Part shown: in pieces, positions 1-30,607 of the stretch | Layout: each line of letters starts with the position of its first letter | Position numbering within the stretch: position 1 is the stretch's first letter | Virus record (IMG/VR): IMGVR_UViG_3300045988_025679 | Span: 1-30,607 of that record | From: a virus | Strand: one strand, 5' to 3' | Length of the DNA stretch: 30,607 nucleotides | Notes under the pieces: model-generated | Told to the model about the DNA's origin: nothing | Databases searched by the model: none | Seen by the model: only the letters and a program-made list of their open reading frames with translations | Made by a program: the position numbers and the translations under genes

Positions 1-42
1 ATCTTTTGACTTTAGAGTTATGAGATGTTAATATACTTATGA

Positions 43-87
43 ACAACGGCCTTAGCGCCATTGATTATTACACAACGGCCTTAGCGC
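43..87 (+). repeat. 16-bp direct repeat ACAACGGCCTTAGCGC, two copies (43-58 and 72-87)
   Basis: Exact duplicate read directly from the sequence. It forms a GC-rich island in AT-rich non-coding DNA beyond the lysis end of the phage. Function is unknown. Confidence 0.8.
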
Positions 88-94
88 TATATAG

Positions 95-126
95 AAAGTC
101 ACTGATTTATTTTAGTGACTTTTTTA
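95..126 (+). terminator. Rho-independent terminator-like hairpin
   Basis: 9-bp stem AAAGTCACT (95-103) / AGTGACTTT (114-122) with a 10-nt loop, running into TTTTTATT. It would terminate a plus-strand transcript entering from left of the window. Confidence 0.4.
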
Positions 127-228
127 TTATCAAATCTATGGATGCTTAATTAATGCTGAAGAAGAGATTTTGAACGCAACTTCAAATTTTTAAGACATAA
201 TTAAGATATAATTCAACATAAAATTATT

Positions 229-255
229 AAATCCCCTTTATATAAAAGGGGATTT
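229..255. terminator. Perfect 11-bp palindromic hairpin, possible bidirectional terminator
   Basis: AAATCCCCTTT (229-239), loop ATATA, AAAGGGGATTT (245-255). It has a CCCC/GGGG core with A/T runs on both sides and lies in the intergenic zone between the phage lysis end and the flanking DNA. Confidence 0.35.
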
Positions 256-390
256 TGCTTAGTTAGTAAATTTTTCGTAGATGTATGCCTTGTTTATGCA
301 TATGATTTATACTTTATATAAAGGTATGTGTTTCATGTAAAATATTACTTTTTAATACTTTTAAAAAATAATAAGTCAAATTCAAGTCAT

Positions 391-422
391 AAAAAAGAAC
401 CTACGCATTACACGTAGGCTTC
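391..422 (-). terminator. Rho-independent terminator of the late/lysis operon
   Basis: On the minus strand, immediately after the endolysin stop: stem CCTACG/CGTAGG (400-405/413-418), 7-nt loop, then TTCTTTTTT. Confidence 0.6.
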
Positions 423-429
423 ATTATAT

Positions 430-1524
430 TTATGCAATTTCTGTTAACGGTGTTGGGTCAACCCAAACGCCACCAATCTTGACAATATTCTTTTGAACAT
501 TCACTGCATCGACTCTGATTCTAGATACATAGACTACTGCATTTGTAGTATGCAATACATTGTCATTATATCCATCTGAGTTTGGTACTTTATCTACCAA
601 ACGAATTGGAAACCAACCACCTAGTTGAGCAAGGTATGCACATAAATCATCGCCAATTTTCTTCAATCCTTGATTACCGATTTTCATGTGTACAGATGTA
701 ACATAGCTGCCTTCATGCAGAATTTGGTCGATAACTTCTGCACTAGACTGTGTTGTTCCAACTGGTGTATGGGGGTCTGTATCAATACCCACATCATTCG
801 TCCATCCAATAGCTACTCCATTACGATCAACACGATATGGATATTTAGCACCTTTGATTACTCTACCAATTGAACCGTTCCAATCCCCTTTTAAGATTTT
901 AGAAGTTCCGTAACAGTTTACGCTTAATGTATTTGTGCAGATAGGTGTACCGACTGAATACTTTTCACCACTTGGAGTGTTTGGAGTACTTTGAGTACTT
1001 GGTGCTACTGTTTGACCATCCAATCTAGCATTTACTTCTTGTGCTAATTGAGGCATTTTCGAATGTAAATAAGGGCCAGGACAAGATGTTGCTGCGAACA
1101 TTCTATGTTCTGTCAAACTTCCAGTTGAATCACCAGTGTAGTTTAATCTGAATCCATATCGTTTACATACGTCCACGCATAGATTTACTAATGCATTCCA
1201 TGCTTTTGGTGAGATTGTCCACGTATCTGTATTATCATTAGCAATCTCAATTGTGATAGCTTGGCAATCGTTATAGTAGTTTGATGATGTCCACGCTCTG
1301 TTTTCTTCGTCAACATTTGCTACAATCGTACCATCTGAACCAATACAATAGTTTGCACTCGCATTACGTCCGCTTACTTGGAATGACTGAGCGCATCGTT
1401 CTGCAGTCCATTCGCAAGCCATATGATGAGGTGTGATTTTACATATCTTGTAACCACCACGACCACGCATATAGTTATCTGCACTAGCAGGAATATATTT
1501 ATTAGTTAAGCTTGAATATGACAT
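430..1524 (-). CDS. Endolysin: N-acetylmuramoyl-L-alanine amidase (Amidase_2/PGRP-type) with a C-terminal cell-wall-binding region
   Basis: 364-aa ORF. Motifs ITPHHMA, ASANYCIGSDGTIV..ENRAWTS, AITIEIAN and TEHRMF..TSCPG are typical of zinc amidase_2 lysins. It is the last gene of the late operon, after the holin. An AGGTG ribosome-binding site (RBS) lies 7 nt upstream. Confidence 0.85.
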   Translation of the reverse strand: MSYSSLTNKYIPASADNYMRGRGGYKICKITPHHMACEWTAERCAQSFQVSGRNASANYCIGSDGTIVANVDEENRAWTSSNYYNDCQAITIEIANDNTDTWTISPKAWNALVNLCVDVCKRYGFRLNYTGDSTGSLTEHRMFAATSCPGPYLHSKMPQLAQEVNARLDGQTVAPSTQSTPNTPSGEKYSVGTPICTNTLSVNCYGTSKILKGDWNGSIGRVIKGAKYPYRVDRNGVAIGWTNDVGIDTDPHTPVGTTQSSAEVIDQILHEGSYVTSVHMKIGNQGLKKIGDDLCAYLAQLGGWFPIRLVDKVPNSDGYNDNVLHTTNAVVYVSRIRVDAVNVQKNIVKIGGVWVDPTPLTEIA

Positions 1525-1610
1525 TCTTCTTCACCTTCTTCTTTGCCATTTGATAGCTCTAATTGAGCTTCTTCTGATAATTCTTCAAATTTTACTTCTT
1601 TTTCTTCCAT
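1506..1610 (-). CDS. Small, highly acidic 34-aa ORF inside the lysis cassette (MEEKEVKFEELSEEAQLELSNGKEEGEEECHIQA)
   Basis: Below the ORF-track cutoff and translated by hand. A perfect AGGAGG lies 7 nt upstream of the ATG and overlaps the stop of the upstream gene. Its 3' end overlaps the endolysin start by 19 nt. Confidence 0.45.
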   Translation of the reverse strand: MEEKEVKFEELSEEAQLELSNGKEEGEEECHIQA

Positions 1611-1622
1611 AAATTTTGCCTC

Positions 1623-2021
1623 CTAATTTTTTTCGACTAAAAAGTCTTGAATTTCCTTTCGCGTAGCCTTCAGGCTTTCTTTATCATCTTCAGATAACAT
1701 TCCGTCAAGAATGGCCATGTTCGCTTTTAACATCAGATCGCCCCGCTCTTTATCAGCCTCAAGCCTTTGCTCGTGTTCAGACAAAAGTTGAGAATGCTTA
1801 TTTAGTTCTGCTTTGATACCTTCCTGAGCAATCAATAATGTTTCGATTGACTTGATTCGTTCATTATCGCGTTTCAACCATTCTTCATGCCTTCTAACTG
1901 TTTCTTTTAAGTCGTCATTCGGCTTTTTAAAATCTTTGTAAACCTTCCAAGCGCCACCGATAGTGATGACTGCTCCGCATACCAATAAGAATTGGCGGAC
2001 TGCAATTATAATTTCATCCAT
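1623..2021 (-). CDS. Membrane-anchored coiled-coil protein of the lysis cassette; function unknown, possibly a holin accessory
   Basis: 132 aa. It has an N-terminal hydrophobic helix (IIIAVRQFLLVCGAVITIGGAW) followed by a charged heptad-rich region. It sits between the holin and the endolysin. Confidence 0.6.
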   Translation of the reverse strand: MDEIIIAVRQFLLVCGAVITIGGAWKVYKDFKKPNDDLKETVRRHEEWLKRDNERIKSIETLLIAQEGIKAELNKHSQLLSEHEQRLEADKERGDLMLKANMAILDGMLSEDDKESLKATRKEIQDFLVEKN

Positions 2022-2035
2022 TGCAGACCACCGAA

Positions 2036-2251
2036 TTAATTTTCTTTCGTTGTTTCAACTTCTGGTAAGCCGGCCAAAGATGTCAAAAGCGATAAGATTC
2101 CTGCCAAAGCAGTGCTTGATACCACAACTTTAATATCCACCTGTTCCATCAATTGTGATGTTCCAATCATCGCGATTGCAGTTTGACACATTGTTTTTAA
2201 GCAGCGTGTGCAAGCTGCATTCCACCACTTAACATTTTTTAATTGTTCCAT
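2036..2251 (-). CDS. Holin (phi-LC3 / r1t-like small holin)
   Basis: Start refined to ATG 2251 (MEQLKNVKWW...), with AAGGAG 8 nt upstream and directly after the stop of the 2256-2480 gene. The protein is 71 aa with the RCLKTMCQTAIAMIG motif, a second hydrophobic segment and a charged C-terminus. It lies upstream of the endolysin. Confidence 0.7.
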   Translation of the reverse strand: MEQLKNVKWWNAACTRCLKTMCQTAIAMIGTSQLMEQVDIKVVVSSTALAGILSLLTSLAGLPEVETTKEN

Positions 2252-2255
2252 ATCT

Positions 2256-2480
2256 CTATCTCTCCTTACTAACTCCATAATTATCCACAATGTGCCAGTC
2301 ATCACATGCACAATTGCTGATTGTATACACGATATCGTCTGAATCTGTTAATTTGAAATCAACACCATCTTTTGTGTGGATCATGATGATTCCATCTACG
2401 ATATGCCAATATCCAGTCCAATGACTACGTGCCACCTTGTGGCCACGTGTCATAGATATAAATGCAGATGCAAAATTCAT
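2256..2480 (-). CDS. DUF2829-like small protein (the family that contains the Tad2 anti-Thoeris sponges)
   Basis: 74 aa. The N-terminus MNFASAFISMTRGHKVARSHWTG fits the DUF2829 signature (M-x-F-x-x-A...G-x-K-V-x-R-x-x-W). The C-terminal DDWHIV matches the family's DW-x-I/V ending. Confidence 0.5.
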   Translation of the reverse strand: MNFASAFISMTRGHKVARSHWTGYWHIVDGIIMIHTKDGVDFKLTDSDDIVYTISNCACDDWHIVDNYGVSKER

Positions 2481-2493
2481 ATACAGTTACCTC

Positions 2494-2742
2494 CTAGATC
2501 AACTCAACATTTTCAATCTTTGTACGAATAACAAGGATGTCCATATATCTTTTCATGGCATCTAATTGAAGATCATAGATTTCTCTTGGACAAGTCGGTT
2601 TGAAATTCAACTTTCCTTCATCCCATTTTTCGCACATAGCTTTCAATTTGTCGTGACGAATCTTTACTTGAAAATACTCGCCTTTGAATCTGTCTTTGTA
2701 ATCTGCAGAGTTCATCAACTCTACTGTTTCATTTAACTCCAT
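2494..2742 (-). CDS. Hypothetical small helical phage protein
   Basis: 82-aa ORF with a GGAGG RBS upstream. It has a weak resemblance to small helical crAss001_48-type phage proteins (..KLKAM..., ..QLDAMKRYMDIL..). No function is assigned. Confidence 0.55.
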   Translation of the reverse strand: MELNETVELMNSADYKDRFKGEYFQVKIRHDKLKAMCEKWDEGKLNFKPTCPREIYDLQLDAMKRYMDILVIRTKIENVELI

Positions 2743-2752
2743 AACTTTCCTC

Positions 2753-3001
2753 CTATAATTTAGTTACATTTAACATCACATAGCCTTCTTTGAATCCATC
2801 GTTAGTAGTGATGCTGCGAATCTGTGTCATTCTAAATAAACCAGTATCCATTTCTTTTCCTTCGTCTAACGATACTTGTTTAAATAACACATAATCTTGT
2901 TCATTGATTTGCTCATCAGTCAAATCAAGAATAATAAAATCGTGTTCTTGGAAAAAATTCCATAATTTAGTATTTAAATTGATTTCATGTGTTTTAACCA
3001 T
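2753..3001 (-). CDS. DUF3850-like (ASCH/PUA-fold) small protein
   Basis: 82 aa. THEINL at the N-terminus and GFKEGYVMLNV at the C-terminus resemble the DUF3850 pattern (HELKI ... GLKEGYVVLSI). A GGAGG RBS is present. Confidence 0.5.
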   Translation of the reverse strand: MVKTHEINLNTKLWNFFQEHDFIILDLTDEQINEQDYVLFKQVSLDEGKEMDTGLFRMTQIRSITTNDGFKEGYVMLNVTKL

Positions 3002-3044
3002 TTAAAATCCTCCTATTAATATAAAAAAAGCGAGGTAAACAAAA

Positions 3045-3938
3045 ATGCTATATTCTGACAAATTACATTCTTGGTTAAAAGAAAAGAAAATCTATCTAAA
3101 ATACAGCACTTACACAAATTATTGTAATGTGATTCATAATCACGTATTGCCAACACTTGGCACATATAAAATTGAAGAATTGAATAACGATATTCTGCAA
3201 GAGTTTATTCTTCAAAAACTTGAAAATGGTCGTAAAGATGGAAAAGGTGGCATTTCTTTTAAATATGCCAAAGACATTATTCAAATTCTGAAGTTCACAC
3301 TTCCATTTAAAATCGATATTCAACTTCCATACCATCCTCCTACGGCGGTAGAAATTTTTGAAAAAGAAAATCAAATCTCATTGATTAATCACCTCCAATC
3401 TGAGATTAATTACAAAAACTTTGGAATCCTGTTATGCATCCACACTGGAATACGCATAGGTGAACTATGCGCTTTGAAATGGTCTGATATAAACATTCAA
3501 ACCAAATTGTTAAAAATAGATAAAACCATGATACGTACATACACAAAAGAAGACGGTAGTCATCTTTCAATAACACCGCCTAAATCACGTTCTAGCACTC
3601 GTATGATTCCTCTTAACGCTTGGATAATGCATTATGCTATATTGCTTCAAGGTGATGCAGATAACTATGTATTAACGAATCGAGATAAACCGATAGAGCC
3701 TAATAAATACAGGCTTTACTACAATCGACTACTTAAAGACCTTGAACTTCCACACCTCAAATTCCACGCATTAAGACACACATTTGCAACAAGATGCATT
3801 GAATGTGGTTGTGATTATAAATCACTTAGTGAATTACTTGGCCATTCCAATGTTTCGATCACTATGAATATCTACGTTCATCCTCAAATGGAATTAAAAA
3901 GAAAATGTGTAGAATTACTTTGCGATTACTACAAGTAA
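3045..3938 (+). CDS. Tyrosine site-specific recombinase, proposed shufflon invertase (Rci/CreX-like role)
   Basis: 297 aa. It has an N-terminal SAM-like core-binding region and the catalytic signature: box I HTGIRIGELCALKWSDI, PPKSRSSTRMIPL, box II HALRHTFAT, LGHSNVSIT and nucleophile Tyr in MNIYVH (Y277). It is the only full-length plus-strand gene, and its stop codon lies 2 nt from the left inverted repeat of the cassette segment. Confidence 0.9.
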   Translation: MLYSDKLHSWLKEKKIYLKYSTYTNYCNVIHNHVLPTLGTYKIEELNNDILQEFILQKLENGRKDGKGGISFKYAKDIIQILKFTLPFKIDIQLPYHPPTAVEIFEKENQISLINHLQSEINYKNFGILLCIHTGIRIGELCALKWSDINIQTKLLKIDKTMIRTYTKEDGSHLSITPPKSRSSTRMIPLNAWIMHYAILLQGDADNYVLTNRDKPIEPNKYRLYYNRLLKDLELPHLKFHALRHTFATRCIECGCDYKSLSELLGHSNVSITMNIYVHPQMELKRKCVELLCDYYK

Positions 3939-3940
3939 AT

Positions 3941-3977
3941 GTATGTCTTTTACTACTGATTCGAGCGGTGGTGAATA
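3941..3977 (+). repeat. Recombination site B (cassette 1): GTATGTCTTTTAC core inside a 37-bp perfect inverted repeat
   Basis: GTATGTCTTTTACTACTGATTCGAGCGGTGGTGAATA is identical to the reverse complement of 5034-5070. Confidence 0.85.
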
Positions 3978-4221
3978 CTATCATAAACTTACACGTGAAG
4001 AGCTACCGAGCCATACGCATTGGATCTTAGACCAACAAACTGATGTAACCACTGCATTATATGGTAATCCATATAGTGATGTACCTTTTACGAGAGCCAC
4101 TGAACGTGCTAATAGAACTAATTATTATTGGTACGGTCAAACATGGCCAACAGGCGGAAACAAACCACACGATAATGTACAACCTTACGTGGTAACTTAC
4201 TTTTGGAGACGTATCAAGTAG
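3943..4221 (+). CDS. Silent tail-fibre C-terminal cassette 1 (92 aa)
   Basis: The cassette begins MSFTTDSSGGEYYHKLTREELPSHTH and ends HDNVQPYVVTYFWRRIK, parallel to the last 100 aa of the 629-aa fibre. There is no Shine-Dalgarno sequence before the ATG. Its orientation is opposite to the fibre gene. Confidence 0.8.
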   Translation: MSFTTDSSGGEYYHKLTREELPSHTHWILDQQTDVTTALYGNPYSDVPFTRATERANRTNYYWYGQTWPTGGNKPHDNVQPYVVTYFWRRIK

Positions 4222-4494
4222 CTATTTTACCCTTCGCCAAAAGAAAACAACTAAATATGGTTGCACGTTATTGTGTGGAATATTGCCACCAGATCCATTT
4301 GTATGAATACTATTTACATTGTGACTTTGACCATCAGAATGATGCGAACCATTAATGGCCATAAATTCCCACGGAGTAGTTGTTAAAACGCCAGACGTAC
4401 CCCATATACCAACTTCGTGTGCGTGAGCAGGCATTTCAGAATATGATAACGTATGATAGTATTCACCACCTTCAGAATTGGTTGTAAATGACAT
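4222..4494 (-). CDS. Silent tail-fibre C-terminal cassette 2 (90 aa from the internal Met)
   Basis: The homologous part starts at MSFTTNSEGGEYYHTLSYSEMPAHAH (ATG 4494) and ends HNNVQPYLVVFFWRRVK. The 20 extra codons in the ORF track (to 4554) run antisense across the cassette 3 start and are probably not meaningful. No RBS is present. Confidence 0.75.
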   Translation of the reverse strand: MSFTTNSEGGEYYHTLSYSEMPAHAHEVGIWGTSGVLTTTPWEFMAINGSHHSDGQSHNVNSIHTNGSGGNIPHNNVQPYLVVFFWRRVK

Positions 4495-4496
4495 AC
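4480..4496 (-). repeat. Recombination site C (cassette 2)
   Basis: The reverse complement reads GTATGTCATTTACAACC and shares the GTATGTC-W-TTTAC core with the other three sites. Confidence 0.75.
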
Positions 4497-4514
4497 CTAT
4501 ATAACCGATTAAAA

Positions 4515-4531
4515 GTATGTCATTTACATCC
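4515..4531 (+). repeat. Recombination site D (cassette 3)
   Basis: GTATGTCATTTACATCC. It forms a 14-bp perfect inverted repeat with site C across an 18-bp spacer (4497-4514). Confidence 0.75.
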
Positions 4532-4765
4532 GGAAAAACATACGGAGAATACAAGCACCAACTAACAATACAAGAAATGCCTAATCATGCGCATAAATTT
4601 AATGACTGCGCTTGGATTGACGGAAAAGGAAATATCCAATCCGCATCAAATAACTCATGGTTTAATGGTGGCTATATGAGTAATACAACAAACACAGGAG
4701 GAAACCAAGCACATAATAATTTACAGCCATCCATTGTAACTTACTTTTGGAAACGAATTAAATAA
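4517..4765 (+). CDS. Silent tail-fibre C-terminal cassette 3 (82 aa)
   Basis: MSFTSGKTYGEYKHQLTIQEMPNHAH ... HNNLQPSIVTYFWKRIK. There is no RBS. Its stop codon abuts the stop codon of the expressed fibre gene. Confidence 0.8.
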   Translation: MSFTSGKTYGEYKHQLTIQEMPNHAHKFNDCAWIDGKGNIQSASNNSWFNGGYMSNTTNTGGNQAHNNLQPSIVTYFWKRIK

Positions 4766-6655
4766 TCATTGCGTTCTTCGCCAAAAGAACGTGGTTATGT
4801 AGGGTTGAACGTTATTATGATGCACATTATCTCCTGCCCAACCAGTATAAACAAACGCAGAAGCATCTGTGGCATTAACCTTTTCATTTGGAGTGACATA
4901 GTTTTTTGTGCTTCTATCAATCATTACTCCAAAACTGTCAATAGTTCGTTCCTCCCAACCAGCATATCCTTTAACCATCAATCTCACACTATGATGATGT
5001 TTCGGCATTTCAGTTTCTAGCAGTTTGTGCTTATATTCACCACCGCTCGAATCAGTAGTAAAAGACATACTTGTACTACCATCGTTTCCAGTACCTTCTC
5101 CGACCAAAGTTCGACCTTGACCGAACTGTTCCCAAGTTCCACCCAAGAATGTTCCTGGGTTCTTTTTATCGTATGTGATATAGACTGCGCCAACCGGGAA
5201 TATCTTATTTAAGAAAATAGGAGCTACAATATCACCTAGTACAGTTAATGTATCTTTTTGATTAGCGTCTTGACCAAAGAGCGTCAATGATCTTCCATCT
5301 TTACCAAAGTTTATCAATGAGTAAGCAGGAGCTACAGTAAATATTTGCCATGAATAATCACTCATGAACTTATCCTTAACGCCGAACGCAACCTCATAGG
5401 AACTTGTTGCAGATGTGAATAAATTACCTGCTTTGTAATCTTGTTCAAGCGTGTAGTTGTTATCCCACGAATTTATTTTCGTCCATGAACTAGCACCACT
5501 TGCTCGATATTGAATATAGAATGATGTTACATTCTTATTGCTTAAACTAGTAAATCCAACTTTGAAGTGTAATAAAGCATATGTACCACTTGCCTCATCA
5601 ATCGCATAACTTGAGTTAGCACGTTTTGCAGTTACATTCGTTAAGCTTGGGGGACTGTATGCAGATACAGTGACCGAACCACTCTTAGATGAAGTTCGAC
5701 CACGTGAATCTGTAACTGTGATTGTGTACGACAACTTGCCACTTCCCTGTACAGTACCTGTAGTAAATGAACTATCATTATATGTTTGTCCTTCAAATTT
5801 AGTTGATACAGATGTAACAGTTGAGCCTTGACTACCACTTGTAGCAATTGAGAACTTTAATCTTGATTGACTTTGAACATGTTGACCTATTCCTACGCAG
5901 ATTGAATTTGTATCAGATATCGAGACCGTTCCAACACTAGGAACGACTCCACTTCTTACTTTAATTGTTGCATTTACTGATTTTGAGCCAACCGAAGTTG
6001 AACCACTGAATGTTTCTAATGTAAATGTAGCAATTCCGCTTATCGAATTAGGTAAGTCCTTTTCCCATGCGGTAGGAATCGTATAAGAAAAAGTGGGTGT
6101 TAATGTCCCACTTATCGTTGTTAATTCACTTGTTTTACCATTCCATGTTGCGTAGATTTTATGTGTAAAGTTTTTTGAAGCACTCGAGCCATTAATATTT
6201 ATAGTGTTACCACATTCAATACTAGGACTATCAATAGATATACTTGATGCTCTTGGAATAGTTGTCAATTTAACTGTACCACTGCAAGAACCAGTAATAG
6301 GTGCATAATATCCAGAGTTACTTCCACTGAAAGATGCACTTACCGAAATTGTTTTTGATCCATCTGCATCATGTGAAATAGTTACTGCTCCACTTTTTAC
6401 ACCGACAAGTGTATTTACTGGTACATTAGGTGTAAAGCTTTGGTTTAACACTTGAGTACCATTCACGGATACTGTAAATGTTTCAGGAATTCCGTTGTGT
6501 GTATGGTACTGCGTATTTGAACGAATACCGACCCACCACTCTACATATGATGTGTTATTTTCAACAGAATAAGATATTTCATTGATTCGCAGTATCAACG
6601 AATACTTATCCCACTGGCCACTACCAATTTGTATTCCGCCACTAAATTCTGCCAT
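4766..6655 (-). CDS. Tail fibre / receptor-binding protein with a switchable tail-collar-like C-terminal tip
   Basis: 629 aa, immediately downstream of Tal. The middle is Ser/Thr-rich and beta-like. The C-terminal region IFPVGAVYITYDKKNPGTFLGGTWEQFGQGRTLVG ... GGEYKHKL..EMPKHHH ... HNNVQPYITTFFWRRTQ fits the tail-collar/fibre-tip family pattern. Confidence 0.85.
   Translation of the reverse strand: MAEFSGGIQIGSGQWDKYSLILRINEISYSVENNTSYVEWWVGIRSNTQYHTHNGIPETFTVSVNGTQVLNQSFTPNVPVNTLVGVKSGAVTISHDADGSKTISVSASFSGSNSGYYAPITGSCSGTVKLTTIPRASSISIDSPSIECGNTININGSSASKNFTHKIYATWNGKTSELTTISGTLTPTFSYTIPTAWEKDLPNSISGIATFTLETFSGSTSVGSKSVNATIKVRSGVVPSVGTVSISDTNSICVGIGQHVQSQSRLKFSIATSGSQGSTVTSVSTKFEGQTYNDSSFTTGTVQGSGKLSYTITVTDSRGRTSSKSGSVTVSAYSPPSLTNVTAKRANSSYAIDEASGTYALLHFKVGFTSLSNKNVTSFYIQYRASGASSWTKINSWDNNYTLEQDYKAGNLFTSATSSYEVAFGVKDKFMSDYSWQIFTVAPAYSLINFGKDGRSLTLFGQDANQKDTLTVLGDIVAPIFLNKIFPVGAVYITYDKKNPGTFLGGTWEQFGQGRTLVGEGTGNDGSTSMSFTTDSSGGEYKHKLLETEMPKHHHSVRLMVKGYAGWEERTIDSFGVMIDRSTKNYVTPNEKVNATDASAFVYTGWAGDNVHHNNVQPYITTFFWRRTQ
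5034..5070 (-). repeat. Recombination site A, inside the expressed tail-fibre gene
   Basis: This is the reverse complement of 3941-3977. It lies at codons ..STS-MSFTTDSSGGEY.., exactly where similarity to the cassettes begins. Confidence 0.85.
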
Positions 6656-6659
6656 TCAA

Positions 6660-9600
6660 TCACCCTACTTTCTTGAAATCTAAAGATCCATTTGCTCTTG
6701 GAACGAATCCAAATGCACCAATTTTCAATGACTGCGTAAATTGCCCATCTGTAATGTACATTGTTTGGTCGTTTATATATGTTACCTTTGCACCGTTCTT
6801 TTGAATCGACCACTCTTCATTTGTAATCTTAGTCTTAAATGCACTGTTTGATTTACCTAAAGTTAATCCATCGTTATCAAACGACATATAACTGTTTACG
6901 TTATCTGCAGTTTGTTTTAAACCATCCAATCTACCATTCACACTGCTGATTTGACCATTCATTTCATTTTTAGCATCAGTCACGCTTTGATTAATTGACC
7001 ACGTAAAATCGCTCTTAGTTTGGCTAAACTGAGTAGATACTTCTTCTTTATAATGATTCAAAGCCGAATTTGATACGTAAGTTTCACTAACCTTTGAAGT
7101 AATTTCATTTGCCTTAGTCTCAATTGCAGATTGACGAGTGGTACGTTCTTCGTTTATTGCATCGTCTATATCTTCAGGAGCAGGAGTCCAATCTGTAGAA
7201 ATTGTGCCGATTTCTAATTTTGGTTTTCTAATATGGATAGAACCATTCTTGAATAATGCAAATCGAACACCGAAAAATTTAACATCATTGAGGGTGACAT
7301 TATCTACACCTATGTTCATATTTGACAAATCACCCTTTTTGGTTAAAACAACTTTGACCCATTCACCATTCTTTTTATCACCTTTAATTTTGACAAAAGA
7401 GTCTGAAAGATATGTATCGTGATAATAAATTCTTGCGTTATTTGCATTATAATACTCTAATATCACTGGTGACGGTATATCCCACTTTGACCAATCATCG
7501 ACTTTTAAATCAAACGATAGCGTAAAATTTTGGTTTAATAACAAATTCATGTTTACTTTTTTTGAATACATACTATATAAATTCAATGATGTCGAATTAG
7601 AAGTACTACAGGATATCGTAGAATGAGAATCATCTTTAGTGATTTTCCAACCACCACTATTATTCCAATCTGTAAAACTAGAGCTATTTCTCAATAAATT
7701 CCTACCGCCAATTTGTAGATTATCAACCTTATTACTAGTTTCAGTAATGGACTTTGCTTGTAATTTAATAGCATCGGAATTTTGTTCGATTTTAGTTGTG
7801 TTAGAAGTAACTTTATTCGTTAAATCTGCTAAATCTTTCTGAGCTTGTTCTGCTTTCTGCTTTGCATCATCCGCCACTCCCTGAGCCGTCTTTGCATTAT
7901 TGATTGCCGTAGTTGCGTTACCTTGAGCCTTAGTTGCATCAGATTGAGCTTTCTCCACTGCAGTTTCTGCGTTTGTTAAACGAGTTTGAGCTTTTGTGAT
8001 TTCGCTCTCAGTCGCATCAACTCTACCAGTCACTGATTCTAGATTAGCTTTTGCATCCGCTAATTCCTTGTTAGCATTGTCTAAATTTAATTGAGCACTG
8101 TCTGCCTTTTGTTTAGCTTCATCTGCTAATGACTGAGCACTCTGTGCATTTGTAATTGCTTGAGTAGCAGTTGATTGTGCTTGCGTTGCCTTTTTTGTTG
8201 CTTCAGTAATATCTAACTGAGCTTGAGTTGTATCTGATTGCAATCTTTCAATTGAACTTGCTTGAGTTGATATTGTATCTGCAGTTTGTTCAAACTTTGT
8301 GTTCATACTTCCTTCAAGTGTTGTTAAATCACTCTTAGAAGCATAATTTTGAGAAACCGTAGTCGATAGTTCACCTACTTTCTCTTCGATTTCAGTTGTG
8401 ACATCTGCATGAATAGATTTTGATTCAGTAGTTAAATCAACTTTTGTAGCATACGTTTCTTTTACAGTAGCAATTTCTCCTGCATTGGCATTTGCCTTAT
8501 CAACTGCATCTTGAATCTGTTGCTTTGAATCATCGATATCTCCTTTAATCGCATCAATCTGTTTCTGAGTGTTACCAGTACTAGTATTTGCTTCTTGTGC
8601 TAGTTGCATAGCTTCACTTGATTGAGTGTTAGCAGTATTAGCTAATTCATTCGCTTTTGTTGCATCTGCCTGAGCTTGAGTTGCTTTATCAACTGCTTCT
8701 TTGGATTGCACATTTGCTTGAGATACTTGTGTATGGATTACACCAATCTTTGCATCAATCTCATTCCACGTGTTATCAAATATCGCTTTCGTGTACTTAA
8801 TTTCACTTGGATTAGCATACGTACACTTCCATCTTTTCCAAAGGAACTTATCACTTTGATAAACAACATTACCAACAAACCACTCACCACCGTTTAATTC
8901 AGTTTGTGATGTTGAATAATAGAACTGTTCCTCTGCACTTACAAATGATTGACCGTCCTCACCCTTAATTGCACTCCATCTGTATTTTGTTGGGTCATCA
9001 CTGCCATATTGCTTTGAGTCAGAATACTGACCAATAAATTTACGATTTGATTCTGTCAAACTAAAATCAACACGACCATCTGAACTGTTGGCATAGGCAA
9101 TATGCACATATGCACTTGTACCATTCTGACCGTCTTGTAATCGCATTACAGTGACTTCTGCACTTGCTTTAAGTATTTCACCACTCATTGCTTTAAATCG
9201 ATATACGGCCTTTTCCGTGAAGTCTGAAGCGTTGACTGTGATTGTTTGACTTGTTGATATTTGATCGTCGTCTTTATACCAAATAATTGAATACTTAGAT
9301 GTGATATCAACTCCATCATTCTTAACAATTGCAGTTAATTGAGTCGAATCTGAATCAGTCTTAAATAGAATTCCATTTGAAGATACAATTGAGCCTTCAT
9401 AAACTTTCTTTAACTCAATCATCTTGTTCATTTCACTGATCAGAGCCGAACTAATCTGCGATTGCTTTTCTTCAAAGTTATCAAAGATAGTTTTGCATTT
9501 CTCTGAATCTGTAAAACAAATCTCTTGTTCTGTGATTCGTGCTTCTAAATATAAAGTAGGACTATACTCCGCATCTTCAATCGTGAACGTATCACCGATA

Positions 9601-10571
9601 TCCGCATCAATATATGCATCTACATCATATGTAACTTTAGGAACACAATTCTTTTTCAATTGAGCTAGTGCTTGACCATATAAGGTTTCTACACTGTCTG
9701 TTTCATAAGACCACACTAGCACTGCATACATATCGTTTGAATGATTTGTTAATAACGTACTAGGAAATCTATCTCTAGATTGAGGTGCAAGTATATTGTT
9801 ACCTTGAACTTTATACAAAATATTTCCATTTGAATCTTTTACAACACGGCCACTAATCGAGTTAAGTTGTAACCCATTATTACCCGTAGGTCTGATACCT
9901 GTATACAACTCTGTAATATCACTTGTTTTAGTGATTCCGTAAACATCATTAGGATATCTTAAGATCGTGCTACGCTTATCACTTCCCATTCCTTGAACGG
10001 AATCTGAATGAGCTCTGTAAATATTCAACACAAAATTCTTCAAAGAATAATCATCATTCAATTGAGTTACGAACTCTAATTCTGCATCAAATACATTTGC
10101 AATTGAATACAATCGAGCTAGTACAGTATCGCTACCAGTCCACTCATGCGTGATACGTTTGTCTGATACCTCATTTTTGCCAATTACGAACGATTTCTCA
10201 AATCCATACGCATTTACATATTCTGCAAATGACATAGCTCTAGGAGCTTTATAAGCATCTACATATTCATTCGTTAATTCAAGGCAAAGGCCATAGGCGG
10301 TAACATTTGTTGTGTCACCACCTTTTTCTACGTTCATGATAGTTAAGTAGTAGCCTTTGTTTTTTCTTGTAAAGCTCAGTTTATTTCCTTCAACTAAAAA
10401 TGCTGCATCATCATGTGCAGTCAATGTAGTAAATTCGAATGTATACGATGAGCCTTTTAAATAAGTATGCAATGTTTCATCAAAGTAATGCATTGCACTA
10501 GGTACTGTGTTGTCTAAAAAAGCTAGAACTTTGTCATAAGGAGTTAATACTGCTATTCTGATTTGTTCCAT
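6660..10571 (-). CDS. Tal-type tail tip protein (phage minor structural protein / prophage tail endopeptidase N-terminal domain) with a long coiled coil and a CBM-like module
   Basis: About 1300 aa, located after Dit. The ORF opens at 10580, but ATG 10571 has better GGGAGG spacing and overlaps the Dit stop (TAATG). A long Ala/Gln/Thr-rich coiled coil is followed by the IGGRNLLRNS... module typical of carbohydrate-binding extensions. Confidence 0.8.
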   Translation of the reverse strand: MEQIRIAVLTPYDKVLAFLDNTVPSAMHYFDETLHTYLKGSSYTFEFTTLTAHDDAAFLVEGNKLSFTRKNKGYYLTIMNVEKGGDTTNVTAYGLCLELTNEYVDAYKAPRAMSFAEYVNAYGFEKSFVIGKNEVSDKRITHEWTGSDTVLARLYSIANVFDAELEFVTQLNDDYSLKNFVLNIYRAHSDSVQGMGSDKRSTILRYPNDVYGITKTSDITELYTGIRPTGNNGLQLNSISGRVVKDSNGNILYKVQGNNILAPQSRDRFPSTLLTNHSNDMYAVLVWSYETDSVETLYGQALAQLKKNCVPKVTYDVDAYIDADIGDTFTIEDAEYSPTLYLEARITEQEICFTDSEKCKTIFDNFEEKQSQISSALISEMNKMIELKKVYEGSIVSSNGILFKTDSDSTQLTAIVKNDGVDITSKYSIIWYKDDDQISTSQTITVNASDFTEKAVYRFKAMSGEILKASAEVTVMRLQDGQNGTSAYVHIAYANSSDGRVDFSLTESNRKFIGQYSDSKQYGSDDPTKYRWSAIKGEDGQSFVSAEEQFYYSTSQTELNGGEWFVGNVVYQSDKFLWKRWKCTYANPSEIKYTKAIFDNTWNEIDAKIGVIHTQVSQANVQSKEAVDKATQAQADATKANELANTANTQSSEAMQLAQEANTSTGNTQKQIDAIKGDIDDSKQQIQDAVDKANANAGEIATVKETYATKVDLTTESKSIHADVTTEIEEKVGELSTTVSQNYASKSDLTTLEGSMNTKFEQTADTISTQASSIERLQSDTTQAQLDITEATKKATQAQSTATQAITNAQSAQSLADEAKQKADSAQLNLDNANKELADAKANLESVTGRVDATESEITKAQTRLTNAETAVEKAQSDATKAQGNATTAINNAKTAQGVADDAKQKAEQAQKDLADLTNKVTSNTTKIEQNSDAIKLQAKSITETSNKVDNLQIGGRNLLRNSSSFTDWNNSGGWKITKDDSHSTISCSTSNSTSLNLYSMYSKKVNMNLLLNQNFTLSFDLKVDDWSKWDIPSPVILEYYNANNARIYYHDTYLSDSFVKIKGDKKNGEWVKVVLTKKGDLSNMNIGVDNVTLNDVKFFGVRFALFKNGSIHIRKPKLEIGTISTDWTPAPEDIDDAINEERTTRQSAIETKANEITSKVSETYVSNSALNHYKEEVSTQFSQTKSDFTWSINQSVTDAKNEMNGQISSVNGRLDGLKQTADNVNSYMSFDNDGLTLGKSNSAFKTKITNEEWSIQKNGAKVTYINDQTMYITDGQFTQSLKIGAFGFVPRANGSLDFKKVG

Positions 10572-12097
10572 TATAACCATGCCTCCCTAATTCTAGCCTT
10601 TACTATTGGTTTTGATTCTGACCAACTTGAGCACGTAGTCTTTATCTCTGTAGTTCCTACTGGAGCTTTAAAATACTTAGTTTCTAAAACCTCATCTTGA
10701 GGTCTATACATTCCGTTTACATAAACGTGCGATGATTTACCATCAATTGTAATTTTCGTACCATTAGGATATCTATTAGGAATATCTCTCCATTTTGATA
10801 CATTGTTTTTCGTGAAGTTGATTACATCAAAGCCCATCATACTCATTAGTTGATTACCGCCTCTGTTACCCCATTGCTTGAATGCAATCTGAATCTTGGC
10901 ACACTTCATATTTGCAATTTCTGGGATATAATAATTGTAATATCCTCCGTAATAGAAGAAGCGGATATTTCCGCCTTCTTTTAAAATATCGCAATGTCCC
11001 CAATTCCAGTACCAAGGATTTTGAGATTGTAAATGAGAAGTAGTATATGAGAAGTTTCTTAACATTTTACCATTCGCCCAAAACTCATAGTGACCTGTAT
11101 TTCCAACTGTATCTGTCTTGTACCAGTTACAACCGCAAATCAGTTTATTATCTGCAGTTAAGAAGTTGATACACATTTCTCCTGTTTGCCCCATTAGACC
11201 TGCATAAAACAACAAATGAAAATAACAATAGAAGTTCTTAGATCCACTTGAATCTCCATTTGAATCTGCAGGTATTACCAAGGTTCTTAATCCACCGCTC
11301 GCAGACCCTTTTTTTGTTCCAACAGTTCCAAATCCAATAAACTTTTGATTAAACCAAGTGTGTTCGGCTAATGTACCATTCGAACCGTACTGAGGATGCA
11401 TTACATCCGTTCCACTAGTGTCATCTGCACAATTATAGAAATTGTTGATGCTAACTAAATGTTCGCTTTGTTGATATGTTTCTGAATCAAGTTCTTCGAT
11501 TTTTCCATACTGCATTACTCCTTCAGTTGATACGATACCAATATATCCAGTTTCAGATGTTACCTGAACCTCATAATCAATACTTACAGGTACAGTTCCT
11601 TCATTGACAATGTTTAACACTCCATCCGTTGCAGTGAACTCTTTTTCTGCAGTTGAATATTTCCTAGGGTCTGAGCAATAGATTTCGATTTCACCGATTA
11701 CGTTATTACTTCCGCCATCAACTTGTGTGTTAGATGTCTTAGTTCCAATGAAATACTTGTCGCTTTCATCATTAAAAATGACTTTTACTTGCTCGCCACT
11801 CAACAATTTATTCATCTTGTTGTAAGCTTCTCGAAATTCTCTGTTTCCTCTTGCTCTCAACTGATATTTAACAGTAATCGTTCTTGCAGGAGTTGTTTTA
11901 TATCTGTAATAAGAACCATCCATTCCATCAATTTCAGTATGTTTTACTTCTGATTCCATCAACTCACGTCCTGTTACAGAAAGTGTACGATATCCATCTA
12001 TTTCATTTTCTAAATATACGCCATTATATGACATGGCTTCTGTCGGTAGGTTAGTACCGACGATGCCACTATTTACTGTATTTACGAATGCATACAT
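10571..12097 (-). CDS. Distal tail protein (Dit), extended form
   Basis: 508 aa, directly after the tape measure gene. The N-terminal siphovirus-tail pattern (..GYRTLSVTGRE....IDGMDGSYY...ARTITVKY) is followed by a large C-terminal insertion. Confidence 0.75.
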   Translation of the reverse strand: MYAFVNTVNSGIVGTNLPTEAMSYNGVYLENEIDGYRTLSVTGRELMESEVKHTEIDGMDGSYYRYKTTPARTITVKYQLRARGNREFREAYNKMNKLLSGEQVKVIFNDESDKYFIGTKTSNTQVDGGSNNVIGEIEIYCSDPRKYSTAEKEFTATDGVLNIVNEGTVPVSIDYEVQVTSETGYIGIVSTEGVMQYGKIEELDSETYQQSEHLVSINNFYNCADDTSGTDVMHPQYGSNGTLAEHTWFNQKFIGFGTVGTKKGSASGGLRTLVIPADSNGDSSGSKNFYCYFHLLFYAGLMGQTGEMCINFLTADNKLICGCNWYKTDTVGNTGHYEFWANGKMLRNFSYTTSHLQSQNPWYWNWGHCDILKEGGNIRFFYYGGYYNYYIPEIANMKCAKIQIAFKQWGNRGGNQLMSMMGFDVINFTKNNVSKWRDIPNRYPNGTKITIDGKSSHVYVNGMYRPQDEVLETKYFKAPVGTTEIKTTCSSWSESKPIVKARIREAWL

Positions 12098-14919
12098 TAT
12101 CTGTTACCTCGCAATCTCTCATTAAGCTTTGAATTTCTGTTAATCTCATTCTGATTTGCTCTATATGTTGCACGTGCAAATTCACGATCATTAATGTAAA
12201 GTGGTGTTTCAACCGTTAATTGAGCGTTGCTAGTGTAATCGTATTCTGCATTCATATCACTCACAACACCTCCAAAAGTCATTTTAGGAGCGCTCATTAG
12301 TGGAAGGTATAATAACTTCTCTGCAGCCTTTTTAACCTGAGGAACCATTCCTAAAATACCATTGCGATATCCTTTACCCCACCACATACCATCTTTATCT
12401 GCAATTTTAGATGGTGAGCCAATCTTAGCTTTTGCACGAATTGCGGCATCTGCAGCTGCTGCTAAACTAGCGGCCGCAGCTCTAACAGTACCTTCACTAG
12501 CTCTTAAACCATTCGCCAATCCTTGACCAATCATCTGACCACAATATTGTGCTTTTGACTGACACGCATTGAATGCACTGATAATGTTATTGCATGAAGA
12601 TCGTGCTATTGACACACTTTTTGATAAGCTTCCTTTAAGTCCTGATGTAAACTTAGTGCCCATTGCAGTTCCTGAAGTTGAAGCCCTAGCTTCTGCTGCA
12701 GACATTGCACTGATAATGTTATTGCATGAGTTTGTCACTGTAGCTGACGTACTGGCAAATGTAGTACCTACCATACCAATAGCAGTTACAAGGGCCATCA
12801 TCTGAGTACCAGCGCTTCCTATGCCTACAGAAGCTGCAGATATAGCTCCTATTCCGGTTGCTACTGCAGCTAAGCTAGCTCCCATATCAAACAGATTTAA
12901 ACCAGTAATAATCTGAATACCTTTAGCTAATTCTTTAAATCCTTTACCAGCATATAATGCCGATTGGCCAATAGATTCAATCACTCCTGATACTGAGTTT
13001 AAGATTCCACTTACTGTTTCACCGAATGATGTAATTACACCACTGATACCTTCAAATACTTCTTTGATAACAGGTCCAAACGCAAAAACAACATCTGCAA
13101 CACCCTGAAGAACCATTTGTAAACCTTCACCTTGCGAACCAACTAATGCCATTGCAGCACCAGTTGCTAGAATAGCCGCTGCCAGCGCAAGCCATGTAGT
13201 TGGTGGCACCATTGCGATTGCAGTTCCTAATCCTGTAAATGCAGTTGCTAAACCTTGCCCAATGCCTTGTGCTACTGTACTGATTGCAGTACCAAATGAT
13301 TCAATAACAGTGCCTACTCCTTCCAAAGCTGATTTAATGCCTTGTCCGATACCTTGAAAAGCAGTACTAATAGCTTCTCCTAGACCTGTTATAATTCCTT
13401 TTACACCTTCACATACCGAAGTAATAACATTTGAGATTCCTTCAAATGCAGAATTAATAATCTGTGCAGCTTTAGATGTTTTCTGAGCAGTTCGCATTGT
13501 TGCATCACCAATACCGTCACTTGGAGTACCATTTTGTGGTAATTGTCCAGGTATTTCTTGAGTTGGTTTTTCTCCTAATCCTCTGATTTTGTCAATAATT
13601 GATTTTAACTTTGAATATCCACCTTTAGCCGTGCCAACGACACCACTAATCATGCTAGATACTTTGCTACCGACTTTGATTGCAACAAATGCTCCTGCCA
13701 ATAATTTGACTGCACTTGCAAATCTCTTAACATCTTCCGTTTTAAGATTTGCTATGAAATCTGCAATTTTGCCAGTTACATCTTCTACTTTTGCAATGAT
13801 ATTTCCAATGTCTTGTCCTAACTGCTCAAAGACTTTACTGTCTTGCAACTTATCCGTTACATTTCCAATAGCATCTTTGACTTTGTCGAACAATGTAATA
13901 GCGTTTTGTACTGCATCTGTCTTCATAAATCCATCATAGAATTGTTGGACCATAGCTTTAGCATTGTTTGCTCTATCTGCAAGCCAATCCATAGCTTTTG
14001 ATACATTCTCCAAGACTTCAGGCTTAAAGTCCCATGTCAAACCATCATCCTTGGATTCCATGATTGAATTTCTAAAGTCATAGATTTTAGATTTAATCTT
14101 TTCTAGATTATCAACTAATCCACCCATGGCTTTTGACTTCAACATGTTATTCATTGCAGACAAGAACCCTTGTTCTAAGTTTTGTACTGCACTCTTGATG
14201 TTAGTCATAGAAGTTTTAATACCTTTAGATGCTTCTAATGCAGTTTCTGCAAAGCCACCTGTTTCTGTATCACATTCAATCATTGCATCATTAAACTGAT
14301 CAAATGTAATCGTTCCATTCTGTAATGCATCGTACAATTCATTTGCATTACCACTTGTAATACCTAGTTTCTTTGCAACTTTAGTTAATGCTGGTGCCAT
14401 TGTTTCTTGTAAGGTTCTCCATGATTGCATATCAACTGTACCTTTAGCAAGCATCTGTGAATACTGTTGTAATCCACGTGATGCATCTTCTGAGCTTGAA
14501 CCGCTCGCTAAAAACGCATGATTTAATGCAATTGTAGTATCAGTTGCCTTATCTATATTACTTGTAACGGCAGCCAACGACTTAGATGTTGTTACAACAT
14601 CTGCCAAGTTTGTAGGTAAGCCTTGTACTGACTGATTTAACTTTGCAACACTCTTTTGAGATTGTTCAATTGAAAACCCCAAAGACTTCATAACTTTTGG
14701 ATAGGATTGCATGGTATCAAATCTTGTGATAGCACCATCCATGGATGAGCTAAGAACGTTCATTGTTGCGCCAATAGCTTTTGTTATGCCGACACCTGCA
14801 ACGATAGATTTAACTCTATCACCAAACGACTGACACGCTCCTATAGCTTTGTTCATGGTTGAGGTCATATTCTTATCGGTTGCCGTTAGTATGGCTTCAA
14901 CACTAAAACTTTCTGCCAT
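12097..14919 (-). CDS. Tail tape measure protein
   Basis: 940 aa, helical and Ala/Gly/Ile-rich with repeated G-x-G/IG segments, located after the G/GT chaperone pair. A GGAGGG RBS is present. Confidence 0.9.
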   Translation of the reverse strand: MAESFSVEAILTATDKNMTSTMNKAIGACQSFGDRVKSIVAGVGITKAIGATMNVLSSSMDGAITRFDTMQSYPKVMKSLGFSIEQSQKSVAKLNQSVQGLPTNLADVVTTSKSLAAVTSNIDKATDTTIALNHAFLASGSSSEDASRGLQQYSQMLAKGTVDMQSWRTLQETMAPALTKVAKKLGITSGNANELYDALQNGTITFDQFNDAMIECDTETGGFAETALEASKGIKTSMTNIKSAVQNLEQGFLSAMNNMLKSKAMGGLVDNLEKIKSKIYDFRNSIMESKDDGLTWDFKPEVLENVSKAMDWLADRANNAKAMVQQFYDGFMKTDAVQNAITLFDKVKDAIGNVTDKLQDSKVFEQLGQDIGNIIAKVEDVTGKIADFIANLKTEDVKRFASAVKLLAGAFVAIKVGSKVSSMISGVVGTAKGGYSKLKSIIDKIRGLGEKPTQEIPGQLPQNGTPSDGIGDATMRTAQKTSKAAQIINSAFEGISNVITSVCEGVKGIITGLGEAISTAFQGIGQGIKSALEGVGTVIESFGTAISTVAQGIGQGLATAFTGLGTAIAMVPPTTWLALAAAILATGAAMALVGSQGEGLQMVLQGVADVVFAFGPVIKEVFEGISGVITSFGETVSGILNSVSGVIESIGQSALYAGKGFKELAKGIQIITGLNLFDMGASLAAVATGIGAISAASVGIGSAGTQMMALVTAIGMVGTTFASTSATVTNSCNNIISAMSAAEARASTSGTAMGTKFTSGLKGSLSKSVSIARSSCNNIISAFNACQSKAQYCGQMIGQGLANGLRASEGTVRAAAASLAAAADAAIRAKAKIGSPSKIADKDGMWWGKGYRNGILGMVPQVKKAAEKLLYLPLMSAPKMTFGGVVSDMNAEYDYTSNAQLTVETPLYINDREFARATYRANQNEINRNSKLNERLRGNR

Positions 14920-14921
14920 TG

Positions 14922-15649
14922 TTATCCCTCCTTTTTATTTATGAACTCTGCCAACTTATCAAACTTGCTTTGTTTCTTTATTCCCATGACACGATCCAAC
15001 TCTTTCTGATAGTCAAAGAACTTGCTAAATTTCGTGTATACCATTCTCTGTTTCTTGCCAACTTGCTTTTTAGCTTGTGCAGTCATATTTAGGTATGCTT
15101 GCAAATGCAGATAATACTGATCATCCACCATTTGTAGCTCTTTGGCCTTCATTAAAAGACGATATTCGTAAGGGGTAAGATTATTTACCTGATCCAAACT
15201 TTTGAAGTCTAGATATCTAAAACAAGTCAAAGCGACACGCTCATACATTTCATCAAATGTTTCGTCTATTTCTTCTCTTCTTTCTCTTCTTTCTGCATGC
15301 TCGTCATCAGTGATTTCACTTCTTTCTTGCACGCATTCGCTTGAAATAAAAAATTGAATACGTCCTCAAAAACTTTGTCGATATCTTCTACATCTTCTAA
15401 ATATCTTTCAATGTATGCTTTATTTAAACGTGGTGTTTGCCCAATATTCATACAGAAGATACAATCGACTAATGCATCAATATCTCCATCCATGATGCTT
15501 GCGACCATAAACTTCAAACCTACTTCTTTTTTGTTTTTAGTGTTTGGCACATCCACAGTCACTCTTTTATTGACTTCATGTAAAAATCCAAACCCTGCTA
15601 CTAGTTGATATGTTTCACCATTTACTTCAATTTCCATGTATTTACTCAT
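14922..15649 (-). CDS. Tail assembly chaperone GT, predicted product of a programmed -1 frameshift
   Basis: The G frame joins the -1 frame ORF (14922-15332 in the track, open back to about 15370). The join is at the slippery heptamer T_TTT_TTA (minus strand; plus-strand coordinates 15347-15353). The predicted fusion is about 240 aa. Confidence 0.65.
15266..15649 (-). CDS. Tail assembly chaperone G
   Basis: 127-aa acidic ORF between the major tail and tape measure genes. It overlaps a -1 frame ORF that continues to 14922. Confidence 0.8.
   Translation of the reverse strand: MSKYMEIEVNGETYQLVAGFGFLHEVNKRVTVDVPNTKNKKEVGLKFMVASIMDGDIDALVDCIFCMNIGQTPRLNKAYIERYLEDVEDIDKVFEDVFNFLFQANACKKEVKSLMTSMQKEEKEEKK
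15347..15353 (-). promoter_or_regulatory. -1 ribosomal frameshift slippery heptamer TTTTTTA (X_XXY_YYZ in the G frame: aaT TTT TTA)
   Basis: Read directly from the sequence. The zero frame is ..GTA TTC AAT TTT TTA TTT CAA... The -1 frame is open from a TGA 21 nt upstream of the heptamer through to 14922. Confidence 0.6.
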
Positions 15650-15671
15650 TTAAATTTCTCGCTTTCTTAAC

Positions 15672-15700
15672 ATAAATATAAAAGGGGCAATTTCTGCCCC
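15672..15700 (-). terminator. Rho-independent terminator/attenuator after the major tail gene
   Basis: Minus strand: GGGGCA-GAAAT-TGCCCC followed by TTTTATATTT, in the 55-bp gap between the major tail protein gene and the chaperone gene. Confidence 0.6.
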
Positions 15701-15704
15701 TGTT

Positions 15705-16250
15705 CTATACATTTCCTTCTTCTTTTTTAACATCTTTATAAACGTAAGATGCTACTTCCTGTTGCTCTTTTGTTACTGTTGCATATCCATCTGCACCATT
15801 TCCATTTGCTCCGAATGTTAAATCAACTTCAACAACTCCTTCTGCTTCTGATGAAATTGAGCATTCAGTCAAATATCCTTGGTAGTATTTAGATTTAAAC
15901 TTGCCGACATTTGTTTCAGTTCCTTCTTCTGCTAGGTTTACTTCCCAACATTCGACTAACTTATCTGCCAACATGGCTTTTTCTAATTTGTCGATAATTG
16001 CATCACCTTTTGCCAAAACAGATGTTGATGTGATTTCAATTTCTGCCACTGATGGTGTACGAATAGTTCCATCTTTTGTAGCAGTAGTATCTGCATCTTT
16101 TGTTACGTTTCGTTCGTTTTCTGTTGGGAATGCAATTGCACTAGCATCTTCTTTTTTTGAATCTTCTGCAACTCTGAAAAGATAGATCAACTGTTTACCT
16201 GCAACTGATTCTTTCATTGCTTCTGCGAACATTTGTAAATCAAATTTCAT
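15705..16250 (-). CDS. Major tail (tube) protein
   Basis: 181 aa, positioned between the tail terminator and the chaperones. Composition is TP901-1-like. The N-terminus MKFDLQMFAEA carries the LQMFA motif. Confidence 0.8.
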   Translation of the reverse strand: MKFDLQMFAEAMKESVAGKQLIYLFRVAEDSKKEDASAIAFPTENERNVTKDADTTATKDGTIRTPSVAEIEITSTSVLAKGDAIIDKLEKAMLADKLVECWEVNLAEEGTETNVGKFKSKYYQGYLTECSISSEAEGVVEVDLTFGANGNGADGYATVTKEQQEVASYVYKDVKKEEGNV

Positions 16251-16660
16251 TATTTTATTCCTCCTGTAATTCTAAAATCCAACTCTAGAACACCATGCAT
16301 CAATGGTGCTCCTGTACTTGAATCCGATAATATCCGTTGGTTGATATTTTGGATCATAAAAGCAAAGTTGTTTGTGTGGTTGATTTGTCTAGCCACTTTC
16401 TTAATGGTTTGCATAATTTCAGACAATTCTCCACGCTTCCTAGGATTGTTGTGCCAAACATCCACAACCTGCGTGATAGTGCCTAGAATCATTGTTTTAT
16501 TTCCGTAATCGTCCACTAGTTGACTTGAACCAATGTATACATATGGATATGGTGTCCCTTCACCTGGAAGAAACGTGTCATATACATTAACGCCTTTACT
16601 TTTTAACGCTTTTTCTAATTGCACTTTTAGTGCAATGAATAACTCTTGTTGTGAATCCAT
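16250..16660 (-). CDS. Tail terminator / tail completion protein (DUF3168-like)
   Basis: 136 aa, directly upstream of the major tail gene. It carries the pattern ..VYDTFLP....PYVYIG....ITQVVDVWH. Confidence 0.6.
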   Translation of the reverse strand: MDSQQELFIALKVQLEKALKSKGVNVYDTFLPGEGTPYPYVYIGSSQLVDDYGNKTMILGTITQVVDVWHNNPRKRGELSEIMQTIKKVARQINHTNNFAFMIQNINQRILSDSSTGAPLMHGVLELDFRITGGIK

Positions 16661-16668
16661 TGCATCAC

Positions 16669-17016
16669 CTACTTAACTAGTTTTTTCATGTCTGACTTGA
16701 ATATTGGTACTTGTTGTTTAAACGCAGGCCTAACAAAAGGTTGTGCATCTATAAAACGTGTTCCAAATTCAACATAAGGTGCATAATGTGTAGATGGTCC
16801 TTCTGCATATGTGAATCCGCCATCACGTGTTTCACCTCTGATACTTCTTTTCGTAGTGCCTGTTGAATACCCTTTTGTAAATACTGCATTTTTAACAGTT
16901 TTATTTTGCATATCCATTCCATTCTTCAAAACAACTGTTTTCACATCTTCCAAAGAACAATTCTTTTTGAGCTTCTTCTGCAGTTTATCTAATCCTCTTA
17001 TTTCAACTTTTGCCAT
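16669..17016 (-). CDS. HK97 gp10-family head-tail joining protein
   Basis: 115 aa. MAKVEIRGLDKLQKKL ... HYAPYVEFGT ... AQPFVRPAF is typical of the HK97 gp10 family. Confidence 0.75.
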   Translation of the reverse strand: MAKVEIRGLDKLQKKLKKNCSLEDVKTVVLKNGMDMQNKTVKNAVFTKGYSTGTTKRSIRGETRDGGFTYAEGPSTHYAPYVEFGTRFIDAQPFVRPAFKQQVPIFKSDMKKLVK

Positions 17017-17018
17017 AT

Positions 17019-17321
17019 CTACTGCACCTCAGACAGAATAAAAGACTCCTTTGTCCGGAGTCTTCGTGAGTAATCTACTTTGTATTTCTTTGTACCGATT
17101 CTAATATGATCAAATGGCTTTTGATAGATGTTCTGTATATGACAAGTAAGGCTACCTTGTCTGATTTGCCCGTATACCTGCATCATAGTTTCAGTTCTTG
17201 TATCCATTACGGAAGCCATTACCATTTCTTCTACAGGCGAATCATCTTCATAGTTGCCTGTATTCTCGTTATAAGAGCCTTGCACAAATCTTTGAAAGTA
17301 AATAGGTTTATCGTACCTCAT
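17019..17321 (-). CDS. Head closure / head-tail adaptor protein (SPP1 gp16-like)
   Basis: 100 aa, assigned by its position between the gp6-like connector and the gp10-like protein. The assignment rests on gene order and size. Confidence 0.55.
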   Translation of the reverse strand: MRYDKPIYFQRFVQGSYNENTGNYEDDSPVEEMVMASVMDTRTETMMQVYGQIRQGSLTCHIQNIYQKPFDHIRIGTKKYKVDYSRRLRTKESFILSEVQ

Positions 17322-17653
17322 AAGAACCGAACCTTTCCTTTATTTTGATTGGCTTGCTCATCTCTCCAAGATTGAATCTCAGAAGAGAAAGAAGAGAAGT
17401 CATCATCATTAAATGACATTGACTCCCCTTCAACTGAATGTGTTTGAACACCCTCAGAACCAATCCTATTAAAGCGTTTGATGGACACTTCGGTAATGAT
17501 ATATTCGAGTTCATCCGGTATGATTTTTACGCTCAGAAGCGCTTTTAGTCGACTTTCCGTAAGTCTTACAATGGTATCTAGCTTTTCATCATCAGTTTGC
17601 AAACCAAGAAGCAGTTTTACATCATTTAATACGGTTGTTGTCGACATCTTCAA
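17318..17653 (-). CDS. gp6-like head-tail connector (DNA-packaging QLRG-type) protein
   Basis: 111 aa, immediately after the capsid gene. The N-terminus ..VLNDVKLLLGLQTDDEKLDTIVRLTESRLKALL is typical of this family. Confidence 0.65.
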   Translation of the reverse strand: MKMSTTTVLNDVKLLLGLQTDDEKLDTIVRLTESRLKALLSVKIIPDELEYIITEVSIKRFNRIGSEGVQTHSVEGESMSFNDDDFSSFSSEIQSWRDEQANQNKGKVRFL

Positions 17654-17657
17654 TCAC

Positions 17658-18863
17658 CTACGCCTTTAAATCAACAACTACATCGCCTTTTGATACTGCT
17701 TTGTAGTTTCTGTCACATTCAACTACTGTACAATGATTAGATTCTGCTGCTTTGATATCTGCTCCTTCTTCGAAATTCTTCCAAGATTTTACATCTGTAC
17801 CATATGCCACTGTTTCTTCAGAAGCTCCTACCTTGAATTTGAATTTGTTATTCATAGATTGCAACTGTTCGTCAACTGCTACTTTTGTAGTTCCTGTTTC
17901 TTCACCTTTAGAAGCCGTTAATGTTAAATTACGCAATGTCTGAGTATCAGAACCACCTACTGCAAAGTGTGCAATTGCATCTTGGTATTCACACATTAAA
18001 CGTAATCCCATGATAGCGAACATATCAGAAATAGCACGATCATAGTTCCCTTCTACATGGAATCCTAAGAAGCCAGTAGTACTGTCAGTAGTATATGAAA
18101 GTCCTGCTTTAACAAATTCAGAATCGCTTGGATCTACGTAATATGCAATGATGTTGTTCATTGGAGTGGCTACTACTGTTTTTTCTGCTACTCGGTCTGT
18201 TAAGAATACAATATCTGCTCCTAAGAAGCTCTTAATGTATGTTAAACCGAATGCAGTCTGCATAGATACATTAGCTTCTCCTAAATAGCGGTAAGCATCC
18301 AATGTGTTGACGAATACGGCAATACCAGTAGTATTTCGTTTCATCTTCTGGAATTTGTGTTTAACATTACCGATTGCCATCGCAATTGCCATTTGCCAAG
18401 TTGCTTCATGTCCTACTAAGCTACCTGAGTTCAACTGTTTATATAAGTGATCAGTGATGTTATCTTGCAAATCAATACGGAATTGTTCATCTGTATCAGA
18501 TACTGCAGCTTCATATCCTTTCTCTGCAATTGCTTCAATTGGAACGGCTTTACGGAATTTCTCGATTTGAATTGTATCAAAAACTTCTTCTTCAACTTTA
18601 TATTCGCTTAATGGAATTGATTCACCTTCTGCTACATGTCCATCTTTTAATGTTCCTGTTACTTTCTTTGTTTTTAAAACAGAACCATTTGCTTTACGGA
18701 TTGGACGAATGATTCCTAATACATCTAATAAAGCCTGGATATTCTTTCCAAAACTAGTAACAAAATCAATTTCGTGTGCTCTAACTTGGATGTTGCCTGT
18801 TCCTGTTAATCCTTCAGGTGCTGCGAACATTTGCAAGTTCATACCTTTATAAATTTTTTTCAT
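17658..18863 (-). CDS. Major capsid protein
   Basis: 401 aa, located after the scaffold gene. The N-terminus MKKIYKGMNLQMFAAPEG carries a Prp-type cleavage motif. Confidence 0.85.
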   Translation of the reverse strand: MKKIYKGMNLQMFAAPEGLTGTGNIQVRAHEIDFVTSFGKNIQALLDVLGIIRPIRKANGSVLKTKKVTGTLKDGHVAEGESIPLSEYKVEEEVFDTIQIEKFRKAVPIEAIAEKGYEAAVSDTDEQFRIDLQDNITDHLYKQLNSGSLVGHEATWQMAIAMAIGNVKHKFQKMKRNTTGIAVFVNTLDAYRYLGEANVSMQTAFGLTYIKSFLGADIVFLTDRVAEKTVVATPMNNIIAYYVDPSDSEFVKAGLSYTTDSTTGFLGFHVEGNYDRAISDMFAIMGLRLMCEYQDAIAHFAVGGSDTQTLRNLTLTASKGEETGTTKVAVDEQLQSMNNKFKFKVGASEETVAYGTDVKSWKNFEEGADIKAAESNHCTVVECDRNYKAVSKGDVVVDLKA

Positions 18864-18884
18864 ATGTTAGTTCTCCTTTTTCTA

Positions 18885-19520
18885 TTACTGGAATAAATCC
18901 ATGTTTTCCGCAATCATGCGTTGTCTTTCCATCGGATCAGTGATATTCAAGATTGATTCACGAGTTACCCCTTTGTTTGAACCTCCACGTTTAGGACCGT
19001 TGCCTTTCAGTTTTTCTTTAACTGCTTTTTCTACTTCAGATTCAAACATCTTAACGAATGCATCAACCGCTTTCTTTGTTTTATCTGCATCTTGATTAAC
19101 TAGAACAGATAAAAGGTCATCACCAACGTTAATATTGTGCTCTGTGCACATTTTGCGTGCTTCATTTGTCATTTCTGCAATCGCATTTTTTGCTTTCAAT
19201 TCATCTAGCTCTTTTTGCACCTTGTCACGTTCTGCTTCTGCTCGTTCTTGTGCATTCATTTCTGCTAAGCGCTTAGCTTCTGCTTTTTCTTTTTCTTGAT
19301 CTGCTTTCCAACGTGCAAACCTTTTATCAAGAATCGCATTCAAATCTTCATCTGAGTACTTCTTTTCAGGTGCTTTGTTTTTTTCTTGGTTGTCTTGTCC
19401 CTCAGTTGATTTAGTCTGAGTTGATTGAGTGTTTTCTGTTCCTGTACTCTCATTCTCACCTGAAGTTTCATCTGCAAAAAGTTGTAAGCAAAAAGGTAGT
19501 CTGTCATTGAATTTTTTCAT
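18885..19520 (-). CDS. Scaffolding protein
   Basis: Start refined to ATG 19520 (AGGAGG 10 nt upstream), giving MKKFNDRLPFCLQLFADETSG... The protein is 211 aa, strongly charged and helical (KAEAKRLAEMNAQERAEAERDKVQKELDELKAK), and sits before the capsid gene. Confidence 0.8.
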   Translation of the reverse strand: MKKFNDRLPFCLQLFADETSGENESTGTENTQSTQTKSTEGQDNQEKNKAPEKKYSDEDLNAILDKRFARWKADQEKEKAEAKRLAEMNAQERAEAERDKVQKELDELKAKNAIAEMTNEARKMCTEHNINVGDDLLSVLVNQDADKTKKAVDAFVKMFESEVEKAVKEKLKGNGPKRGGSNKGVTRESILNITDPMERQRMIAENMDLFQ

Positions 19521-19580
19521 TAGTAAATTTCCTCCTATTTTTCTGACTTTGCTTGTCATTTCCCATATCTTTTTAAGGCT

Positions 19581-19628
19581 TAAATGCTTGGCCTGTAACC
19601 CATACAGTTTAACGACGTAAATGCTTGG
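19581..19628 (+). repeat. 11-bp direct repeat TAAATGCTTGG, two copies (19581-19591 and 19618-19628), in a 248-bp non-coding gap
   Basis: Exact copies 37 bp apart, between the Prp-like gene and the scaffold gene. Confidence 0.7.
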
Positions 19629-19768
19629 TCTTGTTTGGTAGTGTGGATATGTAGGCTTTATAAGTCTTGGCTTTTCCACAAAAAATGCACCGTTGATTAC
19701 GTACTTCAACGATGCATTCTAGCCATTGGTCAAAATAAACCTTTTCGACACGCTCCAAATATTTGTGA

Positions 19769-20077
19769 TTACACATCTCTTAGATCCACGTATTCCGGAT
19801 ACGCTTCTTCTGTGCCTTTGCATCCTATTCTGAAGAAATTAATTGCTAATTCTCCAGCAAGGTCCAAACCCGAGATATACAACGTCTTGCTATCTTTATC
19901 AGGTTCGTAATATCTACAAAGTGCGTCGGATGTTTCGTCGATTGAATTGGCCAATGTCAAAAATAGTACTGAGATAGCGCTGCAGACGATATCCTTTCCT
20001 ATCGGAGCGTAACGAGCATGGCCATGTAATTCAATCAAGCAATCACGTTCAGTCTGTCTAATTTTAATCTTTATCAC
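19769..20077 (-). CDS. prp: Prp-like cysteine protease (ribosomal-processing protease / DUF464 family)
   Basis: 102 aa with a GTG start overlapping the stop of the upstream small ORF. ELHGHARYAPIGKDIVCSAISVL matches the Prp His/Cys dyad signature (GHA ... G-x-DIVC-[AS]-x-x-S). Confidence 0.75.
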   Translation of the reverse strand: MIKIKIRQTERDCLIELHGHARYAPIGKDIVCSAISVLFLTLANSIDETSDALCRYYEPDKDSKTLYISGLDLAGELAINFFRIGCKGTEEAYPEYVDLRDV

Positions 20078-20187
20078 ATAGTATCACCTGTTTCATGAGT
20101 CTTTTCTAATTTAATAGTTCTTTCAGATAAAAAGCTTGAAGTAACTTGCACCGTTGGAAGCCAGTTGTTATCTGAATTCAAATTCAT
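20074..20187 (-). CDS. Possible 37-aa small ORF (MNLNSDNNWLPTVQVTSSFLSERTIKLEKTHETGDTM)
   Basis: Translated by hand. Its TGA overlaps the GTG start of the Prp-like gene (ATGTGA). The RBS is weak. Confidence 0.25.
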   Translation of the reverse strand: MNLNSDNNWLPTVQVTSSFLSERTIKLEKTHETGDTM

Positions 20188-20217
20188 TTCTATCTTCAAA
20201 TCTGTTAGCAAATCATA

Positions 20218-20325
20218 TTAATCCACAATATCATCTGCATGATCAATAATACTTTGAGCAGCTTCTTTTATATGCTTCTTAATTTGTTCTGATCTATCTT
20301 CACCACGTGTAAACCAATAATCCAT
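20218..20325 (-). CDS. Possible 35-aa small ORF (MDYWFTRGEDRSEQIKKHIKEAAQSIIDHADDIVD)
   Basis: Translated by hand. A GGGAG lies 7 nt upstream of the ATG, directly after a terminator hairpin. Confidence 0.3.
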   Translation of the reverse strand: MDYWFTRGEDRSEQIKKHIKEAAQSIIDHADDIVD

Positions 20326-20340
20326 TGTATCACTCCCTTG

Positions 20341-20370
20341 CATAATAAAAGGCCACTCGTTTGAGTGACC
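20341..20370 (-). terminator. Rho-independent terminator inside the head module
   Basis: Minus strand: GGTCACTC-AAAC-GAGTGGCC (8 bp including one G-U pair) followed by TTTTATTATG. On the plus strand the same stem has a C-A mismatch, so the structure is strand-specific. Confidence 0.55.
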
Positions 20371-20403
20371 ATAATTACATCATATTTTTTTAATACTCAT
20401 CAT

Positions 20404-20598
20404 TTAGTATGTTAAAGCGGAAAGGATATTGTTCGGTAAATCAACATCTGAAAGGCGGCCTTCATTTTTCCTGAATTCCTCTGAAATTTTGTCCCAGTTT
20501 TTATATAAAACTTCTGCGTTTTCCCAATCTTCCAAAAGATTTTCAAAAAAAACTTTATCGTCAGTTATTTTGCCATCTAAAACTAGTTTATTTCTCAT
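20404..20598 (-). CDS. Small acidic hypothetical protein downstream of the MuF gene; candidate partner or immunity protein
   Basis: 64-aa ORF starting 5 nt after the MuF stop and followed by a terminator. No motif was recognised. Confidence 0.6.
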   Translation of the reverse strand: MRNKLVLDGKITDDKVFFENLLEDWENAEVLYKNWDKISEEFRKNEGRLSDVDLPNNILSALTY

Positions 20599-20603
20599 AG
20601 TTA

Positions 20604-22160
20604 TCAGTTCCTTTCTATACCAAAACTATAGCCTTTTTTTAGGAACTTTTCAATAGCAACATCTTTATCTTTGTACTTTTCAACTATATCTTTCATAGCA
20701 GATTTTGCTTCCACAAAATTAAAGTTATCGAGTTTGTTGATATACCAAGTTTTTCCTTGATTTGTAACAATTGTCATTGTTTTTATAGTAGGATATGTCA
20801 TAAAAACATTTATATCATTCATAGAAAAGTAAGACAGTCCAGGATGATTATGTACTAATTCCAATGTGCGTTCATCAGAAGAAACTAATAAATGGAATGT
20901 ATCTGAATCACCTAAAAAGTCTACACTATCCTCTGTCCCTTTTACAAAATTTGTCGGTGTCTTCTCGGTGTTAGTTATTTTTCTTAGTGCTAAGACTTCA
21001 TTACTATTATTGTACTTCTTTGAATAGGATAATAATTCTTGTCTTACAAGCATCGACTCATGGGCTTCATCCTCTGTATACCCTGTTGGTCTAACATTTT
21101 TTATTTTGTTTATAGCCTGGCTTGTAATATTTACTTTATTTCCTTTTTTGTGTTGCTCTATTTGAGTATTAAAATAAATACTTTTCCACTCATCAAACCT
21201 TAAACTATGTTCTCCATTTGCTAATCCATTTAGCCATTTCTCATATATTCCTCTATCTGAATAAGGTGCGAGCGCACAATGACAGTTTGGATGCATAGGT
21301 GGAGCGTTTTCTCCTATTTCCATGTCTTTAAGCTTGAATGTTTTACCATCCATTTCTTTACACAACGGACACACATCTTTTAAGCTGCAGGCTATATATT
21401 CATACTCATCTATTCCATTCGCTTCGTAAGATTCTGCCTGCGCTTGTGTTTGAACTCGTGCTATTTCTGTTCGCAACAATCTTTCTGCATTGCATCTTGA
21501 TACATCGAATTTCTTTCGTATCTGAGGGATAAACTCTCTAGGATTCTTGCCTTGAATCAACGCATTAGATAGAACACTGGATAAACTGTTTTTTAGTTGG
21601 TCTTGATTGACCCAAATTCGTTCTGAAAAGGTTGCGTTCTTAAAAGATGAATCTGCTACTGTTTTGGCCATCTTCGCATTATCAATCACTGTATCACCTA
21701 AGATAGAAGCATTGCGTTTGATCTCTTCTAAATAAGCTCCTTCAAGCTTTTGACCAGTATAAGACTTCAATTCGTCATGGCCTGCCACAAGTTCTAATCC
21801 GATGTTTGCTTTTAAAAGCTCCAATCGGTTGACTTTCATTGCAAGGTTATACAATCGCATCTGCTCATTTGCTTCATCTGAAAAGTTCTTTTCCTTTACA
21901 TACTTTTTAGCTTTTCTTTTATATGCCTCGATATCTATGCTTGAAACTCTTTTTTTAGCTTCTGCCATAGTAATGTTTTCTTTGTTTGAATACCGACTAA
22001 AAAAGGATTCGATTTCCTTTTCAACCGAATCCAGCATATTTGCATATATTTCTTGTATCTCATCCGCATATTGCTTTTCATCTTTTAAGCGTTGTTTTTT
22101 CCATTCAAGCTCACGATCTCTCCAGTATGTATTACTGCTCATCGTATTCTGAATCCTCAT
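20604..22160 (-). CDS. Minor head protein (SPP1 gp7 / Mu F family) with a C-terminal RadC/JAB-like extension
   Basis: 518 aa; the more likely start is ATG 22142 (MSSNTYW). The MuF core includes CPLCKEMDGKTF...APPMHPNCHCALAPY. About 190 extra C-terminal residues contain NEVLAL...GTEDSV...ELVHNHPGLSYFSMND, which resembles the RadC/JAB pattern E...GT..SV...HNHPSG...PS..D. Confidence 0.75.
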   Translation of the reverse strand: MRIQNTMSSNTYWRDRELEWKKQRLKDEKQYADEIQEIYANMLDSVEKEIESFFSRYSNKENITMAEAKKRVSSIDIEAYKRKAKKYVKEKNFSDEANEQMRLYNLAMKVNRLELLKANIGLELVAGHDELKSYTGQKLEGAYLEEIKRNASILGDTVIDNAKMAKTVADSSFKNATFSERIWVNQDQLKNSLSSVLSNALIQGKNPREFIPQIRKKFDVSRCNAERLLRTEIARVQTQAQAESYEANGIDEYEYIACSLKDVCPLCKEMDGKTFKLKDMEIGENAPPMHPNCHCALAPYSDRGIYEKWLNGLANGEHSLRFDEWKSIYFNTQIEQHKKGNKVNITSQAINKIKNVRPTGYTEDEAHESMLVRQELLSYSKKYNNSNEVLALRKITNTEKTPTNFVKGTEDSVDFLGDSDTFHLLVSSDERTLELVHNHPGLSYFSMNDINVFMTYPTIKTMTIVTNQGKTWYINKLDNFNFVEAKSAMKDIVEKYKDKDVAIEKFLKKGYSFGIERN

Positions 22161-23490
22161 TGTTTTGGAAGATTCGGTTTTCAGTTTCTACCATATCATT
22201 CTCATCTTCCTTTTTAATACGTTCCATTTCGGCATTCGTATCTTCAACGGCCGAGATAAATGACAATTGCGTTTCGTGAGACACGATTCCTGATAATTGT
22301 GCAGCAGTCTGAGCTTCTTCTAATAAGTTTGCAGGATAATTCTGTGTGAACTTGTATTCAACCTCAAGCCAGTCGTTTTCAGAACGATGTGTGATCGCAT
22401 TACTAAATAAGACTCGATATCTACGGTTCATTCCAGATGTGAACTTTCGCTCTTTCGCTTTTGCAAGGTTTGACATAGAAAGAAGCTTATATCTCAATGC
22501 AATACCTGATGACGTTCCAAAGTTCTCATCATTGATATTGGCCACCATCGAGTTTTGGAAGATTAAACGTTCTAATCTGTTGATCAGATTTTCCTGTGTT
22601 GCATCTGCATTTGGCTTTGACATGAAATCAACTACAATTCCATCACCACTTCCATCCATTGACTCAAAGTTAATTGTTCGATTATCACGAATGTGTACCA
22701 AATCTGACTCTTCTAATTTTGGACCTAAGATTTTTAAATAGGCATCTGCGAAATAATCAACATCATTTGCTTTTTCTGACATTGCTTTGTTATAGGCATT
22801 GATCAAACTGTATGTTGATTCAAAAATAGACATACGTTCTTCATTTTCAATAAATTCAGTGGCCGGAATATCGTTGAATCCATGCTCTACACCATCAAAC
22901 ACATGAAGACCGCCTTTATCGTTGAACTCATACTTATATGTTTTGTCGTAGATATATCCACGCATAACCTCGTCAACAATCTGATAAGTTACGAAATATC
23001 TAGGCTTCTGAACTGTTGATTCATCATAAACCATGAATCCTTCTCTTGGATCTAAATAGGTAATCCCTAGATTTCCATAATCATCATTGAAATACAATTC
23101 ATATCCTTTTCCAAAAACACTACAAATCTTAGATAGTTCTGCATTGTTGTCGTCCTGATCATTGTATTTATCTAGCAAGTTGATATAATCATCAATTTCT
23201 TTTTTCTTAGATGATACTTTGATTGGAACGCCAATAAAAAAACCGTTGAATGTGTCAACAATGTATTTTGCAAAGTTGACAACCACACGGTTATCGGGTT
23301 TATAGGCTTCTTTGTTGGCTTGATGCAAGATTGGATAATCTCCAATATAGGCATCATATAGCTTTTTATATCTGTCTGTGATTAACGACTTATGACTTGT
23401 AATCAATCTATTCAACACTTCAATATTAAGGATGTCTTTGTCGTCAGATAGCTTAAATATCGTATCTGGTTTAATAATGTATGCGTTCAT
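22132..23490 (-). CDS. Portal protein (SPP1 gp6-like)
   Basis: 452 aa, located after terL. It carries NRVVVNFAKYIVDTFNGFFIGVPIKV and has an acidic C-terminus. Confidence 0.85.
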   Translation of the reverse strand: MNAYIIKPDTIFKLSDDKDILNIEVLNRLITSHKSLITDRYKKLYDAYIGDYPILHQANKEAYKPDNRVVVNFAKYIVDTFNGFFIGVPIKVSSKKKEIDDYINLLDKYNDQDDNNAELSKICSVFGKGYELYFNDDYGNLGITYLDPREGFMVYDESTVQKPRYFVTYQIVDEVMRGYIYDKTYKYEFNDKGGLHVFDGVEHGFNDIPATEFIENEERMSIFESTYSLINAYNKAMSEKANDVDYFADAYLKILGPKLEESDLVHIRDNRTINFESMDGSGDGIVVDFMSKPNADATQENLINRLERLIFQNSMVANINDENFGTSSGIALRYKLLSMSNLAKAKERKFTSGMNRRYRVLFSNAITHRSENDWLEVEYKFTQNYPANLLEEAQTAAQLSGIVSHETQLSFISAVEDTNAEMERIKKEDENDMVETENRIFQNNEDSEYDEQ

Positions 23491-24746
23491 TAAATACCTC
23501 CTTTAAACGTCCTTACTTTGACTCGACCAAATGCATATTTTTCAACTGCATATCGCATTGCATCCATCAAGTGGTTGAAATCATCAATTGGACGATTTAT
23601 TTTGTTACCCAATCTGTCTTCATCCCATGTGTAGTTTCCTATTTCAGTTATGAAATTAACACATCTAGGATGAATGATAATTTCAAAATCTTGAATATAT
23701 TGAATCCCATGCATAATGGAATCATTTCCCTTTTGCGATTTCTCAACACGAAGTCCATACCCTCTTAGCTCATCAATCGACTTAGGCTCTGCACAGTCTG
23801 CCGTGTAAGACTTCTTTTGATAATGTGAGCTTTCGATCTCCTCATAAAGCCTTTTGTTGGAAAGGCCTTTTTTATACACCTCATCCCAAACATAAAGTTT
23901 TTTATGTTCTGTATCAATGAAACCTATAAAAACTGCAGCAGGGTCATTCGTATACCCAAAGTCAATACCATCTACAGAATCACAGTTAACGACTTGATCT
24001 AGTGTATATTCTTCCTCTTTCCAATTCTCATAAACCAATCCATCAACAATACCCCAATTTCCTAATCCGGCCACCTGATATCGTCTAGGATTGTTCTTCT
24101 TCATATTTTCAAACAACCTTAAATCGGCATCATCCAACCATTCATTACACTTATAATTGGTTGTAATAGCTAATATGTCAGGGTCATTCTCTGCATCAAA
24201 GAATCTTTTTTTAAGCCAATGGTGTTCGTTCCAAGGGTTGAATGTAATCATCCACTGTTTCCAAAGATGTGGTGGTAACTCACCACGAATTGACTCATCT
24301 AGGGTATCAAAGTCTTTTTCACTTGTTATCTCATAGGCTTCTTCAAGCCATGCCCAACACAAATATCCATACTCAACAGTAATAGATGTTACTTTTAATG
24401 GATCATCAAGTCCTCTAAAAAGAATCTTCTGTCCAGTTGGAAGATAAGTTGCTTCCAAAGGTGAATACTTGAATTCCCATAAGTTCTCAACTCCCAACCT
24501 TTTTGTGGCCCATTTTAAATCCGTAAAGCACGAATCTTTAAGCGTTCGATAAGTTTTACGAACAACAAGAGTATTCGACTGATCGTATTTCATCATGTTG
24601 TATATGATGCGCAATGCGGTTGTTTTCGATTTTTTAGAAGCACGTGAGCCTTTGCATGCAACATAACGTCCTCTAAAGTTCCAATAAGACTTATATCCTC
24701 TTCCAACTATTTCAGGTAACCTGATAGTCTTAGTCTTCAAGTTCAT
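23490..24746 (-). CDS. terL: Terminase large subunit (PBSX-type)
   Basis: 418 aa with a Walker-A-like CKGSRASKKSKT and a C-terminal nuclease region (..DGIDFGYTNDPAA..). It follows terS and overlaps it. Confidence 0.9.
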   Translation of the reverse strand: MNLKTKTIRLPEIVGRGYKSYWNFRGRYVACKGSRASKKSKTTALRIIYNMMKYDQSNTLVVRKTYRTLKDSCFTDLKWATKRLGVENLWEFKYSPLEATYLPTGQKILFRGLDDPLKVTSITVEYGYLCWAWLEEAYEITSEKDFDTLDESIRGELPPHLWKQWMITFNPWNEHHWLKKRFFDAENDPDILAITTNYKCNEWLDDADLRLFENMKKNNPRRYQVAGLGNWGIVDGLVYENWKEEEYTLDQVVNCDSVDGIDFGYTNDPAAVFIGFIDTEHKKLYVWDEVYKKGLSNKRLYEEIESSHYQKKSYTADCAEPKSIDELRGYGLRVEKSQKGNDSIMHGIQYIQDFEIIIHPRCVNFITEIGNYTWDEDRLGNKINRPIDDFNHLMDAMRYAVEKYAFGRVKVRTFKGGI

Positions 24747-25227
24747 CTTCTCCTTCGAACTTAGGAACTACGATTTCTGCTTGAACCTTATCTGTGAACA
24801 ATGCATATCTTTTTCCAAGCAATTCCGCAGCTTTATTTGCATCAGAAAGCTTTGCAGGAATCTCAACGATTTGGGGAACTTCTTCTTTAACCGTTTTCTT
24901 TCTTGGTTTTCCATCTCCTGTATCGACATACTCTGAATGCTCTTTTGTCACTGTAACGACAACAGATTCTTTCATTTCTCTTCGCATTACTTTGGTGAGG
25001 TATTCCATGACTTCTTGAACATCTGCCACATTGTTACTGTGCGCTTTCTCAAGACACTCATCCACATATTCTCTGATATGCGGTAAAGCTAATAACCTGG
25101 ATGCATGCTTTGATGCATTATCTCGGCTCTTGCAATTCTTATAAACTTCCAAATAAGCATCCACTGCGTTCATCGTTATCAAATATTTCTCACAAAAAAG
25201 CTTCTGCTTTTCAGTCAGCTTAGCCAT
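24730..25227 (-). CDS. terS: Terminase small subunit
   Basis: Start refined to ATG 25227 (AGGAGG 6 nt upstream): MAKLTEKQKLFCEKYLITMNAVDAYLEVY, typical of Terminase_2 small subunits. Confidence 0.85.
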   Translation of the reverse strand: MAKLTEKQKLFCEKYLITMNAVDAYLEVYKNCKSRDNASKHASRLLALPHIREYVDECLEKAHSNNVADVQEVMEYLTKVMRREMKESVVVTVTKEHSEYVDTGDGKPRKKTVKEEVPQIVEIPAKLSDANKAAELLGKRYALFTDKVQAEIVVPKFEGEDELED

Positions 25228-25247
25228 AGAATTCCTCCTTTCTTGCA

Positions 25248-25274
25248 TAAAAAAAGCCAAGACCTCTGTCTTGA
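25248..25274 (-). terminator. Weak terminator-like hairpin just upstream of terS
   Basis: Minus strand: CAAGAC-AGAG-GTCTTG followed by GCTTTTTTTA. The stem is short (6 bp), so this is tentative. Confidence 0.35.
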
Positions 25275-25334
25275 CATAATTTCTTATGATATTAGTTTAT
25301 CACGAAATTCTTGTCCACTAGGGGACAAAATGCA

Positions 25335-26153
25335 TTATTCGTAACTTTTTACCTCAATAACTGTATAACTGATTGGATCTCCATTCTTTAATCTTACTCG
25401 CATTTTCGCATTCAATTTTGATACAAGTGGAAAGCTAATCTCTTTTTCCTTTACTTTTTTCAAAAAATTCTCATCCTCAATATCTGCATTGATTGTTTTT
25501 CCAAGGAATTTAAACTGCCATTTACTGTTTCCTAATAAATCAGGCTTCCGAACTGTTAGTACTCCTGTAGCTTCTTGTTCGGTGATATCACCATTTAGTG
25601 ATTCAACATCGATAGGATTCCTAGTTCTCATTAAATCTTCTTTATCCATTTCAACGGTCTTTACTGTTTTATCATCAGTAACTGCAATAGAAAATCCTGT
25701 CCGCTCACCATCTTCTGAAATAGTTTTTGATAATTCTGATAAGCACTTTTCTATTGAGGAATCTCTTGTGTAAAGATTATATGTTCTGTTATCAATATAG
25801 GTTACATTACCAACACAAGACTTGACTATAGTATTATTCCCTTCATGAATTACTTCTGCAGGCATTTGTCCACCAAGATTTTTCTTCAGTTCAACAATAC
25901 TATTAAACGATTCTAGGATAGGTGGCATCAATGGAAATAATACAGTAGCCATATCAACAATCTGCTCTATCGTTATCATAAAGCTACCCTTTTCGATATT
26001 CTTTACTTTAAATTTGCAAAAATCATTTTCGGTTAATGACGAATCAGCAATTTTACCTAAAACCGCAACAACACAGTCTAGCGACTTAGATAATGTTTCT
26101 ATATCAATGTCATTTTCGCCTTTAAACCTTAATGTAAGTGTTTCTTTTTTCAT
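25335..26153 (-). CDS. Orphan 272-aa protein between the late activator and terS (function unknown)
   Basis: The ORF opens at 26204. ATG 26153 (MKKETLTLRF) has an AGAGGG RBS 6 nt upstream. No recognisable motif. It is bounded by non-coding gaps with hairpins on its downstream side. Confidence 0.65.
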   Translation of the reverse strand: MKKETLTLRFKGENDIDIETLSKSLDCVVAVLGKIADSSLTENDFCKFKVKNIEKGSFMITIEQIVDMATVLFPLMPPILESFNSIVELKKNLGGQMPAEVIHEGNNTIVKSCVGNVTYIDNRTYNLYTRDSSIEKCLSELSKTISEDGERTGFSIAVTDDKTVKTVEMDKEDLMRTRNPIDVESLNGDITEQEATGVLTVRKPDLLGNSKWQFKFLGKTINADIEDENFLKKVKEKEISFPLVSKLNAKMRVRLKNGDPISYTVIEVKSYE

Positions 26154-26234
26154 GACATACCCTCTTTTAATCAACATTATTGTACCACCTCTTCTTTTAA
26201 ACACTAATACCTATATGAACATTATCAACGTCAA

Positions 26235-26672
26235 TTAAACTAATTTACCAATTTCTCTGCGGATATGTTTGTACATTCCGTTCTTTGTGTAACCATATTT
26301 TTCTGCAACATCCCATGCATTCATATTCCAGAAGTATAGATCAAACAAAATATTCTGATCGCGCAAAGATAGAAGTTCTATCGCTTTACATTCATTTAAA
26401 CGTCTACGATAATAGCTAATTTCTGCCACCTTTTGAGATTCTTCCTCCATCATTCCTAAAGGACTTGTATAAGAACCATGAAAGGTCGGCATAGGAGCAT
26501 TGGATTTCTCCTGCTCCTTTGTCAACCTAATTGGATTATGACTAAGCCCTAACATTTTATGATTCAGAACCTCTAGTTCCTCATTTAGCTCAATGATTCG
26601 ATGGCAGCAATAGTTTGCCGACTTCAAATCATTCAACATTTGATTTACTTTTAATTTGTTCATTTTGTCCAC
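26235..26672 (-). CDS. Late-gene transcriptional activator, sigma-70 region-4 / ArpU-RinA-like
   Basis: About 142-145 aa. The C-terminal LSLRDQNILFDLYFWNMNAWDVAEKYGYTKNGMYKHIRREIGKL is a region-4-type helix-turn-helix. Its position upstream of the packaging genes matches RinA/ArpU-type activators. Confidence 0.6.
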   Translation of the reverse strand: MDKMNKLKVNQMLNDLKSANYCCHRIIELNEELEVLNHKMLGLSHNPIRLTKEQEKSNAPMPTFHGSYTSPLGMMEEESQKVAEISYYRRRLNECKAIELLSLRDQNILFDLYFWNMNAWDVAEKYGYTKNGMYKHIRREIGKLV

Positions 26673-26951
26673 CTACTTCTTCTTTGCGACAACTGACCCT
26701 CTGTGCCAGGACTCTTCCCCACTACGATATCTTCTTTCGCTTGCTCTTTCCTGATGTAGTTTGTATTCTTTCAACCCTAGATTCTCACGCTCTAGTTTAG
26801 CAATGTAATCAATGACGTGATCCAATTTATTGTCCAGGTCAAACGATTTGTCTTTCGTTGCATTTCGAACGAAACGAAAGTAATTCAACAATGAATCACA
26901 TTCATCTTTGATTTCTTTGTTGTGAATTTCATATTCAGTTAAGTTCATCAC
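26673..26951 (-). CDS. Hypothetical protein
   Basis: 92-aa ORF, translationally coupled (ATGA overlap) with its upstream neighbour. Confidence 0.6.
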   Translation of the reverse strand: MMNLTEYEIHNKEIKDECDSLLNYFRFVRNATKDKSFDLDNKLDHVIDYIAKLERENLGLKEYKLHQERASERRYRSGEESWHRGSVVAKKK

Positions 26952-27148
26952 TTAGTCTCCTCAAATCCATCGTACGAACTAGCATACATACATTTGTATG
27001 CTCGCAAGTCCTTTTTCTTTTGTTCCAGTTCATACATCAGCTGTTCGTTCTGGTGTTCCAGACTGTTGATCCTATCGGACACGATAACGGAATACAGCAT
27101 CATCGCGCCTACCCCTCCGACAAAGAACCCAATCATAAAGTAGATCAC
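26948..27148 (-). CDS. Small membrane protein with a coiled-coil tail
   Basis: 66 aa with an N-terminal transmembrane helix IYFMIGFFVGGVGAMMLYSVIV. It has a GTGA overlap with the upstream stop. Confidence 0.55.
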   Translation of the reverse strand: MIYFMIGFFVGGVGAMMLYSVIVSDRINSLEHQNEQLMYELEQKKKDLRAYKCMYASSYDGFEETK

Positions 27149-27375
27149 CCAACCACCTCACAGTTTCTTAAAATCTCATTGATTGACACATTATCCGGAA
27201 CATTTCTAAAAAGTCCATATTTCTTCACTTCCAATAAAGACACATATCTGTTTATTGGTTTATTTCCAAGATTTCCTTCGAAATTCAGCAATATACAATA
27301 TTCATTTTGTCTTAGTCTGTATAAAGGATCTTTACTTTCTCTTCTAGGCATCATAAACCCTGCCTGTCGTATCAT
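27145..27375 (-). CDS. Hypothetical protein, paralogous to the C-terminal domain of the upstream gene
   Basis: Start refined to ATG 27375 (ATGA overlap, GAGGT RBS). The protein ends ..YGLFRNVPDNVSINEILRNCEVVG, compared with ..KGYFKDVDTNISIREILGNCEVIK in the 27372-27791 product. Confidence 0.6.
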   Translation of the reverse strand: MIRQAGFMMPRRESKDPLYRLRQNEYCILLNFEGNLGNKPINRYVSLLEVKKYGLFRNVPDNVSINEILRNCEVVG

Positions 27376-27791
27376 TTGATTACCTCGCAATTGCCTAAGA
27401 TTTCACGAATTGAAATATTTGTATCAACGTCTTTAAAATATCCCTTTTCGCGCATTTTAAACAAATGTATTTGATTTGCAATGTTATTATACGTTTTATA
27501 ATCTTTATGCACGCTTAACAAATCATACTCAAATTGAGTTAGCTTATATTTTGGCTTTTCATATGGTTTATTTAACCATTCTTTAATCTTTTCACTGCAT
27601 CCATATCCTGTACTAAATCCACACTCGCTACAACTAACATCACTGCATTGACAAGGCTTTCCGTCGACTAGTGCAAAACAGTAGCCGGAATTTTCTATGA
27701 TTTCATCTTTAAAATGTTCATAATTTGTTTCCTGTTTTATTTCTTGTTTTTCTTCTTCAAACATCTCTTTAGCAGTTTTCATCTTCGCCAT
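27372..27791 (-). CDS. Hypothetical Cys-rich protein
   Basis: 139 aa with the cluster CQCSDVSCSECGFSTGYGC. Its C-terminal roughly 58 aa are duplicated as the next gene. Confidence 0.6.
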   Translation of the reverse strand: MAKMKTAKEMFEEEKQEIKQETNYEHFKDEIIENSGYCFALVDGKPCQCSDVSCSECGFSTGYGCSEKIKEWLNKPYEKPKYKLTQFEYDLLSVHKDYKTYNNIANQIHLFKMREKGYFKDVDTNISIREILGNCEVIK

Positions 27792-28077
27792 CTCCTTTCA
27801 ACTTCTGCCCACAAAAAAGACAACGAGGGTAATATTTGTTTCCATGATGCGTTGGAATAGACACAACTTCATGCTTGCAAGTTGGACAACATAACATCAA
27901 ATCACCACATGGGCCAAATTCAACATCTATTGGTTTCTTTGGTGTTTCTTTATCCGCAAGATCCCCCAACAATTGAAAATATACCTTGGCACGAGTAGTC
28001 TCTTCTATGTCTGCTGCTTCGCACGCAATTTGAAGTTCTTTTTCAAGAACTTGCAACAATTCTTGATATTTATTCAT
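27769..28077 (-). CDS. Zinc-ribbon protein
   Basis: Start refined to ATG 28077 (AAGGAG 7 nt upstream). CCPTCKHEV ... CLFCGQKL forms a CxxC...CxxC pair. Confidence 0.6.
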   Translation of the reverse strand: MNKYQELLQVLEKELQIACEAADIEETTRAKVYFQLLGDLADKETPKKPIDVEFGPCGDLMLCCPTCKHEVVSIPTHHGNKYYPRCLFCGQKLKGDGEDENC

Positions 28078-28498
28078 TCTCTTTCTCCTTATAAGGCTCA
28101 GGCATTGGCATCCAAGCAATAACTTTAAGATCATGTAGTACTCGTCTTCTCTCTATATGCCATTTGCCATCTAATGTGAATGATGTTGTAACAGATCTTG
28201 ATCCATCATCATATTCAATACATACAAGCACCTCTTCTGACCTTGCTCTCCATAAATTATTATCCCATCGATCTGTGCCATAGAGTTTAGCAAAGATACT
28301 CTCGTGTTCTTCTGGAAGTCTTTCAGTGACAGGAATCCATTCACCGACTTTTGGCTGCTTTTTAATACGGTCAATAAACATGAATAGACAATCATTCCAT
28401 CCATTGTTGTATCCACCTTTTTGATTCTGTAAACCCATATCCATCTTATCGTTCAATGCTTCTGGTCTAGATTGAAGCAATGCTTTTTCATCTATCAT
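28070..28498 (-). CDS. DUF551-like protein
   Basis: Start refined to ATG 28498 (AAGGAG 7 nt upstream). EWIPVTERLPEE ... VLVCIEYDDG ... DGKW ... VIAWMPMPEPY matches the DUF551 pattern. Confidence 0.6.
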   Translation of the reverse strand: MIDEKALLQSRPEALNDKMDMGLQNQKGGYNNGWNDCLFMFIDRIKKQPKVGEWIPVTERLPEEHESIFAKLYGTDRWDNNLWRARSEEVLVCIEYDDGSRSVTTSFTLDGKWHIERRRVLHDLKVIAWMPMPEPYKEKENE

Positions 28499-28844
28499 TT
28501 TCTTTCTCCTTTTCAAAATAAAACTTAACTTTCTTCTTATGCTCTTCGATCAATCCGTATTTCAACGCCAAGCGATATATAAATGGCTTTCTTAATCTTT
28601 CATACAATGATTCTAAATGCCTTCTAAATGAATCTATAGAAAACGTACTTTTATAAAAGTTGCACATCCTACACGTTGGCATAAGGTTGTCTAAATCGTT
28701 ACTACCATCCTTTCCGTATACAGATATTACATGATCTACTTGCATATCCTTGTAATCAATCTCACATCCACAATAAGCACAATGCCCATTATATTTTTGG
28801 TAGACTTGTTCTCTAATTTTATTTTGAATCGGTTTCCTTGTCAC
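28488..28844 (-). CDS. HNH endonuclease
   Basis: 118 aa. CAYCGCEI...MQVDHVISV...NDLDNLMPTCRMCNFYK is a classic HNH motif with flanking Cys pairs. Confidence 0.85.
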   Translation of the reverse strand: MTRKPIQNKIREQVYQKYNGHCAYCGCEIDYKDMQVDHVISVYGKDGSNDLDNLMPTCRMCNFYKSTFSIDSFRRHLESLYERLRKPFIYRLALKYGLIEEHKKKVKFYFEKEKENDR

Positions 28845-29140
28845 AATTTCACATCCTCATCCTGTGGCATTTTAAAAACATTAGTGTTTTCAATCGATAT
28901 AGACTGTTGTTCACTTATTCCCTTAGTTGTACTATAGAATCTTTCACTACCAATATATTTTTGAATTTCATCGAGTACTTCTAAAGCTTTTTCTTTGGTT
29001 GAATATTCGCCTAATTCCTGTTCGTATCTATCATAGTGCCCGTGAATTGAGTAATAAATGCACCCATCGATATCGCCTTTACAAATTCTAAACGAATTAA
29101 CGTTTGCTAATATATAATTGTTCTGACTCCTAATCCACAT
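28841..29140 (-). CDS. Hypothetical protein
   Basis: 99-aa ORF in the operon, with a GTGA overlap with the HNH start. Confidence 0.55.
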   Translation of the reverse strand: MWIRSQNNYILANVNSFRICKGDIDGCIYYSIHGHYDRYEQELGEYSTKEKALEVLDEIQKYIGSERFYSTTKGISEQQSISIENTNVFKMPQDEDVKL

Positions 29141-29143
29141 ACA

Positions 29144-29659
29144 CTAGTACCCGTTTTTTAACCTTTCCATGTTGATCGCATTCTTTCTCATATAAGCTGC
29201 ATAGACTTCTTCCAGGCAGAATCCTAAATGTTCGCTTAGTGCCAATAGATACATCAATCGACAATCTACAAGATTAACAATACGTGTCAATGTACTCGCT
29301 ATTCCATAGGCGATATCCATTTGTACCACAGGCATATAGTTGCGAGGATTTTCTACATTGTACTCGGAATCTGAAAAGTATTCTCTTTTTCCATAAAGTA
29401 ATTCGTAGATCAGGACGAAGTGAAAGATGTCTGCCAACTCTTCCAGGGCCTTATTTCTGTCGACTGGTTCCTGAGATTTCTTCCACCAGCACCAGTCACC
29501 TTTGAGTTCGTGAGTGAATTCACCAATCTCATCGAGTGTAGCTAAGTCGATTTGTTCCTTTGAAATCGTAGTCAAACCAAACTCTTTCATGATGGCCGAA
29601 TTCAGCTCATCTTGTTTCTTTAGCATTGTCTCAATCATGCGTAGTTCTGAGTCTTTCAT
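29144..29659 (-). CDS. Dimeric (all-alpha, MazG-like) dUTPase-family protein
   Basis: Start refined to ATG 29659 (AAGGAGG 7 nt upstream). LDEIGEFTHELKGDWCWWKK......ALEELADIFHFVL matches the dUTPase_2 family pattern. Confidence 0.65.
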   Translation of the reverse strand: MKDSELRMIETMLKKQDELNSAIMKEFGLTTISKEQIDLATLDEIGEFTHELKGDWCWWKKSQEPVDRNKALEELADIFHFVLIYELLYGKREYFSDSEYNVENPRNYMPVVQMDIAYGIASTLTRIVNLVDCRLMYLLALSEHLGFCLEEVYAAYMRKNAINMERLKNGY

Positions 29660-30042
29660 TACTTTTCCTCCTTGTTGTCTTTTGAGAAAATCCATTCAAG
29701 TGTTTTGAACAGTTCTTCGTTTTGTTTTTTCTGCTCTTTCAGTAAGGCTTTATGCTTTTTTAGATCCACTCCGCCAAACCATGCGTCCATATTGCTCAGG
29801 CCATACATGATTTGTTCTTCTTGAGTGAAAGGAAGGTTGTTCTGGTCATGCCCTTCTGGATCTAGAACGAAATCATATTCATCTGGAGTTCCGCAGCCAT
29901 TCTGCAGATTGAAGTACTGGATGTGTCCATCGTCATCCAGGTACAATCTGTCGTGTTCGTTTGTTCCGACCATGTGAATGCATTTCGTGCAGTAATCTCT
30001 CACGTAGATGGCCGGCATCTTTATACAGTCAAAAATCATCAT
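29659..30042 (-). CDS. Hypothetical protein
   Basis: 127-aa ORF with a TAATG overlap with the downstream dUTPase-like gene. No motif was recognised. Confidence 0.55.
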   Translation of the reverse strand: MMIFDCIKMPAIYVRDYCTKCIHMVGTNEHDRLYLDDDGHIQYFNLQNGCGTPDEYDFVLDPEGHDQNNLPFTQEEQIMYGLSNMDAWFGGVDLKKHKALLKEQKKQNEELFKTLEWIFSKDNKEEK

Positions 30043-30077
30043 TCTCGATTTCTCCTTTAAAACTTCGCCATTCTTCG

Positions 30078-30506
30078 TCAGAACGGAAGGTCATCCGATG
30101 CAATCTCAAGAGCATCAACTTCGGCTTGTTGAGTCAAACTTTGCGCATACTGCACATTCGATTGATTGTGATTACTTGCCTGAGTTCCATACGATTGATT
30201 CTGAGCGTAACTTTGAGTGCCATAGGTGTTTGTAACTTCTAGAGTGTTCTGCCCGTTAAAATCATTTCTAGGTGTCAAAAACTGTACATTCTCTGCAACA
30301 ACTTCTGTGACATAGACTTTTTGCCCTTGCTGGTTGTCGTATGAGCGTGTATTGATTCGGCCTTCAATGCCTAGCTGATTCCCTTTCTTCTGGTACAGTT
30401 GGATGTTGTCGGCCAGTTTGTTCCATGCAACGCAGTTGATGAAATCAGCATCTTGTGTTCCATCTTGGTTCTGTCTTCGATTGACTGCCAAAGTAAACGA
30501 ACACAC
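30078..30506 (-). CDS. ssb: Single-stranded DNA-binding protein, apparently 5'-truncated
   Basis: It has an OB-fold core (FTLAVNRR...DFINCVAWNKLADN...LGIEGRINTRSYDNQQGQKVYVTEVVAENVQFL), a Q/N/Y-rich linker and the acidic tail DDLPF. SSB-like sequence (VRDPELRKTTNGTS) continues in frame upstream of the GTG at 30506. That upstream stretch has no start codon and runs into an in-frame TAA at 30567-30569. Confidence 0.8.
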   Translation of the reverse strand: MCSFTLAVNRRQNQDGTQDADFINCVAWNKLADNIQLYQKKGNQLGIEGRINTRSYDNQQGQKVYVTEVVAENVQFLTPRNDFNGQNTLEVTNTYGTQSYAQNQSYGTQASNHNQSNVQYAQSLTQQAEVDALEIASDDLPF

Positions 30507-30607
30507 GCTTGTTCCGTTTGTTGTTTTTCTGAGTTCTGGATCACGTACTAAGTGTTGATTGCCAAATTAATTGAATATGAAAACCAATAATCTAATCACA
30601 TTAAATG

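Follow-up and report, generated by a model that had tools for sequence, protein, structure and literature searches.

A probable multiple-inversion shufflon exchanging tail-fibre tips in a temperate siphovirus of Holdemanella

The window analysed here, a stretch of viral DNA of 30,607 nt, carries a tail fibre gene, three silent tip cassettes and the gene of a small tyrosine recombinase (Table 1). The constant part of the fibre matches the tail protein family phrog_372 and, among structures in the PDB, gp10 (2FKK, 4.6e-6). All three cassettes match the distal part only of the Pfam domain Gp10_C (profile positions ~53-139 of 139), and the 100-aa segment of the tip expressed at present, designated E, is found as a silent cassette adjoining the recombinase in loci L001/L280, L285 and others. 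A structure model obtained for the tip (pLDDT 54) was of too low a quality to be used. Positions 3941-3977 match 5034-5070 perfectly over 37 nt in inverted orientation, and this match sits within a longer repeat of 56 nt with 89% identity (3934-3989 / 5022-5077). The initial annotation had described the fibre, the cassettes, the recombinase and the exact 37-bp inverted copy at the same coordinates, and all were found there; its limits for cassette 2 also hold, as the cassette proper begins at the ATG at 4494, although the mechanical ORF is longer and extends to a TTG start at 4554. Consensus matches for promoters and ribosome binding sites at the cassettes were no commoner than in shuffled sequences, which is a weak test.

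Table 1. Features of the tail-fibre locus, in positions of the window
Feature	Position	Strand	Description
Shufflon recombinase	3045..3938	+	297-aa tyrosine recombinase; SAM-like core-binding and catalytic domains
Site A	3935..3953	+	19-bp core GTAAAT-GTATGTC-TTTTAC; crossover heptamer 3941-3947
Entire invertible region	3941..5070	.	Ends at sites A and D; block-inverted in L001
Silent tip cassette 1	3943..4221	+	92 aa; Gp10_C positions 54-139
Silent tip cassette 2	4222..4494	-	90 aa; Gp10_C positions 53-139
Site B	4484..4502	-	Core GTATGTCATTTAC; crossover heptamer 4490-4496; motif match
Site C	4509..4527	+	Core GTATGTCATTTAC; crossover heptamer 4515-4521; motif match
Silent tip cassette 3	4517..4765	+	82 aa; Gp10_C positions 55-139
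Tail fibre gene	4766-6655	-	629 aa; Pfam DUF859 6.5e-44 and Gp10_C 2.8e-22
Tip E, at present expressed	4766..5068	-	Final 100 aa of fibre
Site D, inside expressed gene	5058..5076	-	Core GTATGTCTTTTAC; crossover heptamer 5064-5070
Fibre constant part	5069..6655	-	529 aa; DUF859 and proximal third of T4 gp10 C-terminal-like domain

The recombinase is assigned by Pfam to Phage_integrase (1.6e-28) and Phage_int_SAM_3 (3.8e-11), stays below all cut-offs in NCBIfam and has no arm-binding domain. It matches phrog_1 over profile positions 170-446 of 611, and its top match in the PDB is the Tn1549 Int (6emy, 1.6e-16). As had been proposed, the protein is catalytically complete, with R137, K180, H241, R244, H267 and Y277 all present, and ends 2 nt outside the repeat; its stop codon lies 2 nt upstream of the core and within the left arm of site A. 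It had also been called the only full-length plus-strand gene. It remains the sole convincing one, since a 119-aa plus-strand ORF that is present at 27020-27379 has no Pfam match and gene callers place a minus-strand gene there in relatives.

The shared start site previously noted at the four tips is borne out by the motif GTATGTCWTTTAC, which heads all of them in alternating orientation and occurs four times in the whole window against 0.14 expected. None of 100 shuffles gave four matches, and a motif scan of the 30,607 nt located the core at no place besides the four cassette heads. In the proposed 19-bp site, an asymmetric 7-bp overlap region, GTATGTC, stands between a left arm (GTAnAn) that is poorly conserved and a right arm (nTTTAC) that is well conserved. 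These arms are short, at 6 bp. In translation the site reads (S)-M-S-F-T, at site D S-M-S-F-T, and an alignment of the fibres is free of variation through ...GNDGSTSMSF and variable beyond.

Other arrangements of the locus are present in public assemblies. A fibre from another gut metagenome (P0006) consists, residue for residue, of the constant 529 aa of the window and cassette 1. Both flanks of its locus (L001, ERZ27295422) are 99.6% identical to the window, relative to which exactly 3934-5077 is inverted, with a block identity of 99.65%. A second relative (L003, ERZ27229522) has 3941-4496 inverted, with site B as one breakpoint, and the breakpoints of both of these near-identical loci fall in repeats. 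The gene order is accordingly E* c3- c2+ c1- in the window, c1* c2- c3+ E- in L001 and E* c3- c1+ c2- in L003. The cassette 2 tip is expressed in P0011 (identical 90/90, the constant part being identical at 516/529 residues) and the cassette 3 tip in P0041 (80/82) and also in L007/L285; fibres with either tip have constant parts 96-98% identical to that of the window. The shufflon reading of the initial annotation thus gains support, as the inversion products that it predicted exist (P0006, L001, L003). Across a survey of ~150 related loci, 58 tip types were distinguished at 75% identity, with reciprocal pairs (t1*/t2- versus t2*/t1-, t5*/t1- versus t1*/t5-, t15*/t8- versus t8*/t15-) and with six-cassette arrays that are permuted differently (L022 versus L100).

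Contig ends cluster in the shufflon, where 35 of the 45 ends within 5 kb lie in the first 1.5 kb. Five of six contigs with the exact endolysin end 9-39 nt past the recombinase stop, and two MEGAHIT contigs (k = 119 and k = 127) end exactly at 3977, the final base of the 37-mer. For the identical phage in sample ERZ917703, the invertible segment has a fork of the assembly graph at either end, and a separate 1220-nt contig, 100% identical to 3851-5070 of the window, has an overlap of exactly k = 127 with the first contig and runs to the outer boundary of site D. The graph suggests that several states coexist in one sample, although such forks would be equally expected from two fixed phage lineages mixed in it.

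We interpret the locus as a shufflon of the multiple-inversion kind, carried by a temperate siphovirus whose host is the gut bacterium Holdemanella (Erysipelotrichaceae), and put the probability of this reading at roughly 0.88. Judged from sequence comparisons and from the points at which assemblies break, the tail-fibre tip switch is real and apparently active. The fibre gene comprises a fixed part of 529 codons and an exchangeable tip of 82-100 codons, equivalent to the distal two-thirds of the T4 gp10 C-terminal-like domain, with three further tips kept silent between the fibre gene and the recombinase. The recombinase would pair two oppositely oriented sites and swap strands within GTATGTC, and inversion of the DNA between them would fuse another tip in frame with the fixed part. 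A single step (A x D or C x D) would install cassette 1 or cassette 3, and two steps, for example A x B followed by A x D, would install cassette 2. Recombination between directly oriented sites would lead to the loss of cassettes and would explain relatives with two of them. The expected outcome would be a phage or lysogen population with mixed fibre tips and hence mixed receptor specificities. We infer that this recombinase is the catalyst, and likewise the timing of its action, and the fibre tips presumably differ in host range.

General homologous recombination at the conserved heads, through host RecA or phage RecT/YqaJ and with the recombinase uninvolved, is an improbable source of these rearrangements. 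The phage family does encode RecT, YqaJ and RusA, of which RecT/YqaJ could recombine the longer repeats, and the sites offer some substrate, A and D sharing 37 identical nt (56 nt at 89%) and A and B an identical run of 18 nt. In L003, L292 and L298, moreover, the body of cassette 2 carries a cassette 1/E-type head, a mosaic that needs exchange outside the core; the exchange, or else a conversion, must lie within the 18-nt GGTGGTGAATACTATCAT downstream of the core, so that some events are not clean heptamer crossovers. However, the head of cassette 3 has merely the 13-nt core GTATGTC-A-TTTAC in common with the other heads, which is insufficient for homologous recombination, and yet in relatives it occurs behind every type of flank (constant part, flank A, both inter-cassette flanks). 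All tips, taken with their own heads from +5 on, likewise occur behind the constant part, the recombinase flank and both inter-cassette flanks, while position -3 goes with the flank and not with the tip. Tip-specific and flank-specific bases therefore part exactly at the heptamer, which places the exchange within the 7-bp GTATGTC. The core is also unvarying at synonymous and non-coding positions, as seen in a logo drawn from 171-259 sites: GT at -2/-1 is kept in 259/259 sites, the non-coding flanks of silent cassettes included, A stands at -4 in ~97%, and the Phe codon has T as its synonymous third base in every site. Finally, recombinase and sites are linked. Among 83 distinct loci with recombinases of 61-100% identity, 81 show 2-8 core sites in the 4 kb downstream of the gene, the first of which mostly comes no more than ~11 nt after the stop codon.

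Still less probable is that the recombinase is the prophage integrase/excisionase or an Xer-like resolvase, with the inversions made by a host invertase in trans or surviving as relics. Its best family matches are indeed phrog_1 ("integrase"), the Tn1549 Int and, below threshold, XerA/XerC, and no further recombinase is visible in the window. Against this reading stand the missing arm-binding domain, the confinement of the core motif to the shufflon within the window, and the position of the gene between fibre and lysis genes, ~3 kb inside the prophage end and with no att site adjoining. Relatives have a separate Int of 359-374 aa with Arm-DNA-bind_4 that adjoins the repressor, and in L253 a 374-aa Int with an arm DNA-binding domain shares a contig with a 94%-identical shufflon recombinase, to which it is only 27% identical. 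As the contig of the window stops before the lysogeny module, this separate integrase is seen in relatives alone. Assembly artefacts, in the form of mis-joins at inverted repeats in short-read metagenomes, are the least credible source of the alternative configurations: all comparison loci are metagenome contigs and scaffold L286/L294, with cassettes 1 and 2 twice, resembles a chimera of two states, but a 37-nt exact repeat falls short of the final k used by the assemblers concerned (119-141) and so causes no mis-joins by itself, the states reappear in independent samples and under different assemblers, reciprocal states span many cassette sets, and forks at k = 127 mean that both junctions must be in the reads.

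The shufflon is not unprecedented. The initial annotation had not recognised it as a characterised system, but the same logic is known from prophages of Bifidobacterium breve and B. longum, where it was described as the Rin shufflon (Mavrich et al. 2018, PMC6109161), was reported again in Eggerthella lenta prophages (PMC8778435), and is found in a Phocaeicola phage shufflon; the present version comes from the Bacillota (Erysipelotrichaceae) and differs in its fibre domain and in its site. Rin is a precedent for the mechanism. Both Rin and the present system belong to temperate siphoviruses of Gram-positive gut bacteria and place a XerD-like tyrosine recombinase that lacks an arm-binding domain beside the array, with a canonical integrase elsewhere (PMC6109161). 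In both, a gene for a constant N-terminal receptor-binding protein part is followed by several promoterless C-terminal cassettes, each headed by a short asymmetric repeat to which inversions map, and host-range variation is the proposed role (PMC6109161). Rin differs in its host phylum (Actinomycetota versus Bacillota), in varying a TP901-1-like RBP head rather than part (the distal two-thirds) of the T4 gp10_C-like domain of a DUF859 fibre, and in its site, the 11-bp rix TTCCCTAACCC, of which the window has no copy, compared with GTATGTCnTTTAC here. The BV01-like phages of Phocaeicola vulgatus, described in a 2026 preprint (PMC13596623), are also temperate gut phages with a tail-fibre shufflon, in which a recombinase lies beside a ~1.7 kb multi-cassette invertible region overlapping the distal end of the fibre gene, short directional motifs separate the cassettes, and every configuration was seen in reads. 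Their host is a member of the Bacteroidota, their motif is TGGGAGAACT, and their three non-homologous cassettes give six isoforms through different stop positions (PMC13596623), whereas the cassettes here are homologous and form complete domain tips.

The R64 / IncI shufflon (Rci, sfx, pilV tips) is a precedent for the mechanism, as a tyrosine recombinase encoded at one end of the array swaps the C-terminus of an adhesin-like gene by multiple inversions, and in sfx, as in the site described here, a 7-bp core lies between a left arm that varies and a right arm that is conserved. The target in R64 is a plasmid conjugative-pilus adhesin and not a phage fibre. Rci has an extra C-terminal domain, thought to limit it to inversions, whereas the recombinase here stops 20 residues past Y277 and two-cassette relatives resemble deletion products. 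Gin (Mu), Cin (P1) and Min (p15B) also change host range through programmed inversion that swaps the C-terminal part of a tail fibre, Min likewise as a multi-segment shufflon, but they use serine invertases, not a tyrosine recombinase as here, depend on a Fis-bound enhancer and are found in Gram-negative myoviruses or plasmid prophages. In type I hsdS shufflons, a small tyrosine recombinase adjoins inverted cassettes of partial coding sequence, and these are exchanged into a single expressed gene; the target there is the specificity subunit of a cellular defence system, as opposed to the virion protein of the present phage.

Downstream of the fibre gene lies a set of interchangeable fibre tips beside a recombinase, and related phages in public metagenomes carry this set in alternative arrangements. 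The fibre consists of a 529-aa constant part and one expressed tip, E (its last 100 aa), and is accompanied by three silent tips, the cassettes c1, c2 and c3, so that the four tips follow a + - + - pattern. The cassette reading frames described in the initial annotation are all present, and each is a homologue of the fibre tip. The heads of c1, c2, c3 and E carry 19-bp sites designated A, B, C and D, of which A and D bound the invertible region. Related loci and related fibre proteins are denoted by L and P numbers, and arrays are written from the fibre outward as fibre:tip, followed by the silent cassettes with their orientation.

Features of the window with coordinates, strand and domain matches
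Feature	Position	Strand	Length	Domain or remark
Endolysin	430-1524			Amidase_2; last of the genes after the fibre
Small genes, then holin				between fibre and endolysin
Recombinase	3045-3938	+	297 aa	SAM_3 + Phage_integrase
Invertible region	3941-5070			bounded by sites A and D
Perfect inverted repeat	3941-3977, 5034-5070			within a 56-nt repeat of 89% identity
c1	3943-4221	+	92 aa	silent cassette
c2	4222-4494	-	90 aa	silent cassette
c3	4517-4765	+	82 aa	silent cassette
Fibre	4766-6655	-	629 aa	DUF859 + Gp10_C
Tal-like protein	6660-10580		1306 aa	
Dit	10571-12097			Sipho_tail
Tape measure	12097-14919			
Open reading frame	27020-27379	+	119 aa	
Small and large terminase, SPP1-type portal, head genes				in window

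A search for related fibre proteins returned relatives of 629/630, 621, 619 and 611 aa, the lengths expected for the constant part joined to E, c1, c2 and c3. One predicted chimera was recovered exactly: P0006 (621 aa) combines the constant part of the window with c1, every residue being identical. The c2 tip occurs in P0011 (90/90 residues, with 516/529 in the constant part) and the c3 tip in P0041 (80/82, with 508/529). The flanks of L001 (sample ERZ27295422), the locus that encodes P0006, agree with those of the window at 99.6% identity across 7.6 kb to one side and at 99.1% across 1.9 kb to the other; the block 3934-5077 is reversed at 99.65% identity, and the alignments overlap in the repeats. 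Read from this alignment, L001 differs from the window by an A x D inversion. In L003 (ERZ27229522), 97-98% identical to the window, 3941-4496 is inverted, which on the same kind of comparison is an A x B inversion. The gene orders are fibre:E c3- c2+ c1- in the window, fibre:c1 c2- c3+ E- in L001 and fibre:E c3- c1+ c2- in L003. Together these comparisons point to the same phage in alternative configurations through inversion between short cassette-head repeats.

Recombinase scans of gut metagenomes, IMG/VR and genomes yielded approximately 150 loci, whose tips form 58 clusters (t1, t2 and so on) at 75% identity. Configuration classes were taken from a protein-level classification, as a version based on DNA probes was too strict and missed many loci. 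Reciprocal states are found in many cassette sets, for instance fibre:t1/t2- versus fibre:t2/t1-, fibre:t5/t1- versus fibre:t1/t5- and fibre:t15/t8- versus fibre:t8/t15-, and six-cassette arrays differ in permutation (e.g. L022 versus L100). Of the distinct loci, 83 encode a complete recombinase (61-100% identity) and extend far enough beyond it to be scored; 81 of them carry 2-8 core sites in the 4 kb after the recombinase, and in most of the 83 the first core site is within ~11 nt of the recombinase stop. The mouse isolate 'Firmicutes bacterium M10-2' has a minimal form comprising the recombinase, one spare cassette and a 754-aa fibre. Many relatives (L110, L039, L044, L066 and others) have several same-orientation sites spaced 210-300 nt apart (e.g. 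8+ 219+ 509+ 1050-); here short cassettes lie in tandem and face the fibre, in contrast to the alternating head-to-head arrangement of the window, which makes this a second topology in the family.

Assembly breakpoints provide a view of single samples. Five of the six contigs with the exact endolysin of the window end 9-39 nt past the recombinase stop. Two of these loci, L231 (MEGAHIT, k = 119) and L234 (k = 127), end exactly at 3977, the last base common to the c1 and E heads; L233 ends just ahead of the variable base W that follows the heptamer GTATGTC, and L235 has the recombinase flank with a W = A head and ends at the divergence point of the c2 and c3 heads. ERZ917703, the sample of L234, also yielded a 1220-nt contig that reproduces window 3851-5070 at 100% identity. 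Its overlap with L234 is exactly 127 nt, and its other end is the outer edge of site D. Because k far exceeds the 37-nt repeat, such forks need reads that join one flank to two different bodies. A wider set has 45 contig ends in the 5 kb that follow the recombinase; 35 of them occur within 1.5 kb of the gene and 12 within 150 nt. We infer from these forks that different states coexist in a single sample, which supports active switching. A mixture of two fixed lineages in the sample would be expected to give the same picture, and the forks therefore support active switching but fall short of proving it. A separate 5083-nt scaffold without N gaps (L286/L294, ERZ28658570 scaffold_6914) reads fibre:c1 c2- E+ c3- c1+ c2- and then the recombinase, with c1 and c2 each present twice; either c1 and c2 are truly duplicated here or the assembler has merged two coexisting states, and the scaffold has the look of the latter.

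The position of strand exchange could be mapped within the switching locus. As the initial annotation had noted, the four tips start, in coding sense, with GT ATG TCW TTT AC (M-S-F-T), and the two outermost heads, of c1 and E, share a perfect inverted repeat. The site GTATGTCWTTTAC has four matches in 30.6 kb, where 0.14 are expected, and these lie only at the four tip heads in alternating orientation. To map the crossover, the upstream sequence and head were tabulated across all loci for each of the four tip types of the window. Each tip was found behind the constant part, the recombinase flank and both inter-cassette flanks, and retains its own head from +5 (W) onward, whereas the base at -3 goes with the flank and not with the tip. 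The tip-specific bases from +5 and the flank-specific base at -3 thus place the exchange within the invariant GTATGTC (-2 to +4), and these 7 bp are the size of a tyrosine-recombinase overlap region. In sequence logos the GT at -2/-1 is invariant in 259/259 sites, including the non-coding flanks of silent cassettes, A occupies -4 in ~97% of sites, and the Phe codon has T at its synonymous third base in every site, while the Ser codon is unconstrained at its third base. This pattern of base conservation supports a site that would act at the DNA level. The site has the form GTAnAn / GTATGTC / nTTTAC, that is, imperfect 6-bp inverted arms around an asymmetric heptamer, and the right arm is far better conserved than the left (~60-80%). 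Since the c3 head has only the core in common with the other heads, c3 cannot have been placed behind the constant part by ordinary homologous recombination. An exception to head retention is seen in three loci (L003/L292:2575-2847 and L298), where the c2 body carries a c1/E-type head (MSFTTDSSGGEYYH-TLSY...), indicating exchange or gene conversion inside the 18-nt GGTGGTGAATACTATCAT, downstream of the core.

In the proposed mechanism, the recombinase would bind oppositely oriented sites, cut on either side of GTATGTC and invert the DNA between them. An A x D event would place c1 in the fibre and a C x D event c3, and c2 would require two steps; the direct-orientation pairs A-C and B-D would delete cassettes. 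Two-cassette arrays (fibre:E c3- in L002; fibre:c2 c1- in L005, L290 and L293) are what deletion between direct sites would leave. L002:7588-8189 (ERZ28578059 scaffold_338) has E on the fibre, c3- and the recombinase flank directly after, with the contig ending 36 nt further on, as would be expected for the remnant of recombination between direct sites A and C. Relatives with a truncated recombinase (252 aa in L005, L006, L290 and L291; 136 aa in L296 and L297) have two cassettes only, always in the state fibre:c2 c1-, and may be naturally locked derivatives that arose after deletion.

The recombinase is a tyrosine recombinase with the complete catalytic set R137, K180, H241, R244, H267 and Y277, in agreement with the initial reading. 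The R-K-H-R-H/W-Y hexad is in conserved order, and the Pfam catalytic domain is matched at positions 10-170 of 172. The protein comprises SAM_3 and catalytic domains only, with no arm-binding domain, and its 297 residues extend 20 residues beyond Y277. Two nucleotides separate the stop codon of the gene from the first core (site A), and the gene also directly flanks the array in most of the 83 relatives. The generic matches of the protein are to integrases (phrog_1; Tn1549 Int at 1.6e-16) along with sub-threshold Xer models; against a role as the prophage integrase, however, stand the missing arm-binding domain and the position of the gene ~3 kb inside the prophage end. A phmmer search of the early regions of relatives, in loci that stop at the repressor, gave no second integrase, and walking outward from the repressor gene recovered canonical integrases of 359-374 aa with Arm-DNA-bind_4, SAM_3 and Phage_integrase domains. 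In L253 a 374-aa Int shares an IMG/VR contig with the shufflon and a 94%-identical shufflon recombinase, to which it is 27% identical, and L243 carries a 359-aa Int. By extrapolation from these relatives, the phage of the window, whose contig ends before the lysogeny module, would also have a separate canonical integrase; the same division of labour between shufflon recombinase and integrase was described for Rin (PMC6109161). In L253 (6923-9716) the lysogeny module starts with a repressor gene (+), continues with a gene for a 268-aa PemK-like protein (+) and ends with the oppositely oriented integrase gene, which lies immediately upstream of the endolysin gene. The phage ends appear to be joined on this contig, in which case attP should lie within ~400 nt on either side of int. 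An assignment to the XerC/XerD/XerA chromosome-dimer resolvases is not supported, the NCBIfam bit scores being well below the equivalog cut-offs (XerA 72.9 against 220, XerC 60.9 against 335, XerD 45.3 against 330). A serine-invertase switch of the Gin/Cin/Min kind is dismissed as the sole recombinase at the locus is of the tyrosine type, and the open reading frames examined in this region gave no resolvase-family match.

The window is the late region, with minus-strand transcription, of a phage that is a temperate siphovirus, and corresponds to the final 30,607 nt of ENA contig ERZ1303419 NODE_442 (36,258 nt). Related contigs continue past the endolysin into the bacterial genes PadR, lspA and rluD, which indicates an integrated prophage ending a few hundred nt past the endolysin. 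Genome matches place the phage family in Holdemanella, Floccifex and other Erysipelotrichaceae of the phylum Bacillota. Among GenBank phages, megablast gave zero matches to 3045-6655; the fibre shows ~30% identity to DUF859 proteins from Streptococcus phages, T12 among them, and recombinase matches reach at most 38% identity, all to uncultured faecal phage contigs. These nucleotide and protein comparisons yielded no cultured relative. The 119-aa plus-strand open reading frame fills a gap between minus-strand genes and has no Pfam hit; it is probably not a gene, as callers place a 76-aa minus-strand gene there in relatives. Just left of the region covered by the window, L230:11525-16365 and L231:3978-8818 encode an HTH/TPR regulator, a radical-SAM/SPASM enzyme and an ABC transporter, resembling a RiPP cluster. 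This cluster sits between endolysin and host genes in the lysogens L230, L231 and L234 and is absent from L232, L233 and L235, where a PemK-like gene directly follows the endolysin.

Among recombinases of 33-38% identity from Bacteroidales and faecal phage contigs, those of L015 and L300 were checked for a neighbouring fibre shufflon, and neither locus is one. The recombinase of L300 is bracketed by two copies of a palindromic hairpin. The tyrosine recombinase (6342-7304) of L015:5555-8105 (uncultured Bacteroidales RUG720, ONWU01000007), of 38% identity and also without an arm-binding domain, is flanked by 750-nt inverted repeats. These repeats are a convergent pair of OmpA-like porin genes, and ahead of each lies a gene of ~1000 aa without a Pfam hit; the locus may be a further case of a surface protein under invertase control.

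The exchanged tips are partial domains. Gp10_C is the sole Pfam match of the cassettes, which cover only positions ~53-139 of 139 and hence are domain tips lacking the proximal third; among solved structures, the T4 gp10 C-terminal domain comes closest. The last 170 aa of the fibre align with this domain (2FKK, 4.6e-6) through the proximal part (IFPVG...GQGRTLVG) and the last strand (N-QPY-T-F-W-R). Aligned fibres are invariant to ...GNDGSTSMSF and variable beyond, except for GGEY-H, E-P-H-H and the C-terminal QP...W motifs, so that a cassette swaps the distal domain body and retains the elements docking to the constant part. By analogy with other fibre switches, a tip swap would alter receptor specificity. 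An AlphaFold model of the last 189 aa from a 40-sequence alignment was poor (mean pLDDT 54, pTM 0.27). A scan of 2400-7000 gave promoter matches no commoner than in shuffled sequence and zero terminators.

Programmed host-range switching has been studied almost wholly in Gram-negative phages with serine invertases, and reports of tyrosine-recombinase versions have so far been confined to prophages of Actinomycetota and a very recent case in a Bacteroidota phage; the present locus is the same solution in Bacillota gut phages. Public metagenomes hold unusually clear natural evidence for it in the exact predicted chimera, the reciprocal configurations, the single-sample forks and the base-level crossover mapping. 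The locus provides a testable case of temperate phages of common, poorly studied gut commensals tracking host surface variation. It also calls for caution in virome studies, as assemblies break here and 'different' fibres of 611, 619, 621 and 629 aa can be one phage. A small recombinase with a defined site could be developed into a tool and, should it prove orthogonal to Rci and Rin, would also offer a compact new invertase/site pair for Gram-positive synthetic biology.

The initial annotation did not recognise the combination as a characterised system. It has, however, been described before: its nearest known counterpart is the Rin shufflon in prophages of Bifidobacterium (PMC6109161), found again in Eggerthella lenta prophages (PMC8778435), and a shufflon of a BV01-like Phocaeicola phage was reported in 2026 (PMC13596623). 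In common with the Rin-type class, a phage tyrosine recombinase without an arm-binding domain directly flanks the array, a constant N-terminal fibre or receptor-binding protein gene is accompanied by at least two silent C-terminal cassettes of mixed orientation, and inversions occur between short cassette-head repeats, here as judged by sequence comparison. The rix site of Rin (Mavrich 2018), TTCCCTAACCC, differs from the window site and is absent from the window even when one mismatch is allowed; the Rin cassettes are related to the TP901-1 RBP C-terminus, whereas those of the window are Gp10_C, and the host phylum differs; the recombinases share a domain architecture that lacks the arm-binding part. 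Rci of R64 has an extra C-terminal domain that the window recombinase lacks, and its sfx sites share with the window site the asymmetry, 7-bp core, conserved right arm and variable left arm. R64-type systems perform inversion only, without deletion between direct sites; the two-cassette arrays of the present family may be products of such deletion. In the part of the journals that was covered, literature searches brought up no such system in phages of Bacillota or of Holdemanella, or for DUF859/gp10_C fibres. We put at about even odds (roughly 0.5) that these loci form an independently evolved, unusually large family of Erysipelotrichaceae-phage shufflons (Holdemanella, Floccifex and mouse isolate M10-2) with a minimal 297-aa invertase, a 19-bp site with 7-bp overlap, arrays of 2-8 sites and a pool of at least 58 interchangeable gp10_C-type tips for combinatorial sampling of host receptors in the human gut. 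The shufflon of the window is well supported as real; it differs from Rin in host phylum, cassette family and site, the principle being already known.

Follow-up and report, generated by a model that had tools for sequence, protein, structure and literature searches.

The DNA inversion systems Gin, Cin, Min and Pin (Mu, P1, p15B and e14, respectively) rely on serine recombinases, with a crossover of 2 bp and an enhancer that depends on Fis. Tail-fibre shufflons that depend on a tyrosine recombinase have been described in few gut phages, namely Bifidobacterium Rin, Eggerthella and BV01-like phages. The Rin shufflon was found in Bifidobacterium prophages (Mavrich et al., 2018; PMC6109161), and the BV01-like shufflon has directional 10-bp motifs and shows all of its configurations in sequencing reads (PMC13596623). 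In this work we analyzed a 30,607-nt stretch of viral DNA, referred to as the window (IMG/VR record IMGVR_UViG_3300045988_025679, positions 1 to 30,607), from a temperate siphophage or prophage of an Erysipelotrichaceae (Holdemanella-like) gut bacterium. Its locus adds a well-documented new case to the tyrosine-recombinase shufflons of the known Rin/R64-like class, the likeness to Rin being one of layout and published description.

We read the locus as a multiple-inversion shufflon of a receptor-binding protein (RBP) gene that is run by the adjacent armless tyrosine recombinase, with head conversion on top, and give this reading a probability of about 0.88. The features are listed below; L numbers denote related loci, and site positions are counted from the first base of the 7-bp core (p1).

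3045..3938, plus strand: assigned shufflon invertase, an armless tyrosine recombinase of 297 aa with SAM-like core-binding and catalytic domains
4766..6655, minus strand: tail fibre/RBP gene, 629 aa, with DUF859 and a T4 gp10 C-terminal-like domain (Pfam)
4766..5068, minus strand: cassette 0, expressed, 100 aa, the C-terminal end of the RBP
3943..4221, plus strand: cassette 1, silent, 92 aa, a mosaic with p8-p37 apparently copied from the cassette-0 type and a body of the 'AGWIGG..KLTREELPSHTHWILD' type
4222..4494, minus strand: cassette 2, silent, 90 aa, tail-to-tail with cassette 1
4517..4765, plus strand: cassette 3, silent, 82 aa, tail-to-tail with expressed cassette 0
5058..5080, minus strand: site A with its left arm (13-mer 5058-5070), inside the fixed gene, in the order GGTAGTACAA (5071-5080), core, T, TTTAC; left arm GTACA
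3935..3953, plus strand: site B (13-mer 3941-3953), in the order GTAAA (left arm, 3935-3939), T, core GTATGTC (3941-3947), T, TTTAC
4484..4496, minus strand: site C, GTATGTC A TTTAC, left arm ATATA at 4498-4502; an endpoint of the L078 inversion
4515..4527, plus strand: site D, GTATGTC A TTTAC, left arm TTAAA at 4509-4513
4497..4514, no strand: 18-bp head-to-head spacer, which provides the left arms of sites C and D
3948..3977, plus strand: putative gene-conversion tract p8-p37, identical to 5034-5063 (minus strand); tract and core make up the 37-bp identity of A and B
3967..3985, plus strand: 19-bp block GGTGGTGAATACTATCATA, exact at the reverse complement of 4452-4470

Exact matches to GTATGTCWTTTAC occur only four times in the 30.6 kb, at sites A to D, where ∼0.002 would be expected by chance (our own arithmetic). 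The first-pass annotation had the coordinates and strands of the four GTATGTC-W-TTTAC sites right, as well as the 10-mers that it quoted upstream of them, and each site is the start of one C-terminal cassette. All four are in frame (AGT ATG TCN TTT ACN). The left arm of site B overlaps the recombinase stop codon TAA (3936-3938), and in L083, L084 and L088 the halves of the 4497..4514 spacer adjoin different cassettes. The proposal that relatives should carry the same core motif at their cassette starts was confirmed at ∼174 starts in ∼75 related loci. There are four cassettes in the window and two to eight per locus in relatives, all beginning with the 13-mer, and a first clustering of ∼55 loci gave ∼98 cassette types. 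Across the family, p1-5 and p7 never vary, p6 is either T or A, and p8 is unconstrained. The core alleles GTATGTC and GTATGAC are never mixed inside one locus, and the recombinase of L037 (A core) is 98% identical to that of L034 (T core), which indicates that the core switch is concerted and polyphyletic. At the synonymous positions -8, -5, -2, p2 and p11 of site A, 47, 47, 46, 47 and 47 of 47 distinct sequences agree, i.e., these positions are invariant or nearly so, while p8 and the wobble positions farther upstream vary freely. Taken at the DNA level, the comparisons support the GTATGTC elements as probable recombination sites with a 7-bp exchange core.

The RBP also matches a PHROG tail protein and PDB 2FKK (4.8e-6). 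Its exchange point falls in the middle of the gp10 C-terminal-like domain, and silent cassettes 1-3 each match the C-terminal half of Pfam Gp10_C. All four cassettes were seen fused to the constant region in some locus. Cassette 1 is expressed (621-aa fibre) in L072, L074-L076 and L082, cassette 2 in L077 and L079 (619/620-aa fibre), with close alleles expressed in L013, L016 and L071, and cassette 3 in L085 (611-aa fibre); cassette 0 is found as a silent stand-alone cassette in L082-L091.

The recombinase matches Pfam Phage_integrase (1.6e-28) and Phage_int_SAM_3, and its best PDB match is Tn1549 Int (6EMY, 1.6e-16); no curated NCBIfam model passed its own cutoff against it. The assigned catalytic residues R137, K180, H240, R243, H266 and Y276 are all intact. 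The protein ends 21 residues past the catalytic Tyr (Tyr276 of 297), with the Pfam catalytic-domain alignment stopping at residue 282, and is therefore without an Rci-type C-terminal domain. Other recombinases, serine type included, were not found among the window ORFs from 0.4 to 28.5 kb. Wherever the contig of a related locus extends far enough, a cassette site lies within ∼3-25 bp after the recombinase stop codon, and the gene adjoins cassettes across 61-100% protein identity; on this conserved linkage the recombinase was assigned as the probable shufflon enzyme. Homologues in human gut metagenomes number 5918 at E≤1e-30, of which one 90%-identity cluster has 2215 members. Megablast of window 2900-6700 gave no match among GenBank phages, and the best tblastn matches of the recombinase in that set are only 38% identical and unannotated. 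Bacteroidales relatives (L006-L008; 33-40% identity) showed no shufflon-like inverted repeats downstream. Promoter and terminator scanning of 2400-5200 gave fewer matches than shuffled sequence; the one match of note, TTGATT-18-TAAAAT, lies upstream of the recombinase, at 2979-3008.

Next, we compared the possible inversions with natural isomers. According to the first-pass annotation, A x B would express cassette 1 and A x D cassette 3, and cassette 2 must first be flipped by B x C; a breadth-first search and the isomers agree with this logic. From the window arrangement +1 -2 +3 [-0], eight states can be reached, with cassettes 1 and 3 one inversion off and cassette 2 two. Isomers of the window were found by exact-protein look-ups and were drawn from different samples, with flanks 98-99.9% identical. 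L073 matches the window over 7.9 kb at 100% identity. L082 corresponds to the A x B inversion (window 3934-5077), and L078 to the B x C inversion, which runs precisely from 3941 to 4496. The exact hypothetical junctions of A-left with cassette 1, 2 or 3 were absent from IMG/VR. Junctions of near-identical isomers (flanks 96-99% identical, cassette bodies ∼100%) lie between -1 and p8. Where p8 is informative it travels with the cassette in all junctions but one (L078, converted head), which places most exchanges inside the 7-bp core; the crossover point of A/B recombination is hidden by the 37-bp identity. Two-cassette forms were found in both states, +c2[-c1] and +c1[-c2], and p8 again moves with the cassette. 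L013 and L067, whose flanks are 99.85-99.9% identical, carry the same six cassettes permuted, with every block boundary on a site; this pair also shows a p8-only change. Further site-bounded inverted blocks distinguish L029/L060, L030/L039, L015/L017 and L025/L044. Contigs break off at p7 (L001, L004), at p12 (L002), within a site (L024) and, in L081, at p37, where A and B begin to differ. In practice, the loci of this family systematically break short-read assemblies at their sites.

The 37-bp perfect identity of A and B had been taken as a mark of their most recent exchange. Its length is correct; the A x B interpretation did not hold, and a conversion tract explains the identity instead. 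Among 247 within-locus site pairs, this type of identity is confined to the window and to L012, which is closely related and arranged in the same way, and cassette 1 has its native head (AGWIGGxY) in six relatives (L013, L019, L021, L065, L067 and L071). Conservative site-specific exchange cannot produce an identity of 37 bp, and given the different native head in these relatives, the window head is most likely a tract copied from the expressed cassette type. The 19-bp block said to link cassettes 1 and 2 is indeed an exact match; it consists of the end of the conversion tract and native GG-E/D-Y-Y-H coding sequence rather than a recombinase site, and might serve homologous exchange as a substrate. 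The head of cassette 2 in L078 has been replaced as far as this block. Some exchanges are clearly not confined to the core: in cassettes whose bodies share 97% identity or more, mismatches occur at a rate of 0.44 at p8, of 0.1-0.39 at most of the variable positions from p14 to p35 and of ∼0.02 past p41. A placement of p8 inside the strand-exchange region (heteroduplex) was considered and set aside. Because p8 follows the cassette in near-identical isomers except for the L078 head, p8 changes were treated as part of head conversion.

Several other explanations were weighed against the inversion shufflon. In the first-pass annotation the sites have an arm on the cassette side only, with unrelated DNA in the upstream 10 nt; a strictly one-armed, sfx-like site of this kind would limit the enzyme to inversion and block A/C and B/D deletion. 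Rci/sfx is a precedent for such a site (PMC11852207). The arm on the cassette side is real: some 5-8 nt are conserved there, far better than on the left. Many related loci, e.g., L023 (+ + + -), also keep several direct-repeat sites stably. The left arms, however, are not unrelated. In 38 independent left-context clusters, positions -6 to -2 agree with GTAAA, which is TTTAC inverted, at 3.34 of 5 positions, compared with 1.2-2.1 at the other 20 offsets; in 156 of 161 sites the base at -2 is A, and the left arm of site A is constrained at the DNA level. With left arms that are a degenerate inverted copy of the right arm, the site is an imperfect dyad and not strictly one-armed. Furthermore, the recombinase does not have the C-terminal domain that was proposed to give Rci its inversion-only bias. 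Deletion-like derivatives, which the first-pass annotation suggested looking for, do exist as precise two-cassette forms whose recombinase protein is the same (+c2[-c1], 6 of 10 places), and there are duplicated forms (L084, L088). The orientation-preserving permutation between L013 and L067 costs five inversions, versus two excision/re-insertion steps. We consider the one-armed explanation unlikely, and the idea that asymmetry blocks deletion is weakened by the loci compared.

Since the deletion junction of the two-cassette forms falls within the 37-bp identity, these forms may also have arisen by homologous recombination. Extended to the entire locus, host homologous recombination at the cassette 5' ends (13-mer plus GGEY block) would make the recombinase irrelevant, for example a prophage integrase. 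That junction would fit, as would the exchange of heads separately from bodies, in tracts that end close to the GGxGAATA block; nevertheless, 148 of the 247 within-locus site pairs (60%) have only the 7-bp core in common. An identity of 7 bp is too short for RecA. Nor would homologous recombination confine the junctions of near-identical isomers to the interval from -1 to p8, make the core covary within each locus, freeze non-coding and wobble positions of the site, or keep an armless recombinase beside the cassettes across the whole range of protein identity, and we regard it as very improbable for the locus as a whole. Hardly credible is the explanation that the motif is kept only for S-M-S-F-T coding at a domain boundary, with the other cassettes being static remnants of genes. 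As this explanation would have it, no cassette has the 13-mer out of frame, and TTTAC covers Phe and two bases of Thr. Against it, GT at p1-2 persists also where nothing is encoded, as does A at -2, and the Ser-to-Thr core change hits all cassettes of a locus together. Identical cassettes in differing positions and orientations of near-identical phages, i.e., the isomers themselves, already contradict it.

In the inversion shufflon that we favor, the recombinase would pair any two oppositely oriented gtaaa-N-GTATGTC-N-TTTAC sites, and strand exchange inside the non-palindromic 7-bp core or at its edges would invert the intervening DNA. Site A in the fixed gene encodes S-M-S-F-T, so each inversion at A would fuse the constant 529 residues in frame to another cassette of 82-100 residues, and the swapped-in cassette would complete the gp10-like distal domain. 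The core would have to match between partner sites, yet would not itself be read by the enzyme; the likely binding elements are the TTTAC arm and, more weakly, its inverted left copy. We infer the cleavage positions and the arm that is bound, as well as a role in host range and the timing of inversion. A second, non-conservative process, gene conversion or homologous exchange from the core to the GGxY block ∼30 nt downstream, would swap cassette heads, and would have produced the 37-bp identity of A and B in the window.

The sites might also support excision/re-insertion or intermolecular exchange of convergent cassette pairs, plus recombination-coupled conversion of the first ∼30 nt, which we put forward as a rather doubtful extension. 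Cassette content does not follow the backbone: the constant regions that carry cassettes of at least 97% identity have a median ungapped identity of ∼81%, and backbones at least 97% identical are often without any common cassette. Also consistent with the extension are the L030/L039 site-bounded block (98.5% identical inside 92% flanks), the L013/L067 permutation, the gradient of mismatches decaying from p8 to ∼p40, and the deletion and duplication forms, which resemble reciprocal products. If true, RBP tips would be a mobile, integron-like pool common to diverged phage backbones, and head conversion would add mosaic diversity.

The recombinase family is very common in human gut metagenomes and offers unusually rich natural data, with its cassette types, two core alleles, numerous isomers and a site of 13 bp. 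It is a good system for studying how an armless tyrosine invertase prefers inversion to deletion, for engineering orthogonal site/recombinase pairs, and for following host-range dynamics of Holdemanella phages from metagenomes.

Among known systems, Gin, Cin, Min and Pin resemble the window locus in that inversion beside a dedicated invertase selects tail-fibre C-termini, hence host range; the adjacent enzyme here is a tyrosine recombinase of the Phage_integrase family. The BV01-like Phocaeicola shufflon (PMC13596623) is likewise a gut-phage multi-cassette tail-fibre system flanked by a recombinase, and differs in host and in its motif TGGGAGAACT, which was absent from all loci that the motif search covered. 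The R64/IncI shufflon (Rci, sfx, pilV) has a tyrosine recombinase and sites whose 7-bp core is flanked by a conserved arm on the right and a variable one on the left (PMC11852207); its invertible segments carry convergent pairs of alternative C-terminal exons of one adhesin gene, and some alleles need several inversions, as here. The window locus differs from R64 in the absence of the Rci-type C-terminal extension (defined in PMC11852207), in a left arm that is still like the inverted right arm and frozen at site A, in a right arm of ∼5-8 nt instead of 12, in its target (a phage tail protein instead of a pilus adhesin), and in the deletion-like and duplication-like derivatives. The likeness to Rin (PMC6109161) extends to a phage-encoded armless XerD-like tyrosine recombinase beside alternative RBP C-terminal cassettes (∼95-100 aa) and a gene with a constant N-terminus, a short asymmetric repeat before each cassette, and isomer inversions that end at the repeats. 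In our loci, too, an armless tyrosine recombinase adjoins the cassettes, a constant gene is accompanied by repeat-led cassettes, and isomer breakpoints fall on the repeats (L082, L078, L074-L079 and L013/L067); the same question arises in both of how direct-site deletion is avoided (PMC6109161). The two systems differ in host phylum (Bacillota here, Actinomycetota for Rin), in site (GTATGTC-N-TTTAC in the coding frame here, versus the 11-bp rix TTCCCTAACCC upstream of the Rv genes) and in RBP fold, which is DUF859 plus gp10 C-terminal-like here and 1358/TP901-1-like in Rin.

A siphophage late region makes up the window. Its minus strand carries genes for terminase, portal, capsid, tail tube, tape measure, Dit, Tal (1306 aa) and the fibre protein; holin and endolysin genes come next, and a plus-strand tyrosine recombinase gene separates the fibre gene from these lysis genes. 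The host belongs to the Erysipelotrichaceae; a Holdemanella MAG has a recombinase with 93% identity to that of the window. The features of the shufflon are as follows.

3045-3938, plus strand: tyrosine recombinase, 297 aa
3941-3953, plus strand: site B, exact GTATGTC-W-TTTAC
4484-4496, minus strand: site C, exact GTATGTC-W-TTTAC
4515-4527, plus strand: site D, exact GTATGTC-W-TTTAC
4766-6655, minus strand: fibre protein, 629 aa (DUF859 and gp10-C-terminal-like)
5058-5070, minus strand: site A, exact GTATGTC-W-TTTAC

The observation made in the first-pass annotation is real: its site positions and GTATGTC-W-TTTAC reading, the 10-mers quoted upstream, the 37-bp length of the A/B identity and the 19-bp block common to cassettes 1 and 2 were all reproduced exactly. 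No further exact copy of the site was found in the 30.6-kb window, and the chance expectation for exact matches is ∼0.002 by our arithmetic. An in-frame cassette begins at each of the four sites; one is expressed (c0, 100 aa) and three are silent (c1, c2 and c3; 92, 90, and 82 aa). Each encodes the C-terminal part (∼60%) of the gp10-like domain, and the four are laid out as two convergent pairs with an 18-bp spacer in between. Site B starts 3 bp past the recombinase stop codon. The recombinase has SAM-like core-binding and catalytic domains with intact catalytic residues, and no arm-binding domain or C-terminal extension; no second recombinase turned up in the window's 0.4-28.5 kb interval. 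Immediately outside sites B and A lies an 11-bp inverted repeat (TACTACAAGTA / TACTTGTACTA; 3927-3937 and 5068-5078), where the coding sequences for the recombinase C-terminus (..DYYK-stop) and fibre ..GSTS.. are mirrored, so that the B/A dyad is longer leftwards; the repeat may be coincidental or form part of an extended arm.

An 82-aa ORF (2494-2742, minus strand), flanked by the holin region and the recombinase gene, matches phrog_774 (PHROG, function unassigned), and its counterpart in the related loci L072-L081 has a precomputed Pfam match to PF21825 "Sequestin"; an accessory or anti-defence role is possible. Tal (6660-10580, minus strand), upstream of the shufflon, is mosaic among near-identical phages (compared with L074, L076, L083, L084, and L087), ranges from 1264 to 1448 aa among called genes, and in some relatives has collagen repeats at the place of the window's coiled-coil (alanine-zipper / tropomyosin-like) segment. 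In the relative L072, a PemK-family toxin gene beyond the endolysin (444-935) looks like a moron at a prophage end.

Natural isomers were found among the related loci. L073 matches the window at 100% identity across 7.9 kb. In L082, with flanks ∼99% identical, window 3934-5077 is inverted to give +c0 -c3 +c2 [-c1] (signs are strands; brackets mark the cassette fused to the fixed fibre gene), the product predicted for A x B inversion expressing cassette 1. L078 carries window 3941-4496 inverted with exact endpoints, as predicted for the B x C flip of cassette 2. Forms with cassettes 1 and 2 alone occur in both states, +c2[-c1] (L074, L075) and +c1[-c2] (L077, L079), and L085 expresses cassette 3 (fibre of 611 aa). 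With these isomers, all four window cassette types have been seen fused to the constant region, and the inversion logic of the first-pass annotation is right.

Numbering the core p1-p7, W p8 and TTTAC p9-p13, with negative positions to the left, p8 (T in c0 and c1, A in c2 and c3) moves with the cassette in these near-identical isomers, L078 excepted, and position -1 moves with the left context; exchange therefore takes place inside GTATGTC or at its borders. L013 and L067 share 7.8 kb of flanks at 99.85-99.9% identity; their six cassettes are the same but differently ordered, with all block boundaries on sites, and site-bounded inverted blocks distinguish L029/L060, L030/L039, L015/L017, and L025/L044. 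Short-read contigs end at p7 (L001, L004), at p12 (L002), inside a site (L024) and at p37 (L081), the exact divergence point of A-linked and B-linked sequence, and the scaffold of L076 is gapped at site B; such breaks would be the pattern expected from in-sample heterogeneity. The sole change near any site between L013 (5894-5906) and L067 (4605-4617), phages 99.9% identical, is C to T at p8 of one relocated cassette. Family-wide, p8 is a hot spot, being unequal in 15 of 67 pairs with identical p9-p53.

Protein-guided and pattern-guided searches gave ∼75 related loci, in which a relaxed motif search found ∼174 true cassette starts (2 to 8 sites per locus). These starts carry the same motif: p1-5 and p7 are invariant, p6 is T or A, TTTAC is nearly invariant, and p8 is A, T or C in equal shares and G in none of the ∼174 (0/183 hits scanned). 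The core is uniform within each locus, GTATGTC or GTATGAC at all sites. The A-core allele occurs in at least three recombinase lineages, and the recombinase of L037 (A core) is 98% identical to that of its T-core neighbor L034. The 7-bp core is all that is common to 148 of 247 site pairs within a locus. We concluded that the constraint acts on DNA rather than protein, because the GT of p1-2 and the A of -2 are retained in non-coding contexts and because, at the fixed-gene site (A), synonymous positions -8, -5, -2, p2, and p11 are frozen, in contrast to p8 and the wobble positions farther upstream, which drift.

The left arms had been described as unrelated, making the sites asymmetric. This does not hold: across 38 independent left contexts, 3.34 of the 5 bases at -6..-2 agreed with GTAAA, which is TTTAC inverted, compared with 1.2-2.1 for 20 other offsets, and -2 is A in 156/161 sites. 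Each site is thus an imperfect dyad, gtaaa-N-GTATGTC-N-TTTAC, whose right arm is strong and whose left arm is weak; site orientation is set by the non-palindromic core. At the A site of L072 (5507), a phage otherwise near-identical, a 3-bp deletion (CAA, one Thr codon) directly left of the core leaves GGTAGTA|GTATGTC in place of GGTAGTACAA|GTATGTC.

The inversion-only reading, by analogy with the sfx sites of R64, is weakened on several grounds, and the claim that asymmetry blocks deletion is not supported. The C-terminal domain of Rci, proposed to impose the inversion bias (PMC11852207), is missing from the window recombinase, and the left arms retain symmetry. Two-cassette derivatives with the same recombinase protein are common (6/10 places), and duplicated cassette-pair forms occur in L084 and L088 (also L089), e.g., +c2 -c1 +c3 -c0 +c2 [-c1], in which the copies match the window's cassettes at 100% identity; together these resemble reciprocal products of direct-site recombination. 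The L013/L067 permutation keeps all six orientations and needs five inversions versus only two excision/re-insertion steps. The duplicated forms are either genuine, having arisen by unequal recombination between direct sites, or chimeras that the assembler made from co-existing isomers, and L088 could be such a chimera. Because the deletion junction falls within the 37-bp identity, homologous recombination or slippage would account for it equally well.

That identity had been taken as the trace of a recent A-B exchange, which we reject since an exchange that is conservative cannot give rise to identity. In six relatives, the first ∼30 nt of cassette 1 after the core (the head) is a different sequence, TGCTGGATGGATTGGCGGTGAC (AGWIGGDY), and from p38 on they are identical to the window. 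In the window's cassette 1, p8-p37 were overwritten by a cassette-0-type head, which is also found on cassette 2 of L078. The 19-bp block is the tract end plus native YYH codons, not a site. Comparison of cassettes whose bodies share at least 97% identity gave mismatch rates of 0.44 at p8, 0.1-0.39 across most variable positions of p14-p35, and ∼0.02 past p41; near-identical heads sit on unrelated bodies in 31 pairs. The gradient and the shared heads therefore indicate that a further kind of exchange, a non-conservative one, operates from the core to the GGxY block, a conserved stretch ∼30 nt downstream. The first-pass annotation set crossovers at the GGEY block against its scheme; in these data the two processes coexist, and the core is the main junction.

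"Locked" or decaying shufflons were seen in L014, L026, L055, L061, and L062. L014 (6438-8180) has lost the A site, its fibre ending ..GNDGST-PNISDQ.. without SMSFT, with the recombinase and two silent cassettes still present; the right arm of site A is mutated to TTTGA in L026 (6772-6784); and the recombinase gene is truncated at residue 216 (L055), 153 (L061) or 68 (L062) beside a single expressed cassette. The last 31 bases of L050, a public viral contig, are Illumina TruSeq adapter (AGATCGGAAGAGCGTCGTGTAGGGAAAGAGT), an assembly artefact.

We found no published description of such a shufflon in Holdemanella or Erysipelotrichaceae phages. The window shufflon belongs to an already known kind of system, very well documented here. 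It is not of the Gin/Cin serine type and works like the R64 Rci/sfx shufflon (PMC11852207), although its recombinase is without the C-terminal domain of Rci. It likewise resembles in its working the Rin shufflon found in prophages of bifidobacteria (PMC6109161), but the site sequence, the fold of the RBP and the phylum of the host are different.

What the first reader, a model, noticed from the sequence alone, without database searches (positions are those of the whole stretch)
15705..20077. Phage-encoded Prp-like cysteine protease plus LQ(M/L)FA cleavage motifs on scaffold, capsid and, unusually, the major tail protein
ORF 19769-20077 carries the Prp signature (HGHA....GKDIVCSAISVL). In Staphylococcus aureus, host Prp removes the N-terminal extension of ribosomal protein L27 at a conserved NLQFFA motif. 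Phage 80alpha scaffold and capsid proteins carry the same motif and are processed by that host enzyme. Here the phage carries its own homologue directly upstream of three proteins with the motif close to the N-terminus. The scaffold has MKKFNDRLPFC-LQLFA-DE (19473-19487). The capsid has MKKIYKGMN-LQMFA-APEG (18822-18836). The major tail protein has MKFD-LQMFA-EAMK (16224-16238). The capsid and tail copies are almost identical at the nucleotide level (CAAATGTTCGCA). A tail tube protein as a Prp-type substrate, and independence from the host enzyme, deserve a closer look.
Basis: partly seen in the sequence, partly recalled or inferred. Interest (0 to 1): 0.6.

Follow-up and report, generated by a model that had tools for sequence, protein, structure and literature searches.

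The report
Phage Prp protease with tagged substrates
A phage of the gut bacterium Holdemanella carries its own copy of the small protease that bacteria use to trim ribosomal protein L27, and its scaffold, capsid and tail-tube proteins each begin with the matching cut-here tag; the pattern is real and common in related phages, but nobody has tested the cutting at the bench.

Summary
ORF 19769-20077 (-) is a Prp (PF04327, MEROPS C108) homologue. It has the catalytic His20/Cys32, all supporting residues and the Prp fold.

LQxF[AS] occurs three times in all six frames of the window. Each copy lies 4-11 residues behind the start codon of the scaffold, capsid or major tail protein; about 0.01 such N-terminal hits are expected by chance.

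The tag is not unusual on the tail protein:
- 93 of the 120 homologues listed carry it.
- Homologues without it begin exactly at the predicted post-cleavage Ala.
- 52 of 52 related viral contigs with a complete head module also encode a Prp.
- Kizziah et al. 2017 already noted the tag on the phi13 tail protein.

Independence from the host enzyme is not shown. The likely host genus, Holdemanella, has its own rplU-prp-rpmA operon, and its L27 starts MLLKLDLQLF|ASKK.

The most likely mechanism is that phage Prp, perhaps with host Prp, removes leaders of 15, 13 and 8 residues during head and tail assembly. Cleavage itself is inferred.

I class this as a new variant of the phage 80alpha/host-Prp scheme. 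This scan has already flagged the same arrangement in at least 65 other genomes. Cultured phages with the same layout (Brochothrix BL3, Dorea DO134P1) allow a direct test.

The parts
19769..20077 (-). Phage-encoded Prp-type cysteine protease, 102 aa. Catalytic His20 and Cys32; supporting Gly19, Ala21, Gly27, Asp29 and Ser36.
   Evidence: PF04327 62.9 bits, E 3.5e-17. phrog_4478. G19/H20/G27/D29/C32/S36 are invariant across 65 family members. [quoted passage not shown] Foldseek top hits are S. aureus Prp 7KLD/7JVS, TM 0.81.
18885..19520 (-). Scaffolding protein (Gp46/DUF4355 family), 211 aa. Predicted 15-residue leader MKKFNDRLPFCLQLF|ADE.
   Evidence: PF14265 E 3e-31 and phrog_172 E 1e-48. Start ATG at 19520 behind AGGAGG. 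Leader conserved in 80 relatives.
19476..19520 (-). Scaffold leader, residues 1-15. Predicted cut between Phe15 (19478-19476) and Ala16 (19475-19473).
   Evidence: Motif position. The cut site is inferred from the S. aureus Prp F|A rule.
17658..18863 (-). Major capsid protein, 401 aa, with a C-terminal Ig-like domain. Predicted 13-residue leader MKKIYKGMNLQMF|AAPEG.
   Evidence: phrog_544 E 3e-34; PF18316 at residues 319-395. Motif position.
18825..18863 (-). Capsid leader, residues 1-13. Predicted cut between Phe13 and Ala14 (18824-18822).
   Evidence: Conserved while the flanks vary in relatives.
15705..16250 (-). Major tail (tube) protein, TP901-1/Phage_tail_2 family, 181 aa. Predicted 8-residue leader MKFDLQMF|AEAMK.
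   Evidence: PF06199 E 1.7e-14 and phrog_238 E 7e-49. Closest solved structure is the Brochothrix NF5 tail tube 9M7C, E 4e-39, which has no leader and starts MAEAKKG.
16227..16250 (-). Tail-protein leader, residues 1-8. Predicted cut between Phe8 and Ala9 (16226-16224).
   Evidence: Leaderless homologues start M-AEAIQGKK, exactly at the predicted P1' Ala. Column entropies in bits: P4 Leu 0.14, P3 Gln 0, P1 Phe 0.08.
20604..23490 (-). Portal (22132-23490) and Mu-F-like minor head protein (20604-22160). Together with the Prp gene they form the conserved module portal-MuF-Prp-scaffold-capsid.
   Evidence: PF05133 E 1.6e-115 and PF04233 E 3.9e-22. The same gene order appears in every related locus with a complete head module.

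Best explanation
The window is the structural half of a siphophage whose host is most likely Holdemanella (Erysipelotrichaceae). Its head module encodes a diverged but catalytically intact Prp cysteine protease.

The scaffold, major capsid protein and tail tube protein are each made as precursors. Each has a short N-terminal leader that imitates the N-terminal extension of host ribosomal protein L27: P4 Leu, P3 Gln, P1 Phe, P1' Ala.

A Prp-type enzyme cuts after the Phe and removes 15, 13 and 8 residues. I think this is chiefly the phage's own enzyme, made alongside its substrates, with the host Prp possibly contributing. One enzyme would then trim the three most abundant self-assembling virion proteins, of both head and tail.

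Shown here: enzyme family, intact active site and fold; position, conservation and non-random nature of the leaders; co-occurrence of enzyme and leaders across phages; leaderless orthologues that start at the predicted new N-terminus.

Inferred: that cleavage happens, which enzyme does it, and why the phage needs its own copy. Possible reasons are supplying enough activity for roughly 800 cuts per virion, or not competing with L27 maturation.
For: 1. Enzyme. PF04327 at 62.9 bits. The residues shown by mutagenesis or structure to matter in S. aureus Prp (Gly21, His22, Ala23, Gly29, Asp31, Cys34, Ser38) are all present at offset -2. G19, H20, G27, D29, C32 and S36 are invariant in 65 homologues. 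[quoted passage not shown] Foldseek's best hits are S. aureus Prp with bound substrate peptide, TM 0.81.

2. Substrates. There are exactly 3 motif hits in six frames, all N-terminal, against 0.012 expected.

3. Conservation. 76 of 80 close relatives keep all three leaders, while the residues after the cut differ (AEAMKESV, ADKVIEAV, ADAVLETV, ADSVVEAV). Across 105 tail homologues the constrained positions are those S. aureus Prp reads: P4 Leu, P3 Gln, P1 Phe, small P1', D/N/G at P5.

4. Boundary. Leaderless homologues begin M-AEAIQGKK, at the predicted P1' Ala. So does the solved NF5 tube protein, MAEAKKG.

5. Co-occurrence. Among viral contigs chosen only by tail-protein similarity, 52 of 52 with portal and MuF present encode a Prp, and 50 of 52 have the tail leader. 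In 24 diverse Prp-selected contigs that carry all three genes, every scaffold and capsid has a leader-like N-terminus, and 19 of 24 tail proteins do.

6. A common reader. One phage (L181) has Tyr instead of Phe at P1 in all three leaders. P2 residues agree within genomes more than in shuffles: 101 against 73.9 +/- 3.9, 0 of 2000 shuffles.

7. Precedent. Host Prp cuts the same kind of leader from the phage 80alpha scaffold and capsid.
Against: - No experimental N-terminus exists for any of these proteins.
- The host has its own Prp, and its L27 leader matches the same motif. The phage enzyme may therefore be redundant for these cuts or serve another purpose.
- In 80alpha, cleavage of capsid and scaffold is dispensable for viability, so cutting may not be functionally important.
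- Tail leaders are absent in 5 of 24 diverse Prp-encoding phages. The tail tag is therefore optional.
- The within-genome P2 concordance is confounded by relatedness among the contigs.
- The phage-versus-chromosomal Prp tree lacks chromosomal Prps from Clostridia.
Confidence: 0.65

Rival explanations
1. The host Prp removes all three leaders, as in 80alpha. The phage Prp has a different main job. It might keep L27 maturation and translation going while phage precursors flood the host enzyme, or replace a host Prp that is shut down or targeted during infection.
For: - Holdemanella has rplU-prp-rpmA, with L27 starting MLLKLDLQLF|ASKK. This fits the same motif as the phage leaders.
- 80alpha, phi13 and phiEf11 carry leaders without a Prp of their own.
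- A mobile-element protease can back up L27 processing in S. pneumoniae TIGR4.
Against: - The Prp gene sits inside the head module next to its presumed substrates in every related phage.
- Prp presence tracked the leader-bearing module in 52 of 52 contigs.
- The phage Prps form a group of their own, away from Bacilli chromosomal Prps, and share only 35% identity with the host enzyme. This points to long residence in phages.
Confidence: 0.2
2. The leader on the tail tube protein is kept rather than removed. It would act as an assembly or chaperone-binding tag, and only the head proteins are cut.
For: - In 80alpha the scaffold leader is needed for assembly but need not be cut.
- No tail tube protein has been shown experimentally to be cut by Prp.
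Against: - The tail leader keeps exactly the scissile-site residues (P1 Phe, P1' Ala, P3 Gln), with near-zero entropy.
- Orthologues in other Prp-encoding phages lack the leader altogether and start at the P1' Ala. The mature tube therefore works without it.
- The solved NF5 homologue starts at that point.
Confidence: 0.1
3. The phage Prp homologue is catalytically dead or acts only as a chaperone, and the shared motif reflects some other constraint on highly expressed genes, such as translation initiation.
For: - A chaperone role for Prp has been proposed for L27 (review section 3.3.2).
- The leaders are Lys-rich at the start (MKK...), which is common in well-translated genes.
Against: - All catalytic and loop-stabilising residues are invariant.
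- The three copies use different codons for the same motif, so the constraint is on the peptide.
- The motif is absent from the other 38 ORFs, including abundant ones.
Confidence: 0.05

Closest known systems
Host-Prp processing of scaffold gp46 and capsid gp47 of S. aureus phage 80alpha (Wall et al. 2015; Kizziah et al. 2017, PMC5744158)
   Same: - Same enzyme family.
- Same kind of L27-like N-terminal leader, cut after Phe before Ala, with 13-14 residues removed.
- Same scaffold family (PF14265, 'Gp46').
- SPP1-type portal plus Mu-F-type head module.
   Different: In 80alpha the enzyme is the host's essential ribosomal Prp and the phage has no copy. Here the phage carries its own, and a third protein, the tail tube, is tagged. 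The 80alpha tail protein gp53 is a leaderless homologue.
L27-like leader on the major tail protein of S. aureus phage phi13, noted in one sentence by Kizziah et al. 2017
   Same: A tail tube protein starts with the Prp motif. I read MIEKLKQAPRFLKLNLQHF|ADTG in NC_004617. This is the published precedent for a tail protein as a Prp substrate.
   Different: phi13 has no Prp. Its capsid has no leader, and the record annotates a head maturation protease of its own. Its 317-aa tail protein is longer than this one. Its cleavage was never tested either.
Chromosomal Prp/L27 system of Firmicutes (rplU-prp-rpmA; MEROPS C108)
   Same: Same fold, catalytic dyad, loop residues and recognition motif. The Holdemanella host copy is 104 aa, and its L27 leader is MLLKLDLQLF|ASKK.
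   Different: The phage copy is 35% identical to the host one. It groups with other phage Prps rather than with Bacilli chromosomal Prps. It sits in a virion head module, not the ribosomal operon.
Cultured phages with the same layout: Brochothrix phage BL3 (gp6 'peptidase'), Dorea phage DO134P1, Lactococcus phage PLgT-1
   Same: - BL3: Prp plus leaders on scaffold (MLKNLKMNLQLF|A), capsid (MIKKLRMNLQKF|A) and tail protein (MNKIKMDLQKF|A).
- DO134P1: an unannotated Prp ORF plus three leader-like N-termini.
- PLgT-1: Prp plus scaffold and capsid leaders.
   Different: In BL3 and PLgT-1 the Prp lies between portal and MuF, and their tail protein is much shorter (148 and 142 aa) with a different N-terminal sequence. 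The PLgT-1 tail protein has no leader. The records call the gene only 'peptidase' or 'ribosomal protein', or leave it unannotated.
Classical phage prohead proteases (HK97 gp4 / ClpP-like / T4 gp21 types)
   Same: A phage-encoded enzyme in the head module that trims capsid and scaffold during assembly.
   Different: This is an unrelated fold and mechanism. Those are serine proteases packaged in the prohead that remove long delta or scaffold domains. None is known to act on tail tube proteins.
Rrp (SP_1145), a mobile-element protease that rescues L27 cleavage in S. pneumoniae TIGR4 (bioRxiv 10.64898/2026.08.10.744006)
   Same: A horizontally carried protease able to act on the L27 leader. It shows that mobile elements can make the host Prp redundant.
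   Different: Rrp is an Ntn-hydrolase/Anbu-like enzyme with loose specificity. It is not a Prp homologue and is not linked to virion proteins.

Membership tests
Prp / Peptidase_Prp (PF04327, MEROPS C108) | Profile match above the curated cut-off | tested here: met
   62.9 bits against a cut-off of 27, E 3.5e-17, covering 1-97 of 102 residues. Six-frame check 58.7 bits.
Prp / Peptidase_Prp (PF04327, MEROPS C108) | Catalytic His...Cys dyad 12 residues apart (His22/Cys34 in S. aureus) | tested here: met
   His20 and Cys32 in GHARYAPIGKDIVCSA. Invariant in alignments of 17, 65 and 40 sequences. Aligned to the GHA...DIVC of the S. mutans and S. pneumoniae structures.
Prp / Peptidase_Prp (PF04327, MEROPS C108) | Loop and helix residues needed for activity (Gly21, Gly29, Asp31, Ser38 in S. 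aureus numbering) | tested here: met
   Gly19, Gly27, Asp29 and Ser36 are present and invariant. Their roles are taken from PMC9405229.
Prp / Peptidase_Prp (PF04327, MEROPS C108) | [quoted passage not shown] | tested here: met
   AF2 model pLDDT 91.1, pTM 0.84, with elements E2-8, E12-18, H29-49, E53-60, E63-69, H73-92, E97-101. The top 14 Foldseek PDB hits are all Prp-family structures: 7KLD, 7JVS, 2G0I/J, 2IDL, 1S12, 4PEO.
Prp / Peptidase_Prp (PF04327, MEROPS C108) | Location between rplU (L21) and rpmA (L27) | tested here: not met
   The gene lies between Mu-F-like minor head and scaffold genes. The host copy does sit in rplU-prp-rpmA. It is therefore a phage paralogue of the family, not the ribosomal-operon gene.
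Prp / Peptidase_Prp (PF04327, MEROPS C108) | Site-specific cleavage after Phe in LQxF|A | not testable with these tools
   This needs an enzyme assay or N-terminal proteomics.
Prp substrates (L27-type N-terminal leader) | Leader of about 8-15 residues at the extreme N-terminus with P4 Leu, P3 Gln, P1 Phe and small P1' | tested here: met
   Scaffold ...CLQLF|A, capsid ...NLQMF|A, tail ...DLQMF|A, at residues 12-16, 10-14 and 5-9. Recognition rules. Entropy profile.
Prp substrates (L27-type N-terminal leader) | Leader removed in the mature protein | not testable with these tools
   Indirect support only: leaderless orthologues and the NF5 structure start at the predicted P1' residue.
80alpha-type scaffolding protein (PF14265, Gp46) | Profile match above the cut-off | tested here: met
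   108.7 bits against a cut-off of 25.4, E 3e-31.
TP901-1-type tail tube protein (PF06199 Phage_tail_2) | Profile match and a solved homologue | tested here: met
   54.4 bits against a cut-off of 23.8. NF5 tail tube 9M7C E 4e-39 and 80alpha gp53 6V8I E 2e-19.

The most novel reading that the evidence does not exclude
The phage Prp is a fully competent L27-processing enzyme as well as the virion protease. A prophage of this kind would then make the host's essential prp gene redundant, providing a ready horizontal route around Prp-targeted antibiotics. The L27-type leader would be a general removable tag for very abundant self-assembling proteins, shared by ribosome, capsid and tail. Natural tail orthologues with and without the leader would let its function be dissected.
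Probability: 0.3. Interest if true: 0.6.

Novelty: new variant of a known kind. Interest (0 to 1): 0.45.

Why it matters
Prp cleavage of phage proteins is known from one system, 80alpha, where the host enzyme does the work and the purpose of the cut is still unclear. Here a large lineage of gut Firmicute phages carries the enzyme itself: at least 574 viral contigs encode a Prp homologue. These phages extend the tag to the tail tube.

Three things follow:
- Natural experiments exist, because tail orthologues occur with and without the leader in phages that all encode Prp.
- Tractable cultured models exist (Brochothrix BL3, Dorea DO134P1).
- Prp is proposed as an antibiotic target, so it matters that Prp homologues travel on prophages, if they can also process L27.

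The finding also corrects annotation. These genes are labelled 'peptidase', 'ribosomal protein' or nothing in public phage records.

Tried and rejected
- **Literature.** Seven full-text searches found no paper in the held library that describes a phage-encoded Prp or a tested tail-protein cleavage. The founding papers (Wall 2015, 2017) are not held. I cannot exclude that they mention phage homologues.
- **DNA similarity.** Megablast of the module against deposited phages gave only a 129-bp portal match, so no close cultured relative exists.
- **Host from the record.** The window is a stand-alone viral contig with no L27 gene. The host was inferred instead from a decayed prophage in Holdemanella porci.
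- **Recent capture from the host.** Rejected: 35% identity, and the window's Prp groups with phage Prps. The tree lacks Clostridia chromosomal Prps, so the ultimate donor is open.
- **Wrong start codon.** I considered that the Met at P2 in LQMFA might be the real start. Rejected: the Shine-Dalgarno sequence sits before the first ATG, and P2 is L/I/K/T in relatives.
- **Nucleotide identity of capsid and tail motifs.** As evidence for gene conversion this is too short to mean anything.
- **A second protease.** The C-terminus of the Mu-F-like protein contains HNHPGLSYFSMND, which resembles a JAB motif, but no Pfam match was found.
- **Small ORFs and the gap.** The small ORFs and the 248-nt gap around the Prp gene gave no family match and no convincing promoter or terminator.
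- **phiEf11 virion proteomics paper.** It gives no N-termini.


Full report
**What is in the sequence.** The window is a 30.6-kb viral contig, estimated 73% complete. Nearly all its genes lie on the minus strand. From 25260 down to 430 they run in the classical siphophage order:
- small and large terminase, SPP1-type portal, Mu-F-like minor head protein;
- three small ORFs, a 102-aa ORF, scaffold, major capsid;
- adaptor, head closure, neck, tail terminator, major tail protein;
- chaperone pair, tape measure, distal tail, tail-associated protein, receptor-binding protein;
- endolysin, at the far end after some small ORFs and the plus-strand recombinase region.

The 102-aa ORF (19769-20077) matches Pfam Peptidase_Prp at 62.9 bits against a cut-off of 27, and PHROG 4478 'peptidase'. 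Its GTG start overlaps the stop of the upstream ORF (ATGTGA), and the product begins MIKIKI like the host enzyme.

**Is the enzyme intact?** Published mutagenesis and a substrate-bound crystal structure of S. aureus Prp single out Gly21, His22, Ala23, Gly29, Asp31, Cys34 and Ser38. With an offset of two residues, the window protein has Gly19, His20, Ala21, Gly27, Asp29, Cys32 and Ser36. Six of these are invariant in a 65-sequence alignment that includes the host enzyme.

[quoted passage not shown] Its only weak segment is 21-28, which corresponds to the flexible clamp loop. Foldseek against the PDB returns S. aureus Prp with bound substrate peptide first (7KLD/7JVS, TM 0.81), followed only by other Prp-family structures. 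Family membership is therefore established by sequence, residues and fold. The one family trait not met is the ribosomal-operon context.

**Are the motifs real?** A six-frame scan for LQxF[AS] finds three hits in the whole window. All three are on the coding strand, 11, 9 and 4 residues after the first Met of the scaffold, capsid and major tail protein. From residue frequencies, 0.14 hits are expected anywhere in the 41 ORFs and 0.012 in their first 20 residues. None of 1000 shuffles gave three.

Each gene has a strong Shine-Dalgarno sequence before the first ATG. The predicted leaders are 15, 13 and 8 residues, close to the 13 and 14 residues removed from the two 80alpha proteins.

**Conservation.** Eighty IMG/VR contigs encode a Prp 84-96% identical to this one, and 76 keep all three leaders. 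One of the four exceptions is a contig cut short before the tail gene, one has a truncated scaffold frame, and two each lack one motif for reasons I did not examine. A sub-lineage (L057-L068, L081) has entirely different sequence before and after the motif but the same LQ[LM]FA core.

Of the 120 listed homologues of the tail protein (53-99% identical), 93 have the strict motif in their first 30 residues. In the 105 with a recognisable leader, column entropy is near zero at P4 (Leu), P3 (Gln) and P1 (Phe). It is low at P1' (Ala, rarely Ser/Gly/Asn) and P5 (Asp/Asn/Gly), and high at P2 and beyond P3'. This is the pattern expected from the S. aureus Prp-peptide structure:
- Gln at P3 hydrogen-bonds the loop.
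- Phe at P1 stacks on the catalytic His.
- P1' is size-limited.
- P4 and P6 occupy hydrophobic pockets.

**Where the mature protein would start.** Homologues that lack the leader begin M-AEAIQGKK..., exactly at the Ala that follows the predicted cut. The closest solved structure is the tail tube protein of Brochothrix phage NF5 (9M7C, E 4e-39). It begins MAEAKKG, and its position 2 (the Ala after the start Met) aligns with residue 13 of this protein. The mature tube protein therefore does not need the leader, and the leader is a discrete, detachable unit.

**Enzyme and tags travel together.** I fetched viral contigs by tail-protein similarity alone. Of those long enough to include portal and MuF, 52 of 52 encode a Prp homologue between MuF and scaffold, and 50 of 52 have the tail leader.

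I also fetched contigs by Prp similarity. The 24 diverse ones that carry all three genes all have leader-like N-termini on scaffold and capsid, a few with Asn or Thr at P1'. Nineteen have one on the tail protein. Contig L086 shows the alternative state clearly: Prp, tagged scaffold (…RLDLQLF|AEEG), tagged capsid (MKVKERLNLQLF|AGEG) and an untagged tail protein (MAEAIQGKK).

In one contig (L150) the Mu-F-like minor head protein is tagged as well (MFNLQLF|ASADYW). In L181 all three leaders carry Tyr at P1, and P2 residues agree within genomes more than in shuffled sets. This fits one enzyme reading all the leaders of a genome, although shared ancestry among contigs inflates the P2 statistic.

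**Host and host enzyme.** The only representative genome holding a near-identical Prp (93% over 83 residues) is Holdemanella porci. There a decayed prophage stops inside the Prp gene and is followed by ordinary chromosomal genes. The Mu-F fragment upstream is nearly identical to the window's over the aligned stretch.

The same genome has the chromosomal rplU-prp-rpmA operon, with a 104-aa Prp and an L27 starting MLLKLDLQLF|ASKKGVG. About a dozen related genomes have the same L27 leader. The phage tail leader (MKFDLQMF|A, or MLKFDLQLF|A in relatives) resembles it closely.

The phage and host Prps are 35% identical. In a maximum-likelihood tree of 45 phage and 45 chromosomal (Bacilli) Prps, the two sets are separated by one well-supported branch (97/85). 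The window's enzyme groups with other phage enzymes. The gene is thus an old resident of phage genomes, not a recent pick-up from Holdemanella. The tree has no Clostridia chromosomal sequences, so the original donor is unknown.

**What is already known.** Host-Prp cleavage of the 80alpha scaffold and capsid is well documented. Kizziah et al. 2017 remark in their discussion that the same motif occurs on the major tail protein of phi13, and that Prp seems to associate with ribosomes, procapsids and tails. I confirmed the phi13 leader...LKLNLQHF|ADTG, in a phage without a Prp gene. Enterococcus phage phiEf11 has the leader on its scaffold only.

Deposited cultured phages already contain the full arrangement without comment:
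- Brochothrix BL3: gp6 'peptidase', with tagged scaffold, capsid and tail protein.
- Dorea DO134P1: the Prp ORF is not annotated.
- Lactococcus PLgT-1: Prp with tagged scaffold and capsid, untagged tail.

I found no paper in the searchable library that describes a phage-encoded Prp or tests a tail protein as a substrate. The two founding papers are not held, so this is an absence in what I could read. Earlier agents of this scan reported the same arrangement on at least 65 other genomes.

**Mechanism and its limits.** The best reading is that the phage makes its own Prp together with its substrates, and that a Prp-type cut after Phe frees the mature scaffold (196 aa), capsid (388 aa) and tail tube protein (173 aa).

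Why the phage needs its own enzyme is not answered by sequence. A virion needs several hundred capsid, scaffold and tube subunits, so extra enzyme may be needed. The phage may also avoid starving L27 maturation. Alternatively the phage enzyme may have drifted in specificity: the position equivalent to S. aureus Phe42 is aliphatic in both the phage and the host enzyme, and P2 is Leu or Met rather than Phe (my reading of the sequences against the roles given).

What the leader does before removal is also open. In 80alpha the scaffold leader is essential for assembly while its cleavage is not. The main rival is that the host enzyme does the cutting and the phage copy protects ribosome maturation. 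A Cys32Ala phage, or co-expression in E. coli, would separate the two.

**Verdict.** This is a new variant of a known scheme. It is widespread in gut Firmicute phages and poorly annotated, it has one published hint for the tail substrate, and it has no experimental test.

Noticed in passing
window 3045-6655: A tyrosine recombinase (3045-3938, plus strand, PF00589 E 1.6e-28) sits beside nested inverted repeats: 3934-3989 against 5022-5077 (56 nt, 89%), 3936-3985 against 4452-4501, and 4510-4531 against 4480-4501 and 5058-5075. The repeats border short ORFs. At least one ORF (3943-4221) carries a Gp10_C-like domain homologous to the C-terminus of the receptor-binding protein 4766-6655. This looks like a shufflon-type system that swaps the receptor-binding tip of the tail protein, which would switch host range.
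   Followed up: partly
L150:7742-8860: In one related Prp-encoding viral contig the Mu-F-like minor head protein also carries the leader (…MFNLQLF|ASADYWRKRE). This would be a fourth class of tagged virion protein. The window's own Mu-F-like protein has no leader.
   Followed up: no
L181 (IMGVR_UViG_3300029705_006942): All three leaders of this phage have Tyr instead of Phe at P1 (DLQMYA, DLQMYA, NLQIYA). It is the only such case among 64 distinct leader triples, and the change is coordinated across the substrates. Its Prp ORF is truncated in the contig, so the enzyme could not be compared.
   Followed up: partly
window 20604-20963 (C-terminal ~120 residues of the Mu-F-like protein): The minor head protein has a C-terminal extension containing HNHPGLSYFSMND, which resembles a JAB/RadC-type metal-binding motif one residue short. 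The H. porci remnant has LHNHPNSSLPSRDD at the same place. No Pfam family matched (best E 0.057, Cache), and PHROG 5057 is of unknown function.
   Followed up: partly
window 17679-17909 (capsid residues 319-395): The major capsid protein ends in an Ig-like domain that matches S-layer SbsC_C (PF18316, E 1.2e-10). It is probably a built-in decoration or adhesion domain.
   Followed up: no
window 14922-15649: The tail assembly chaperone ORF (15266-15649, PF12363) overlaps the next ORF (14922-15332) by 67 nt in another frame. This is the usual layout for a programmed frameshift producing G/GT-like chaperones.
   Followed up: no
window 19521-19768: This lineage has a 248-nt gap between the Prp stop and the scaffold start, whereas more distant relatives such as L086 have the two genes abutting. 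The gap holds a 55-aa ORF (19609-19776) with two Cys pairs. It has no family match, and no convincing promoter or terminator was found.
   Followed up: partly
L082 (Holdemanella porci NZ_VUMR01000011, 23850-36098): This is a decayed copy of the same phage head module. The Mu-F fragment, small ORFs and a Prp gene are intact for 83 residues, then the sequence runs into an EamA-type transporter and a TetR-like regulator. It shows that such phages lysogenise Holdemanella, and that a Prp fragment can persist in the chromosome.
   Followed up: partly
L310 about 3260-3550 (Dorea phage DO134P1, OP172779.1 7436-7711): The deposited genome of this cultured phage has an unannotated ORF encoding a Prp homologue (…IEVTVRKDEIKISGHANYAACGQDIICAGV…). 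It lies just upstream of a tagged scaffold (MANLQLF|AEGD).
   Followed up: yes
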